From Syntrophomonadaceae bacterium (GTDB taxonomy: Bacteria; Bacillota; Syntrophomonadia; Syntrophomonadales; Syntrophomonadaceae): a DNA stretch of 24,000 nt. Shown piece by piece: positions 1-24,000 of the stretch. The notes under the pieces were generated by a model. It did no database searches, was not told where the DNA came from, and worked only from the letters and a program-made list of their open reading frames with translations. Position 1 is the stretch's first letter; the number at the start of each line of letters is the position of its first letter. The stretch lies in contig JAQWBP010000018.1 in assembly GCA_028706315.1 (NCBI GenBank), forward strand, positions 1-24,000, in the 5' to 3' direction. The position numbers and the translations under genes are program-made.

Positions 1-111
1 CGCCATCGGGGGCACCTTCTTAAAGGAGGAGAGCCAGACCTGGAAACGACCTCAAAAGTACTTTTACAGGAGTTTCGCAATGGCAAGTTAGGCCGAATAA
101 GCCTGGATTAA
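1..111 (+). CDS. rbgA: 3' end (partial) of a ribosome biogenesis GTPase A (RbgA/YlqF-like)
   Basis: Frame 1 is open from the window edge to TAA at 109-111. The translated tail RHRGHLLKGGEPDLETTSKVLLQEFRNGKLGRISLD resembles the conserved C-terminal ...(I/F)RxxK(L/F)GR(I/L)S(L/F)E tail of YlqF/RbgA proteins. Only 36 aa are visible. Confidence 0.5.
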   Translation, partial: RHRGHLLKGGEPDLETTSKVLLQEFRNGKLGRISLD

Positions 112-132
112 TTTAATAAAAGCTAATAAACT

Positions 133-171
133 GGCAGTAAGGAACTTGATAAATGCCTGCTGCCGTTTTTT
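133..171 (+). terminator. Putative rho-independent terminator after the rbgA-like gene
   Basis: GGCAGUA (133-139) pairs with UGCUGCC (158-164), including one G-U pair. It is followed by G plus six T (166-171). The loop is large (18 nt), so support is only moderate. Confidence 0.45.
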
Positions 172-339
172 GTGCCCTAATATGTCTATAACTTATAATT
201 AAAGCATTTATTGCTCTTGTATTACTGCGATCCCCACGGTTTCGTATGTTATAATAAATATAATTTTCCCATTGAGGTAATTATCTGGCACAGGAAGCTA
301 TTATATCAAACCCGAAAACATACGAGGAAGTGCTGCCAA

Positions 340-981
340 ATGACTCATCAACCCTTAACCCCGGCGCTGGAGGACTATATGGAGATTATCTACCAGCTGA
401 CAGAGGAAAATGGTACAGCTAAAATAAGTGATATAGCCCGGCGGATGGACATAGCCAAGCCTAGTGTAACCCAGGCTATTACAGCCTTGCGCCGAGAAGG
501 CATGGTTTACCAGGAGCGCTATGGACCAGTATTACTAACTCTTAAGGGGGAAAAGAGAGCCCGGGAGGTGTGGTACCGGCACAGGGTAATCAGGAGCTTT
601 CTTAGTGAAATATTAAAGGTTACTCCAGCAACAGCTGATCGGGATGCTTGTTTGATGGAGCATATTATTAGTCCCGAAACCTTTACCCAAATAGAAAAAT
701 GCTTACAAAAAAAACCTGATGAGAATACGAGCCCGACCGAAAAAAATCAGATAACGCTGGCAGAACTACTACCAGGACAAAAAGCTCGTATATTAAAGAT
801 TATAGGAAAGGAATCTTGGGCTAGGCAGCGATTGATGGAAATGGGGCTTGTTTCAGGAGCTGAGTTGAAAGTAGAACGTTTTGCTCCTTTGGGGGATCCT
901 ATAGAGATTAGTCTTCAGGGACAATATCTTAGTCTACGACGGGAGGAAGCATCTATGTTGTTAGTTGATCTGATAAAATAA
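340..981 (+). CDS. DtxR/MntR-family metal-dependent transcriptional repressor with a C-terminal FeoA (SH3-like) domain
   Basis: ATG at 340 (MTHQPLTPALEDYMEIIYQL...) follows GAGGAAG. The N-terminus matches the DtxR/MntR HTH plus dimerisation pattern (EDYxExIY, SVTQAIxxL, DACxxEH). The C-terminal ~75 aa (LLPGQKARILKI...MGLVSGAELKVERFAPLGDPIEI) is a FeoA-type domain. The 211 start in the ORF track adds 43 implausible residues. Confidence 0.85.
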   Translation: MTHQPLTPALEDYMEIIYQLTEENGTAKISDIARRMDIAKPSVTQAITALRREGMVYQERYGPVLLTLKGEKRAREVWYRHRVIRSFLSEILKVTPATADRDACLMEHIISPETFTQIEKCLQKKPDENTSPTEKNQITLAELLPGQKARILKIIGKESWARQRLMEMGLVSGAELKVERFAPLGDPIEISLQGQYLSLRREEASMLLVDLIK

Positions 982-1056
982 TTGCCTTTCTACTGTTTAT
1001 CAGTATTTTTAGCCTTAAACTATTGACAGCAGAAAACCATAGATATACACTAAAAA

Positions 1057-1071
1057 TGATAATGATTATCA
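1057..1071. promoter_or_regulatory. Fur box (perfect 7-1-7 inverted repeat TGATAATGATTATCA) in the feo promoter region
   Basis: This is an exact match to the classical Firmicute Fur 7-1-7 motif TGATAATnATTATCA. A TTGACA -35 hexamer lies at 1023-1028, so the box overlaps or lies just downstream of the likely -10/start region. It is upstream of an iron-uptake operon. Confidence 0.75.
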
Positions 1072-1109
1072 ATTTGAATCCTGGACGGGATTTTTTATTT
1101 ACTTAAAAT

Positions 1110-1125
1110 GTTAGGCTAAACTAAC
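1110..1125. promoter_or_regulatory. Candidate DtxR/IdeR-type operator (GTTAGGCTAAACTAAC)
   Basis: Inverted repeat GTTAG-N6-CTAAC. The extended 19-mer TTAGGCTAAACTAACAAAT matches about two thirds of the IdeR/DtxR iron-box consensus TTAGGTTAGCCTAACCTAA by eye. A DtxR-family gene is immediately upstream. Confidence 0.4.
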
Positions 1126-1179
1126 AAATATATTTACTATCGCGAATGTAACGGTGTAGATATTTTTTTTGTCCGTATA

Positions 1180-1195
1180 GTTAGGCATCGCTAAC
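1180..1195. promoter_or_regulatory. Second candidate DtxR/IdeR-type operator (GTTAGGCATCGCTAAC)
   Basis: It has the same GTTAGGC...CTAAC arms as the site at 1110-1125. It lies 70 bp downstream of that site and ~25 bp upstream of the first feo-operon start codon. Confidence 0.4.
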
Positions 1196-1217
1196 ATTAA
1201 AATAGGAGGAGACTTGT

Positions 1218-1397
1218 ATGGAAAAGTTGGTTGTAGGAATAATTCTGACTTTGGCAGTAATTTTTCTATTTAACCGGATACGTAAATTAGTTAAAGACCC
1301 AAACTATAAACCTTGTAGTGGCAATTGCAGTCAATGCGAGACTTACAAGGAACTGCAGATAGGAGAAAAAACTATCGCGAAAGAGAAAGAAGACTAA
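1218..1397 (+). CDS. FeoB-associated Cys-rich small membrane protein (59 aa, absent from the ORF track)
   Basis: AGGAGGA at 1204-1210 is followed by ATG at 1218. The translation is MEKLVVGIILTLAVIFLFNRIRKLVKDPNYKPCSGNCSQCETYKELQIGEKTIAKEKED. One N-terminal TM helix plus a CxxxCxxC cluster is the pattern of the FeoB-associated Cys-rich family. It sits directly upstream of feoAB. Confidence 0.6.
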   Translation: MEKLVVGIILTLAVIFLFNRIRKLVKDPNYKPCSGNCSQCETYKELQIGEKTIAKEKED

Positions 1398-1471
1398 CAA
1401 TCATCGCACATAAGGCAAGAGGCTAGTTTTACGGCAAATTCTTTTTTGAGACTATGCAGGAGGTGTTATAA

Positions 1472-1711
1472 GTGGTGAAGACATTAATTGAACTTAAACC
1501 TGGAGAGAAGGCCCGGGTTAAAAGAGTTACTGCGCAGGGAACAATTAGGCGCCGTATAGTTGACATGGGATTAGTGCCGGGCACAGAAATAGAAATGGAG
1601 CGGTATGCTCCTCTAGGTGACCCGGTAGAGCTCAAACTGAACGATTATCATCTTTCTCTGCGCAAGGCAGAGGCAGACACTATAATCTTAGAATCACTGG
1701 AGGAGATATAA
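1472..1711 (+). CDS. feoA: Ferrous iron transport protein A (FeoA)
   Basis: GTG start 8 nt after AGGAGG. The 79-aa product carries the FeoA signature (LKPGEKARVKRV...RRRIVDMGLVPGTEIEMERYAPLGDPVEL). Its stop lies 1 nt before the feoB start. Confidence 0.9.
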   Translation: MVKTLIELKPGEKARVKRVTAQGTIRRRIVDMGLVPGTEIEMERYAPLGDPVELKLNDYHLSLRKAEADTIILESLEEI

Positions 1712-1712
1712 C

Positions 1713-3845
1713 GTGGACAGGAAGAAACTTACAATTGCACTAACTGGTAACCCGAACTCGGGCAAGACTACTATTTTTAATAATCTCACCGGAGCTTGTC
1801 AGCATGTAGGTAACTATCCCGGAGTAACTGTGGAACGGAAGGAAGGCCGACTAAAATTTAAAGATTATGAAATAAAGGTTATCGATTTGCCTGGGACTTA
1901 TAGTTTAACTGCTTATTCACCCGATGAGGTTGTAGCTAGAAATGTTATCATCGAAGAAAAACCAAATCTGGTAGTTAACATAGTTGATGGTACTAATTTG
2001 GAACGTAATCTTTATCTGACCATGCAGCTTAAAGAGTTGGACATCCCTATGGTACTAGCGGTAAACATGGCAGATATGGCAGAAGCTAATGGACAAAGAA
2101 TAGATTATCCACTGTTGGCAGAACTACTGGGGATGCCGGTAGTTCGTACCATAGGAACCCGAAATGAAGGAACGGACGAGCTATTAACTAAGGTTATCGA
2201 TGTAACGGAAAAAGGCTTAGTAAGGACGAACAAACAGGTCAATTATGCTGTGGAGGTAGAAGATGCGATAAGCCGTCTTAAAGGATTCCTGCCGGAAGCT
2301 AAAGGTAACGGGATACAAATGGCTGCAGGTGCTGAAAGCATATCAACTTCAGATATTAACTATCCTGCGCGCTGGTTAGCGATAAAACTCTTAGAGGCTG
2401 ATTCTGAGATTATTAAAAAGGTTAAGACTATGCCTTATGGGGGTCCTTTATTAAAAGAAGCTGCGCTTTGTCGGGAAGATATTAGGGGGAAACTGGGAGA
2501 AGACTCGGAATTAGCTATCGTTGATGGACGTTATGCTTACATTCGCGGAGCTACCCGGGAGGCTATTAGTATTAATAAAATCGATCGAGTATCTCTTACG
2601 GAAAAAATAGACTGTGTACTTTTAAACCGGGTGTTAGGAATACCTATATTCCTGGGAACAATGTGGCTTTTATTTCAGTTAACATTTACACTGGGAGCAC
2701 CTATTATGGAATGGATAGAGGCTGGCTTCGGGGTTCTGGGAGAATGGGTCGGGGCCAATCTAAATGACGGCTTACTGAAGTCGCTGGTTGTTGATGGAAT
2801 GATTGGCGGGGTAGGAGGAGTAATCGTTTTCATGCCTAATATTCTGTTACTGTTTCTGGGTATTGCTTTTCTGGAGGGTACTGGCTATATGGCCAGGGCA
2901 GCCTTTGTGATGGATGAAGTTATGCATAAAGTAGGTCTTCATGGTAAATCATTTGTACCCATGTTAATTGGATTCGGATGTACTGTTCCGGCAGTTATGG
3001 CTACACGTACGCTTGAAAACCCTAAAGATAGGCTGGTAACTATGCTGGTAACTCCTTTAATGAGTTGTGGAGCACGCTTGCCGATATATACTTTGTTGAT
3101 TGGGGCCTTCTTCGCTCCGCAGGTAGCAGGTAATATTCTATTTTCTTTGTATCTTATTGGCATAATATTGGCTCTTATTATGGCTAAGGTTTTTCGTACC
3201 TGGTTATTGCCGGGTGAGTCTGAACCCTTTGTAATGGAACTGCCTAGTTATCGTTTACCCACTATAAAAGCTATATTATTACATATGTGGGAAAGAACCT
3301 GGTTATATCTTAAAAAGGCCGGAACTATCATTCTGGCAGCTTCTATCGTTATGTGGGCTTTATTTACCTTCCCTATGGTTGATCAATATGGTAATGAATT
3401 TTCTAGTTCTGAACAACAGGTGGAACAGAGCTATGCAGGCAGAATCGGTCATGCTATAGAGCCGGTTTTAAGTCCCATAGGTTTTGACTGGAAAACCGGG
3501 ACGGCTCTGATGGCGGGTTTAGCTGCTAAGGAAATAGTAGTAGCTACCATGGGAACTCTTTATAGTATAGAAGATGAAGAGGCTCTGGAGGAGAAAGAGA
3601 CAGCTACTGTAAAAACTTTTGCCGAGAGAGCCCGTGAACAATCAGGTTATACACCTTTTACCGCCTATATTTTAATGTTGTTTTGTTTAATATATGTTCC
3701 GTGTTTAGCTACTATTGCCGTGATTAAACGTGAAACTAACGGTTGGAAGTGGCCGCTGTTTACTATCGGCTATACTGTGCTCTTAGCCTGGGTAGTCTGT
3801 TTCATAGTATACCAGGGCGGCGTGTTGCTTGGATTCCAGGTTTAA
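1713..3845 (+). CDS. feoB: Ferrous iron transporter FeoB (N-terminal G domain plus membrane permease)
   Basis: GNPNSGKTT P-loop, DLPGTYS G3 motif and NMAD G4-like motif, followed by a polytopic membrane domain of typical FeoB length (710 aa). Confidence 0.97.
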   Translation: MDRKKLTIALTGNPNSGKTTIFNNLTGACQHVGNYPGVTVERKEGRLKFKDYEIKVIDLPGTYSLTAYSPDEVVARNVIIEEKPNLVVNIVDGTNLERNLYLTMQLKELDIPMVLAVNMADMAEANGQRIDYPLLAELLGMPVVRTIGTRNEGTDELLTKVIDVTEKGLVRTNKQVNYAVEVEDAISRLKGFLPEAKGNGIQMAAGAESISTSDINYPARWLAIKLLEADSEIIKKVKTMPYGGPLLKEAALCREDIRGKLGEDSELAIVDGRYAYIRGATREAISINKIDRVSLTEKIDCVLLNRVLGIPIFLGTMWLLFQLTFTLGAPIMEWIEAGFGVLGEWVGANLNDGLLKSLVVDGMIGGVGGVIVFMPNILLLFLGIAFLEGTGYMARAAFVMDEVMHKVGLHGKSFVPMLIGFGCTVPAVMATRTLENPKDRLVTMLVTPLMSCGARLPIYTLLIGAFFAPQVAGNILFSLYLIGIILALIMAKVFRTWLLPGESEPFVMELPSYRLPTIKAILLHMWERTWLYLKKAGTIILAASIVMWALFTFPMVDQYGNEFSSSEQQVEQSYAGRIGHAIEPVLSPIGFDWKTGTALMAGLAAKEIVVATMGTLYSIEDEEALEEKETATVKTFAERAREQSGYTPFTAYILMLFCLIYVPCLATIAVIKRETNGWKWPLFTIGYTVLLAWVVCFIVYQGGVLLGFQV

Positions 3846-3872
3846 TTCGTAAACCTTTTTCTTTTTTTATTA

Positions 3873-3909
3873 TCCCCCTTGTTTATTACGACAAGGGGGA
3901 TATTTTTTA
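3873..3909 (+). terminator. Rho-independent terminator of the feo operon
   Basis: Perfect 10-bp stem TCCCCCTTGT (3873-3882) / ACAAGGGGGA (3891-3900) with an 8-nt loop, followed by TATTTTTTA. Confidence 0.85.
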
Positions 3910-4175
3910 TACTCTTAATAAGAGTAGGTTGGGAATAAATTATTAAAATAGGCAGTTATTTGGATATATTTTCCGATTTTGCTTTCTGTCTTGTTGCTCC
4001 AATATTCGGGCATAACAGCAATTAATAAATAAGTATAAATAATATTTTGTATAAATTAATAATAAAAAAGCAGGATTATTATCAAGACCATAGAATATGT
4101 ATTAGGTATGATAATTATAAATCAAAAGTATATATTAAAGTTATACTTGTTGATTCATTAAGGGAGGTTATCTAA

Positions 4176-5246
4176 TTGGATAGTCGTAAGTGGTTTATTC
4201 TATTAACAGGTCTGGCAGTTGGGGCTATAGCTGCTATACTTGTTAAGCTGGGTAATCCAGCAAATATGGGCTTTTGTATTGCCTGTTTTGAGAGGGATAT
4301 TGCCGGGGCAATAGGATTGCACCGGGCGGGAATAGTACAGTACATGCGTCCCGAAATTATTGGCCTTATTCTTGGAGCTATGCTTACTTCCATGTTTGCT
4401 GGTGAATTTAAGACTCGTGGCGGGTCGGCCACCTTTGTTCGTTTTATTATGGGTGTTTTTATGATGATTGGTGCCCTGGTTTTCCTGGGCTGCCCACTGC
4501 GTGACATTTTGAGAATGGCCGGGGGCGATTTTAACGCCGTAGTAGCCCTCATAGGCTTTATATGCGGAGTTGGTGCCGGTGTATTTTTCTTAAAAAAGGG
4601 CTTTAACCTGGGTAGAGCTGAATTCAGTCATTCCAATGCTGGCGGTTATTTATTACCGATAATTTTTGTCTTTTTTCTGTTCCTGCTCATAAAAGGAACC
4701 GTATTTAATCCTGACGCAGGAGGCCCTTTATTTTTCAGTACTGAAGGCCCAGGATCAATGGCAGCCCCACTGGGGATAGCACTTCTAGCCGGTCTTGTGG
4801 TCGGTTTCCTGGCTCAGCGTACCCGTCTATGCCTGAGCGGCGGAATTAGAGATTTTATCTTAATCAAAGACAATTATTTATTATTAGGCTTTATTGGCAT
4901 ATTTATTGGTGCTTTAATTCTAAATATAATTTTTGGTTTCTTCAAACCTGGTTTTGCTGATCAACCAGTAGCTCATACTATGCAGGTATGGAATTTCCTT
5001 GGCTTATTCCTAGTTGGCTTAACTGCCACATTGCTAGGGGGATGCCCACTCCGCCAGTTAATCTTATCAGGCGAAGGCGATATGGATGCTGCATCAGTTG
5101 TTGCAGGTATGACAGTCGGTGCAGCCTTCTGTCATAACTTTATGTTGGCAGGAAGCCCTGCCGGGGTAGGTATTTATGGCCAAATCGCCTGTGTAGTAGG
5201 TATTATATTAATGGGCTGGATTGGTTGGAGCTTTAGAGAGGATTAG
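4176..5246 (+). CDS. YeeE/YedE-family inner-membrane sulfur/selenium-compound transporter
   Basis: TTG start 8 nt after AGGGAGG. The product is a polytopic membrane protein with the family's conserved Cys motifs (GFCIACFERD, LGCPLRD, RLCLSGGIRD, GGCPLRQ). A TusA-like gene follows 14 nt downstream. Confidence 0.85.
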   Translation: MDSRKWFILLTGLAVGAIAAILVKLGNPANMGFCIACFERDIAGAIGLHRAGIVQYMRPEIIGLILGAMLTSMFAGEFKTRGGSATFVRFIMGVFMMIGALVFLGCPLRDILRMAGGDFNAVVALIGFICGVGAGVFFLKKGFNLGRAEFSHSNAGGYLLPIIFVFFLFLLIKGTVFNPDAGGPLFFSTEGPGSMAAPLGIALLAGLVVGFLAQRTRLCLSGGIRDFILIKDNYLLLGFIGIFIGALILNIIFGFFKPGFADQPVAHTMQVWNFLGLFLVGLTATLLGGCPLRQLILSGEGDMDAASVVAGMTVGAAFCHNFMLAGSPAGVGIYGQIACVVGIILMGWIGWSFRED

Positions 5247-5260
5247 GAGGTATTACCAAT

Positions 5261-5470
5261 ATGGAAAAGGTTGATGTCAAAGGGCTAAGCTGTCCCATGC
5301 CTGTTCTTAAGACTAAGCAGGCTATTGACGGTGGAGCCAAAGAATTATTAATAGTAGGTACTAGTCAGGTATCCAAAGAAAATGTAAGTAAACTAGCTAA
5401 ATCTCAGGGTTTTAACGTGAATATAACTGTTGATCAGAAGGACTCCTGGGAAATGGAAATAAAAAAATAA
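5261..5470 (+). CDS. TusA/SirA-like sulfurtransferase (YeeD/YedF-type partner of the permease)
   Basis: The 69-aa product has the hallmark N-terminal GLSCPMPVLKTK (CPxP) motif. AGGAGG lies upstream. Confidence 0.85.
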   Translation: MEKVDVKGLSCPMPVLKTKQAIDGGAKELLIVGTSQVSKENVSKLAKSQGFNVNITVDQKDSWEMEIKK

Positions 5471-5533
5471 CAGCTGATGTATAATCTGACTTAGTAATTA
5501 AATCGAGACTAATAGTTAATTAAATGTTAAAAT

Positions 5534-5580
5534 AAGGAAGAGCCTGCTTTGAATGGCAAGGTTCTTCCTTGTTTTGTTTT
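5534..5580 (+). terminator. Rho-independent terminator after the permease/TusA pair
   Basis: 11-bp stem AAGGAAGAGCC (5534-5544) / GGTTCTTCCTT (5560-5570) with one G-U pair, followed by GTTTTGTTTT. The ORF-track ATG at 5553 lies inside this hairpin. Confidence 0.8.
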
Positions 5581-5633
5581 CATTATACTTATTCTTAATA
5601 AGCGAAAGCTTTATTAATACAGGGGTGAAGAAA

Positions 5634-6821
5634 GTGTTTAAACGCTTTAGCATCATAACTCTATTAATATTACTGGGGATATATGCGTCAATTAATTTAT
5701 ATGAGTATACTCACAGTAATACTATGCTACCGGTAACTAAACCTGATAATAAATCATCGATAAATGCTGCCCTAGCTCCAGAAAAGGAGATCATCACCTT
5801 AACTGCAGCTGGAGATTGCCTGATGCATAATACCCAAATCTGGTCAGGATTACAAGATGATGGGACTTACGCTTTCCCTTCGTTTTTTGCCCCGGTAAAA
5901 GATTTAATTAGCGAAGGGGATTATAGCTCGGTTAACTTCGAAACTCCTATGGCTGGTCCAGATTCGGGTTATACCGGGTATCCATTATTTAATAGCCCCG
6001 ACGCTATAGCAGATGATATCCGCGCTGCTGGCTTTGACCTGGTGATAACTGCCAATAATCATGCCCTGGACAGGGGCTGCCAGGGGGCTATCCGTACCCT
6101 GGAGGTATTACATAATGCTGGTCTGGATACGGTTGGAACGTATGAAAATGAAACTGCCAGCCACTCTTTTTTAATTAAAGACATTAGAGGGGTAAAAGTT
6201 GGTTATCTAGCTTATAGCTATGGCACTAACGGTCTACCTGTACCATCTGAGCATGCCTATTTATTTAATTTTCTTGATAAGAAAAAAATTCTAGCCGATA
6301 TGCAAGAGTTACGGCCACAGGTCGATATACTAGTGCTGGTCCTGCACTGGGGAGTTGAGTACCATCCTCAACCTACAAAGGAACAGCGCGCTATGTCTGT
6401 TGAATTTCTAGAGTCCGGGGCTGATGTTATTCTGGGCAGTCATCCCCACGTTATTCAGCCTATGGAAGTAATAAAAATTAACGGCAAAGACAAATTTGTT
6501 ATATATTCTATGGGTAATTTTATCAGCCACCAGATAGGCCAGGAGCGTAATAGTGGGATTGTTCTAAAAATCAAGTTCACCAAACATTTCGATTCTGGTG
6601 AAACATTTCTAGAAACAGTAAGTTATACCCCCACCTTCTCTCACTCTTATTATGAAAATGGGAAAAAGCAGTTCCGGGTAGTTCCTGTGGAAAACACCAT
6701 AGAAAAAATCGAGGCAGGAACAGAACCATATATGTCCAAAGCTGATCTGCCTGTATTGAAGGCAGTCTTAAAATCAACTAGGTCCCAATTAGGTGAAACT
6801 TTTCAGCGTCCAGCAGAATAA
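5634..6821 (+). CDS. CapA/PGA_cap-family membrane-anchored metallophosphoesterase (poly-gamma-glutamate capsule synthesis-like protein)
   Basis: The mature part carries CapA-family motifs (LTAAGDCLMH, ANNHALD, GSHPHV, MGNFIS) after one TM anchor. I prefer the in-frame GTG at 5634, preceded by AGGGGTGAAG. The 5553 ATG is buried in the upstream terminator. The start remains uncertain. Confidence 0.85.
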   Translation: MFKRFSIITLLILLGIYASINLYEYTHSNTMLPVTKPDNKSSINAALAPEKEIITLTAAGDCLMHNTQIWSGLQDDGTYAFPSFFAPVKDLISEGDYSSVNFETPMAGPDSGYTGYPLFNSPDAIADDIRAAGFDLVITANNHALDRGCQGAIRTLEVLHNAGLDTVGTYENETASHSFLIKDIRGVKVGYLAYSYGTNGLPVPSEHAYLFNFLDKKKILADMQELRPQVDILVLVLHWGVEYHPQPTKEQRAMSVEFLESGADVILGSHPHVIQPMEVIKINGKDKFVIYSMGNFISHQIGQERNSGIVLKIKFTKHFDSGETFLETVSYTPTFSHSYYENGKKQFRVVPVENTIEKIEAGTEPYMSKADLPVLKAVLKSTRSQLGETFQRPAE

Positions 6822-6922
6822 TACCTTAGTATGCCTATTAAAGCTATGCAAAAGACTTGCTTACTGAAGGTGGAATAATACATTTATGATAAATAATGTT
6901 AACATTAATGGGAGGTGATAGT

Positions 6923-9040
6923 ATGAAATTAAGAGAAATGATGACCCCTAATCCCTTGACCTTAAGTCCAAACCAAAAAATTAGTGAGGCAGCAATTATT
7001 TTTATGGAAAATAAAGTGGATGGTGCTCCAGTACTAGATGAAAACCGTAAATTAGTAGGGCTTTTTACTAAGAGCCATATTTACCGTGTTATAAACAGCC
7101 ATATGGACATGAGTATGAAAGTTGAAGATTTAATGACCCGAGAAATTCTCACCGGACATCCTGATGATAAGTTTGATGAGGTGATAACCCCCCAGGTACC
7201 TCGACTGCCTGTAGTTGATGAAACAGGTGTAGTAGGGATGATTTGTCGTGGAGATATAGCCAAGGCTTTTTTTAATTCATATCGTAACATTTCTCTTGAA
7301 CTTGATACTATTATGAATTCCACCCACAATATGATTGTTTCAGTTGATGAGCAGGGAATGGTAAAGGTTTTTAACCGATCGGCTGAAAAACTACTTTGCA
7401 TAAAGGCAGCTGAAGTTATTGGGAAAAACATATTAGAGATACTTCCTAATAGTGGACTTATGGATGTAATTAATACTGGAAAGGTAGAACCATTACAGAA
7501 AGTGAAACTTAATGAACGCTTTTTTATATCTAACCGCTCTCCTATAAAAAAGGATGGTAAGATTATTGGCGCGGTAGCTGTCCTCCAGGATATATCTGAG
7601 ATTAATAAAATGTCTAAGGAACTGCGTTACGTTAAGGAATTGAATGAAGAACTGGATGCTATAGTTGAATCATCCTTTGATGGGCTTTTTATAACCGATG
7701 GTGATGGAAATATACTACGTTATAATAAGGCATTTGAGCAGCTAACAGGAATAAATGCACATGAATATAGGGGAAGAAGTGTAAGCGACATTAAAAATGA
7801 CGGAATTCTTACCGAACCTGTAACGTTTGATGTACTGAAACAAAAGAAAACTATTACGGTTATGCAAGAAAGCAGATATGGTAAGATTACTCTAACTACT
7901 GGTAATCCGGTAATTGATAAAAATGGAGATATAATAAGAGTTGTATGTAATGTAAGAGATATTACCGAGTTAAACATGTTAAAACAGAAACTTGAGCAGG
8001 TGCAGGGGCTAAGTCAGCACTATGAAAGCCAGCTTCGTACCCTAAAGTTGCAATATGATAATAGTGAAAAATTGGTATTCACTTCAACTAAGATGAAGAA
8101 TTTGGTAAGTATGGTCGTAAGGTTGGCAGTTGTGGACTCGACTATTTTAATAACTGGTGAATCGGGTACTGGCAAGGAACTAATTGCTGAGATAATACAT
8201 AACAATAGTTCACGTAAAGATAAGCCATTTATTAAGGTGAACTGCGGAGCTATTCCTGAAAACTTACTGGAGTCAGAGTTGTTTGGGTATGACAGAGGAG
8301 CATTTACTGGAGCCAGAAAAGAGGGCAAGCCAGGATATATTGAACTGGCTGCCGGAGGCACTTTACTACTAGACGAGATTGGCGAAGTGCCTCAAAACAT
8401 ACAAGTAAAACTTTTGCGATTTTTACAAAGTAAGGAAATTAGCAGAGTGGGTGGGAGGAGTTATAATAAAGTTGATGTTCGCATCTTAGCGGCTACAAAC
8501 AGGGATTTATTAGATATGGTGCAGCGCAATGAGTTTCGTGAAGACCTTTATTATAGATTAAATGTAGTGCCGGTGCATGTACCACCTCTGCGTGATAGGA
8601 AAGAAGATATCCCATCACTGATATCACATTTCCTGCAGTTATTCAACCGCAAATATAAAATGAATAAAAGAGTATTACCAGAAGTAGTTGATATTTTCAT
8701 GGAATATAATTGGCCGGGCAATGTTAGGGAACTGGAAAATCTTATTGAGAGATTAGTTGTGATTACACTCAACGAAATAATCAGTCGTGAAGATCTACCT
8801 TCCCATTTGGCGAAACCGCAAGATGAGAGCACTCCTTATGTGTTAGTTTCGGGCATAATTCCCCTACGGGCTGCTATTGAAAGTGTAGAGAAACAACTGC
8901 TAGAAAAAGTGTATGCGCAATTCAGAACTACTCGTCAGATGGCCAAGGAATTGGAAGTGGATGCATCTACGGTAGTTAGAAAGGCTGCGAAATATAATGT
9001 TTCGCAAGAGAAAAAAAATAAGAACAGGCAGCAACCGTAG
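6923..9040 (+). CDS. Sigma-54-dependent transcriptional activator (CBS pair, two PAS domains, AAA+ domain, Fis-type HTH)
   Basis: ATG at 6923 follows GGGAGGTG. The N-terminus has a CBS-pair pattern (MTPNPLTL...VDGAPVLDE...LPVVDE), followed by two PAS-like segments. The AAA+ core has GESGTGKE (Walker A), LLLDEIGE (Walker B), the sigma-54 contact loop GAFTGA and NVRELEN. The C-terminal HTH is TTRQMAKELEVDASTVVRK. Confidence 0.93.
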   Translation: MKLREMMTPNPLTLSPNQKISEAAIIFMENKVDGAPVLDENRKLVGLFTKSHIYRVINSHMDMSMKVEDLMTREILTGHPDDKFDEVITPQVPRLPVVDETGVVGMICRGDIAKAFFNSYRNISLELDTIMNSTHNMIVSVDEQGMVKVFNRSAEKLLCIKAAEVIGKNILEILPNSGLMDVINTGKVEPLQKVKLNERFFISNRSPIKKDGKIIGAVAVLQDISEINKMSKELRYVKELNEELDAIVESSFDGLFITDGDGNILRYNKAFEQLTGINAHEYRGRSVSDIKNDGILTEPVTFDVLKQKKTITVMQESRYGKITLTTGNPVIDKNGDIIRVVCNVRDITELNMLKQKLEQVQGLSQHYESQLRTLKLQYDNSEKLVFTSTKMKNLVSMVVRLAVVDSTILITGESGTGKELIAEIIHNNSSRKDKPFIKVNCGAIPENLLESELFGYDRGAFTGARKEGKPGYIELAAGGTLLLDEIGEVPQNIQVKLLRFLQSKEISRVGGRSYNKVDVRILAATNRDLLDMVQRNEFREDLYYRLNVVPVHVPPLRDRKEDIPSLISHFLQLFNRKYKMNKRVLPEVVDIFMEYNWPGNVRELENLIERLVVITLNEIISREDLPSHLAKPQDESTPYVLVSGIIPLRAAIESVEKQLLEKVYAQFRTTRQMAKELEVDASTVVRKAAKYNVSQEKKNKNRQQP

Positions 9041-9046
9041 TCTAGT

Positions 9047-9064
9047 TGTTGTTACCGCGCAACA
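9047..9064. promoter_or_regulatory. Candidate activator binding site 1 (TGTTG-N8-CAACA)
   Basis: TGTTGttaccgcgCAACA, a perfect 5-N8-5 inverted repeat 7 nt after the activator stop codon. It is one of five copies of the same motif within 9047-9299. Confidence 0.5.
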
Positions 9065-9101
9065 GAGGTAGCAAAAAGGCAACAAAAGGAAATTTTTTAT
9101 T

Positions 9102-9119
9102 TGTTGGCAAATCACAACT
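9102..9119. promoter_or_regulatory. Candidate activator binding site 2 (TGTTG-N8-CAACt)
   Basis: TGTTGgcaaatcaCAACT, the same motif with one mismatch in the last position. Confidence 0.45.
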
Positions 9120-9131
9120 TAAAATATATCG

Positions 9132-9169
9132 AAAAAAAGAGTAGTTTGGTTAAGTACTCTTTTTTTTTG
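9132..9169 (+). terminator. Putative terminator of the activator gene
   Basis: AAAAAAAGAGTA (9132-9143) pairs with TACTCTTTTTTT (9155-9166) and runs into a T9 tract. The A-tract/T-tract arrangement could act bidirectionally. Confidence 0.6.
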
Positions 9170-9224
9170 TGAATTAATAATCGAAAAGCAACTTAAATTG
9201 AATTATTAAAAAGGAGAATTACTT

Positions 9225-9266
9225 GGTGTTGTGAAAACACAACGCGCGTTGTGTTTTCACAACACC
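9225..9266. repeat. Perfect 42-bp palindrome containing two adjacent TGTTG-N8-CAAC(G/A) sites (candidate UAS core)
   Basis: GGTGTTGTGAAAACACAACGC|GCGTTGTGTTTTCACAACACC. The right half is the exact reverse complement of the left (checked base by base). Each half is itself a GTTGTG-N4-CACAAC inverted repeat. The two sites are at 9227-9244 and 9247-9264. Confidence 0.9.
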
Positions 9267-9281
9267 AAAAAGACGCCACTT

Positions 9282-9299
9282 TGTTGCACGGGTACAACA
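9282..9299. promoter_or_regulatory. Candidate activator binding site 5 (TGTTG-N8-CAACA)
   Basis: TGTTGcacgggtaCAACA, a perfect match to the repeated motif, about 90 bp upstream of the -24 element. Confidence 0.5.
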
Positions 9300-9387
9300 G
9301 CTGATTTAAGCAGGATAGTATATGACCCATCTGTTATTTGATTAAAACAGTACGGATATATGGGCACAGTAGCCGATTAAGATCATC

Positions 9388-9402
9388 TGGCATGAAAGTT
9401 GC
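9388..9402 (+). promoter_or_regulatory. Sigma-54 (-24/-12) promoter
   Basis: TGGCATGAAAGTTGC compared with the consensus TGGCACG-N4-TTGC. There is a single C-to-T deviation and correct spacing. It is oriented toward the mutase operon, downstream of an EBP gene and the repeated palindromic sites. Confidence 0.75.
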
Positions 9403-9473
9403 GTATATAAGTGTTAACGCTTGGGTTGAGTTTTTAAGTTTCCCGGGTTAAATTACCATTACTTTATTCCCCT

Positions 9474-9522
9474 TTCTACTATGTTGCTGTTCAATACAGT
9501 AACATAGTAAGAATCTTTTTTA
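9474..9522 (+). terminator. Terminator-like hairpin inside the 5' leader of the mutase operon (possible attenuator)
   Basis: 13-bp stem TACTATGTTGCTG (9477-9489) / CAGTAACATAGTA (9497-9509) with one G-U pair and a 7-nt loop. It extends by 3 bp across a 1-nt bulge (9474-9476 / 9511-9513). It is followed by TC plus TTTTTT (9516-9521). It lies between the sigma-54 promoter and the first start codon. Confidence 0.55.
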
Positions 9523-9635
9523 TTACTGTAACGGCAAAAAAATAAGATTAAGAAATCATTTTAAGGTTACTAAAGAAAACCTGAATCCTTCGCTAAAAGA
9601 TTGCTAAACTAAATTTCTCCACATTTACTATTGAA

Positions 9636-9663
9636 CGAATAGATGTAAGCTTACATCCATTCG
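9636..9663. other. 28-bp near-perfect palindrome in the leader, ~25 nt upstream of the RBS
   Basis: CGAATAGATGTAAG|CTTACATCCATTCG, 13 of 14 positions complementary and centred on AAGCTT. It could be an RNA hairpin or a protein binding site. Function unknown. Confidence 0.4.
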
Positions 9664-9700
9664 AACCAATAACAATTTCTTTCAAAGGGAGGTGAGAAGT

Positions 9701-10252
9701 TTGTCAGTAATGGAATCCACTGCAACCATGGCTAAACGGGGTCTAGTAATGGTAATTACGGGTAACGGTAAAGGTAAAACAACAGCTGCATTTGGTCAGG
9801 CCTTAAGGGCTGTTGGCCAGGGATACCGGGTATGCATAATTCAGTTTATGAAGGGACGCAAATATGGAGAGGTTTTAGCGATAGAAAAGCATCTTCCTGG
9901 TATTACGTTTTATCAATTTGGTCTGGATAGTTTTGTAATGCGGGATAATCCAGCTCCTGTGGATGTTGAATTGGCCCGGCAAGGTTTCGAAAAAGCAAAA
10001 GAAGTAATAGGTAGTGGAGAATATAACATGGTCATCCTGGATGAGATTAATGTTGCTGTTGATTTCAATCTAATTCCAGAGGAAGAAATGTTAAGTTTGA
10101 CTAGAAGTAAACCGGCTGAGCTAGATCTATTATTAACGGGTCGATATGCTTCAGATAAGTTGAAAGAGATAGCTGATTTAGTAAGTGAAGTTACCGAGAT
10201 AAAACACCATTATAATGCAGGTATTAAGGATCGAGCCGGGATAGAATACTAG
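9701..10252 (+). CDS. cobO: Cob(I)yrinic acid a,c-diamide / cob(I)alamin adenosyltransferase (CobA/CobO/BtuR family)
   Basis: Family pattern GNGKGKTTAAFGQALRAxGQG...QFMKG...ILDEIN...TGR. The GTG at 9692 overlaps the GGGAGG RBS, so TTG at 9701 (8-nt spacing) is preferred. ATG at 9710 is an alternative. Confidence 0.88.
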   Translation: MSVMESTATMAKRGLVMVITGNGKGKTTAAFGQALRAVGQGYRVCIIQFMKGRKYGEVLAIEKHLPGITFYQFGLDSFVMRDNPAPVDVELARQGFEKAKEVIGSGEYNMVILDEINVAVDFNLIPEEEMLSLTRSKPAELDLLLTGRYASDKLKEIADLVSEVTEIKHHYNAGIKDRAGIEY

Positions 10253-10313
10253 CCTGGTAAAAATGAAATATGTAATTAATTTATTGGCAAGAAAAGATTG
10301 GAGGGAGTAGCGA

Positions 10314-11996
10314 TTGTTTACTAAGGAATTATTAGATAAATCTAGTTTGCTAAGGAAAAAGTGGGAAGATGAAGTTAAAAAAGTAGTTGCAAAACATGCT
10401 GACCAAAAAGAAGAGTGGTCCACCGTTTCTAGTTTAAATATAAAAAGAATATATGGTCCTGAAGATATCAAAGATATGGATTTTGAGAAGGATATAGCGT
10501 ATCCAGGACAATTTCCATATTTGAGAGGTAATCAGGCTACAGGTTACCGCGGGAAATATTGGACATTTAGGATGTTCTCGGGTATGGGTACAGCGGTAGA
10601 AACTAACAAACGCTGGCATTATCTATTAACTACAGGTCAGACTGGTCTAAGTACTGCTTTCGATTTTCCTACCCTTATGGGTTATGATACTGATTCCCCC
10701 AAAGCTAAGGGTGAATGTGGGAAATGCGGAGTAGCTATAGACACCATAGATGATTTCAGAGACCTCATCAACGGAGTTCCTCTCGATAAAATAACTACAT
10801 CGATGACAATTAATCCTCCGGCAACAGCATTATGGGCCATGTACTGTGCATCAGCAGAGCAACAGGGAATACCCCTTAACAAAATAGGTGGTACCATCCA
10901 GAATGATATGTTAAAAGAATTTATTGCCCAGAAAACCCTTATGTGTCCACCTGAGCCATCGGTAAAGTTAATCAGTGATACGATTGAGTTCGGAACCAAA
11001 TATGTTCCGAGATGGAATACCATTAGCATAAGTGGGTATCACATAAGAGAAGCTGGAGCGACGGCTGTTCAGGAACTGGCATTTACATTAAGAGATGGTA
11101 TGGAATACGTCGAGGATGCTATTAGACGTAAAGGCTTGCATGTTGATGAATTTGCTCCTAGATTATCTTTCTTCTTTAATTCCCATATTGATTTCTTTGA
11201 AGAAATTGCCAAGCTGAGGGCTGCTCGTAGGATATGGGCTAAGGCTATGCCGGAACGTTATGGTTCTAAGGATCCTCGGTCCTGGTGGATGAGATTCCAT
11301 ACGCAGACTGCTGGATGTTCCCTTACAGCTCAGCAACCATACAACAATGTGGTTAGGACGGCTACTGAGGCGTTGGCAGCTGTTCTTGGAGGAACTCAGT
11401 CACTGCATACCAATTCTTTGGATGAGGTATTGTGCCTGCCTTCAGATCATGCAGTGCAAATAGCTTTGAGAACCCAGCAACTGATTGCTGAGGAAACGGG
11501 TGTATGTAATACTATTGATCCATTAGCCGGTTCATATTTTGTTGAAGCACTTACTAATGAAATGGAAGAAAAGGCATGGGAATATATTCATAAAATCGAT
11601 GATATGGGTGGAATGGTTGCAGCTATAGAAAAAGGGTTCCCACAGATGGAAATTTCCGATGCTGCTTATAAATTCCAACAACAAATAGATGCCAAGGAAA
11701 AGATTATGATTGGTGTGAATAAGTATGTCGAAGCCGATGAACAAATTGAAATTCCATTGCTGGAGATAGATGACTCGGTTGAGGATGAGCAGCTCGAACG
11801 TTTAGCAGCAGTAAAGAGGAAACGTGATGGCCGCAAAGTAGCAGAATGCCTTAATGAACTTGCAGGTGCATGTAAAAAAGGTGAAAATGTTATGCCTTAT
11901 TGTATCGAGGCAGTTAAGAATTACGCTACAGTTCAAGAAATCTGCGACGTCTACAGGGAAGTTTACGGTGAATACCGTGATCCTGGAATATACTAA
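10314..11996 (+). CDS. Adenosylcobalamin-dependent acyl-CoA mutase, large (substrate-binding) subunit, with an isobutyryl-CoA-mutase-like active-site signature
   Basis: TTG start 7 nt after GGAGGGA. The product aligns by eye along its full length with methylmalonyl-CoA mutase (GLSTAFDFPT, GVAIDT, GTIQNDMLKEF, SISGYHIREAGA, LRTHTQTAG-like, SLHTNSLDE). Phe replaces MCM Tyr89 (FRMFSGM) and Gln replaces Arg207 (IAQK). Confidence 0.95.
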   Translation: MFTKELLDKSSLLRKKWEDEVKKVVAKHADQKEEWSTVSSLNIKRIYGPEDIKDMDFEKDIAYPGQFPYLRGNQATGYRGKYWTFRMFSGMGTAVETNKRWHYLLTTGQTGLSTAFDFPTLMGYDTDSPKAKGECGKCGVAIDTIDDFRDLINGVPLDKITTSMTINPPATALWAMYCASAEQQGIPLNKIGGTIQNDMLKEFIAQKTLMCPPEPSVKLISDTIEFGTKYVPRWNTISISGYHIREAGATAVQELAFTLRDGMEYVEDAIRRKGLHVDEFAPRLSFFFNSHIDFFEEIAKLRAARRIWAKAMPERYGSKDPRSWWMRFHTQTAGCSLTAQQPYNNVVRTATEALAAVLGGTQSLHTNSLDEVLCLPSDHAVQIALRTQQLIAEETGVCNTIDPLAGSYFVEALTNEMEEKAWEYIHKIDDMGGMVAAIEKGFPQMEISDAAYKFQQQIDAKEKIMIGVNKYVEADEQIEIPLLEIDDSVEDEQLERLAAVKRKRDGRKVAECLNELAGACKKGENVMPYCIEAVKNYATVQEICDVYREVYGEYRDPGIY

Positions 11997-12022
11997 TTTA
12001 ATGTTCGAAGGAGGTAAATTTA

Positions 12023-12427
12023 ATGTCAGATAGAAGAATTCGTATACTGCTAGCTAAACCCGGGCTTGATGGTCATGATCGTGGGGCTAGGGTACTGGCC
12101 AGATGTTTCCGCGATGCCGGTTTTGAGGTAATTTATACTGGTTGTCACCAAACTCCAGAGCAAATAGCTTCTGCTGCTGTTCAGGAAGATGTTGACGTTG
12201 TTGGCTTAAGCTGTTTGTCAGGTGCACATAAATATCTATTTCCTCAAGTAGCCAAGCTTTTACAGGATGAAGGAGCTGGCGATATTATGGTTATAGGGGG
12301 AGGAATAATTCCTGACCAGGATATGCAGGCTTTATATGAAGCTGGTCTAAAGGCAATTTTTACTCCGGGGGCCACCCTTGATTCATTGGTGGAATGGATA
12401 AATACAAATGTAAAACCAAGGGCGTGA
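12023..12427 (+). CDS. Acyl-CoA mutase small subunit (cobalamin-binding domain)
   Basis: GAAGGAGG RBS. The product begins RILLAKPGLDGHDRGA with the DxHxxG base-off/His-on motif, continues through VGLSxLSGAH and GGxIP, and is 134 aa long. Confidence 0.93.
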   Translation: MSDRRIRILLAKPGLDGHDRGARVLARCFRDAGFEVIYTGCHQTPEQIASAAVQEDVDVVGLSCLSGAHKYLFPQVAKLLQDEGAGDIMVIGGGIIPDQDMQALYEAGLKAIFTPGATLDSLVEWINTNVKPRA

Positions 12428-12432
12428 GCATT

Positions 12433-13407
12433 ATGAAAGAATTAGGCAAAAAGGTTTTGGCGGGAGACATTCGTGCGGCCTCCCGCCTCATAAGAAATCT
12501 GGAAGACCAAATACCTGAAACTAATATCGCAATGCGAGAAATTTTTGCCCATACCGGGAATTCCCATGTGATTGGGATTACCGGAGCACCGGGAGCCGGT
12601 AAAAGTACACTCACAGATGAGCTTATCGATGCTTACCGTAAGAAAGATAAGACTGTAGGAGTACTGGCTGTTGATCCGACCAGTCCTTTTACCGGGGGTG
12701 CACTTTTGGGAGACAGAATCCGTATGCTGCGGCATGCGGAGGACAAAGGTGTATTCGTAAGGAGCTTGGCAACAAGAGGTGCGATGGGTGGAATATCTAA
12801 GGCTGTCGGTGAAGGAATCCATGTAATGGACGTATTGAAAAAAGATAAAATAATAGTCGAAACTGTTGGCGTGGGGCAGCAAGAGGTAGAAATCATTAAT
12901 CATGCTCACACGGTAATAGTTGTTCTTGTACCAGGTATGGGGGATGAAATACAAGCTCTCAAAGCGGGCTTAATGGAAATAGCCGATATTTTTGTAATCA
13001 ATAAGGCGGATCGGGATGGTGCGGGGAAACTCTATAAGGAAACACTAAATATGGTGAAGATGTCTAAGGACATGGGGGATAATGGTAGTTGGACCATACC
13101 CGTACTTCTGGTAGAAAATGTCCTTGAACCAAATAAATTTGCTGAAAGTGTCAAAGCTTTAAGTGATAAGATAGACGAACATTATCAATATTTAGTTGAC
13201 AATAATCTTTTGTCTGAGCGCATGCGCCGTAAGACGGCAGCTGAGGTTAATGAGGCACTTTGGGGAAATATACTTCAACCAGTATTAAGTGATCTGCATT
13301 CACAGGGGGAAATGGAAAAGATGGTTGATAAAGTATTGAGCAGACAAACTGATCCATATACCCTGGCTGAAGAAATAGCTAGTAGGTACATTAAAAAGCA
13401 AGCGTAG
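12433..13407 (+). CDS. meaB: MeaB/ArgK-type G-protein metallochaperone for the mutase
   Basis: GITGAPGAGKSTL P-loop, VDPTSPFTGGALLGDR, ETVGVGQ and the NKADRDG (NKxD) motif. ATG at 12433 lies just after the small-subunit stop. The 12394 start in the ORF track would overlap the previous gene by 34 nt. GTG at 12424 is an alternative. Confidence 0.93.
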   Translation: MKELGKKVLAGDIRAASRLIRNLEDQIPETNIAMREIFAHTGNSHVIGITGAPGAGKSTLTDELIDAYRKKDKTVGVLAVDPTSPFTGGALLGDRIRMLRHAEDKGVFVRSLATRGAMGGISKAVGEGIHVMDVLKKDKIIVETVGVGQQEVEIINHAHTVIVVLVPGMGDEIQALKAGLMEIADIFVINKADRDGAGKLYKETLNMVKMSKDMGDNGSWTIPVLLVENVLEPNKFAESVKALSDKIDEHYQYLVDNNLLSERMRRKTAAEVNEALWGNILQPVLSDLHSQGEMEKMVDKVLSRQTDPYTLAEEIASRYIKKQA

Positions 13408-13547
13408 CAAAGCACTACTCAGATTTATCTAATAGGTAATAAACTCTTCAAAATTCAAAAATCTTGAATATGTGCTTTTAAGTCAATCAGTTTGTTCTCT
13501 TGATTAGCTCGAGGTTTTGGGACATGAATTGTTTAACGACACGATGG

Positions 13548-13588
13548 CTGCCAGAAAGGGAAAGAACTTGCCTTGACCTTTCTGGCAG
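13548..13588 (+). other. Perfect 12-bp stem hairpin without a U-tract in the meaB-crotonase intergenic region
   Basis: CTGCCAGAAAGG (13548-13559) / CCTTTCTGGCAG (13577-13588) with a 17-nt loop. The following sequence is GGTGATTGAG, so there is no T run. Confidence 0.5.
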
Positions 13589-13639
13589 GGTGATTGAGTT
13601 TCAATGTTGTATTGAAGAGTTAAAAAAAGAGGTGAACAT

Positions 13640-14416
13640 ATGGGCAATGAGTCTATTTTAATGGAAAAGAAGGATCATATAGGGATAATTACTTTAAATC
13701 GCCCGAAACAACTAAACACTTTTAGTGCTCAATTTGCAGTTGAATTTAATAATGCTCTAAAAGAATTTGATCAAGATGAGGAAACCAGAGTTGTGATTAT
13801 TAAAGGTGCTGGAAAGGGTTTTTGCGCGGGGATAGATGTTTCAGAACTTGAGGGCAAAACTCCATTAGAATACTATAACTGGATTACATTAATGGAAGAT
13901 CCGCTTCTAACCATTTCTAAAATGGCTAAACCTGTAATTGCATCTGCGCATCACATTGCCGTAGCTAACGGTATTGGCATTGTTGCTGCATCAGATCTAG
14001 CGATAGCAGCTGAAGGCACGAGATTCGGTGCAACAGCTGTAAGCGTAGGCCTATTCTGTATGGGGCCAGCAGTTCCTTTATCACGTAGTTTGGGTAGAAA
14101 AAAAGCGCTGGAATTGTTATTGACTGGCGATATGATAGAAGCAAAAGAAGCGGAAAGAATTGGACTAATAAATAAGGTAGTTGCTCCTGATAAGCTAGAA
14201 GAAGAAACTGTGAAGTTAGCTAAAAAATTGGCAGCTAAGAGTCCACTAGGTGTTCAGTTGGGTAAAAAATCTTTCTACAAAATGTCAGATTTAGAATATG
14301 ATAAAGCATTTGAGTTAACTGCAAATCACTTTGCGCTATTGTGCACGACCGAAGATGCTCATGAAGGTGTGGATGCATTTTTAAATAAAAGAAAGCCAGG
14401 ATGGAAATTAAAATAG
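13640..14416 (+). CDS. Enoyl-CoA hydratase/isomerase (crotonase superfamily)
   Basis: AGAGGTG RBS. Crotonase pattern ITLNRPKQLN...IKGAGKGFCAGIDV...PVIASAHHIAVANG...LLLTGD...A...GLINKVV...EGVDAFLNKRKP. Confidence 0.9.
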   Translation: MGNESILMEKKDHIGIITLNRPKQLNTFSAQFAVEFNNALKEFDQDEETRVVIIKGAGKGFCAGIDVSELEGKTPLEYYNWITLMEDPLLTISKMAKPVIASAHHIAVANGIGIVAASDLAIAAEGTRFGATAVSVGLFCMGPAVPLSRSLGRKKALELLLTGDMIEAKEAERIGLINKVVAPDKLEEETVKLAKKLAAKSPLGVQLGKKSFYKMSDLEYDKAFELTANHFALLCTTEDAHEGVDAFLNKRKPGWKLK

Positions 14417-14500
14417 GGTGTTAGCTGTATTTTAAGATATGCTCGAAGAAAAATGGGTAATAACCTGATTTTTTTATCAGAAGGATAGGAGGAAAAGGCG

Positions 14501-15541
14501 TTGAGAGAACCGTTGTTGATAAATATAAATAATACAGTTTTCTTAAGGGATGATACTTTGATAATTTTGGATCGTCGTCGTTTTCCTCATGAAGTAGTAG
14601 AAGTAGTTTGTAGTGACTATGAAGAAGTGGCCAAAAGCATTGAAAACATGGTAGTTCAAGGGGCCGGAGATATTGCAATAACTGCTGGGTATGGGCTTTA
14701 TTTGGCGGCCCGTCAGATGGATTCTATGGTTGGGATAGACATAGAAGCAGCAAGAACAAACCTATTGAAGGCCAAAAAACGCCTTATTAATACCCGACCA
14801 ACCGGGTTTCATATTGCAGTCTTACTGAATCATATAATTAAGAAGGTTAATTGGAGCCAGTATAATTGGTCCGTACAAATATTAGAATGTATTAATCTGG
14901 TTATCAAAAAACAAGATATTCGTTCTGAGTTAACAGGCAAATGGGCGGAAACTTTGGTACAAGATGGGGATTGTATTCTTACTCATTGCTTTCCTGGTTC
15001 AGCACTATTACATATGCTGCAATTAGCACTAAAGCATGGCAAAAAAATAGAATTAATAGCTACTGAAACCAGACCATATCTTCAAGGAGCTCGACTTACA
15101 GCTTGGGCAGTTTCTGAGCTTGGCGTTCCAGTCACTTTAATAACGGACAGCATGGCTGCTTATTGCATGAGTCAAGGTATGATCTCAAAGGTGTTTACCG
15201 CTGCTGATCGAATAGCCCTTGATGGAACAGTTGCTAATAAAGTGGGTACTTTTCAATTAGCACTGGCAGCTAGATACCACCAGCTGCCATTTTATATTTT
15301 GGGTTATGGGGGACCGGATAAATATTGTGAAAGTAGTAAGGACATACCGGTCGAACAAAGGGATTCTGAAGAAGTTCTTGTTTTTAATGGGGTAAATATT
15401 AGTGGTAAGAAAGTAAAGGGTTTTTACCCTGCTTTTGACTTAACACCTCCACAATTAATTGGGGGAATAATTACTGATCGGGGAATTATTTCGCCATGGG
15501 AGGTTAATACTTACTGGTCTTTACCAGTTGATATTATGTAA
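14501..15541 (+). CDS. eIF-2B alpha/beta/delta-like family protein (divergent MtnA / sugar-phosphate isomerase paralogue)
   Basis: TTG start after AGGAGGAAAAGG. The family core is TETRPYLQGARLTAWAVSELGVPVTLITDSMAAYCM...AADRIALDGTVANKVGTFQLALAARYHQLPFYI. The motifs VRGAPAIG (here VQGAGDIA) and NGDxANKIGT (here DGTVANKVGT) are altered. Confidence 0.8.
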   Translation: MREPLLININNTVFLRDDTLIILDRRRFPHEVVEVVCSDYEEVAKSIENMVVQGAGDIAITAGYGLYLAARQMDSMVGIDIEAARTNLLKAKKRLINTRPTGFHIAVLLNHIIKKVNWSQYNWSVQILECINLVIKKQDIRSELTGKWAETLVQDGDCILTHCFPGSALLHMLQLALKHGKKIELIATETRPYLQGARLTAWAVSELGVPVTLITDSMAAYCMSQGMISKVFTAADRIALDGTVANKVGTFQLALAARYHQLPFYILGYGGPDKYCESSKDIPVEQRDSEEVLVFNGVNISGKKVKGFYPAFDLTPPQLIGGIITDRGIISPWEVNTYWSLPVDIM

Positions 15542-15591
15542 TTATTTAGGGAGAAGTATAAAAAGGTTAAGTAGGGAGGTGTAGTGTATTA

Positions 15592-15789
15592 ATGTCCATT
15601 TTGAAAGATTCAGTGATAATTCCGCTTAATCGCCAATTGTTTATACCCAAAGAAGGTGACTTAAAAATGGAAGATCTGATTATCGAAACAGAGGGAGATT
15701 ATAAGTTATTTGAAAAAAATGATTACATTATAGTTAAAAACAACGACTGTTGTAGAGGTATCGAGGTTACTATAAAAACGAGAGAATAA
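15592..15789 (+). CDS. Hypothetical small protein (65 aa)
   Basis: ORF with GGAGG 11 nt upstream. I recognise no family. Coding status is uncertain. Confidence 0.45.
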   Translation: MSILKDSVIIPLNRQLFIPKEGDLKMEDLIIETEGDYKLFEKNDYIIVKNNDCCRGIEVTIKTRE

Positions 15790-15874
15790 CTACTCAGCTA
15801 GTTACACGTGATTTTGTTTAATAAAAAAGCCTTTTGAGTTTATAATAGGGTCTTAAATAATAGGAGGAACAACT

Positions 15875-16291
15875 ATGGTGCGGTTATTTAAAGCTTGGTC
15901 GATAGTAGATAACTTTTATGAGAAGGATCAGGTATTGCTTAACTGGTTTGTAGTAGGCAGGCAAACACCAATAGCTCCTTATGAAGAACTAGTTGATAAT
16001 TATGATGAAAATGAGGATGAGGTCTGGTGTGATCATCTACTGGTAAATGAATTTTTTACTGAACCGGAAATAGAGGGATTAAGGGATTATCTTCTGGAAT
16101 TTCATGAGCTTGAGGTTCGGGTAGAAGAAGTATCGTTGCCGGTGTGTTCCGGGGGGCTAAGTTATAGTCTCCTGCTGATAAATGGTGCGAAGGATTTTTA
16201 TCCTTTAGCTGATGAAAAGGAATATAAGCTCGATATATCTGTCCTGGGGCATTTTGATTTGGAAGAAGAGGTTCAAATGAGAAGACAGTAA
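15875..16291 (+). CDS. Hypothetical acidic protein (138 aa)
   Basis: AGGAGGAACAACT precedes the ATG, and a TATAAT-like hexamer lies ~35 nt upstream. The composition is strongly acidic (runs of D/E). I recognise no family. Confidence 0.6.
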   Translation: MVRLFKAWSIVDNFYEKDQVLLNWFVVGRQTPIAPYEELVDNYDENEDEVWCDHLLVNEFFTEPEIEGLRDYLLEFHELEVRVEEVSLPVCSGGLSYSLLLINGAKDFYPLADEKEYKLDISVLGHFDLEEEVQMRRQ

Positions 16292-16302
16292 GGAGCTAAA
16301 TC

Positions 16303-16515
16303 ATGAAAATTGGAGATAGGGTGATAATAAGTGAACCTAGGCACCCATTATTTCAATATAAAGGTATGCTAGTAGGTTTCCGCGGTGAAGGAAAACCTGG
16401 AGATATATGGTTGCTAATTTTAGTTGACCTCTATAATCGAAGTTATCTTGTTCCACAATCTATGGTGGAATTAATACCAGAGGAGAATGATACGAACAAT
16501 AACGAAGAGCTCTAA
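16303..16515 (+). CDS. Hypothetical small protein (70 aa) with a KOW/SH3-like N-terminal pattern
   Basis: AAGGAG RBS 11 nt after the previous stop suggests translational coupling. The pattern MKIGDRVIIS...YKGMLVGF resembles small SH3/KOW-like beta-barrel proteins. The assignment is weak. Confidence 0.55.
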   Translation: MKIGDRVIISEPRHPLFQYKGMLVGFRGEGKPGDIWLLILVDLYNRSYLVPQSMVELIPEENDTNNNEEL

Positions 16516-16560
16516 AATATAGCTTTATCTAACTTGAGATGCCTAAACTTAATATATTAT

Positions 16561-16730
16561 GTACAGCGGGTTCTTTGTGTAATGGCAAAGAACTAGGGAA
16601 CCAGGTGAAAAACCTGGACGGTCGCGCCACTGTAAGCGGGGAGCATGTTTCCACTTTGCCACTGGGCTTTAAGCCTGGGAAGGCGGAAACAGGCAAAGAG
16701 CCGCAAGTCAGGAAACCTAACCGTTGTGCC
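16561..16730 (+). promoter_or_regulatory. Cobalamin (B12) riboswitch aptamer
   Basis: Conserved cobalamin-riboswitch blocks appear in the correct order: AGGGAA, CCAGGTGAAAAACCTGG, GCGCCACTGTAAGCGGGGA, GCCACTGGG...CCTGGGAAGGCGG and the B12-box-like AGTCAGGAAACC. A candidate P1 pairs ACAGCGG (16563-16569) with CCGTTGT (16721-16727). A TTGAGA ... TATATTAT promoter-like stretch lies at 16534-16560. Confidence 0.9.
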
Positions 16731-16770
16731 GCACGTGATACCTTCGCAGGAAAGGAGGAGTGCTTACGTA

Positions 16771-16818
16771 AAGTAAAAGCTTCAACTTAACTGTAAAAAA
16801 GTTGAAGCTTTTACTTTT
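16771..16818 (+). terminator. Riboswitch expression-platform terminator
   Basis: Perfect 18-bp stem AAGTAAAAGCTTCAACTT (16771-16788) / AAGTTGAAGCTTTTACTT (16799-16816) with a 10-nt loop, ending in a TTTT run. Confidence 0.9.
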
Positions 16819-16961
16819 GAATACAAGTACAATTATGTTTTGTAGTAAAAATATTTGCTAAAGCCATAATAGAGGGAATTAGGGCGTAATATTGCTAAAA
16901 CCGAACTTGTAGAGTGATGAACGTGGAAATATAAGGTGATTTAAGGATTAGGAGTGATAAA

Positions 16962-19900
16962 GTGAAGAAAAAACTAAGTTTTTTAATAATAGTGACTTTT
17001 CTATTAACAGCTTTTTTTACTGTCCCTGTACTTGGGGCAGATAATCTATCAGTCGAAGATTCACTAAAAGAAATTGTTTCTTATTACGAAAATAGCAAAA
17101 CTACCTTAGATAATTGGGAGGAAGTAGTTGGATTAGCGAATGCTGATGTAGATTTATCGGCTGAACCATGGCAATTACCTGATTGGCAGGTGGATTCATT
17201 AAATGAAAATTCTAACCCCACAGAATATGCAAAAGTAATTTTAGGAATGCGGGCAGCTAAACAAGATTCAACAAATGTAAATGGCAGGAACCTTGTTAAT
17301 GAACTGGCTGCTAAACAAGAAGTAACTGGGAATTTTGGTGAGTATATTACCGATACTATATGGTCTATGGTTGCTTTGGATACAGCCGGTAAAACTTATG
17401 ATGTATCCGGTGCTGTAGATTACCTATTAAATAAGCAGACAAGTGATGGAGGATTTGCTTTTAGCGGAGACATAGCTGATCCGGATATGACTGGTTTTAC
17501 CTTAATTGCGCTTGCATCTCATATGAATGTGGAAAGTGTTAATGACGTTGTTTATCAGGCAGAAGAATGTTTGAAATCTATTCAATTAGACAGTGGCGGA
17601 TTTGGCTATGGTGGTGGTGATGCAGAAAATTCTGCGTCAAGTGCTGCTGTTATTAGAGGATTAGTTGCCTGTAATAAAGACATTACATCGTCTGAATGGA
17701 CTAAAAATGGTAATTCAATGATTGATGCTCTTTTTGAATTTCAATTACCTAATAAATCTTTTTCCCATCTAGGTAGCGAAACTAGTGACTTATCTACCAG
17801 ACAAGCTTTGATAGCTATTACTGAATTAATAAGTAATGGTTTTGGTAATTACATAATAAGTGGAACAGTTCCTGTTAGTGCTCCGGAGGAACCTACTGTT
17901 CAAATTGAGGTCACAGTTAGAGTAGAAGGATTAGAAGACACGGGTACGATATTGGACGAAACACTAGTAAACATAGATTCAGACAGCAGGGTCTTTGATG
18001 CCTTAAAGCAAGCATTAGATGATGCCGGGGTAAGTAATAGTATAAATACTGCAGCAGAGTGGTTATCAATAGATGATATTTCTATAGATACGGCGGCAGA
18101 GATAAGTGAAAATTTCTATTGGATGTATACGGTAAATGACAATTTAAACACAGATACTAATCCTGTGTTAAACCAGGGAGATGCCATAACTGTATATTTA
18201 ATAAAGTATCCTACCACTTTTTATGCAAAATTATCTCTAAGTAAAGAAGAAGTTAATAAGGGCGAAAAGGTAAAAGCAGTAGTAAACAAATCAGATGGAG
18301 GATGGCCAGCAAATTATATTCCTGCAGACGGAGTACAAGTACATTTTGGGGATGAAATCTATATCACAGATGAAAATGGTGAAGTTGAAGTTACTATACA
18401 GACTGCTGGAACATTCAAGGTATATGCTGATAAATATGACGAATCGGGAATACCAGGGATAGTAAAGACAGCAAGTAAGACGCTAGTAGTAAAGGAAAAT
18501 AGCTCTAATCCAGGATCTACAGAAACTGGTATAACTGTAAAAATTGCTATTTTAGGAAAACAGGGTAATCTATTATATGGTCCTGGCAGTGTAATTATTT
18601 CTAAGAATGACAGTTATGGGCAAACTGCAATGAGTGCACTGGATGCTACTAGCTTAAACTGGACGATTTCCAATACCTGGGATGGCTTAGTTACTGAAAT
18701 AGCAGGTGAAGAAAATGAAGGTATGAATGGGTGGATGTATTCAATTAATAATAATAGCGCTTGGGATGTTCCCCAAAATGCAAGTGTTTCTAACGGAGAT
18801 AAAGTTTTGTTCTGGTACAGTATGGATGCGATGGAAAAGGGGCCAACTTGGAACGATGTAGAAAATTTATCAAAGGGGAATTTAGAAAATACAACAAACG
18901 TAATTAAGGATGAAAAAAAAGTTAAAGAAAGGTTAACCAGCTATATTGAGGAAATTACAGCGTTGAGTAAAACCAAAGCTTTAAATGCAGACAACCAGAT
19001 GACCCAGAAAGAGGCCAATAAAATAAAATCAGAACTGGCAGATAACACAGTTAACCTGAGTAAAGAAGTAGGGAAAGCAGAGGCTGTAATAGCAGATACG
19101 GAAGTATCTATGCTGGTACCGGAAAATGCACTTTCACAGACTAAAAGTTTAACTATTAAAGAATTAGCTGCTAATAAAGAAACTCAACAGTTCGCGGTCA
19201 AATTAGGATCATCAATTTATGAATTTGGTCCCAGCGGAACAAAATTTGACAAACCAGTAACTATTAGTCTTGCAATAGCCATAACTGAGGATATGGATAT
19301 TGAAAATCTGACTCCGGCCTGGTATGACGAGGTCAACAAACAGTGGATTCCTATTCCGGGTGTTATAGATCTTAAAACAGGTTTAGTAGTATTTCAAATT
19401 GACCATTTTACTAAGTTTGCTGTAATTGATTTACCAGATATTTTACCGGAAATTTTACCAGAACTTTTACCAGACAGAGTCACTTTTACTGATGTAGGTG
19501 AGAATATATCTTGGGCCCAAGATGCCATAGAAATTCTGGCCGGGAAGGGAATTATTAATGGTACAGGGCAGGGATTGTTTGAACCACAAAGATGCATAAG
19601 CAGAGCAGAATTCGTTCAGCTGATAGTAACATCTCTACAACTAAAATCCGAAGAGTATGACGGCTTATTTAGCGATGTGGATTCTTCAAACTGGTTTGCA
19701 GGTGCCGTGGCAAGTGCATCAAATAATAAAATTGTCTCAGGATATCCTGAGGGTACTTTCAAGCCTAACAATAGTATAAGTAGAAACGAAGTTGCCAGCA
19801 TTTTTTATTATTTAGAAGGTACTAAAAAGAGTAGCAATGATGTTAACCTGGTTTTTTCCGATTTGGATAATATACCTAAATGGGCGGCAGATGGAGTTAA

Positions 19901-20027
19901 TTATGTTCATACACAGGGACTAATGCAGGGCTATGAAGATGAAACATTTAGAGGAAATGATCCATTAAGCAGAGCCGAAGCAGCTGTTGTTCTCTACAAA
20001 TACCTTAACTCTGTTTCCAGTATTTAA
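16962..20027 (+). CDS. Secreted, SLH-anchored multidomain protein: alpha/alpha-toroid (prenyltransferase-like) repeats, two DUF4430 (transcobalamin-like C-terminal) domains, Ig-like modules and three SLH domains
   Basis: GTG start 7 nt after AGGAG. Signal peptide MKKKLSFLIIVTFLLTAFFTVPVLGA. Repeats of the Q..DGGF type (NKQTSDGGFAF, IQLDSGGFGYG) span aa ~30-295. Two segments (aa ~315-413 and ~524-620) have the DUF4430 pattern (V.V.I.G....L........T..DAL........G....I.G......W.Y.VN......GD.V.F.Y). Three C-terminal SLH repeats begin FTDV..., FSDV... and FSDL... (aa ~840-1021). Confidence 0.9.
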   Translation: MKKKLSFLIIVTFLLTAFFTVPVLGADNLSVEDSLKEIVSYYENSKTTLDNWEEVVGLANADVDLSAEPWQLPDWQVDSLNENSNPTEYAKVILGMRAAKQDSTNVNGRNLVNELAAKQEVTGNFGEYITDTIWSMVALDTAGKTYDVSGAVDYLLNKQTSDGGFAFSGDIADPDMTGFTLIALASHMNVESVNDVVYQAEECLKSIQLDSGGFGYGGGDAENSASSAAVIRGLVACNKDITSSEWTKNGNSMIDALFEFQLPNKSFSHLGSETSDLSTRQALIAITELISNGFGNYIISGTVPVSAPEEPTVQIEVTVRVEGLEDTGTILDETLVNIDSDSRVFDALKQALDDAGVSNSINTAAEWLSIDDISIDTAAEISENFYWMYTVNDNLNTDTNPVLNQGDAITVYLIKYPTTFYAKLSLSKEEVNKGEKVKAVVNKSDGGWPANYIPADGVQVHFGDEIYITDENGEVEVTIQTAGTFKVYADKYDESGIPGIVKTASKTLVVKENSSNPGSTETGITVKIAILGKQGNLLYGPGSVIISKNDSYGQTAMSALDATSLNWTISNTWDGLVTEIAGEENEGMNGWMYSINNNSAWDVPQNASVSNGDKVLFWYSMDAMEKGPTWNDVENLSKGNLENTTNVIKDEKKVKERLTSYIEEITALSKTKALNADNQMTQKEANKIKSELADNTVNLSKEVGKAEAVIADTEVSMLVPENALSQTKSLTIKELAANKETQQFAVKLGSSIYEFGPSGTKFDKPVTISLAIAITEDMDIENLTPAWYDEVNKQWIPIPGVIDLKTGLVVFQIDHFTKFAVIDLPDILPEILPELLPDRVTFTDVGENISWAQDAIEILAGKGIINGTGQGLFEPQRCISRAEFVQLIVTSLQLKSEEYDGLFSDVDSSNWFAGAVASASNNKIVSGYPEGTFKPNNSISRNEVASIFYYLEGTKKSSNDVNLVFSDLDNIPKWAADGVNYVHTQGLMQGYEDETFRGNDPLSRAEAAVVLYKYLNSVSSI
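19428..19475 (+). repeat. Four tandem 12-bp repeats encoding a (D/E)(I/L)LP x4 linker
   Basis: GATTTACCAGAT ATTTTACCGGAA ATTTTACCAGAA CTTTTACCAGAC encodes DLPD ILPE ILPE LLPD. It lies in frame between the body of the protein and the SLH anchor. Confidence 0.9.
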
Positions 20028-20129
20028 CGAGAAAATAAATTTTTAATGCACTGCTGGTTCAGGTAAGCTACATAAGGCTGGGCTGGCAGTGCACATCCCG
20101 TTTCAATTTTATGGATAAGGGGGATAGCT

Positions 20130-21293
20130 GTGAAAAATAGATTATTATGCCTAGTATTGACCGTATTTTTAATATGGATGGCGGTTACCATTTCTGGTTG
20201 CAGCACTAATAAAACTAATGATAATAGCATATCTGTCAATGGCAGTTCTGTTACAACAGATAAAGCAAAGGGTAAAACTAATGATGAAAAAATTAAAATA
20301 GAAACACAAGAACAAGCGTCACAGGGAGAAAGTAAGGAAAATAAAGTTGATAATGAAAGAAATGCTATTACTCCAAGCCATGACAGTGTTGCGCAAAATA
20401 CATCTAATCAGGCTGGTAAAACAACTAGTACTAATGACATGGTAACTCTATTTATAACCAAAGATTTTGGGGTTCAAATTTTAGTTGAAAAACAGGTAGC
20501 AATTAACAAAAATTGGACAATTATTGATCTTCTAGCATCGGTTTCAGAAATAGATACTAAATGGAATGGCGGTTTTATAAATAGTATTGACGGACTGGAA
20601 TCTAATAACGGTGGTATGTCAGGCAAAAGATTCGACTGGTTTTACTATATAAATGGAATTTGTTCTGATGTAGGGGCTGCGGAATATGACTTGAAGGCTG
20701 GGGAAGTAGTTTGGTGGGATTATCATGACTGGAAAAGCATGGGATCTACTAATTCAGCAGTTATCGGCTGCTATCCGGAACCATTTGTGCGCGGTTACCG
20801 GGGTAAGATCGGAGCAACAACAGTTATGAGTTCCGCAGATAATCAGAGTCTAGCCACTGACCTGCAAAAAGCGCTGAAAGTGAAGGGAGTCCGTTCTGTT
20901 AATGTCAAGGAATTAGATAATAATGTACTGGAAAACAGACAGGTACCTACGATTGTTATAGGTACGTGGAATGAAGTTAAACAGCTTTCCTGGCTGGAAA
21001 AGTTTAATAATGCCTATAGAAAAACAGGTACCAGTGTTCATTTTACTGATAAAGGGTTAGAACTGCTGGATCATAGTGGAGCAGTAGCTCAGATGATTGA
21101 TAAAAGTGCTGGTGTTATAGTTGCTGCTGGATCAGGCCTGGGAGATACTAGTCCCCTCTGGATGCTTGTTGGTACTGATCAGGAAGGTTTAAAGCAGGTA
21201 GTAGATATACTAGTTAATAAACCGGAGGAAATTTCTAGATTATATAATGCGGCAGTAGTTTCAGGAAAAGTTATCAGATTGCCATTACAGTAA
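20130..21293 (+). CDS. Lipoprotein with a DUF4430 (transcobalamin-like) domain and an uncharacterised C-terminal domain
   Basis: GTG start after AAGGGGGA. The signal peptide has a lipobox (LIWMAVTISG-C, Cys24) and is followed by a low-complexity linker. A DUF4430-like segment spans aa ~105-201 (VTLFITKDFG...TIIDLL...GFINSIDGL...WFYYINGI...AGEVVWWDY). Confidence 0.8.
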   Translation: MKNRLLCLVLTVFLIWMAVTISGCSTNKTNDNSISVNGSSVTTDKAKGKTNDEKIKIETQEQASQGESKENKVDNERNAITPSHDSVAQNTSNQAGKTTSTNDMVTLFITKDFGVQILVEKQVAINKNWTIIDLLASVSEIDTKWNGGFINSIDGLESNNGGMSGKRFDWFYYINGICSDVGAAEYDLKAGEVVWWDYHDWKSMGSTNSAVIGCYPEPFVRGYRGKIGATTVMSSADNQSLATDLQKALKVKGVRSVNVKELDNNVLENRQVPTIVIGTWNEVKQLSWLEKFNNAYRKTGTSVHFTDKGLELLDHSGAVAQMIDKSAGVIVAAGSGLGDTSPLWMLVGTDQEGLKQVVDILVNKPEEISRLYNAAVVSGKVIRLPLQ

Positions 21294-21313
21294 AAAAGGA
21301 AGCGAAACAAATT

Positions 21314-22228
21314 ATGCTTGTGTATCGGGAGAAGGATAATTTAATTCATAAATTGCATCCCTTTACCATTGTAGCTTTTGTTGGAGTAGTTTTTATTTTA
21401 TCTTTGGTTCTTTCTCATCCTGTTTACCTGTTAGGCTTGTTTCTGGCAGTGGGAGTAGTTATTATTGCTGCTGGGCATCTCAAGGAATGGAAGGTTTATC
21501 TTAAGTTTAGCATTATTATGATAATAATAATTATGATTATCAATGCTATTTTTGCTCAGGTAGGAGAGACAGTATTATTCATAGGTCCGCGGATTCCTGT
21601 ATTAGGGAAGATTAAAATAACCATGGAAGCTTTAGCATTTGGGGCAGGGATGGGTGTACGGCTGCTGGTTATCATCAGTGCGTTCTGTCTTTATACTTAT
21701 GCAGTGCACCCGGATAAGGTGTTAAAACTATTTAGCAAATGGGGTAATAAGTCGGTTATTGTTATAACTTTATCTACCCGTCTACTTCCTCTAATGGTTG
21801 GGGATTATTTGAGAATAACCGAGGTACAGCGCTGTCGGGGAGTAAAATTAGATACTGGTAGATGGTGGGAACGTGCCAAAAATATACTACCAGTAGTTAG
21901 CGTAATTTTGATATCCTGCCTCGAGCGTTCCTTACAGTTGGCTGAATCTATGCATGCCCGCGGTTATGGTAGTGGGTTTAGAACCTATTATACTCGAGAA
22001 TTGTGGCGCCCCAGAGACTATATAATCCTTACGGCATTATTTATTAGTTTCATAACCGGGGTATGGGCTGCTTTGCAGGGTTGGTCTAATTATAGCTACT
22101 ATCCCCGGCTGTCGGTAATTAATCTGGGAGAAATAAAAGCAGCAAGTATTGTGGTATTAACATTAATGATTCCTGCCATTCTTAATTGGGGGTGGAAGAA
22201 ATGTCCGTTATTAAAATCAAAGATCTGA
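21314..22228 (+). CDS. ECF transporter transmembrane (T) component, CbiQ/EcfT family
   Basis: Polytopic membrane protein with the characteristic N-terminal LHKLHPFT and the two coupling-helix motifs (ITEVQRCRG and ESMHARGYGSG). Confidence 0.88.
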   Translation: MLVYREKDNLIHKLHPFTIVAFVGVVFILSLVLSHPVYLLGLFLAVGVVIIAAGHLKEWKVYLKFSIIMIIIIMIINAIFAQVGETVLFIGPRIPVLGKIKITMEALAFGAGMGVRLLVIISAFCLYTYAVHPDKVLKLFSKWGNKSVIVITLSTRLLPLMVGDYLRITEVQRCRGVKLDTGRWWERAKNILPVVSVILISCLERSLQLAESMHARGYGSGFRTYYTRELWRPRDYIILTALFISFITGVWAALQGWSNYSYYPRLSVINLGEIKAASIVVLTLMIPAILNWGWKKCPLLKSKI

Positions 22229-23901
22229 ATTATTGGTATCCCGATACCCAAAAGCCATCATTAGATAGAATTAATTTAGAAATTCCCGAGGGGCAGTTTG
22301 TTCTAGTAGTAGGGGGTTCCGGTAGTGGCAAGTCGACTTTGGTTCGTGCTATAGCTGGCTTGATTCCTGAATTTTATGGTGGCACTTATGGAGGAAAGGT
22401 TTATATAGATGATAATGAAGTCAAAGCAATTGATCGGCGTAGTCTGATTCAAGAGGTAGGAATGGTTTTTCAGAATCCGGAGAGCCAGTTGGTAATGACT
22501 AATGTAGAACAAGAGATAGCTTTTGGTTTGGAAAACCTAGGTTTACCTAACGGACTTATGAAACGCAGGGTGATGGAGGTTACCAGTGCTCTAGGCTTAT
22601 CAGATTACTTACATAGTTTTATTCCGGAATTATCAGGAGGACAAAAACAGAAAGTAGCTCTAGCTTCAGTTTTGGCCATGCAGCCGAATATACTTTTATT
22701 GGATGAACCTACTTCCCAGTTGGATCCTATTGCTGGTGAAGATATTTTAAACATGATAAGACGATTGAATGAGGAAAATGGTATTACGGTGGTTCTAATT
22801 GAGCAGCGTTTGGAAAGGTGTTTTCATCTGGCTGACAGGATACTAGTTATGGATAAAGGACAGATTGTTTATGACCATCATGCCCCGGAGGCGATAGCTC
22901 ACTGGGCAGTGAAAACCACTACTCCTTTTATACCCCCGCTGGTCCAATTGTTTGCCAGTATAGGATATCCGGAAATACCGGTAACAGTTAAGCAGGGAAG
23001 GCGTATTCTTAAATCCTATTATCTACCTAGCAATTTAAATGCACAAAGGTCAGTTACTTTAGCAAAAAAATCAGAAGTTATGGAAGTAAGCCGAGAAGAA
23101 TGCTTAGTGGATATTAAGAATCTCTGGTTTACTTACTCCAATGGTGAAGAAGTTCTAAAGAATATAAATCTTAAAATTAAGCCAGACGATTTTATGGTGT
23201 TAATGGGGGAAAATGGGGCTGGGAAAACCACTCTCATGAGAAATATAAACGGCTTGCTTAAACCTAGCAGAGGAAAGGTTAATGTTTTAGAAAAAGAGAC
23301 TAAAAATTTATCCGTAGAAGAACTTGCATCTGATGTTGCTTATCTATCCCAAGATCCTAATGATTACTTGTTCCTGCCTACTGTTCAAGAAGAACTTACT
23401 TTTACGTTAAATAACCTGGGTCTTGCAGATGACGGAATTAGTCAAGAAATTATGACCCAGCTAAAGCTAACTCCTCATGCAGAAGTAAATCCCCGGGATT
23501 TAAGCACCGGGGAACGCCAGAGAGTAGCCCTAGCTTCCGTTCTGGTAACCAGACCCAAATTACTATTACTGGACGAACCTACTCGCGGACTGGATTACCT
23601 TTTAAAAGATGAACTTGGGAAAATCCTGTTGCAGTTTCAGGCAGAAGGAACTGCCATTCTCATTATTACCCATGATGTGGAATTTGCTGCTGAATATGCT
23701 GAAAAGATTGTATTGATGGCTGACGGGACTATAATTGCTCAAGGAAACAAATATGAGATGCTTACCAACTCTACGTTTTATTCACCCCAGATTAGTAAGT
23801 TGTTCAATAATATAGCCGATGGCGTAGTAACAATTGATCAAGGTAAAGAGGTATTAAGGAAGATAATGGAATTCAATAAAAATGAAGTTCTTTCCGTTTA
23901 G
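22201..23901 (+). CDS. Fused tandem ABC ATPase of an ECF transporter (EcfA-EcfA', CbiO-like)
   Basis: Two complete nucleotide-binding domains. Walker A: GGSGSGKST and GENGAGKTT. Signature: LSGGQKQKV and LSTGERQRV. Walker B: LLLDEPTS and LLLDEPTRG. ATG at 22201 follows GGGGGTGG and overlaps the T-component gene by 28 nt. Confidence 0.95.
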   Translation: MSVIKIKDLNYWYPDTQKPSLDRINLEIPEGQFVLVVGGSGSGKSTLVRAIAGLIPEFYGGTYGGKVYIDDNEVKAIDRRSLIQEVGMVFQNPESQLVMTNVEQEIAFGLENLGLPNGLMKRRVMEVTSALGLSDYLHSFIPELSGGQKQKVALASVLAMQPNILLLDEPTSQLDPIAGEDILNMIRRLNEENGITVVLIEQRLERCFHLADRILVMDKGQIVYDHHAPEAIAHWAVKTTTPFIPPLVQLFASIGYPEIPVTVKQGRRILKSYYLPSNLNAQRSVTLAKKSEVMEVSREECLVDIKNLWFTYSNGEEVLKNINLKIKPDDFMVLMGENGAGKTTLMRNINGLLKPSRGKVNVLEKETKNLSVEELASDVAYLSQDPNDYLFLPTVQEELTFTLNNLGLADDGISQEIMTQLKLTPHAEVNPRDLSTGERQRVALASVLVTRPKLLLLDEPTRGLDYLLKDELGKILLQFQAEGTAILIITHDVEFAAEYAEKIVLMADGTIIAQGNKYEMLTNSTFYSPQISKLFNNIADGVVTIDQGKEVLRKIMEFNKNEVLSV

Positions 23902-23971
23902 TTTACATATCAATAGAAGATTTAGAGGAGGAATAATAGCGGAAAGTATCTGATCAATGAGGGATGTCTAA

Positions 23972-24000
23972 ATGAAAAGCAATTTTCTTACGGTTATTAT
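23972..24000 (+). CDS. Start of a further co-directional gene, truncated by the window edge (possibly a membrane protein)
   Basis: ATG at 23972 lies 7 nt after GAGGGA and encodes MKSNFLTVI... Only 9 codons are visible, so this is speculative. Confidence 0.3.

Follow-up and report, generated by a model that had tools for sequence, protein, structure and literature searches.

A candidate one-component sigma-54 activation module for a B12-dependent acyl-CoA mutase operon in Syntrophomonadaceae

A gene encoding an enhancer-binding protein (EBP), five palindromic upstream sites (UAS), and a -24/-12 promoter precede a B12-dependent acyl-CoA mutase operon in a 24-kb stretch of a Syntrophomonadaceae MAG (the window), and together they very probably act as a one-component sigma-54 activation module for that operon. 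This arrangement is common to about 16 related bacteria and is therefore read as a real, conventional switch with a target unreported before. The initial annotation of the window had proposed a complete sigma-54 control module, a proposal now supported by conservation, site enrichment, the tracking of sites with the EBP recognition helix, and the GAFTGA and Walker motifs. The features involved are as follows.

6923 to 9040, + strand: EBP gene, 705 aa, with a CBS pair, PAS, PAS, AAA+ sigma-54 interaction domain, and C-terminal HTH_50 (TyrR-type) (Pfam, translation)
9047 to 9064, no strand: UAS site 1, TGTTGTTACCGCGCAACA, perfect, beginning 7 bp past the EBP stop codon
9067 to 9084, no strand: weak candidate site with 2 mismatches, at 20 bp from site 1; suggestive only, at a stringency where chance matches are common
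9102 to 9119, no strand: UAS site 2, TGTTGGCAAATCACAACT, 1 mismatch, opposite a perfect site when aligned with the closest relative (L068)
9132 to 9168, + strand: A/T-flanked hairpin and then a T run, the likely EBP gene terminator (fold -13.7 kcal/mol, z -4.4)
9227 to 9244, no strand: UAS site 3, TGTTGTGAAAACACAACG, 1 mismatch, forming the left arm of a perfect 46-bp palindrome (9223 to 9268)
9247 to 9264, no strand: UAS site 4, CGTTGTGTTTTCACAACA, 1 mismatch, other arm of the same palindrome
9282 to 9299, no strand: UAS site 5, TGTTGCACGGGTACAACA, perfect, promoter-proximal
9332 to 9349, no strand: possible degenerate site, TGTTATTTGATTAAAACA, 2 symmetric mismatches, weak
9388 to 9402, + strand: sigma-54 (-24/-12) promoter, TGGCATGAAAGTTGC, GG at 9389-9390 and GC at 9401-9402
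9414 to 9700, + strand: predicted leader of ~290 nt, unusually long, with hairpins at 9472-9513 and 9636-9663
9701 to 10252, + strand: ATP:corrinoid adenosyltransferase (CobA/CobO/BtuR type), first operon gene (Pfam, NCBIfam; start as annotated in L001)
10314 to 11996, + strand: acyl-CoA mutase large subunit, 560 aa, with an isobutyryl-CoA-mutase-like signature
12023 to 12427, + strand: B12-binding small subunit, 134 aa (Pfam, NCBIfam)
12433 to 13407, + strand: MeaB-type G-protein chaperone (Pfam, NCBIfam)
13640 to 14416, + strand: enoyl-CoA hydratase, at such a position only in the window and the closest relative, L068
14501 to 15541, + strand: MtnA-like IF-2B family isomerase, whose position at the operon end is conserved in at least 13 related loci

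The EBP open reading frame ends at 9040, where the initial annotation had it, and begins at an RBS-supported ATG at 6923 (GGGAGGTG at 6910-6917). Its product is identical to NCBI protein P0001 of GCA_028686035.1. Pfam searches returned the CBS-PAS-PAS architecture first read from the sequence, with a CBS pair and two PAS domains ahead of Sigma54_activat (PF00158, E 1.7e-69), an AAA lid, and HTH_50 at residues 648 to 694 of the 705-aa protein (657 to 703 of the 714-aa open reading frame). The translation contains Walker A (GESGTGKE) and Walker B (LLLDEIGE) motifs and an intact GAFTGA loop, the last present in 118 of 120 homologs. Both the AAA+/GAFTGA region and the combination of an HTH with an N-terminal module are those of a bacterial enhancer-binding protein.

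The match of 9388-9402 to the sigma-54 consensus, noted from the outset along with its correct spacing, is exact: TGGCATGAAAGTTGC is the sole TGGCAY-N5-TTGC sequence in the 24-kb window, where 0.06 would be expected, and it is conserved. Its GG and GC elements, their spacing, and their placement upstream of the regulated gene are those of a sigma-54 promoter, with transcription predicted to start near 9413-9414. No sigma-70-like site was found on the + strand in 9040-9700. A tblastn search with an approximate E. coli RpoN query gave no match in the collected loci, an uninformative result because these loci cover only a very small fraction of each genome. Table S1 of PMC6615313 lists SigL for S. 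wolfei, S. lipocalidus, and D. reducens. A candidate second sigma-54 promoter before the hydratase gene was rejected, as the near match TGGCAGGGTGATTGA at 13583 has no GC element; it is the right arm of a conserved inverted repeat (13548-13559/13577-13588) also found in L068.

Searching the whole window for TGTTG-N8-CAACA with at most 1 mismatch gave 6 matches against 0.73 expected, a number reached in none of 100 shuffles. Five are packed into 253 bp, and the sixth lies elsewhere, at 12864. All five repeat copies listed in the initial annotation (9047, 9102, 9227, 9247, and 9282) were recovered by this search, although two are perfect (9047 and 9282) and three have one mismatch, rather than the reverse proportion given there. 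The promoter had also been placed about 90-160 bp downstream of the main cluster, in agreement with the 97-153 bp measured from the centers of sites 3 to 5 to the start of the -24 element; sites 1 and 2 are centered 277-332 bp upstream. Site 5, centered at 97 bp, occupies the modal position in the family, where site positions are bimodal (80-120 bp and 220-360 bp upstream), and a site right after the EBP stop codon is kept in most related loci. Sites 3 and 4 are spaced by 20 bp, or two helical turns, and the same 20-bp pair occurs in S. wolfei. Because positions 6 and 13, unconstrained in the search, show a preference for C (82 of 123 sites) and G (91 of 123), respectively, the motif was extended to TGTTGC-N6-GCAACA. 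A Rex box, prompted by TTGTGAAAACACAA inside site 3, was rejected, as the spacing is not that of the Rex consensus and the family consensus is TGTTGC-N6-GCAACA.

Conservation was assessed in 15 aligned loci with the EBP gene followed by cobO-mutase genes, and two closer relatives (L068 and L069) were read by eye. The -24/-12 promoter and between 1 and 5 sites are kept in every one of the 15, as well as in L068 and L069, with the promoter taking the form TGG(C/T)A(T/C)-N5-TTGC across the aligned set. Site density in the intergenic regions between EBP and cobO-mutase genes is 3.9 per kb, compared to 0.074 per kb elsewhere. A motif scan of ~700 kb of related DNA found sites concentrated upstream of -24/-12 matches, not evenly spread: 121 of 147 (82%) lie 40-450 bp upstream of such a match, a density of 4.25 versus 0.039 per kb, or roughly 110-fold.

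Site presence also tracks the regulator. The recognition-helix sequences TTRQMAKEL and ASTVVRKAAKY are conserved among the EBPs with sites in their loci, and paralogs with 46-50% identity have a different recognition helix and loci without sites. The palindromes are thus repeated, at enhancer distance, conserved, and co-varying with the EBP DNA-binding domain, and on the strength of this co-variation they are assigned to the EBP as its predicted binding sites. EBPs that drive different operons share one palindrome type, and some genomes have genes for at least two such EBPs, so the pairing of sites with an individual paralog is only putative. Target sets in the EBP family include the mutase operon, a beta-oxidation operon, and GCAxxG/DUF6125/M24 genes. 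For example, the S. wolfei ortholog has four such sites and a -24/-12 promoter before thl-hbd-crt-acd. Products of these S. wolfei genes were not detected on butyrate or crotonate (PMC4324140), which fits an activator-dependent promoter that is silent without its signal. Mutase clusters from Clostridium, Pelosinus, and Formimonas (84-86% identical) lack both a linked EBP and the sites; other regulators lie near the cluster in Clostridium and Pelosinus, and -24/-12-like matches occur only in Pelosinus, none in a plausible promoter position. The predicted control by the EBP is therefore lineage-specific.

The B12-dependent mutase operon first described downstream of the promoter was found there, with a CobO-type adenosyltransferase, large and small mutase subunits, and MeaB. 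Aligned to 1REQ and 4R3U, the large subunit has Phe at MCM Tyr89, Gln at Arg207, and Ala at HCM Asp117, a pattern shared by all 120 of its nearest homologs. Phe and Gln at the two MCM positions, with no Asp at HCM Asp117, mark ICM. With this signature, and with separate subunits accompanied by a MeaB-type chaperone and an adenosyltransferase, the enzyme has the composition of a split IcmA/IcmB and is probably an isobutyryl-CoA mutase, its predicted reaction being the interconversion of butyryl-CoA and isobutyryl-CoA. Its motif RMF(S/A)GM, also found in all 120 nearest homologs, departs from the RQ(Y/I)AGF of MCM and HCM. The 1,500-bit cutoff of the NCBIfam equivalog for fused IcmF was not reached, and the library used held no split-ICM equivalog. 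A 2-hydroxyisobutyryl-CoA mutase was rejected: although 4R3U is the best PDB match, Phe and Ala stand in place of the Ile and Asp characteristic of HCM.

The established mechanism of bacterial enhancer-binding proteins suggests how the module would work. EBP dimers would bind, through the TyrR-type HTH, to the TGTTGC-N6-GCAACA palindromes 97-332 bp upstream of the promoter. A signal reaching the N-terminal CBS-pair/PAS/PAS sensor would let the AAA+ domains assemble, so that GAFTGA loops could touch sigma-54 RNA polymerase waiting at TGGCAT-N5-TTGC (9388-9402), and ATP hydrolysis would then open the promoter. The transcript would begin near 9413 and run through a ~290-nt leader into cobO, the large and small mutase genes, meaB, the enoyl-CoA hydratase gene, and the mtnA-like gene. 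Such an operon would provide for adenosylating the cofactor, for a probable isomerase of butyryl-CoA and isobutyryl-CoA together with its chaperone, and for the beta-oxidation step that follows.

The signal sensed by the EBP is most probably an acid or acyl-CoA related to the pathway, or else a ligand containing an adenosyl group. It is possible, though we think it somewhat unlikely, that the module is real but its sensor reads energy or redox state, through adenine nucleotides at the CBS pair and redox at PAS, in which case the operon would be tuned to physiological state and not induced by isobutyrate or butyrate. The nearest solved relatives of the CBS pair by sequence include MJ1225, MJ0100, AcuB, and IMPDH Bateman modules, several of which bind adenosyl ligands; PAS1 is more like the cytoplasmic transmitter PAS of CitA and DcuS than a known ligand-binding PAS; and the EBP family drives unrelated gene sets, all of which would suit such a general signal. 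Against this, mutase-linked and beta-oxidation-linked EBPs diverge most in their CBS pair (66% versus 50% identity to the window), which suits distinct specific ligands better than a universal nucleotide signal, and the target operon of S. wolfei went undetected under three growth conditions with differing energy states.

The reading in which the sensor recognizes a specific ligand can be carried further, if tentatively. In syntrophic Syntrophomonadaceae and in Desulfotomaculum-type sulfate reducers, a single EBP family (the Swol_1487 type), with TGTTGC-N6-GCAACA as its one shared enhancer code, might conceivably be the substrate-specific master switch for catabolism of short- and branched-chain fatty acids. 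If so, it would control isobutyryl-CoA mutase operons and the S. wolfei beta-oxidation cluster not detected in the proteomics cited above, as well as uncharacterized genes (C_GCAxxG_C_C, DUF6125, and M24 hydrolase), and its fast-diverging CBS pair would recognize which acyl-CoA or other adenosyl-containing ligand is present.

In the window genome, the promoter lies ~300 bp from the start codon of the first operon gene, and the resulting leader is ~290 nt long; in 16 relatives, among them the closest (96% mutase identity), it measures roughly 70-140 nt. The initial annotation had overlooked both this distance and the terminator-like hairpin in the leader. A 17-bp hairpin at 9472-9513 (-20.2 kcal/mol, z -7.5) followed by UCUUUUUUAUU is terminator-like and places a hairpin and U tract ~60-100 nt into the leader. 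Because of this hairpin, read-through may need an extra factor, or expression may be damped. In the stronger form of this idea, which we regard as improbable, a ~190-nt leader insertion with an intrinsic terminator has compromised the switch, so that mainly a ~100-nt RNA is made and the mutase genes are weakly expressed or depend on antitermination. In its favor, no further promoter was found between the hairpin and cobO. Against it, the operon open reading frames are all intact and the upstream sites and promoter well kept, which argues for continued use; the stem is AT-rich (4 G-C of 14 pairs counted), and the search turned up neither a conserved antiterminator nor a known RNA family. The leader has no similarity in the related loci, 9403-9700 contains no convincing small open reading frame for a leader peptide, and an Rfam search of the leader and palindromes at E <= 1 produced nothing beyond noise, chiefly miRNA hairpin models matching the 46-bp palindrome. 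The upstream terminator-like hairpin at 9132-9168 has a counterpart at the same position in L068 and L069.

Beta-oxidation genes in other Firmicutes are under Rex- or FadR-type repressors, and the palindromes, as ordinary 18-bp inverted repeats of a shape recognized by many dimeric repressors that also precede beta-oxidation genes, could in principle be operators of an unlinked fatty-acid or redox repressor, with the EBP binding elsewhere or acting from solution, but this is very improbable given that the sites lie 80-360 bp upstream of the promoter without overlapping it, that 82% are upstream of -24/-12 matches, that their presence follows the EBP recognition helix, that one abuts the EBP stop codon in most loci, that mutase clusters without the EBP also lack sites, and that their spacing is unlike a Rex box.

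To our knowledge, almost nothing is known about regulation of catabolic genes in syntrophic fatty-acid oxidizers. A sigma-54 module of the kind proposed offers a testable regulator, motif, and promoter for an isobutyrate-isomerizing mutase operon and, via the ortholog, for the S. wolfei beta-oxidation cluster. It widens the range of sigma-54 targets to include an acyl-CoA mutase operon, leaving the understanding of how sigma-54 systems work unchanged, and TGTTGC-N6-GCAACA beside TGGCAY-N5-TTGC provides a regulon annotation motif for anaerobic-digester metagenomes.

Full-text literature searches found no report of an acyl-CoA mutase under sigma-54 control, so the view that such control of a B12-dependent mutase operon is not a characterized paradigm holds in the literature searched. 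The closest comparison is the set of one-component sigma-54 EBP regulons predicted for Clostridiales by Nie, Dong and Yang (2019), which includes CrbR (target crt-hbd-thl-bcd-etfAB), OrdR (target ord-ortBA-oraSEF), and PrdR (PMC6615313). In that reconstruction, the orthologs Swol_1487, Dred_1763 or Dred_1776, Slip_0282, and Desor_3516 are listed as EBPs only and are given no regulon; the supplement nowhere contains the word "mutase" (PMC6615313). As in the window, a gene for a cytoplasmic sensor EBP adjoins a catabolic operon, several palindromic UAS lie 40-350 bp upstream of a TTGGCAT-N5-TTGCT promoter, and the targets serve short-chain acyl-CoA or amino-acid catabolism. The predicted OrdR/sigma-54 control of an operon containing oraSE, which we take to encode a B12-dependent ornithine aminomutase, is a partial precedent. 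Unlike these regulons, the window EBP has a CBS pair and two PAS domains as its sensor and an acyl-CoA mutase operon as its target. Membership in CrbR or PrdR was rejected: the CrbR UAS is TGTA-N8/9-TACA, in contrast to TGTTGC-N6-GCAACA, and PrdR, the Clostridioides proline reductase activator and best NCBIfam equivalog (NF041552), matched the PAS-AAA+-HTH part (residues 237-692) with 527 bits against a 795-bit cutoff. This match leaves out the CBS pair and first PAS, and the target operons differ.

The homologous cluster of S. lipocalidus, Slip_0757-0760, has been named isobutyryl-CoA mutase (PMC5017805). By description, it and the clusters of isobutyrate-degrading Syntrophomonas MAGs contain the same set of genes (adenosyltransferase, large and small mutase, and MeaB-like) and come from the same bacterial family; Phe and Gln are as expected for ICM, and the RMF(S/A)GM motif of the window is distinctive. 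The papers describing the S. lipocalidus (PMC5017805) and Syntrophomonas MAG clusters do not discuss regulation.

TyrR/PhhR shares the HTH_50 C terminus, and the JGI annotation is "TyrR family helix-turn-helix." The TyrR box, TGTAAA-N6-TTTACA, is, like the window sites, a 6-N6-6 palindrome that starts with TGT and ends with ACA, with a different half-site sequence. E. coli TyrR has lost sigma-54 contact, whereas the window EBP keeps GAFTGA and is predicted to act at a -24/-12 promoter, and in place of the ACT-PAS sensor of TyrR it carries CBS-PAS-PAS.

The initial annotation read this region as a sigma-54 control module driving a B12-dependent mutase operon, a prediction that is essentially right and has strong support from phylogenetic footprinting. 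The gene for the enhancer-binding protein (EBP) begins at ATG 6923, preceded by GGGAGGTG, and its open reading frame ends at 9040, as had been reported. The proposed CBS-PAS-PAS architecture agrees with Pfam, which assigned two CBS domains, two PAS domains, Sigma54_activat, an AAA lid, and HTH_50, and the translation contains GESGTGKE, GAFTGA, and LLLDEIGE. The top NCBIfam model, PrdR, scored under its cutoff and covered residues 237 to 692 alone. The protein is identical in sequence to an NCBI protein in a Syntrophomonadaceae MAG (GCA_028686035.1, contig JAQUCV010000009.1). In sequence searches, the closest solved relatives of the CBS pair include MJ1225, MJ0100, AcuB, and IMPDH Bateman modules, and PAS1 was similar to the cytoplasmic PAS domains of CitA and DcuS. 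These relatives are compatible with an adenosyl ligand, without identifying one. The gene layout is as follows.

5' of the module: DtxR-type regulator fused to FeoA, FeoB, sulfur-transport protein, PGA_cap protein
6923-9040: EBP gene
Between the EBP gene and cobO: intergenic region, 660 bp
9701-10252: CobO-type adenosyltransferase
10314-11996: acyl-CoA mutase large subunit
12023-12427: B12-binding small subunit
12433-13407: MeaB
13640-14416: enoyl-CoA hydratase
14501-15541: MtnA-like IF-2B family protein
16551-16738, downstream of the module: cobalamin riboswitch (116 bits)
16962-23901: SLH/DUF4430 protein (1021 amino acids, surface), second DUF4430 protein, CbiQ, double ABC ATPase

All five copies of TGTTG-N8-CAACA placed downstream of the EBP gene, at 9047, 9102, 9227, 9247, and 9282, were recovered when up to one mismatch was allowed; two are perfect (9047 and 9282) and three have one mismatch, correcting the earlier count of three and two. 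The same search of the whole window returned 6 matches versus 0.73 expected, a number reached in 0 of 100 shuffles, with the sixth match outside the cluster at 12864. Sites 9227 and 9247 together make a 46-bp perfect palindrome (9223 to 9268), and the region holds extra sites at 9067 and 9332 with two mismatches, a stringency at which chance matches are common. The proposed sigma-54 promoter, TGGCATGAAAGTTGC at 9388 to 9402, fits TGGCAY-N5-TTGC exactly, as nothing else in the window does (0.06 expected), and the five site centers lie 97, 132, 152, 277, and 332 bp upstream of it. No sigma-70-like promoter was found on the + strand of the EBP-cobO interval, and no promoter of the sigma-54 type is present 5' of the window's own EBP gene. 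Between sites 2 and 3, a hairpin with A/T flanks (9132 to 9168) looks like a terminator of the EBP gene. A sigma-54-like near match at 13583 arises because it is part of an inverted repeat between meaB and the hydratase gene (CTGCCAGAAAGG ... CCTTTCTGGCAG, 13548 to 13588). This repeat, which may form an intercistronic RNA stem-loop, is conserved in the window's closest relative (locus L068, around 5020 to 5070).

Searching species-representative genomes with the EBP as the query returned 59 loci, 14 of which have the order EBP->cobO-mutase-(meaB)-(mtnA-like). Exact-protein look-up added four more loci with this order, representing three distinct places, and these genes also occur, rearranged, in Desulfosporosinus HMP52 (L008) and D. 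reducens (L064). In the window and the 14 loci from that search, the intergenic region has a TGG(C/T)A(T/C)-N5-TTGC promoter and 1 to 5 palindromes, typically with one palindrome right after the EBP stop codon and another about 95 to 115 bp upstream of the promoter. Promoter and palindromes are likewise kept in the close relatives L061, L068, and L069. Palindrome density was 3.9 per kb in EBP-mutase intergenic regions versus 0.074 per kb in the remainder of the same loci. A wider test took in loci whose EBP was 56% identical or more, about 700 kb in total. Of the 147 sites there, 121 fell 40 to 450 bp upstream of a −24/−12 match, a zone making up 4% of the sequence, for densities of 4.25 sites per kb inside the zone versus 0.039 outside. 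Site centers in related loci form two clusters, at 80 to 120 bp and 220 to 360 bp upstream of the promoter. Although positions 6 and 13 of the palindrome were left free in the search pattern, C stood at position 6 in 82 and G at position 13 in 91 of the 123 sites; therefore, the real motif is TGTTGC-N6-GCAACA.

The EBPs sort into three groups by identity to the window protein. Group A EBPs (65 to 79%) have the mutase operon downstream and palindromes, while group B EBPs (58 to 66%), which include those of S. wolfei Goettingen and subsp. methylbutyratica, have the same palindrome and a −24/−12 promoter at a thl-hbd-crt-acd beta-oxidation operon. For example, S. wolfei CP000448.1 (L063) has 4 palindromes and the promoter at 10105 to 10555, ahead of thl-hbd-crt-acd and beside the orthologue Swol_1487. 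Group C EBPs (46 to 50%) have another downstream operon, and palindromes are absent. The HTH helices TTRQMAKEL and D/N-ASTVVRKAAKY are kept in groups A and B, and group C has instead SCGKAANIL and DASTISRKASKY. As the helices are common to groups A and B and differ in the site-less group C, the sites follow the recognition helix. Divergence between groups A and B is greatest in the CBS pair, with mean identities to the window of 66% versus 50%. The window EBP occupies an S. wolfei-like chromosomal position (rimM-trmD-rplS-GTPase ... PGA_cap-EBP), yet has a group A sequence and operon. Compared to S. wolfei, the ribosomal/GTPase genes are separated from PGA_cap by an inserted DtxR-FeoA/feoB block, in which the gene at 211 to 981, upstream of feoB, encodes a DtxR-type iron-dependent repressor with a fused C-terminal FeoA domain.

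Several genomes have another −24/−12 promoter, usually with similar sites upstream, ahead of C_GCAxxG_C_C, DUF6125, or M24-hydrolase genes or the EBP gene itself. Promoters of C_GCAxxG_C_C, DUF6125, and creatinase-like M24 genes occur in L061 (5689 to 7613), L064 (10456 to 13002), L008 (2170 to 3600), L003, L006, and L009, and the mutase clusters of Pelosinus and Clostridium also have an M24 gene with them. These uncharacterized proteins may be part of the mutase pathway. Some genomes encode at least two EBPs with a common binding motif (L003 and L004 in one MAG, L006 and L043 in one MAG, and a tandem pair in L028), so cross-talk between paralogs is possible. The predicted module is part of a wider, undescribed regulon of these EBPs, which spans syntrophs and Gram-positive sulfate reducers.

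One feature sets this genome apart. The distance from the promoter to the start of the reading frame (GTG 9692) is 304 bp, and to the annotated cobO start (9701) 313 bp, versus 87 to 154 bp in relatives and about 125 bp in the closest one (96% mutase identity). The leader (9414 to 9700) exceeds that of 16 relatives by about 190 nt, and the extra sequence had no match in related loci or in Rfam. It folds well (z, −3.0) and includes a terminator-like 17-bp hairpin at 9472 to 9513 followed by UCUUUUUUAUU, with a U tract to 9523 (−20.2 kcal/mol; z, −7.5); a second hairpin lies at 9636 to 9663. The insertion may act as an attenuator or damper, or it may be neutral.

The mutase large subunit is conserved far above the EBP, being 84 to 96% identical among Syntrophomonadaceae, Desulfotomaculum, Desulfosporosinus, Pelosinus, “Ca. 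Formimonas,” and some Clostridium. No linked EBP or palindromes were found at the mutase clusters of Pelosinus, Clostridium, and Formimonas. The Clostridium and Formimonas clusters had zero −24/−12 matches, and Pelosinus had −24/−12-like matches alone, all implausibly placed, including one within the adjacent regulator gene. Other regulator genes are close by instead, MarR-like in Pelosinus and LysR in Clostridium. The catabolic cassette is therefore widely shared, but its predicted sigma-54 wiring is confined to certain lineages.

The top PDB match of the mutase was 4R3U, the large subunit of 2-hydroxyisobutyryl-CoA mutase (HCM), followed by methylmalonyl-CoA mutases (MCM). In alignments, the window enzyme has Phe at MCM Tyr89/HCM Ile90, Gln at MCM Arg207, and Ala at HCM Asp117. 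By the residue rules of the mutase literature, this combination is the isobutyryl-CoA mutase pattern, and we predict an isobutyryl-CoA-type substrate. The Gln, the Ala, and RMF(S/A)GM, standing where aligned MCM and HCM have RQ(Y/I)AGF, were present in 120 of the 120 nearest homologs, which span several Firmicutes families at 83 to 96% identity. This invariance and high identity across families suggest a cassette that spread recently and that may have a substrate preference of its own. In S. lipocalidus, a reported isobutyrate isomerizer, the same gene set was named an isobutyryl-CoA mutase cluster (PMC5017805), and the set has also been noted in a butyrate-degrading Syntrophomonas MAG (PMC5017805, PMC6687939).

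Downstream, the riboswitch-preceded SLH/DUF4430-CbiQ-ABC genes probably encode a B12 uptake system, which directly follows the B12-dependent operon. The mutase operon of L061 is likewise followed by an SLH/DUF4430 gene. The MtnA-like isomerase gene is a constant operon member, holding the same position in the window, L002, L009, L010, L013, L014, L017, L018, L040, L043, L045, L061, L068, and L069. One idea is that it may dispose of the 5'-deoxyadenosine-derived sugar from damaged adenosylcobalamin.

A reconstruction of Clostridiales sigma-54 regulons recorded SigL in S. wolfei (Swol_0265), S. lipocalidus (Slip_1854), and D. reducens (Dred_2992), and listed Swol_1487, Dred_1763, Slip_0282, and Desor_3516 as CBS-CBS-PAS-PAS EBPs, without a regulon; a mutase is nowhere mentioned (PMC6615313). 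No other CBS-containing EBP is listed there for S. wolfei, so Swol_1487 must be the group B orthologue found here, and the D. reducens orthologue could be Dred_1763 or Dred_1776. Products of the adjacent beta-oxidation genes, Swol_1483 to Swol_1486, were undetected on crotonate or butyrate in S. wolfei proteomics (PMC4324140). This fits an activator-dependent promoter with its signal absent, where we infer from tag mapping that these genes are the thl-hbd-crt-acd cluster next to Swol_1487.

Full-text literature searches turned up no paper dealing with sigma-54 control of an acyl-CoA mutase, nor any dealing with the locus tags above. The genes oraSE encode a B12-dependent aminomutase, making the OrdR operon that contains them a partial precedent. 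Sigma-54/OrdR control of that operon has been predicted, and the Clostridium regulator CrbR, which acts on butyryl-CoA synthesis genes, has an upstream activating sequence (PMC6615313) that differs from the one proposed for the window EBP. The predicted module is of the textbook sigma-54 type; what is new is its target and the motif defined here.

Follow-up and report, generated by a model that had tools for sequence, protein, structure and literature searches.

A probable riboswitch-controlled operon for corrinoid capture and import, with transcobalamin-like surface proteins, in a Syntrophomonadaceae bacterium

The 24,000-nucleotide stretch of contig JAQWBP010000018.1 (assembly GCA_028706315.1) analyzed here, referred to as the window, probably carries a five-gene operon with which a Syntrophomonadaceae bacterium captures and imports corrinoids, the vitamin B12 family. 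The analysis confirmed the earlier observation of a real riboswitch-controlled unit, which comprises five genes. Corrinoid capture has good support as a reading of the operon, but the idea is not new, having been predicted independently by Burroughs et al. in 2007 (PMC1796856). If this reading is true, a Gram-positive anaerobe catches B12-type cofactors with surface proteins built like human transcobalamin and then imports them. The features of the operon are collected in Table 1.

Table 1. Features of the operon and its leader, with positions in the window.
Feature	Position	Strand	Basis
Cobalamin riboswitch aptamer (RF00174)	16551..16738	+	cmscan 116.5 bits (gathering score 31.5), E 5.9e-29
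Expression platform, intrinsic terminator	16770..16822	+	Perfect 19-bp hairpin (16770-16817) leading into a T-rich tail
P1, 1021 aa, secreted, SLH-anchored, multidomain	16962..20027	+	ORF translation, Pfam, AlphaFold2, Foldseek
P1 27-416, alpha/alpha toroid (27-300) and beta-grasp domain 1 (314-416)	17040..18209	+	Foldseek, Pfam
P1 422-511, all-beta, Ig-like spacer domain	18225..18494	+	AlphaFold2, all strands, pLDDT around 90
P1 524-620, second transcobalamin-like beta domain (DUF4430)	18531..18821	+	PF14478, AlphaFold2
P1 701-830, ZU5-like domain	19062..19451	+	PF00791, 25.9 bits (cut-off 21)
P1 842-1012, three SLH repeats, cell wall anchor	19485..19997	+	PF00395, 134.5 bits, 3 stretches
Hairpin in the P1-P2 gap, 16 bp, without a U-run	20047..20093	+	Folding -32.8 kcal/mol, z -2.3
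P2, 387-aa lipoprotein	20130..21293	+	PF14478, E 5e-14; lipobox ISGC, Cys24
ECF T component (CbiQ/EcfT family)	21314..22228	+	PF02361, 60.8 bits
Fused EcfA-EcfA' double ATPase	22201..23901	+	Two ABC_tran domains, 215.6 bits
Start of the fifth gene, CbrT-like ECF S component	23973..24000	+	Runs off the window; full gene on contig L001

The cobalamin riboswitch proposed earlier for the leader was borne out as the sole Rfam match within the window, with an alignment spanning the full model (1-189), and it also ranked first with a model built in this analysis (R1). The accompanying terminator, described as an 18-bp stem, was likewise recovered; 19 base pairs were counted, so that the earlier length was essentially right. 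Its hairpin folds with -33 kcal/mol (z -5.9; none of 200 shuffles folded as well) and persists when the whole leader is folded. This anatomy suggests that plentiful intracellular cobalamin would bind the riboswitch, upon which the terminator would form and transcription would stop, and that the operon would be read through when cobalamin is scarce.

Downstream of the riboswitch lie five co-directional genes, separated in the order P1, P2, T component, ATPase and fifth gene by 102, 20, -28 and 71 nt, which agrees with the earlier count of at least five tightly spaced genes. In line with the earlier account, a consensus terminator scan called nothing between the genes of the operon; the hairpin in the P1-P2 gap, also left uncalled, may stabilize the mRNA or partly attenuate transcription. 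The completion of the operon was seen on contig L001, which carries an ATPase gene identical to that of the window and identical DNA downstream. There, the gene of the S component is followed by a convergent gene; the operon thus consists of five genes. Upstream, positions 9692-13407 of the window encode a cob(I)yrinic acid a,c-diamide adenosyltransferase, a split acyl-CoA mutase and MeaB. Two of these, the adenosyltransferase and the B12-dependent mutase, 5-7 kb from the operon, would consume the imported cofactor.

P1 carries a signal peptide, and its residues 27-640 were modelled by AlphaFold2 with a pLDDT of 91.3. The first 400 or so residues model as a complete two-domain fold like that of transcobalamin, intrinsic factor and haptocorrin. 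When the model was searched against the PDB with Foldseek, the top 15 matches were all transcobalamin, haptocorrin or intrinsic factor, with alignments of 417-451 columns (E 2.4e-10 to 3.1e-8) that covered nearly the whole target length. However, the superposition of the two-domain module had a high rmsd of 10-13 A and a TM score of about 0.44, so that the orientation of the two domains to each other is uncertain and a closed binding cleft is putative. The Pfam Prenyltrans match of the toroid was weak (29.8 bits).

The two DUF4430-like domains previously described in P1 stood up unequally. Residues 553-620 gave the sole above-threshold DUF4430 match of the protein (E 9.9e-8, 32.8 bits) and lie in a region, residues 524-620, with a beta-grasp pattern in the AlphaFold2 model, whereas the domain at about residues 314-416 reached E 0.02 on a fragment, below threshold, and was confirmed by the structure model. 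The Ig-like spacer between them matched no Pfam family. Further along the chain, the ZU5-like domain ends in the motif HFT (residues 815-817, window 19404-19412), and HF[ST] is kept in 9/9 SLH-anchored homologues carrying the motif; this conserved motif, in a ZU5-like domain just ahead of the SLH anchor, hints at autoproteolysis. The three SLH repeats, beginning at residues 842, 903 and 965, are consistent with the earlier account of a 1021-residue SLH-anchored protein. Altogether, P1 can be read as a predicted "bacterial transcobalamin".

The second protein, P2, had rightly been called a DUF4430 lipoprotein. Its lipobox, with a cysteine that is nearly invariant in alignment A2, is followed by an 80-residue linker rich in S, T, N and K. 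Residues 104-212 then form a transcobalamin-like beta domain, and residues 213-387 a C-terminal domain that is flavodoxin-like and matches no Pfam family. In Foldseek comparisons of its AlphaFold2 model (pLDDT 93.5, pTM 0.91), the beta domain matched that of haptocorrin (4kki; rmsd 1.9 A, 106 columns) as well as 3u7z, and the whole model matched BcsB. The link of both surface proteins to transcobalamin rests on DUF4430 and predicted structure, since P2 sequence profiles searched against the PDB did not reach transcobalamin and the eukaryotic Cobalamin_bind family was not among the Pfam matches listed for P1.

The remaining genes encode the dedicated ECF transporter that had been proposed, and its type is that of CbrT. 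The translation of the T component holds two Arg-Gly motifs, RCRG and HARG, which we read as the putative coupling-helix motifs. Its score against TIGR02454 (42.5 bits, cut-off 111.8) indicates that it is not the cobalt CbiQ equivalog. The fused double ATPase scored above the cut-offs of both TIGR04520 (408 bits) and TIGR04521 (397 bits); its start is probably the ATG at 22201, in an open reading frame opening at TTG 22186, and the exact 566-aa product is already in public assemblies. The further gene whose start had been noticed at the window's end encodes an S component of 237 aa in full length (L001 2322-3035), with Pfam matches to ECF-ribofla_trS, ECF_trnsprt and DUF6580. In a phmmer search of the PDB, it matched 6fnp_A, which belongs to the ECF-CbrT entry 6FNP (E 6.5e-15, about 165 residues aligned); the S component next in rank reached E 0.81.

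P2 relatives are encoded in at least 591 species genomes, and the gene neighborhoods of the best 80 loci were compared. Of these 80 loci, 54 have a cobalamin riboswitch upstream and on the same strand. Where at least 6 kb of flank was available, the riboswitch was present in 47 of 54 loci; seven such loci had no detectable riboswitch, which counts against the link. T components were encoded at 69 of the best 80 loci, fused ATPases at 67, CbrT-like S components at 60 and toroid domains, on the same strand and often as a separate gene, also at 60. A Clostridia MAG, Desulfallas and an actinobacterial-type contig each carry this cluster downstream of a cobalamin riboswitch. Evidence to the contrary came from eight loci (L028, L031-L033, L035-L037 and L064) at which ECF genes were not seen; at L028, a MoxR-type ATPase and a DUF58 protein are among those encoded downstream. 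Additionally, one toroid is fused to a BtuF-type binding domain (PF01497; P0115). These counts support a riboswitch-lipoprotein-ECF gene link conserved across phyla, and with it the earlier claim that a cobalamin-riboswitch unit couples extracytoplasmic transcobalamin-like proteins to an ECF transporter.

In the mechanism that we propose, P1 would be secreted and its three SLH repeats would tether it to the cell wall, with its toroid and beta domain sandwiching one corrinoid and the further beta domain spare. P2 would sit in the membrane as a lipoprotein, its 80-residue flexible tether bearing the beta domain packed on the flavodoxin-like domain. Both proteins would catch corrinoids outside the membrane, and these would be handed to the S component for import driven by ATP hydrolysis, either from P1 to P2 to S or through P2 and a toroid acting together as a split transcobalamin. 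The sequential two-tier relay from wall to membrane, on which the preliminary description had settled, was overstated and is only one possible reading, given the toroid found in 60/80 loci and often encoded separately.

The second form of hand-over, which we consider possible but hold tentatively, involves no relay: the P2 beta domain would dock on an alpha/alpha toroid to form one heteromeric corrinoid site beside the transporter. The toroid would be that of P1 here and often a separate protein elsewhere, and the P1 beta domains would be additional or alternative lids. A separately encoded toroid beside the lipoprotein suggests this arrangement over an independent second tier. Besides the same-strand toroids already counted, Solirubrobacterales and several Dehalococcoidia loci have a separate toroid gene right after S, with no SLH domain there, and at L003 and L005 an extra toroid-SLH gene sits between the ATPase and S genes. 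Complexes of paralogous surface proteins were also proposed by Burroughs et al. (PMC1796856), and Lsa1839 (beta) and Lsa1840 (alpha) of Lactobacillus sakei were modelled by their authors as such a heterodimer (10.1101/864751). However, the window's only toroid is already covalently joined to a beta domain of its own and aligned like transcobalamin, and the P2 beta domain is rigid against its C-terminal domain (pTM 0.91), which could block the docking face.

A role of the surface proteins in sequestering or storing corrinoids at the wall instead of feeding the transporter, whether to compete with neighbors or to buffer the supply within a syntrophic community, is unlikely. P1 does have up to three potential corrinoid-contacting modules away from the membrane, and BtuG-type high-affinity surface binders of Bacteroides withhold B12 from competitors. 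Against this, one riboswitch stands over the surface proteins and a complete importer, with conserved synteny, which points to delivery; sequestration and delivery can also both hold.

Import of heme or another non-corrin tetrapyrrole is very unlikely, even though the sole experimental study of a comparable set of parts claimed heme uptake for L. sakei lsa1836-1840, an operon that matches the window's in its five functions (S, fused ATPase, T, beta subunit and alpha subunit) and whose deletion lowered heme accumulation, while overexpression raised 57Fe-heme uptake (10.1101/864751). That paper has no mention of a riboswitch, whereas a cobalamin riboswitch controls the window operon and most related loci with full flanks, pointing to cobalamin rather than heme as what sets demand. 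Additionally, the closest solved relative of the S component is CbrT, the fold matches of P1 and P2 are B12 carriers, and the neighbors are corrinoid-related, with the adenosyltransferase and B12-dependent mutase here and CbiZ at L037. That the operon encodes a CbiMNQO-type transporter for cobalt or nickel ions is scarcely credible: Pfam names the T component CbiQ, NCBIfam cobalt-ATPase models match the ATPase and cobalt transporters are commonly under B12 riboswitches too, but CbiM and CbiN are absent, the S component is CbrT-like, the T component falls far short of the CbiQ equivalog cut-off, Desulfallas has a CbiM-CbiQ-CbiO cluster of its own directly preceding its copy of the operon, and transcobalamin-like binding proteins would be senseless for a free ion.

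Read as a corrinoid capture-and-import operon, the window can be compared with several known systems. ECF-CbrT of Lactobacillus delbrueckii (PDB 6FNP; Santos et al. 2018, PMC5997447) imports cobalamin and cobinamide, and the same substrates are expected for the window transporter. The S components are homologous, and both systems comprise S, T and two ATPase domains. Unlike ECF-CbrT, the window has a dedicated ECF module whose genes accompany that of its S component, its ATPases are fused in one chain, and its S component is extended N-terminally by about 55 residues. The window operon also adds a riboswitch and two extracytoplasmic predicted binding proteins; the text of Santos et al. mentions no riboswitch and no operon.

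A further precedent is the purely computational work of Burroughs, Balaji, Iyer and Aravind (2007; PMC1796856), the relevant passages of which describe Gram-positive surface (SLBB) proteins with a beta domain fused to an alpha/alpha toroid and operons with a second paralogous beta-domain protein and CbiO/CbiQ, predicted to scavenge B12, with examples from Desulfotomaculum and Syntrophomonas. [quoted passage not shown] The words riboswitch and SLH do not occur in that paper, and it predates the ECF concept and CbrT, so that the S component was not identified there. The window operon is a further member of the system type predicted by computer in 2007. By parts list, the L. sakei operon (S, fused A-A' ATPase, T and extracellular transcobalamin beta-like and alpha-like proteins) also resembles that of the window. 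Its alpha and beta parts are separate small proteins, whereas alpha is fused to beta in the SLH-anchored P1, and its experiments point to heme, whereas riboswitch control in the window points to corrinoids.

Mammalian transcobalamin, intrinsic factor and haptocorrin, whose toroid and beta fold aligns nearly full length with the P1 model at 13-17% identity, are extracellular B12 carriers, as is predicted for P1. Unlike them, P1 is wall-anchored and multidomain, and its partner is an ECF transporter rather than an endocytic receptor. The same logic of surface accessory binders upstream of a membrane transporter is found in the riboswitch-controlled loci of Bacteroides, where BtuG, BtuH and BtuJ relay to BtuB (PMC13616437). 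Those binders have folds (beta-propeller, Ig-like and DUF4465) unrelated to the window proteins; they sit as lipoproteins in the outer membrane of a diderm and work with a TonB-dependent transporter, and that system is experimentally proven, whereas the window system is predicted. For Gram-positive bacteria, extracellular cobamide capture was called "entirely uncharacterized" in a 2026 review (PMC13616437).

A search of the window with the full Rfam covariance model RF00174, including the B12-box core, identified a cobalamin riboswitch ahead of the operon with a score well over the gathering threshold (116.5 vs 31.5 bits), and this was the single Rfam match in all 24,000 nt. The hairpin that follows it, at -33 kcal/mol (z -5.9 vs shuffles), was retained when the entire leader was folded. 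Upon binding of B12 to the leader, transcription would be terminated. Two small ORFs of 138 and 70 aa, without family matches, lie just upstream of the riboswitch, and an 83-aa ORF at 16539-16790 overlaps it and is almost certainly spurious.

The leader is followed by five co-directional genes with intergenic gaps of 102, 20, -28 and 71 nt, and a consensus scan called no terminator in any of these gaps. The genes code for P1 (a 1021-aa SLH-anchored protein), P2 (a 387-aa lipoprotein carrying DUF4430, the transcobalamin-like beta domain PF14478), and the T component, fused double ATPase and S component of an ECF transporter. The preliminary description had already proposed the riboswitch and an uninterrupted arrangement of at least five genes, and both were borne out by the Rfam search and by the ORF coordinates, gaps and terminator scan; the domain content that it had read by eye (SLH, DUF4430, CbiQ family and two ATPase domains) was confirmed with Pfam and NCBIfam. 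P1 and P2 are separated by 102 nt that hold a 16-bp hairpin lacking a U-run (z -2.3); this hairpin could protect a transcript of P1 alone or dampen expression of the genes after it.

Exact look-up of the 566-aa ATPase product starting at ATG 22201 matched public contig L001, on which the ATPase gene and the DNA downstream are identical to the window. The product from the first start, TTG 22186, returned no match in the same kind of look-up, and the T component was found on a short contig only, ending within the ATPase gene. L001 carries the fifth gene in full, coding for an ECF S component of 237 aa, and the gene after it is convergent, so the operon comprises five genes. The S sequence analyzed here was taken from L001, since the window carries only the first 28 nt of this gene.

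Features of the operon, its leader and the flanking genes in the window
Feature	Position	Strand	Basis or remark
DtxR-FeoA, FeoB and further genes	211-9040		domain content given in text
B12-related metabolic genes	9692-13407		domain content given in text
Two small ORFs	15875-16515		138 aa, 70 aa
Cobalamin riboswitch	16551-16738	+	RF00174, 116.5 bits, E 5.9e-29, model positions 1-189
Terminator hairpin, perfect 19 bp	16770-16817	+	runs into T-rich stretch, 32 nt past aptamer
P1	16962-20027	+	ORF call, Pfam
ZU5-like domain of P1	19062-19451	+	PF00791, 25.9 bits (cut-off 21)
HFT motif in IDHFTKFAV, end of ZU5-like domain	19404-19412	+	translation
16-bp hairpin	20047-20093		P1-P2 gap
P2	20130-21293	+	ORF call, Pfam
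P2 C-terminal domain, 175 residues	20766-21290	+	flavodoxin-like alpha/beta, pLDDT >95
T component	21314-22228	+	ORF call, PF02361
Fused double ATPase	22186/22201-23901	+	ORF call, TIGR04520 + TIGR04521
Fifth gene (S component)	start 23973; complete on L001 2322-3035	+	identical-contig extension

Among PDB sequences, the only significant phmmer match of the S component was 6fnp_A (E 6.5e-15), the 182-residue membrane protein CbrT of ECF-CbrT, with the next S component at 0.81; matches to Pfam S-component families were also obtained. The T component scored 60.8 bits for PF02361, and its translation contains both RCRG and HARG, which we take to be the Arg-containing coupling motifs of EcfT/CbiQ-family T components. 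The two ECF-type ATPase domains sharing the operon with S and T are fused in one chain that exceeds the cut-offs of TIGR04520 (408 bits) and TIGR04521 (397 bits). A CbrTUV prediction is said, in secondary citations, to have been made by Rodionov and colleagues in 2009, and import of cobalamin and cobinamide has been shown for ECF-CbrT (PMC5997447). By the match of its S component, the transporter is a dedicated (group I), CbrT-type ECF system, for which cobalamin and cobinamide are the predicted cargo. At 237 aa the S component is longer than CbrT (182 aa), with about 55 extra N-terminal residues holding two hydrophobic stretches, and its relatives span 199-234 aa.

P1 opens with a Sec signal peptide (MKKKLSFLIIVTFLLTAFFTVPVLG/A) and continues with a toroid (residues 27-300), a beta domain (314-416), an Ig-like domain (422-511), a second beta domain (524-620), a linker, a ZU5-like domain and three tandem SLH repeats (PF00395, 134.5 bits over three stretches), so that the SLH anchoring reported previously was upheld. 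An alignment-based AlphaFold2 model of residues 27-640 reached a mean pLDDT of 91.3, and its best 15 Foldseek matches in the PDB were all transcobalamin, haptocorrin or intrinsic factor (E 2.4e-10 to 3.1e-8). As these alignments ran over 417-451 columns to targets of 378-414 residues, the model gives P1 a complete transcobalamin-type module in its first ~400 residues, an N-terminal alpha6/alpha6 toroid followed by a beta domain; the superposition of the two domains has a high rmsd (10-13 Å) and does not define the geometry of the cleft. The earlier reading of P1 as prenyltransferase-like repeats plus DUF4430 was therefore too modest, and its count of two DUF4430 domains held in part: residues 553-620 passed the cut-off of 23.8 (32.8 bits), and residues 314-416 scored only 15.8 bits although the fold is present. 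Pfam listed no match to the eukaryotic Cobalamin_bind family for P1 at E values up to 0.01, nor for a fragment at values up to 1. A prenyltransferase or terpene cyclase enzyme was rejected for the toroid, as the DxDD motif is absent and both enzyme groups rank below transcobalamin-family proteins among the Foldseek matches. In P0115, a P1-toroid homologue is joined to a periplasmic binding domain of the BtuF/FhuD type (PF01497), an independent link between the toroid and uptake that depends on binding proteins.

In P2, the DUF4430 match (52.9 bits, E 5e-14, cut-off 23.8) lies behind a lipobox, TISGC, whose Cys24 is conserved at a level of 90% or more among 35 homologues, in agreement with its earlier description as a DUF4430 lipoprotein. 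Lipidated Cys24 is joined to the beta domain by a linker of 80 residues, mostly S, T, N and K-rich, whose length would allow this domain to extend into the wall. In an AlphaFold2 model of residues 97-387 (pLDDT 93.5, pTM 0.91), the beta domain fits that of haptocorrin at 1.9 Å and also superposes on the DUF4430 crystal structure 3u7z. A search of PDB sequences with the P2-family profile returned no transcobalamin, so the link rests on Pfam and the predicted structure. The C-terminal domain resembles parts of BcsB and GH115 enzymes in Foldseek, matches no Pfam or NCBIfam family over its 175 residues and occurs in 80/80 relatives surveyed; it has the look of a domain family not described before and linked with B12 riboswitches.

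Relatives of P2 were found in at least 591 genomes (scan with one genome per species) from Bacillota, Actinomycetota (mainly Solirubrobacterales) and Chloroflexota (Dehalococcoidia). Cultivated relatives are represented by Thermosyntropha lipolytica and Desulforadius tongensis (loci L023 and L024). A Syntrophomonadaceae MAG carries a P2 with 100% identity to that of the window, and all three diverged loci looked up have a cobalamin riboswitch directly upstream. Two of these, in a Clostridia MAG (L003) and in Desulfallas (L005), keep the gene order of the window with an extra toroid-SLH gene ahead of S, and an actinobacterial-type contig has a reduced version of the cluster. Desulfallas has two riboswitches in tandem (2971-3164 and 3547-3737) and an adjoining, separate CbiM-CbiQ-CbiO cobalt transporter. 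A tandem pair also precedes the first surface-protein gene in L027 (2137-2666), and two same-strand riboswitches lie upstream of the clusters of L006, L032 and L037 as well.

For the best 80 P2 loci, a covariance model of our own, built from five riboswitches, located a same-strand upstream riboswitch in 54, and in 47 of the 54 loci with at least 6 kb of upstream sequence. Searches of the translated ORFs of these loci with the domains of the window, counting the same strand, recovered the T component in 69/80, the fused ATPase in 67/80, the CbrT-like S component and the toroid in 60/80 each, and SLH repeats in 27/80, where many of the absent genes are contig truncations. The order riboswitch, P2, T, ATPase, S, toroid protein recurs in Solirubrobacterales and many other loci. 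These counts and this order define a conserved core of beta-domain lipoprotein, toroid protein and ECF-CbrT unit. SLH-anchored giants like P1 were confined, within the sample, to Bacillota-type loci.

Eight loci (L028, L031-L033, L035-L037 and L064) have a P2-family gene and no detected ECF genes, with a riboswitch upstream in all except L031. Downstream of the P2-family gene of L028 (5668-13435) come three proteins without Pfam family (665, 244 and 532 aa), then an AAA_3 ATPase of the MoxR type and a DUF58 protein. The P2-family gene of L037 (4573-9443) has a 686-aa protein without Pfam family after it, and a separate riboswitch-CbiZ unit lies just upstream.

This analysis shows the RNA element, the order of the genes, the folds of their domains, the signals for localisation and the linkage to riboswitch and ECF genes across phyla, and we consider it probable that the operon serves corrinoid capture and import. 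P1 at the wall and P2 at the membrane would bind corrinoids and pass them to the S component, with ATP driving import; the sequential two-tier relay originally proposed is possible. Upstream of the operon, the window encodes a cob(I)yrinic acid a,c-diamide adenosyltransferase, a split B12-dependent acyl-CoA mutase and a MeaB chaperone. The adenosyltransferase and the mutase, with methylmalonyl- or isobutyryl-CoA type as candidate substrates of the latter, are likely consumers of the imported cofactor, and this gene context fits the uptake reading. The mutase consists of a 560-aa catalytic and a 134-aa B12-binding subunit; the whole group lies 5-7 kb upstream of the operon and is followed by an enoyl-CoA hydratase gene. 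Genes further upstream, unrelated to the operon, code for a fusion of a DtxR-type repressor with FeoA, for FeoB, a protein of the sulfur-transport family, a PGA_cap protein and a sigma-54 activator that carries CBS and PAS domains.

A different division of labour, in which a toroid and the beta domain of P2 together form a split transcobalamin, is suggested by the recurrence of a separate toroid protein beside P2 in the survey. Proteins of Lactobacillus sakei were modelled in this way by Verplaetse et al. (bioRxiv 10.1101/864751), whose lsa1836-1840 locus has five matching parts, including alpha- and beta-like proteins described as extracellular scavengers. We regard this arrangement as rather unlikely, and it is not exclusive of a relay. 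The same study reported heme uptake and left a riboswitch unmentioned; for the operon described here, heme is a weak candidate, contradicted by the riboswitch control and by the corrinoid-related neighbour genes. Uptake of cobalt ions is likewise a weak explanation, as the operon contains neither CbiM nor CbiN, the T component scores 42.5 bits for the CbiQ equivalog TIGR02454 (cut-off 111.8), and Desulfallas keeps its cobalt system separate.

The ZU5-like domain of P1 ends in IDHFTKFAV. H-F-S is the site at which ZU5-type domains in PIDD, and the Nup98 domain related to them, cleave themselves. In the SLH-anchored homologues aligned (alignment A4), H and F of the HFT motif are invariant and T/S is kept in at least 90%, with HF[ST] in the nine carrying the motif, and published work notes autopeptidase domains of the ZU5 type in surface proteins of bacteria (PMC3482391). 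As a single sequence the region had no match in the PDB; its profile gave weak matches to the ZU5 domains of ankyrin and ZO-1 (E 0.15-0.9) over the N-terminal half only, and the equivalence of HFT to the known cleavage sites is therefore unproven. By analogy, P1 may nick itself at HFT between ectodomain and anchor. The first SLH repeat begins ~25 residues past the motif, so that cleavage would part the binding ectodomain from the anchor. It is conceivable, if improbable, that P1 is a wall-held, complete bacterial transcobalamin self-nicked between F and T, whose loaded ectodomain sits non-covalently on the SLH anchor until it is handed inward or shed and recaptured by P2 and ECF-CbrT. If so, the shed ectodomain would be a diffusible B12 carrier, and a bacterium lacking an outer membrane would have a corrinoid relay of three stages, whose mechanism would echo that of animal transcobalamin with its receptor.

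[quoted passage not shown] The locus is a compact, clean example of a widespread system, with strong riboswitch linkage among the best-matching loci; it provides defined constructs that make an open experimental question directly testable, challenges the heme assignment of the sole homologous system studied so far and is relevant to the proposal that animal transcobalamin came from bacteria. The novelty first claimed for the capture system was overstated, because its concept was predicted computationally in 2007. Burroughs et al. (2007; PMC1796856) describe Gram-positive surface proteins with alpha/alpha toroid fusions (Desulfotomaculum is cited, and Syntrophomonas is among the examples) and operons in which CbiO and CbiQ are accompanied by a second extracellular protein, a paralogue, suggest surface complexes scavenging B12, and propose that animal transcobalamin was acquired from such bacteria. 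Our full-text literature search found no published experiment showing corrinoid binding by these proteins. For Gram-positives, extracellular cobamide capture is termed 'entirely uncharacterized' in a 2026 review on the Bacteroides relay, which nowhere mentions transcobalamin-like proteins (PMC13616437). New here are the identification of S as CbrT-like, the quantified linkage to riboswitches, the recognition of a full-length transcobalamin fold in P1, the P2-family architecture with its unannotated C-terminal domain, and the ZU5-like feature.

Among known systems, the CbiMNQO cobalt transporter differs by its CbiM S unit and its CbiQ equivalog, both lacking here. With regard to BtuG and BtuH of Bacteroides, the Pfam and NCBIfam matches of P1 and P2 include neither the BtuG beta-propeller nor the BtuH B12-binding domain, consistent with the earlier statement that the two systems are built from unrelated parts. 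With their toroid, beta-grasp, Ig-like and flavodoxin-like folds, P1 and P2 are at most a functional analogue of BtuG/BtuH.

What the first reader, a model, noticed from the sequence alone, without database searches (positions are those of the whole stretch)
16962..20027. A bacterial S-layer-anchored protein that recapitulates the two-domain plan of eukaryotic B12 carriers (alpha/alpha toroid plus beta domain), with the beta domain duplicated
Eukaryotic intrinsic factor, transcobalamin and haptocorrin sandwich B12 between an N-terminal alpha6/alpha6 barrel and a C-terminal beta domain.

This ORF has the following parts after its signal peptide:
- About 265 aa with Q..DGGF-type repeats typical of alpha/alpha-toroid (prenyltransferase/terpene-cyclase-like) folds.
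- A DUF4430-like beta domain (nt ~17904-18200).
- An Ig-like spacer.
- A second DUF4430-like domain (nt ~18531-18821).
- A further beta-sandwich-like module.
- A proline linker and three SLH repeats.

The arrangement suggests one complete transcobalamin-like binding unit plus an extra beta domain, displayed on the cell wall. It may be an evolutionary relative of, or a convergent solution to, the animal carriers.
Basis: partly seen in the sequence, partly recalled or inferred. Interest (0 to 1): 0.75.

Follow-up and report, generated by a model that had tools for sequence, protein, structure and literature searches.

The report
Cell-wall-anchored B12-capturing surface protein
This gene encodes a cell-wall-anchored surface protein, controlled by a vitamin-B12-sensing RNA switch and built from the same two domain types as animal B12 carriers, that most likely catches B12-type cofactors for the import pump encoded next to it; bacterial proteins of this kind were already predicted in 2007, so it is a clear but ordinary example.

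Summary
ORF 16962-20027 (1021 aa) has these parts:
- signal peptide
- alpha/alpha toroid (prenyltransferase/terpene-cyclase type)
- divergent DUF4430/SLBB domain
- Ig/PKD-like domain
- canonical DUF4430/SLBB domain
- two helices
- ZU5-like beta-sandwich
- Pro linker
- three SLH repeats

A cobalamin riboswitch (16551-16738) lies directly upstream, and one is present upstream in all 14 related loci examined. The gene heads an operon with a second SLBB lipoprotein and ECF-T and ECF-AA' genes. In orthologous loci a CbrT-like S component follows.

Structure comparisons:
- Foldseek ranks transcobalamin and intrinsic factor first for toroid+SLBB1.
- SLBB2 matches the human transcobalamin beta domain (TM 0.73).
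- The two-domain superposition is poor (rmsd 12-14 A).
- By sequence the toroid groups with terpene cyclases and prenyltransferases, not the eukaryotic Cobalamin_bind family.
- It is unresolved which SLBB pairs with the toroid.

The idea is not new. Burroughs et al. 2007 described bacterial toroid+SLBB surface proteins in CbiQ/CbiO operons as B12 scavengers and possible donors of the animal carriers.

The 'further beta-sandwich' is a ZU5 autopeptidase-type module. Its H-F-T motif is nearly invariant, which suggests self-cleavage.

Verdict: a new member of a known, biochemically untested kind. Interest about 0.3.

The parts
16551..16738 (+). Cobalamin riboswitch aptamer (RF00174)
   Evidence: Rfam gives 116.5 bits, E 5.9e-29, with the full model matched. 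The same element lies upstream of the homologous gene in all 14 other loci examined.
16770..16817 (+). 19-bp perfect hairpin followed by a U-rich tract. Probably the terminator-type expression platform of the riboswitch (inferred).
   Evidence: The RNA fold gives -33 kcal/mol, z = -5.9 against shuffles. The simple terminator scan did not call it; the hairpin's 10-nt loop is longer than the 3-8 nt that scan allows.
16962..20027 (+). Whole ORF, 1021 aa: SLH-anchored toroid-SLBB-Ig-SLBB-ZU5 surface protein
16962..17036 (+). Sec signal peptide (MKKKLSFLIIVTFLLTAFFTVPVLG|A)
   Evidence: Read directly from the sequence. Homologues share the same N-terminal pattern.
17037..17861 (+). Alpha/alpha toroid with Q..DGGF-type repeats
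   Evidence: Pfam Prenyltrans scores 31.5 bits. AF2 pLDDT is mostly above 90. PDB profile hits are drimenyl-diphosphate synthase and squalene-hopene cyclase, down to 3e-12, and the single sequence hits RabGGTase beta at 5e-4. There is no DxDD motif in the sequence.
17895..18233 (+). SLBB1: a divergent DUF4430/transcobalamin-like beta-grasp domain
   Evidence: Pfam DUF4430 gives E 0.0036, 18.2 bits, below the cut-off. hhalign against the SLBB2 family gives 96% probability, E 2e-9. AF2 pLDDT is below 50 over protein aa 358-398.
18234..18500 (+). Ig/PKD-like beta-sandwich spacer
   Evidence: AF2 predicts an all-beta domain with pLDDT about 85. Foldseek matches collagenase PKD-like domains at TM about 0.7.
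18525..18869 (+). SLBB2: a canonical DUF4430/transcobalamin-like beta domain
   Evidence: Pfam gives 34.7 bits, E 2.5e-8. Foldseek matches the human TC beta domain 5no0 (TM 0.73, rmsd 3.1 A) and the R. gnavus DUF4430 protein 3u7z (TM 0.67).
18909..19043 (+). Two-helix segment preceding the ZU5 module. It travels with that module in relatives.
   Evidence: AF2 secondary structure. The segment is co-matched with ZU5 in many of the 150 listed representative proteins, whose matches begin within query residues 1-45, the helical segment.
19053..19430 (+). ZU5-like beta-sandwich (autopeptidase type). The H815-F816-T817 motif is at nt 19404-19412, in the turn before the last strand.
   Evidence: Pfam ZU5 gives 29.5 bits. 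Foldseek matches 3f59_C (TM 0.68) and 4d8o (E 1.8e-7). The motif is kept in 10 of 10 SLH-anchored homologues. Among 148 representative relatives, H is kept in 144, F in 144 and T/S/C in 146.
19431..19481 (+). Proline-rich linker (LPDILPEILPELLPDRV)
   Evidence: Read directly from the sequence; AF2 pLDDT is below 50 here.
19482..19994 (+). Three SLH repeats (cell-wall anchor)
   Evidence: Pfam SLH gives E 1.1e-39 with 3 stretches. The PDB search matches Sap SLH 3pyw at 1e-12.
20130..21293 (+). Second SLBB protein, 387 aa. It has a lipoprotein-type signal (..TISG|C) and a 183-aa C-terminal domain with no family match.
   Evidence: Pfam DUF4430 gives E 5e-14. The C-terminal part has no Pfam hit at E <= 10. 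The gene is conserved at this position in L001, L002 and L004.
21314..22228 (+). ECF transporter T component (CbiQ family)
   Evidence: Pfam CbiQ gives E 1.9e-16.
22186..23901 (+). Fused ECF A-A' ATPase
   Evidence: NCBIfam ECF_ATPase_1 scores 408 bits and ECF_ATPase_2 scores 397 bits, both above their cut-offs.
23972..24000 (+). First 9 codons (MKSNFLTVI) of the next gene, probably the CbrT-like S component, cut by the window end
   Evidence: The N-terminus resembles those of the S components in L001 and L002. The L001 S component matches CbrT of 6FNP at E 1.4e-11. This assignment is inferred.

Best explanation
The ORF encodes a corrinoid (vitamin B12 family) capture protein displayed on the cell wall. 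It is the first gene of a cobalamin-riboswitch-controlled uptake operon.

Proposed sequence of events:
1. When intracellular corrinoid is low, the riboswitch lets transcription run past its terminator-like hairpin (inferred).
2. The protein is exported by Sec and anchored to secondary cell-wall polymers by its three SLH repeats (inferred from the domains).
3. Its alpha/alpha toroid and one of its two transcobalamin-type SLBB beta domains bind a corrinoid between them, as transcobalamin does. This is inferred from fold and family; it is not shown, and which SLBB is the partner is unknown.
4. The ligand is passed inward to the membrane-tethered SLBB lipoprotein encoded next.
5. It then reaches a CbrT-like S component and is imported by the ECF T/A-A' module using ATP.
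6. Inside, it can be adenosylated by CobO for the methylmalonyl-CoA-mutase-type enzyme encoded just upstream.

The ZU5 module with its H-F-T motif probably self-cleaves. That would leave the binding ectodomain held non-covalently on the SLH stalk (inferred).
For: - **Regulation:** a full-length cobalamin riboswitch lies 224 nt upstream, followed by a strong hairpin. A cobalamin riboswitch is present on the same strand upstream of the homologous gene in all 14 other distinct loci examined. These span 30-60% identity and a different anchor type, LPXTG.
- **Operon:** the downstream genes are an SLBB lipoprotein, CbiQ/EcfT and a fused EcfA-A'. Orthologous loci continue with an S component that matches CbrT of the B12/cobinamide transporter 6FNP at E 1.4e-11.
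- **Domains:** the toroid is modelled with pLDDT above 90. The top PDB Foldseek hits of toroid+SLBB1 are TC and IF, with alignments through both domains. SLBB2 matches the human TC beta domain with TM 0.73. The same Pfam family, PF14478, matches human TC.
- **Association of the parts:** toroid, SLBB and ECF genes recur together in other covalent arrangements. One is a toroid fused to the S component beside a DUF4430 gene and a PduO-type adenosyltransferase gene. Another is separate alpha-like and beta-like subunits in L. sakei.
- **Demand for the cofactor:** CobO, a mutase large subunit, a B12-binding subunit and MeaB lie upstream, in synteny with L002.
- **Prior prediction:** the same prediction was made for this protein class in PMC1796856.
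Against: - No binding data exist for any member found in the searched literature.
- The AF2 two-domain model does not superpose on holo-TC (rmsd 12-14 A), and SLBB1 is poorly modelled.
- Terpene cyclases and prenyltransferases match the toroid about as well as TC does (E about 1e-6, TM 0.45-0.5). By sequence they match much better.
- Profile-profile comparison with mammalian TC is not significant.
- The related L. sakei system was linked experimentally to heme, not B12.
- The S component gene itself is cut off by the window end.
Confidence: 0.75

Rival explanations
1. The protein binds heme or another non-corrin tetrapyrrole and feeds an ECF-type heme importer, as proposed for the L. sakei Lsa1836-1840 system with its transcobalamin-like alpha and beta subunits.
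For: The L. sakei operon has the same ingredients (toroid-like protein, SLBB-like protein, ECF module) and was linked to heme uptake. The window also carries iron-related genes (DtxR-FeoA, FeoB) at its start, though these are 13 kb away.
Against: A cobalamin riboswitch precedes this gene and all 14 related loci. The orthologous S component matches CbrT, and hemin did not compete with B12 in CbrT transport. AdoCbl-dependent mutase genes lie upstream.
Confidence: 0.05
2. It is a corrinoid binder whose main role is sequestration or competition, or storage at the cell surface, rather than obligatory delivery to the transporter. That would resemble the surface B12-binding lipoproteins of Bacteroides.
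For: There are multiple SLBB domains per chain, and many relatives carry three or more. The location is outermost in the envelope. The ZU5 self-cleavage motif could allow release. ECF-CbrT works without accessory proteins in vitro and in E. coli.
Against: The gene is linked tightly and conservatively in one operon with the ECF genes and a membrane-tethered SLBB lipoprotein. That arrangement fits a relay towards the transporter.
Confidence: 0.12
3. The toroid is not a corrinoid-binding half-site. It would be a glycan-, lipid- or isoprenoid-binding or enzymatic module of the terpene-cyclase/prenyltransferase type, with only the SLBB domains (or neither) contacting the ligand.
For: By sequence the toroid groups with terpene cyclases and prenyltransferase beta subunits. 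It does not match PF01122. No closed toroid-SLBB arrangement was obtained. Some relatives have an SLBB-ZU5-SLH architecture with no detectable toroid.
Against: The protein is extracellular, so there is no prenyl-diphosphate supply. The sequence has no DxDD motif. Toroid genes recur with ECF S components, even fused to them, and with DUF4430 genes. A distant toroid-only relative (L015) also follows a cobalamin riboswitch.
Confidence: 0.08

Closest known systems
Bacterial transcobalamin-like SLBB surface proteins fused to an alpha/alpha toroid (Burroughs, Balaji, Iyer and Aravind 2007, PMC1796856)
   Same: Both have a signal peptide and a surface anchor, an N-terminal toroid plus SLBB (that paper cites a Desulfotomaculum example), added Ig domains, an operon with a second SLBB paralogue, and CbiQ-like and CbiO-like genes. 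A B12-scavenging role is predicted for both.
   Different: That paper, as searched, does not mention SLH anchoring, the riboswitch or the ZU5 module. This protein adds those. The class remains biochemically untested.
Eukaryotic cobalamin carriers: transcobalamin, intrinsic factor, haptocorrin (PF01122 + PF14478)
   Same: The domain order is alpha/alpha toroid then beta domain. The beta domain belongs to the same Pfam family. TC and IF are the top Foldseek hits. SLBB2 superposes on the TC beta domain.
   Different: The toroid does not match PF01122 and is closer in sequence to prenyltransferases and terpene cyclases. There are two beta domains plus Ig, ZU5 and SLH modules. The protein is wall-anchored, not soluble. 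The closed sandwich geometry was not reproduced.
L. sakei Lsa1836-1840 ECF-like system with separate transcobalamin-like alpha (Lsa1840) and beta (Lsa1839) subunits (bioRxiv 10.1101/864751)
   Same: An ECF module is combined with extracellular toroid-like and SLBB-like proteins.
   Different: There the alpha and beta parts are separate proteins and the reported substrate is heme. Here they are fused, SLH-anchored and under a cobalamin riboswitch.
ECF-CbrT vitamin B12/cobinamide transporter of L. delbrueckii (PDB 6FNP, PMC5997447)
   Same: The T and A-A' components are encoded downstream. The orthologous S component matches CbrT at E 1.4e-11.
   Different: ECF-CbrT was characterised without any extracellular binding protein. 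Here two SLBB proteins precede the transporter genes, and the S component lies outside the window.
Bacteroides surface B12-binding lipoproteins BtuG and BtuH (from my own knowledge, not tested here)
   Same: Functional analogy: surface-exposed corrinoid capture upstream of a membrane transporter, under riboswitch control.
   Different: The folds are unrelated (BtuG is a beta-propeller), and the setting is a Gram-negative outer membrane with a TonB-dependent transporter.
ZU5/Nup98/FIIND-type autoproteolytic domains (PMC3210808), and the 'ZU5 autopeptidase' of bacterial surface proteins (bioRxiv 10.1101/2024.03.27.587046)
   Same: The ZU5 fold is present, with an H-F-[S/T] motif in the loop just before the last strand.
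   Different: Cleavage is not demonstrated here. The nucleophile is Thr in most relatives. The module sits between a corrinoid-binding ectodomain and an SLH anchor.

Membership tests
Eukaryotic cobalamin carriers (TC/IF/HC) | N-terminal alpha domain matches Pfam PF01122 Cobalamin_bind | tested here: not met
   There is no PF01122 hit even at E <= 10, whereas human TC scores 381 bits. A family profile searched against the PDB finds terpene cyclases but no TC, IF or HC at E <= 10.
Eukaryotic cobalamin carriers (TC/IF/HC) | C-terminal beta domain of the PF14478 (DUF4430/SLBB) type | tested here: met
   SLBB2 scores 34.7 bits and human TC 25.0 bits against a cut-off of 23.8. Foldseek matches 5no0 with TM 0.73. 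SLBB1 is below the cut-off at 18.2 bits but is homologous to SLBB2.
Eukaryotic cobalamin carriers (TC/IF/HC) | Toroid and beta domain close around one corrinoid | tested here: inconclusive
   Foldseek alignments to TC and IF span both domains (427-457 columns), but with TM about 0.42 and rmsd 12-14 A. SLBB1 has low pLDDT. No ligand-aware modelling was available.
Eukaryotic cobalamin carriers (TC/IF/HC) | High-affinity corrinoid binding | not testable with these tools
   This needs biochemistry.
Bacterial transcobalamin-like SLBB/toroid surface proteins (Burroughs et al. 2007) | Secreted or surface-anchored protein with a transcobalamin-clade SLBB domain | tested here: met
   A signal peptide and three SLH repeats are present, together with DUF4430 domains.
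Bacterial transcobalamin-like SLBB/toroid surface proteins (Burroughs et al. 2007) | Fusion to an alpha/alpha toroid | tested here: met
   Pfam Prenyltrans scores 31.5 bits, and AF2 models the toroid with pLDDT above 90.
Bacterial transcobalamin-like SLBB/toroid surface proteins (Burroughs et al. 2007) | Operon with a second SLBB paralogue plus CbiQ-like and CbiO-like genes | tested here: met
   Genes at 20130-21293, 21314-22228 and 22186-23901. The same order is found in L001, L002 and L004.
ECF-CbrT-type B12 uptake system | EcfT and EcfA/A' components | tested here: met
   CbiQ gives E 1.9e-16. ECF_ATPase_1 and ECF_ATPase_2 score 408 and 397 bits, both above their cut-offs.
ECF-CbrT-type B12 uptake system | CbrT-like S component in the operon | tested here: inconclusive
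   Only 9 codons lie inside the window (23972-24000). In the orthologous locus L001 the gene after the ATPase matches 6FNP chain A at E 1.4e-11.
ECF-CbrT-type B12 uptake system | Corrinoid-responsive regulation | tested here: met
   The RF00174 riboswitch scores 116.5 bits upstream and is present in 14 of 14 related loci. This is a sequence match only; ligand response was not tested.
ZU5-type autopeptidase | ZU5 beta-sandwich fold | tested here: met
   Pfam ZU5 scores 29.5 bits against a cut-off of 21. Foldseek matches ankyrin ZU5 with TM 0.66-0.68.
ZU5-type autopeptidase | H-F-[S/T] (or equivalent) motif in the loop before the last strand | tested here: met
   DHFT lies at aa 814-817, between the last two strands of the model. 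The motif is HFT in 114, HFS in 24 and HFC in 1 of 148 representative relatives. Its position agrees with PMC3210808.
ZU5-type autopeptidase | Actual self-cleavage | not testable with these tools
   This needs SDS-PAGE or mass spectrometry of the wild-type protein against a T817A mutant.
Class II terpene cyclases / protein prenyltransferase beta subunits (enzymes) | Toroid with QW-/GGF-type repeats | tested here: met
   Pfam Prenyltrans and SQHop_cyclase_C hits. PDB hits are 7xq4 at 3e-12 and RabGGTase beta at 5e-4.
Class II terpene cyclases / protein prenyltransferase beta subunits (enzymes) | Catalytic DxDD motif and a cytoplasmic or membrane location with isoprenoid substrates | tested here: not met
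   The toroid sequence has no D-x-D-D; the nearest is DPDM. The protein carries a signal peptide and SLH anchor, so it is extracellular.

The most novel reading that the evidence does not exclude
The nearly invariant H-F-T site in the ZU5 module self-cleaves. If so, the 790-residue corrinoid-binding ectodomain is only non-covalently plugged into its SLH stalk and can be shed. It could then act as a diffusible 'corrinophore' that is recaptured at the wall or hands its cargo to the SLBB lipoprotein. That would be a bacterial carrier-plus-docking system, analogous in logic to secreted IF/TC and their receptors. The SLBB-ZU5-SLH cassette, found in more than 100 protein clusters, would be a general release-and-dock device for cofactor scavenging.
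Probability: 0.12. Interest if true: 0.65.

Novelty: new member of a known kind. Interest (0 to 1): 0.3.

Why it matters
How Gram-positive-type bacteria catch scarce corrinoids outside a thick wall is poorly understood. No member of this toroid+SLBB class has published binding data in the literature searched.

This locus is a clean, riboswitch-marked example for testing three things:
- whether the transcobalamin-style two-domain sandwich exists in bacteria;
- which beta domain partners with the toroid;
- whether the ligand is relayed to an ECF-CbrT transporter.

It also bears on the 2007 proposal that animals acquired their B12 carriers from such bacterial proteins. The data here neither strengthen nor refute that proposal: the beta domain is homologous, and the toroid is related only at fold level. 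As a discovery it is not new. Its value is as a well-annotated test case.

Tried and rejected
- **Sequence link to animal carriers.** phmmer and family-profile searches of the PDB with the whole protein, the toroid, SLBB1 and SLBB2 found no TC, IF or HC at E <= 10. hhalign of the bacterial family, SLBB1 and SLBB2 profiles against a mammalian TC alignment was not significant. The best result was E 0.0021 at 13% probability; SLBB1 against the TC beta domain gave E 0.054 in the expected register. Both profiles were shallow (Neff about 2-2.6), so this is weak negative evidence.
- **Source contig.** Exact look-up of the window protein found nothing on record. The scan of one representative genome per species (GTDB) found only relatives at 56% identity or less, so the source genome is not among those representatives.
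- **Terminator.** The simple scan did not call the riboswitch hairpin; folding supports it.
- **Distant loci.** Riboswitch searches in two distant toroid-S-component fusion loci and one archaeal toroid-BtuF-like locus found nothing. The operon 5' ends of the two fusion loci are cut off, so this is inconclusive.
- **Enzyme reading.** I considered and rejected the toroid as an enzyme: no DxDD motif, and an extracellular location.
- **DPDxT motif.** I considered treating the invariant DPDxT motif as a special ligand site. It aligns with the generic prenyltransferase repeat, so I make no claim.
- **ORF 16539-16790 (83 aa).** It overlaps the riboswitch and has no family hit. I treat it as spurious.
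- **Literature.** Searches for experimental work on this class found none.

Full report
**1. The observation**

ORF 16962-20027 (+) is a 1021-aa reading frame. It starts at GTG with an AGGAG ribosome-binding site 7 nt upstream. The N-terminus is a typical Sec signal peptide (KKK, a hydrophobic core, VLG|A).

Pfam on the whole protein gives:

| Family | Result |
|---|---|
| SLH | 3 repeats, E 1e-39 |
| DUF4430 | aa 553-620, 32.8 bits |
| ZU5 | aa 709-770, 25.9 bits (cut-off 21) |
| Prenyltrans | 26.3 bits (cut-off 26.5) |

Scanning segments separately gives:

| Segment | Result |
|---|---|
| Toroid | Prenyltrans 31.5 bits, plus a weak SQHop_cyclase_C hit |
| First DUF4430 | 18.2 bits, E 0.0036, below the cut-off |
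| Second DUF4430 | 34.7 bits |
| ZU5 | 29.5 bits |

Family alignments of the two DUF4430 regions match each other by profile-profile comparison (96% probability, E 2e-9). The first domain is therefore a real but divergent copy. In more distant homologues the first copy looks more canonical.

Two AlphaFold2 models were built on alignments of homologues.
- **aa 26-425** (mean pLDDT 81, pTM 0.68): a confident helical toroid with pLDDT mostly above 90. It is followed by a beta-grasp-like domain that is poorly modelled; protein aa 358-398 fall below 50.
- **aa 415-845** (mean pLDDT 79): an all-beta Ig-like domain, then a beta-alpha-beta SLBB domain, two long helices, and an all-beta sandwich.

**2. 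What the domains resemble**

Foldseek of aa 26-425 against the PDB ranks these first:
- human TC (7qbg_C, E 3e-7);
- rat TC (8ixt);
- human intrinsic factor (2pmv_A).

The alignments are 427-457 columns long and run through both domains. However, TM is only about 0.35-0.46 and rmsd 12-14 A. The predicted domain arrangement therefore does not reproduce the closed holo-carrier.

Toroid-only hits score about the same (E 1e-6 to 1e-5) with better local fit (TM 0.45-0.5, rmsd 5-6 A). They are drimenyl-diphosphate synthase, the MstE terpene cyclase, RabGGTase beta and squalene-hopene cyclases.

By sequence the toroid clearly sides with the enzymes:
- A family profile hits drimenyl-diphosphate synthase at 3e-12 and squalene-hopene cyclase at 3e-8, and no TC, IF or HC at E <= 10.
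- The single sequence hits RabGGTase beta at 5e-4 through the generic GGF...D..T repeat.
- Pfam Cobalamin_bind never matches.
- There is no DxDD motif, and the protein is extracellular, so an enzymatic role is unlikely.

Foldseek of aa 415-845 gives:

| Region | Match | Score |
|---|---|---|
| Last sandwich | ZU5 domains of ankyrin (3f59_C; 4d8o) | TM 0.68, rmsd 3.1 A; E 1.8e-7 |
| SLBB2 | Isolated human TC beta domain (5no0; 5np4 with cyanocobalamin) | TM 0.73, rmsd 3.1 A |
| SLBB2 | R. gnavus DUF4430 protein 3u7z | TM 0.67 |
| SLBB2 | Haptocorrin 4kki | among the listed hits |
| Spacer | PKD-like domains | TM about 0.7 |

As a control I checked a human TC sequence against the PDB; it is identical to 7qbf_A. 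I then scanned it with Pfam. It gives Cobalamin_bind (381 bits) plus DUF4430 (25.0 bits, above the cut-off).

The beta domains of this protein and of TC therefore belong to one curated sequence family. The toroids are related only at fold level. Direct profile-profile comparison of the small bacterial family with mammalian TC was not significant.

**3. Context**

Rfam finds one element in the window: a full-length cobalamin riboswitch at 16551-16738 on the same strand (116.5 bits, E 6e-29). It is followed by a 19-bp perfect hairpin with a U-rich tail at 16770-16817 (-33 kcal/mol, z -5.9). The ORF starts 224 nt after the aptamer.

Downstream on the same strand:
- 20130-21293: a 387-aa protein with a lipoprotein-type signal (TISG|C), a DUF4430 domain (E 5e-14) and an unassigned 183-aa C-terminal domain.
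- 21314-22228: a CbiQ/EcfT gene.
- 22186-23901: a fused EcfA-A' ATPase, with NCBIfam ECF_ATPase_1 and ECF_ATPase_2 above their cut-offs.
- 23972-24000: the last 29 nt of the window begin another ORF (MKSNFLTVI). Its N-terminus resembles those of ECF S components in related loci.

Related loci:
- **L001** (Syntrophomonadaceae MAG, 60% identity) has the same gene order, then a 235-aa S component. That S component matches chain A of 6FNP at E 1.4e-11.
- 6FNP is the L. delbrueckii ECF-CbrT transporter. It imports cobalamin and cobinamide, and hemin does not compete (PMC5997447).
- **L001 and L002** also carry a second, shorter toroid-SLH protein and a second S component.

Upstream in the window lie these genes, in the same order as in L002:
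- CobO adenosyltransferase;
- a methylmalonyl-CoA-mutase-family large subunit;
- a B12-binding subunit;
- MeaB.

**4. Relatives**

The word-indexed search with aa 26-640 found about a dozen full-length relatives of about 1000 aa at 37-60% identity. Ten carry SLH anchors and two carry Cu_amine_oxidN1-type anchors. It also found:
- an LPXTG-anchored variant in which SLBB domains precede the toroid;
- a 721-aa Desulfotruncus protein;
- many toroid-only hits, several of them fused to ECF S components and one to a BtuF-like Peripla_BP_2 domain.

A scan of one genome per species found 11 loci. They come from Syntrophomonadaceae, Syntrophomonas, Candidatus Formimonas warabiya, Desulfotruncus, a Thermoanaerobacteraceae MAG and one distant actinomycete.

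A cobalamin riboswitch lies upstream on the same strand in every one of the 14 distinct loci examined besides the window. In L006 it heads a longer operon. L001 and L007 have two.

In two distant loci the toroid is fused to the S component. It sits behind DUF4430, CbiQ and ABC genes and beside a PduO-type adenosyltransferase gene. No riboswitch was seen there, but the 5' ends of those operons are cut off.

Toroid, SLBB and ECF genes therefore recur as a set in several covalent arrangements.

**5. The ZU5 module (off the original finding)**

The sandwich at aa 698-823 ends with D-H-F-T (aa 814-817), in the turn before the last strand. The motif is kept as DHF[T/S] in all 10 SLH-anchored homologues. 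It is degenerate in the two homologues with another anchor.

An exhaustive HMMER search with aa 650-840 found 1232 cluster representatives at E <= 1e-3 and 150 at E <= 1e-10. Among 148 of the best 150:
- H is kept in 144;
- F in 144 (L in the other 4);
- T, S or C in 146.

Among all 150:
- 126 have SLH repeats, and in 114 these follow the module;
- 117 have an SLBB domain;
- in 109 of those 117 an SLBB lies within 120 residues upstream of the module.

Pfam scans of eight that my first filter called toroid-less showed divergent toroids in seven. Several have the order toroid-Ig-SLBB-ZU5-SLH with a single SLBB.

HF|S before the last strand is the autoproteolytic site of Nup98, PIDD and ZU5-like FIIND domains (PMC3210808). 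A 'ZU5 autopeptidase' in processed bacterial surface proteins has already been noted in passing (bioRxiv 10.1101/2024.03.27.587046).

I infer likely self-cleavage between F816 and T817. That would leave the ectodomain attached non-covalently to the SLH stalk. This is untested.

The SLBB next to ZU5 (his 'extra' domain) is the conserved one in the wider family. The toroid-adjacent SLBB1 may therefore be the lineage-specific addition.

**6. Mechanism**

Best explanation (confidence about 0.75): a riboswitch-controlled, wall-anchored corrinoid receptor that feeds an ECF-CbrT-type importer through a membrane-tethered SLBB lipoprotein.

Shown here:
- the domain identities;
- the presence of the riboswitch and its conservation;
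- the operon composition;
- the fold matches.

Inferred:
- ligand identity;
- the sandwich geometry;
- the relay order;
- self-cleavage.

Rivals, treated in the structured fields: heme or another tetrapyrrole, sequestration rather than delivery, and a toroid that is not a binding half-site.

**7. Comparison with what is known, and novelty**

Burroughs, Balaji, Iyer and Aravind (2007, PMC1796856) defined the SLBB superfamily and described:
- bacterial transcobalamin-clade SLBB proteins with signal peptides;
- fusion to alpha/alpha toroids, N-terminal in a Desulfotomaculum example;
- extra Ig domains;
- operons with a second SLBB paralogue and with CbiO-like and CbiQ-like genes;
- a predicted role in scavenging B12 or its precursors;

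The L. sakei study modelled separate alpha-like and beta-like subunits on haptocorrin and TC, and linked that ECF system to heme.

This protein is a new member of that kind. In the papers searched I found no biochemical or structural test of any bacterial toroid+SLBB protein. The library lacks most subscription-journal papers.

What this analysis adds is local:
- the consistent riboswitch association;
- the CbrT-type partner;
- the SLBB-ZU5(HFT)-SLH cassette.

**8. Verdict**

| Item | Verdict |
|---|---|
| Observation | confirmed |
| Interpretation | partly supported and not novel |
| Interest | 0.3 |

The most novel reading not excluded is a self-cleaving, releasable corrinoid carrier docked on an SLH stalk (probability about 0.12).

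Noticed in passing
window 19053-19430 (motif at 19404-19412): The ZU5-like domain carries an H-F-T motif before its last strand. Among 148 representative relatives H is kept in 144, F in 144 and T/S/C in 146, and the module is usually followed by SLH repeats and preceded by an SLBB domain. This suggests autoproteolysis that would leave the ectodomain non-covalently docked on the anchor.
   Followed up: yes
The 83-aa ORF 16539-16790 overlaps the riboswitch and is probably spurious.
   Followed up: yes
window 20742-21293: The C-terminal 183 aa of the SLBB lipoprotein have no Pfam match at E <= 10 and no PDB sequence match. This is an unassigned domain, conserved in position in L001, L002 and L004.
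   Followed up: partly
window 23972-24000: A new ORF (MKSNFLTVI...) starts 70 nt after the ATPase stop and is cut by the window end. Its N-terminus resembles ECF S components of related loci.
   Followed up: partly
window 9692-13407: A cluster of CobO adenosyltransferase, a methylmalonyl-CoA-mutase-family large subunit, a B12-binding subunit and MeaB lies upstream. With the sigma-54 activator (6896-9040) and MtnA, it is syntenic with locus L002. This gives a local demand for adenosylcobalamin.
   Followed up: partly
L001 9245-11539; L002 14973-17285: Orthologous loci carry a second, shorter toroid+SLH protein (514-517 aa, no DUF4430 hit) followed by a second ECF S component (PF07155/PF12822/DUF6580). 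This could be a second substrate channel sharing the same ECF module.
   Followed up: no
L001 444-619 and 942-1123; L007 343-520 and 1973-2236: Two cobalamin riboswitch aptamers lie upstream of the homologous gene in two loci. In L001 they are in tandem.
   Followed up: no
L016 4001-5713; L017 4001-5725: In distant relatives the toroid is fused to an ECF S component. It sits in operons with DUF4430, CbiQ and ABC genes, next to a PduO-type cobalamin adenosyltransferase gene. No riboswitch was found, but the 5' ends of the operons lie outside the loci.
   Followed up: partly
L018 4001-6007 (Methanoplanus limicola): An archaeal protein fuses a related toroid to a BtuF-like Peripla_BP_2 domain. 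This is another toroid-transporter-receptor combination.
   Followed up: no
window 15875-16291 and about 16305-16516: Two small ORFs lie between mtnA and the riboswitch; the 138-aa one had no Pfam or NCBIfam match and the smaller one was not scanned. L002 has small unannotated ORFs in the same position.
   Followed up: no
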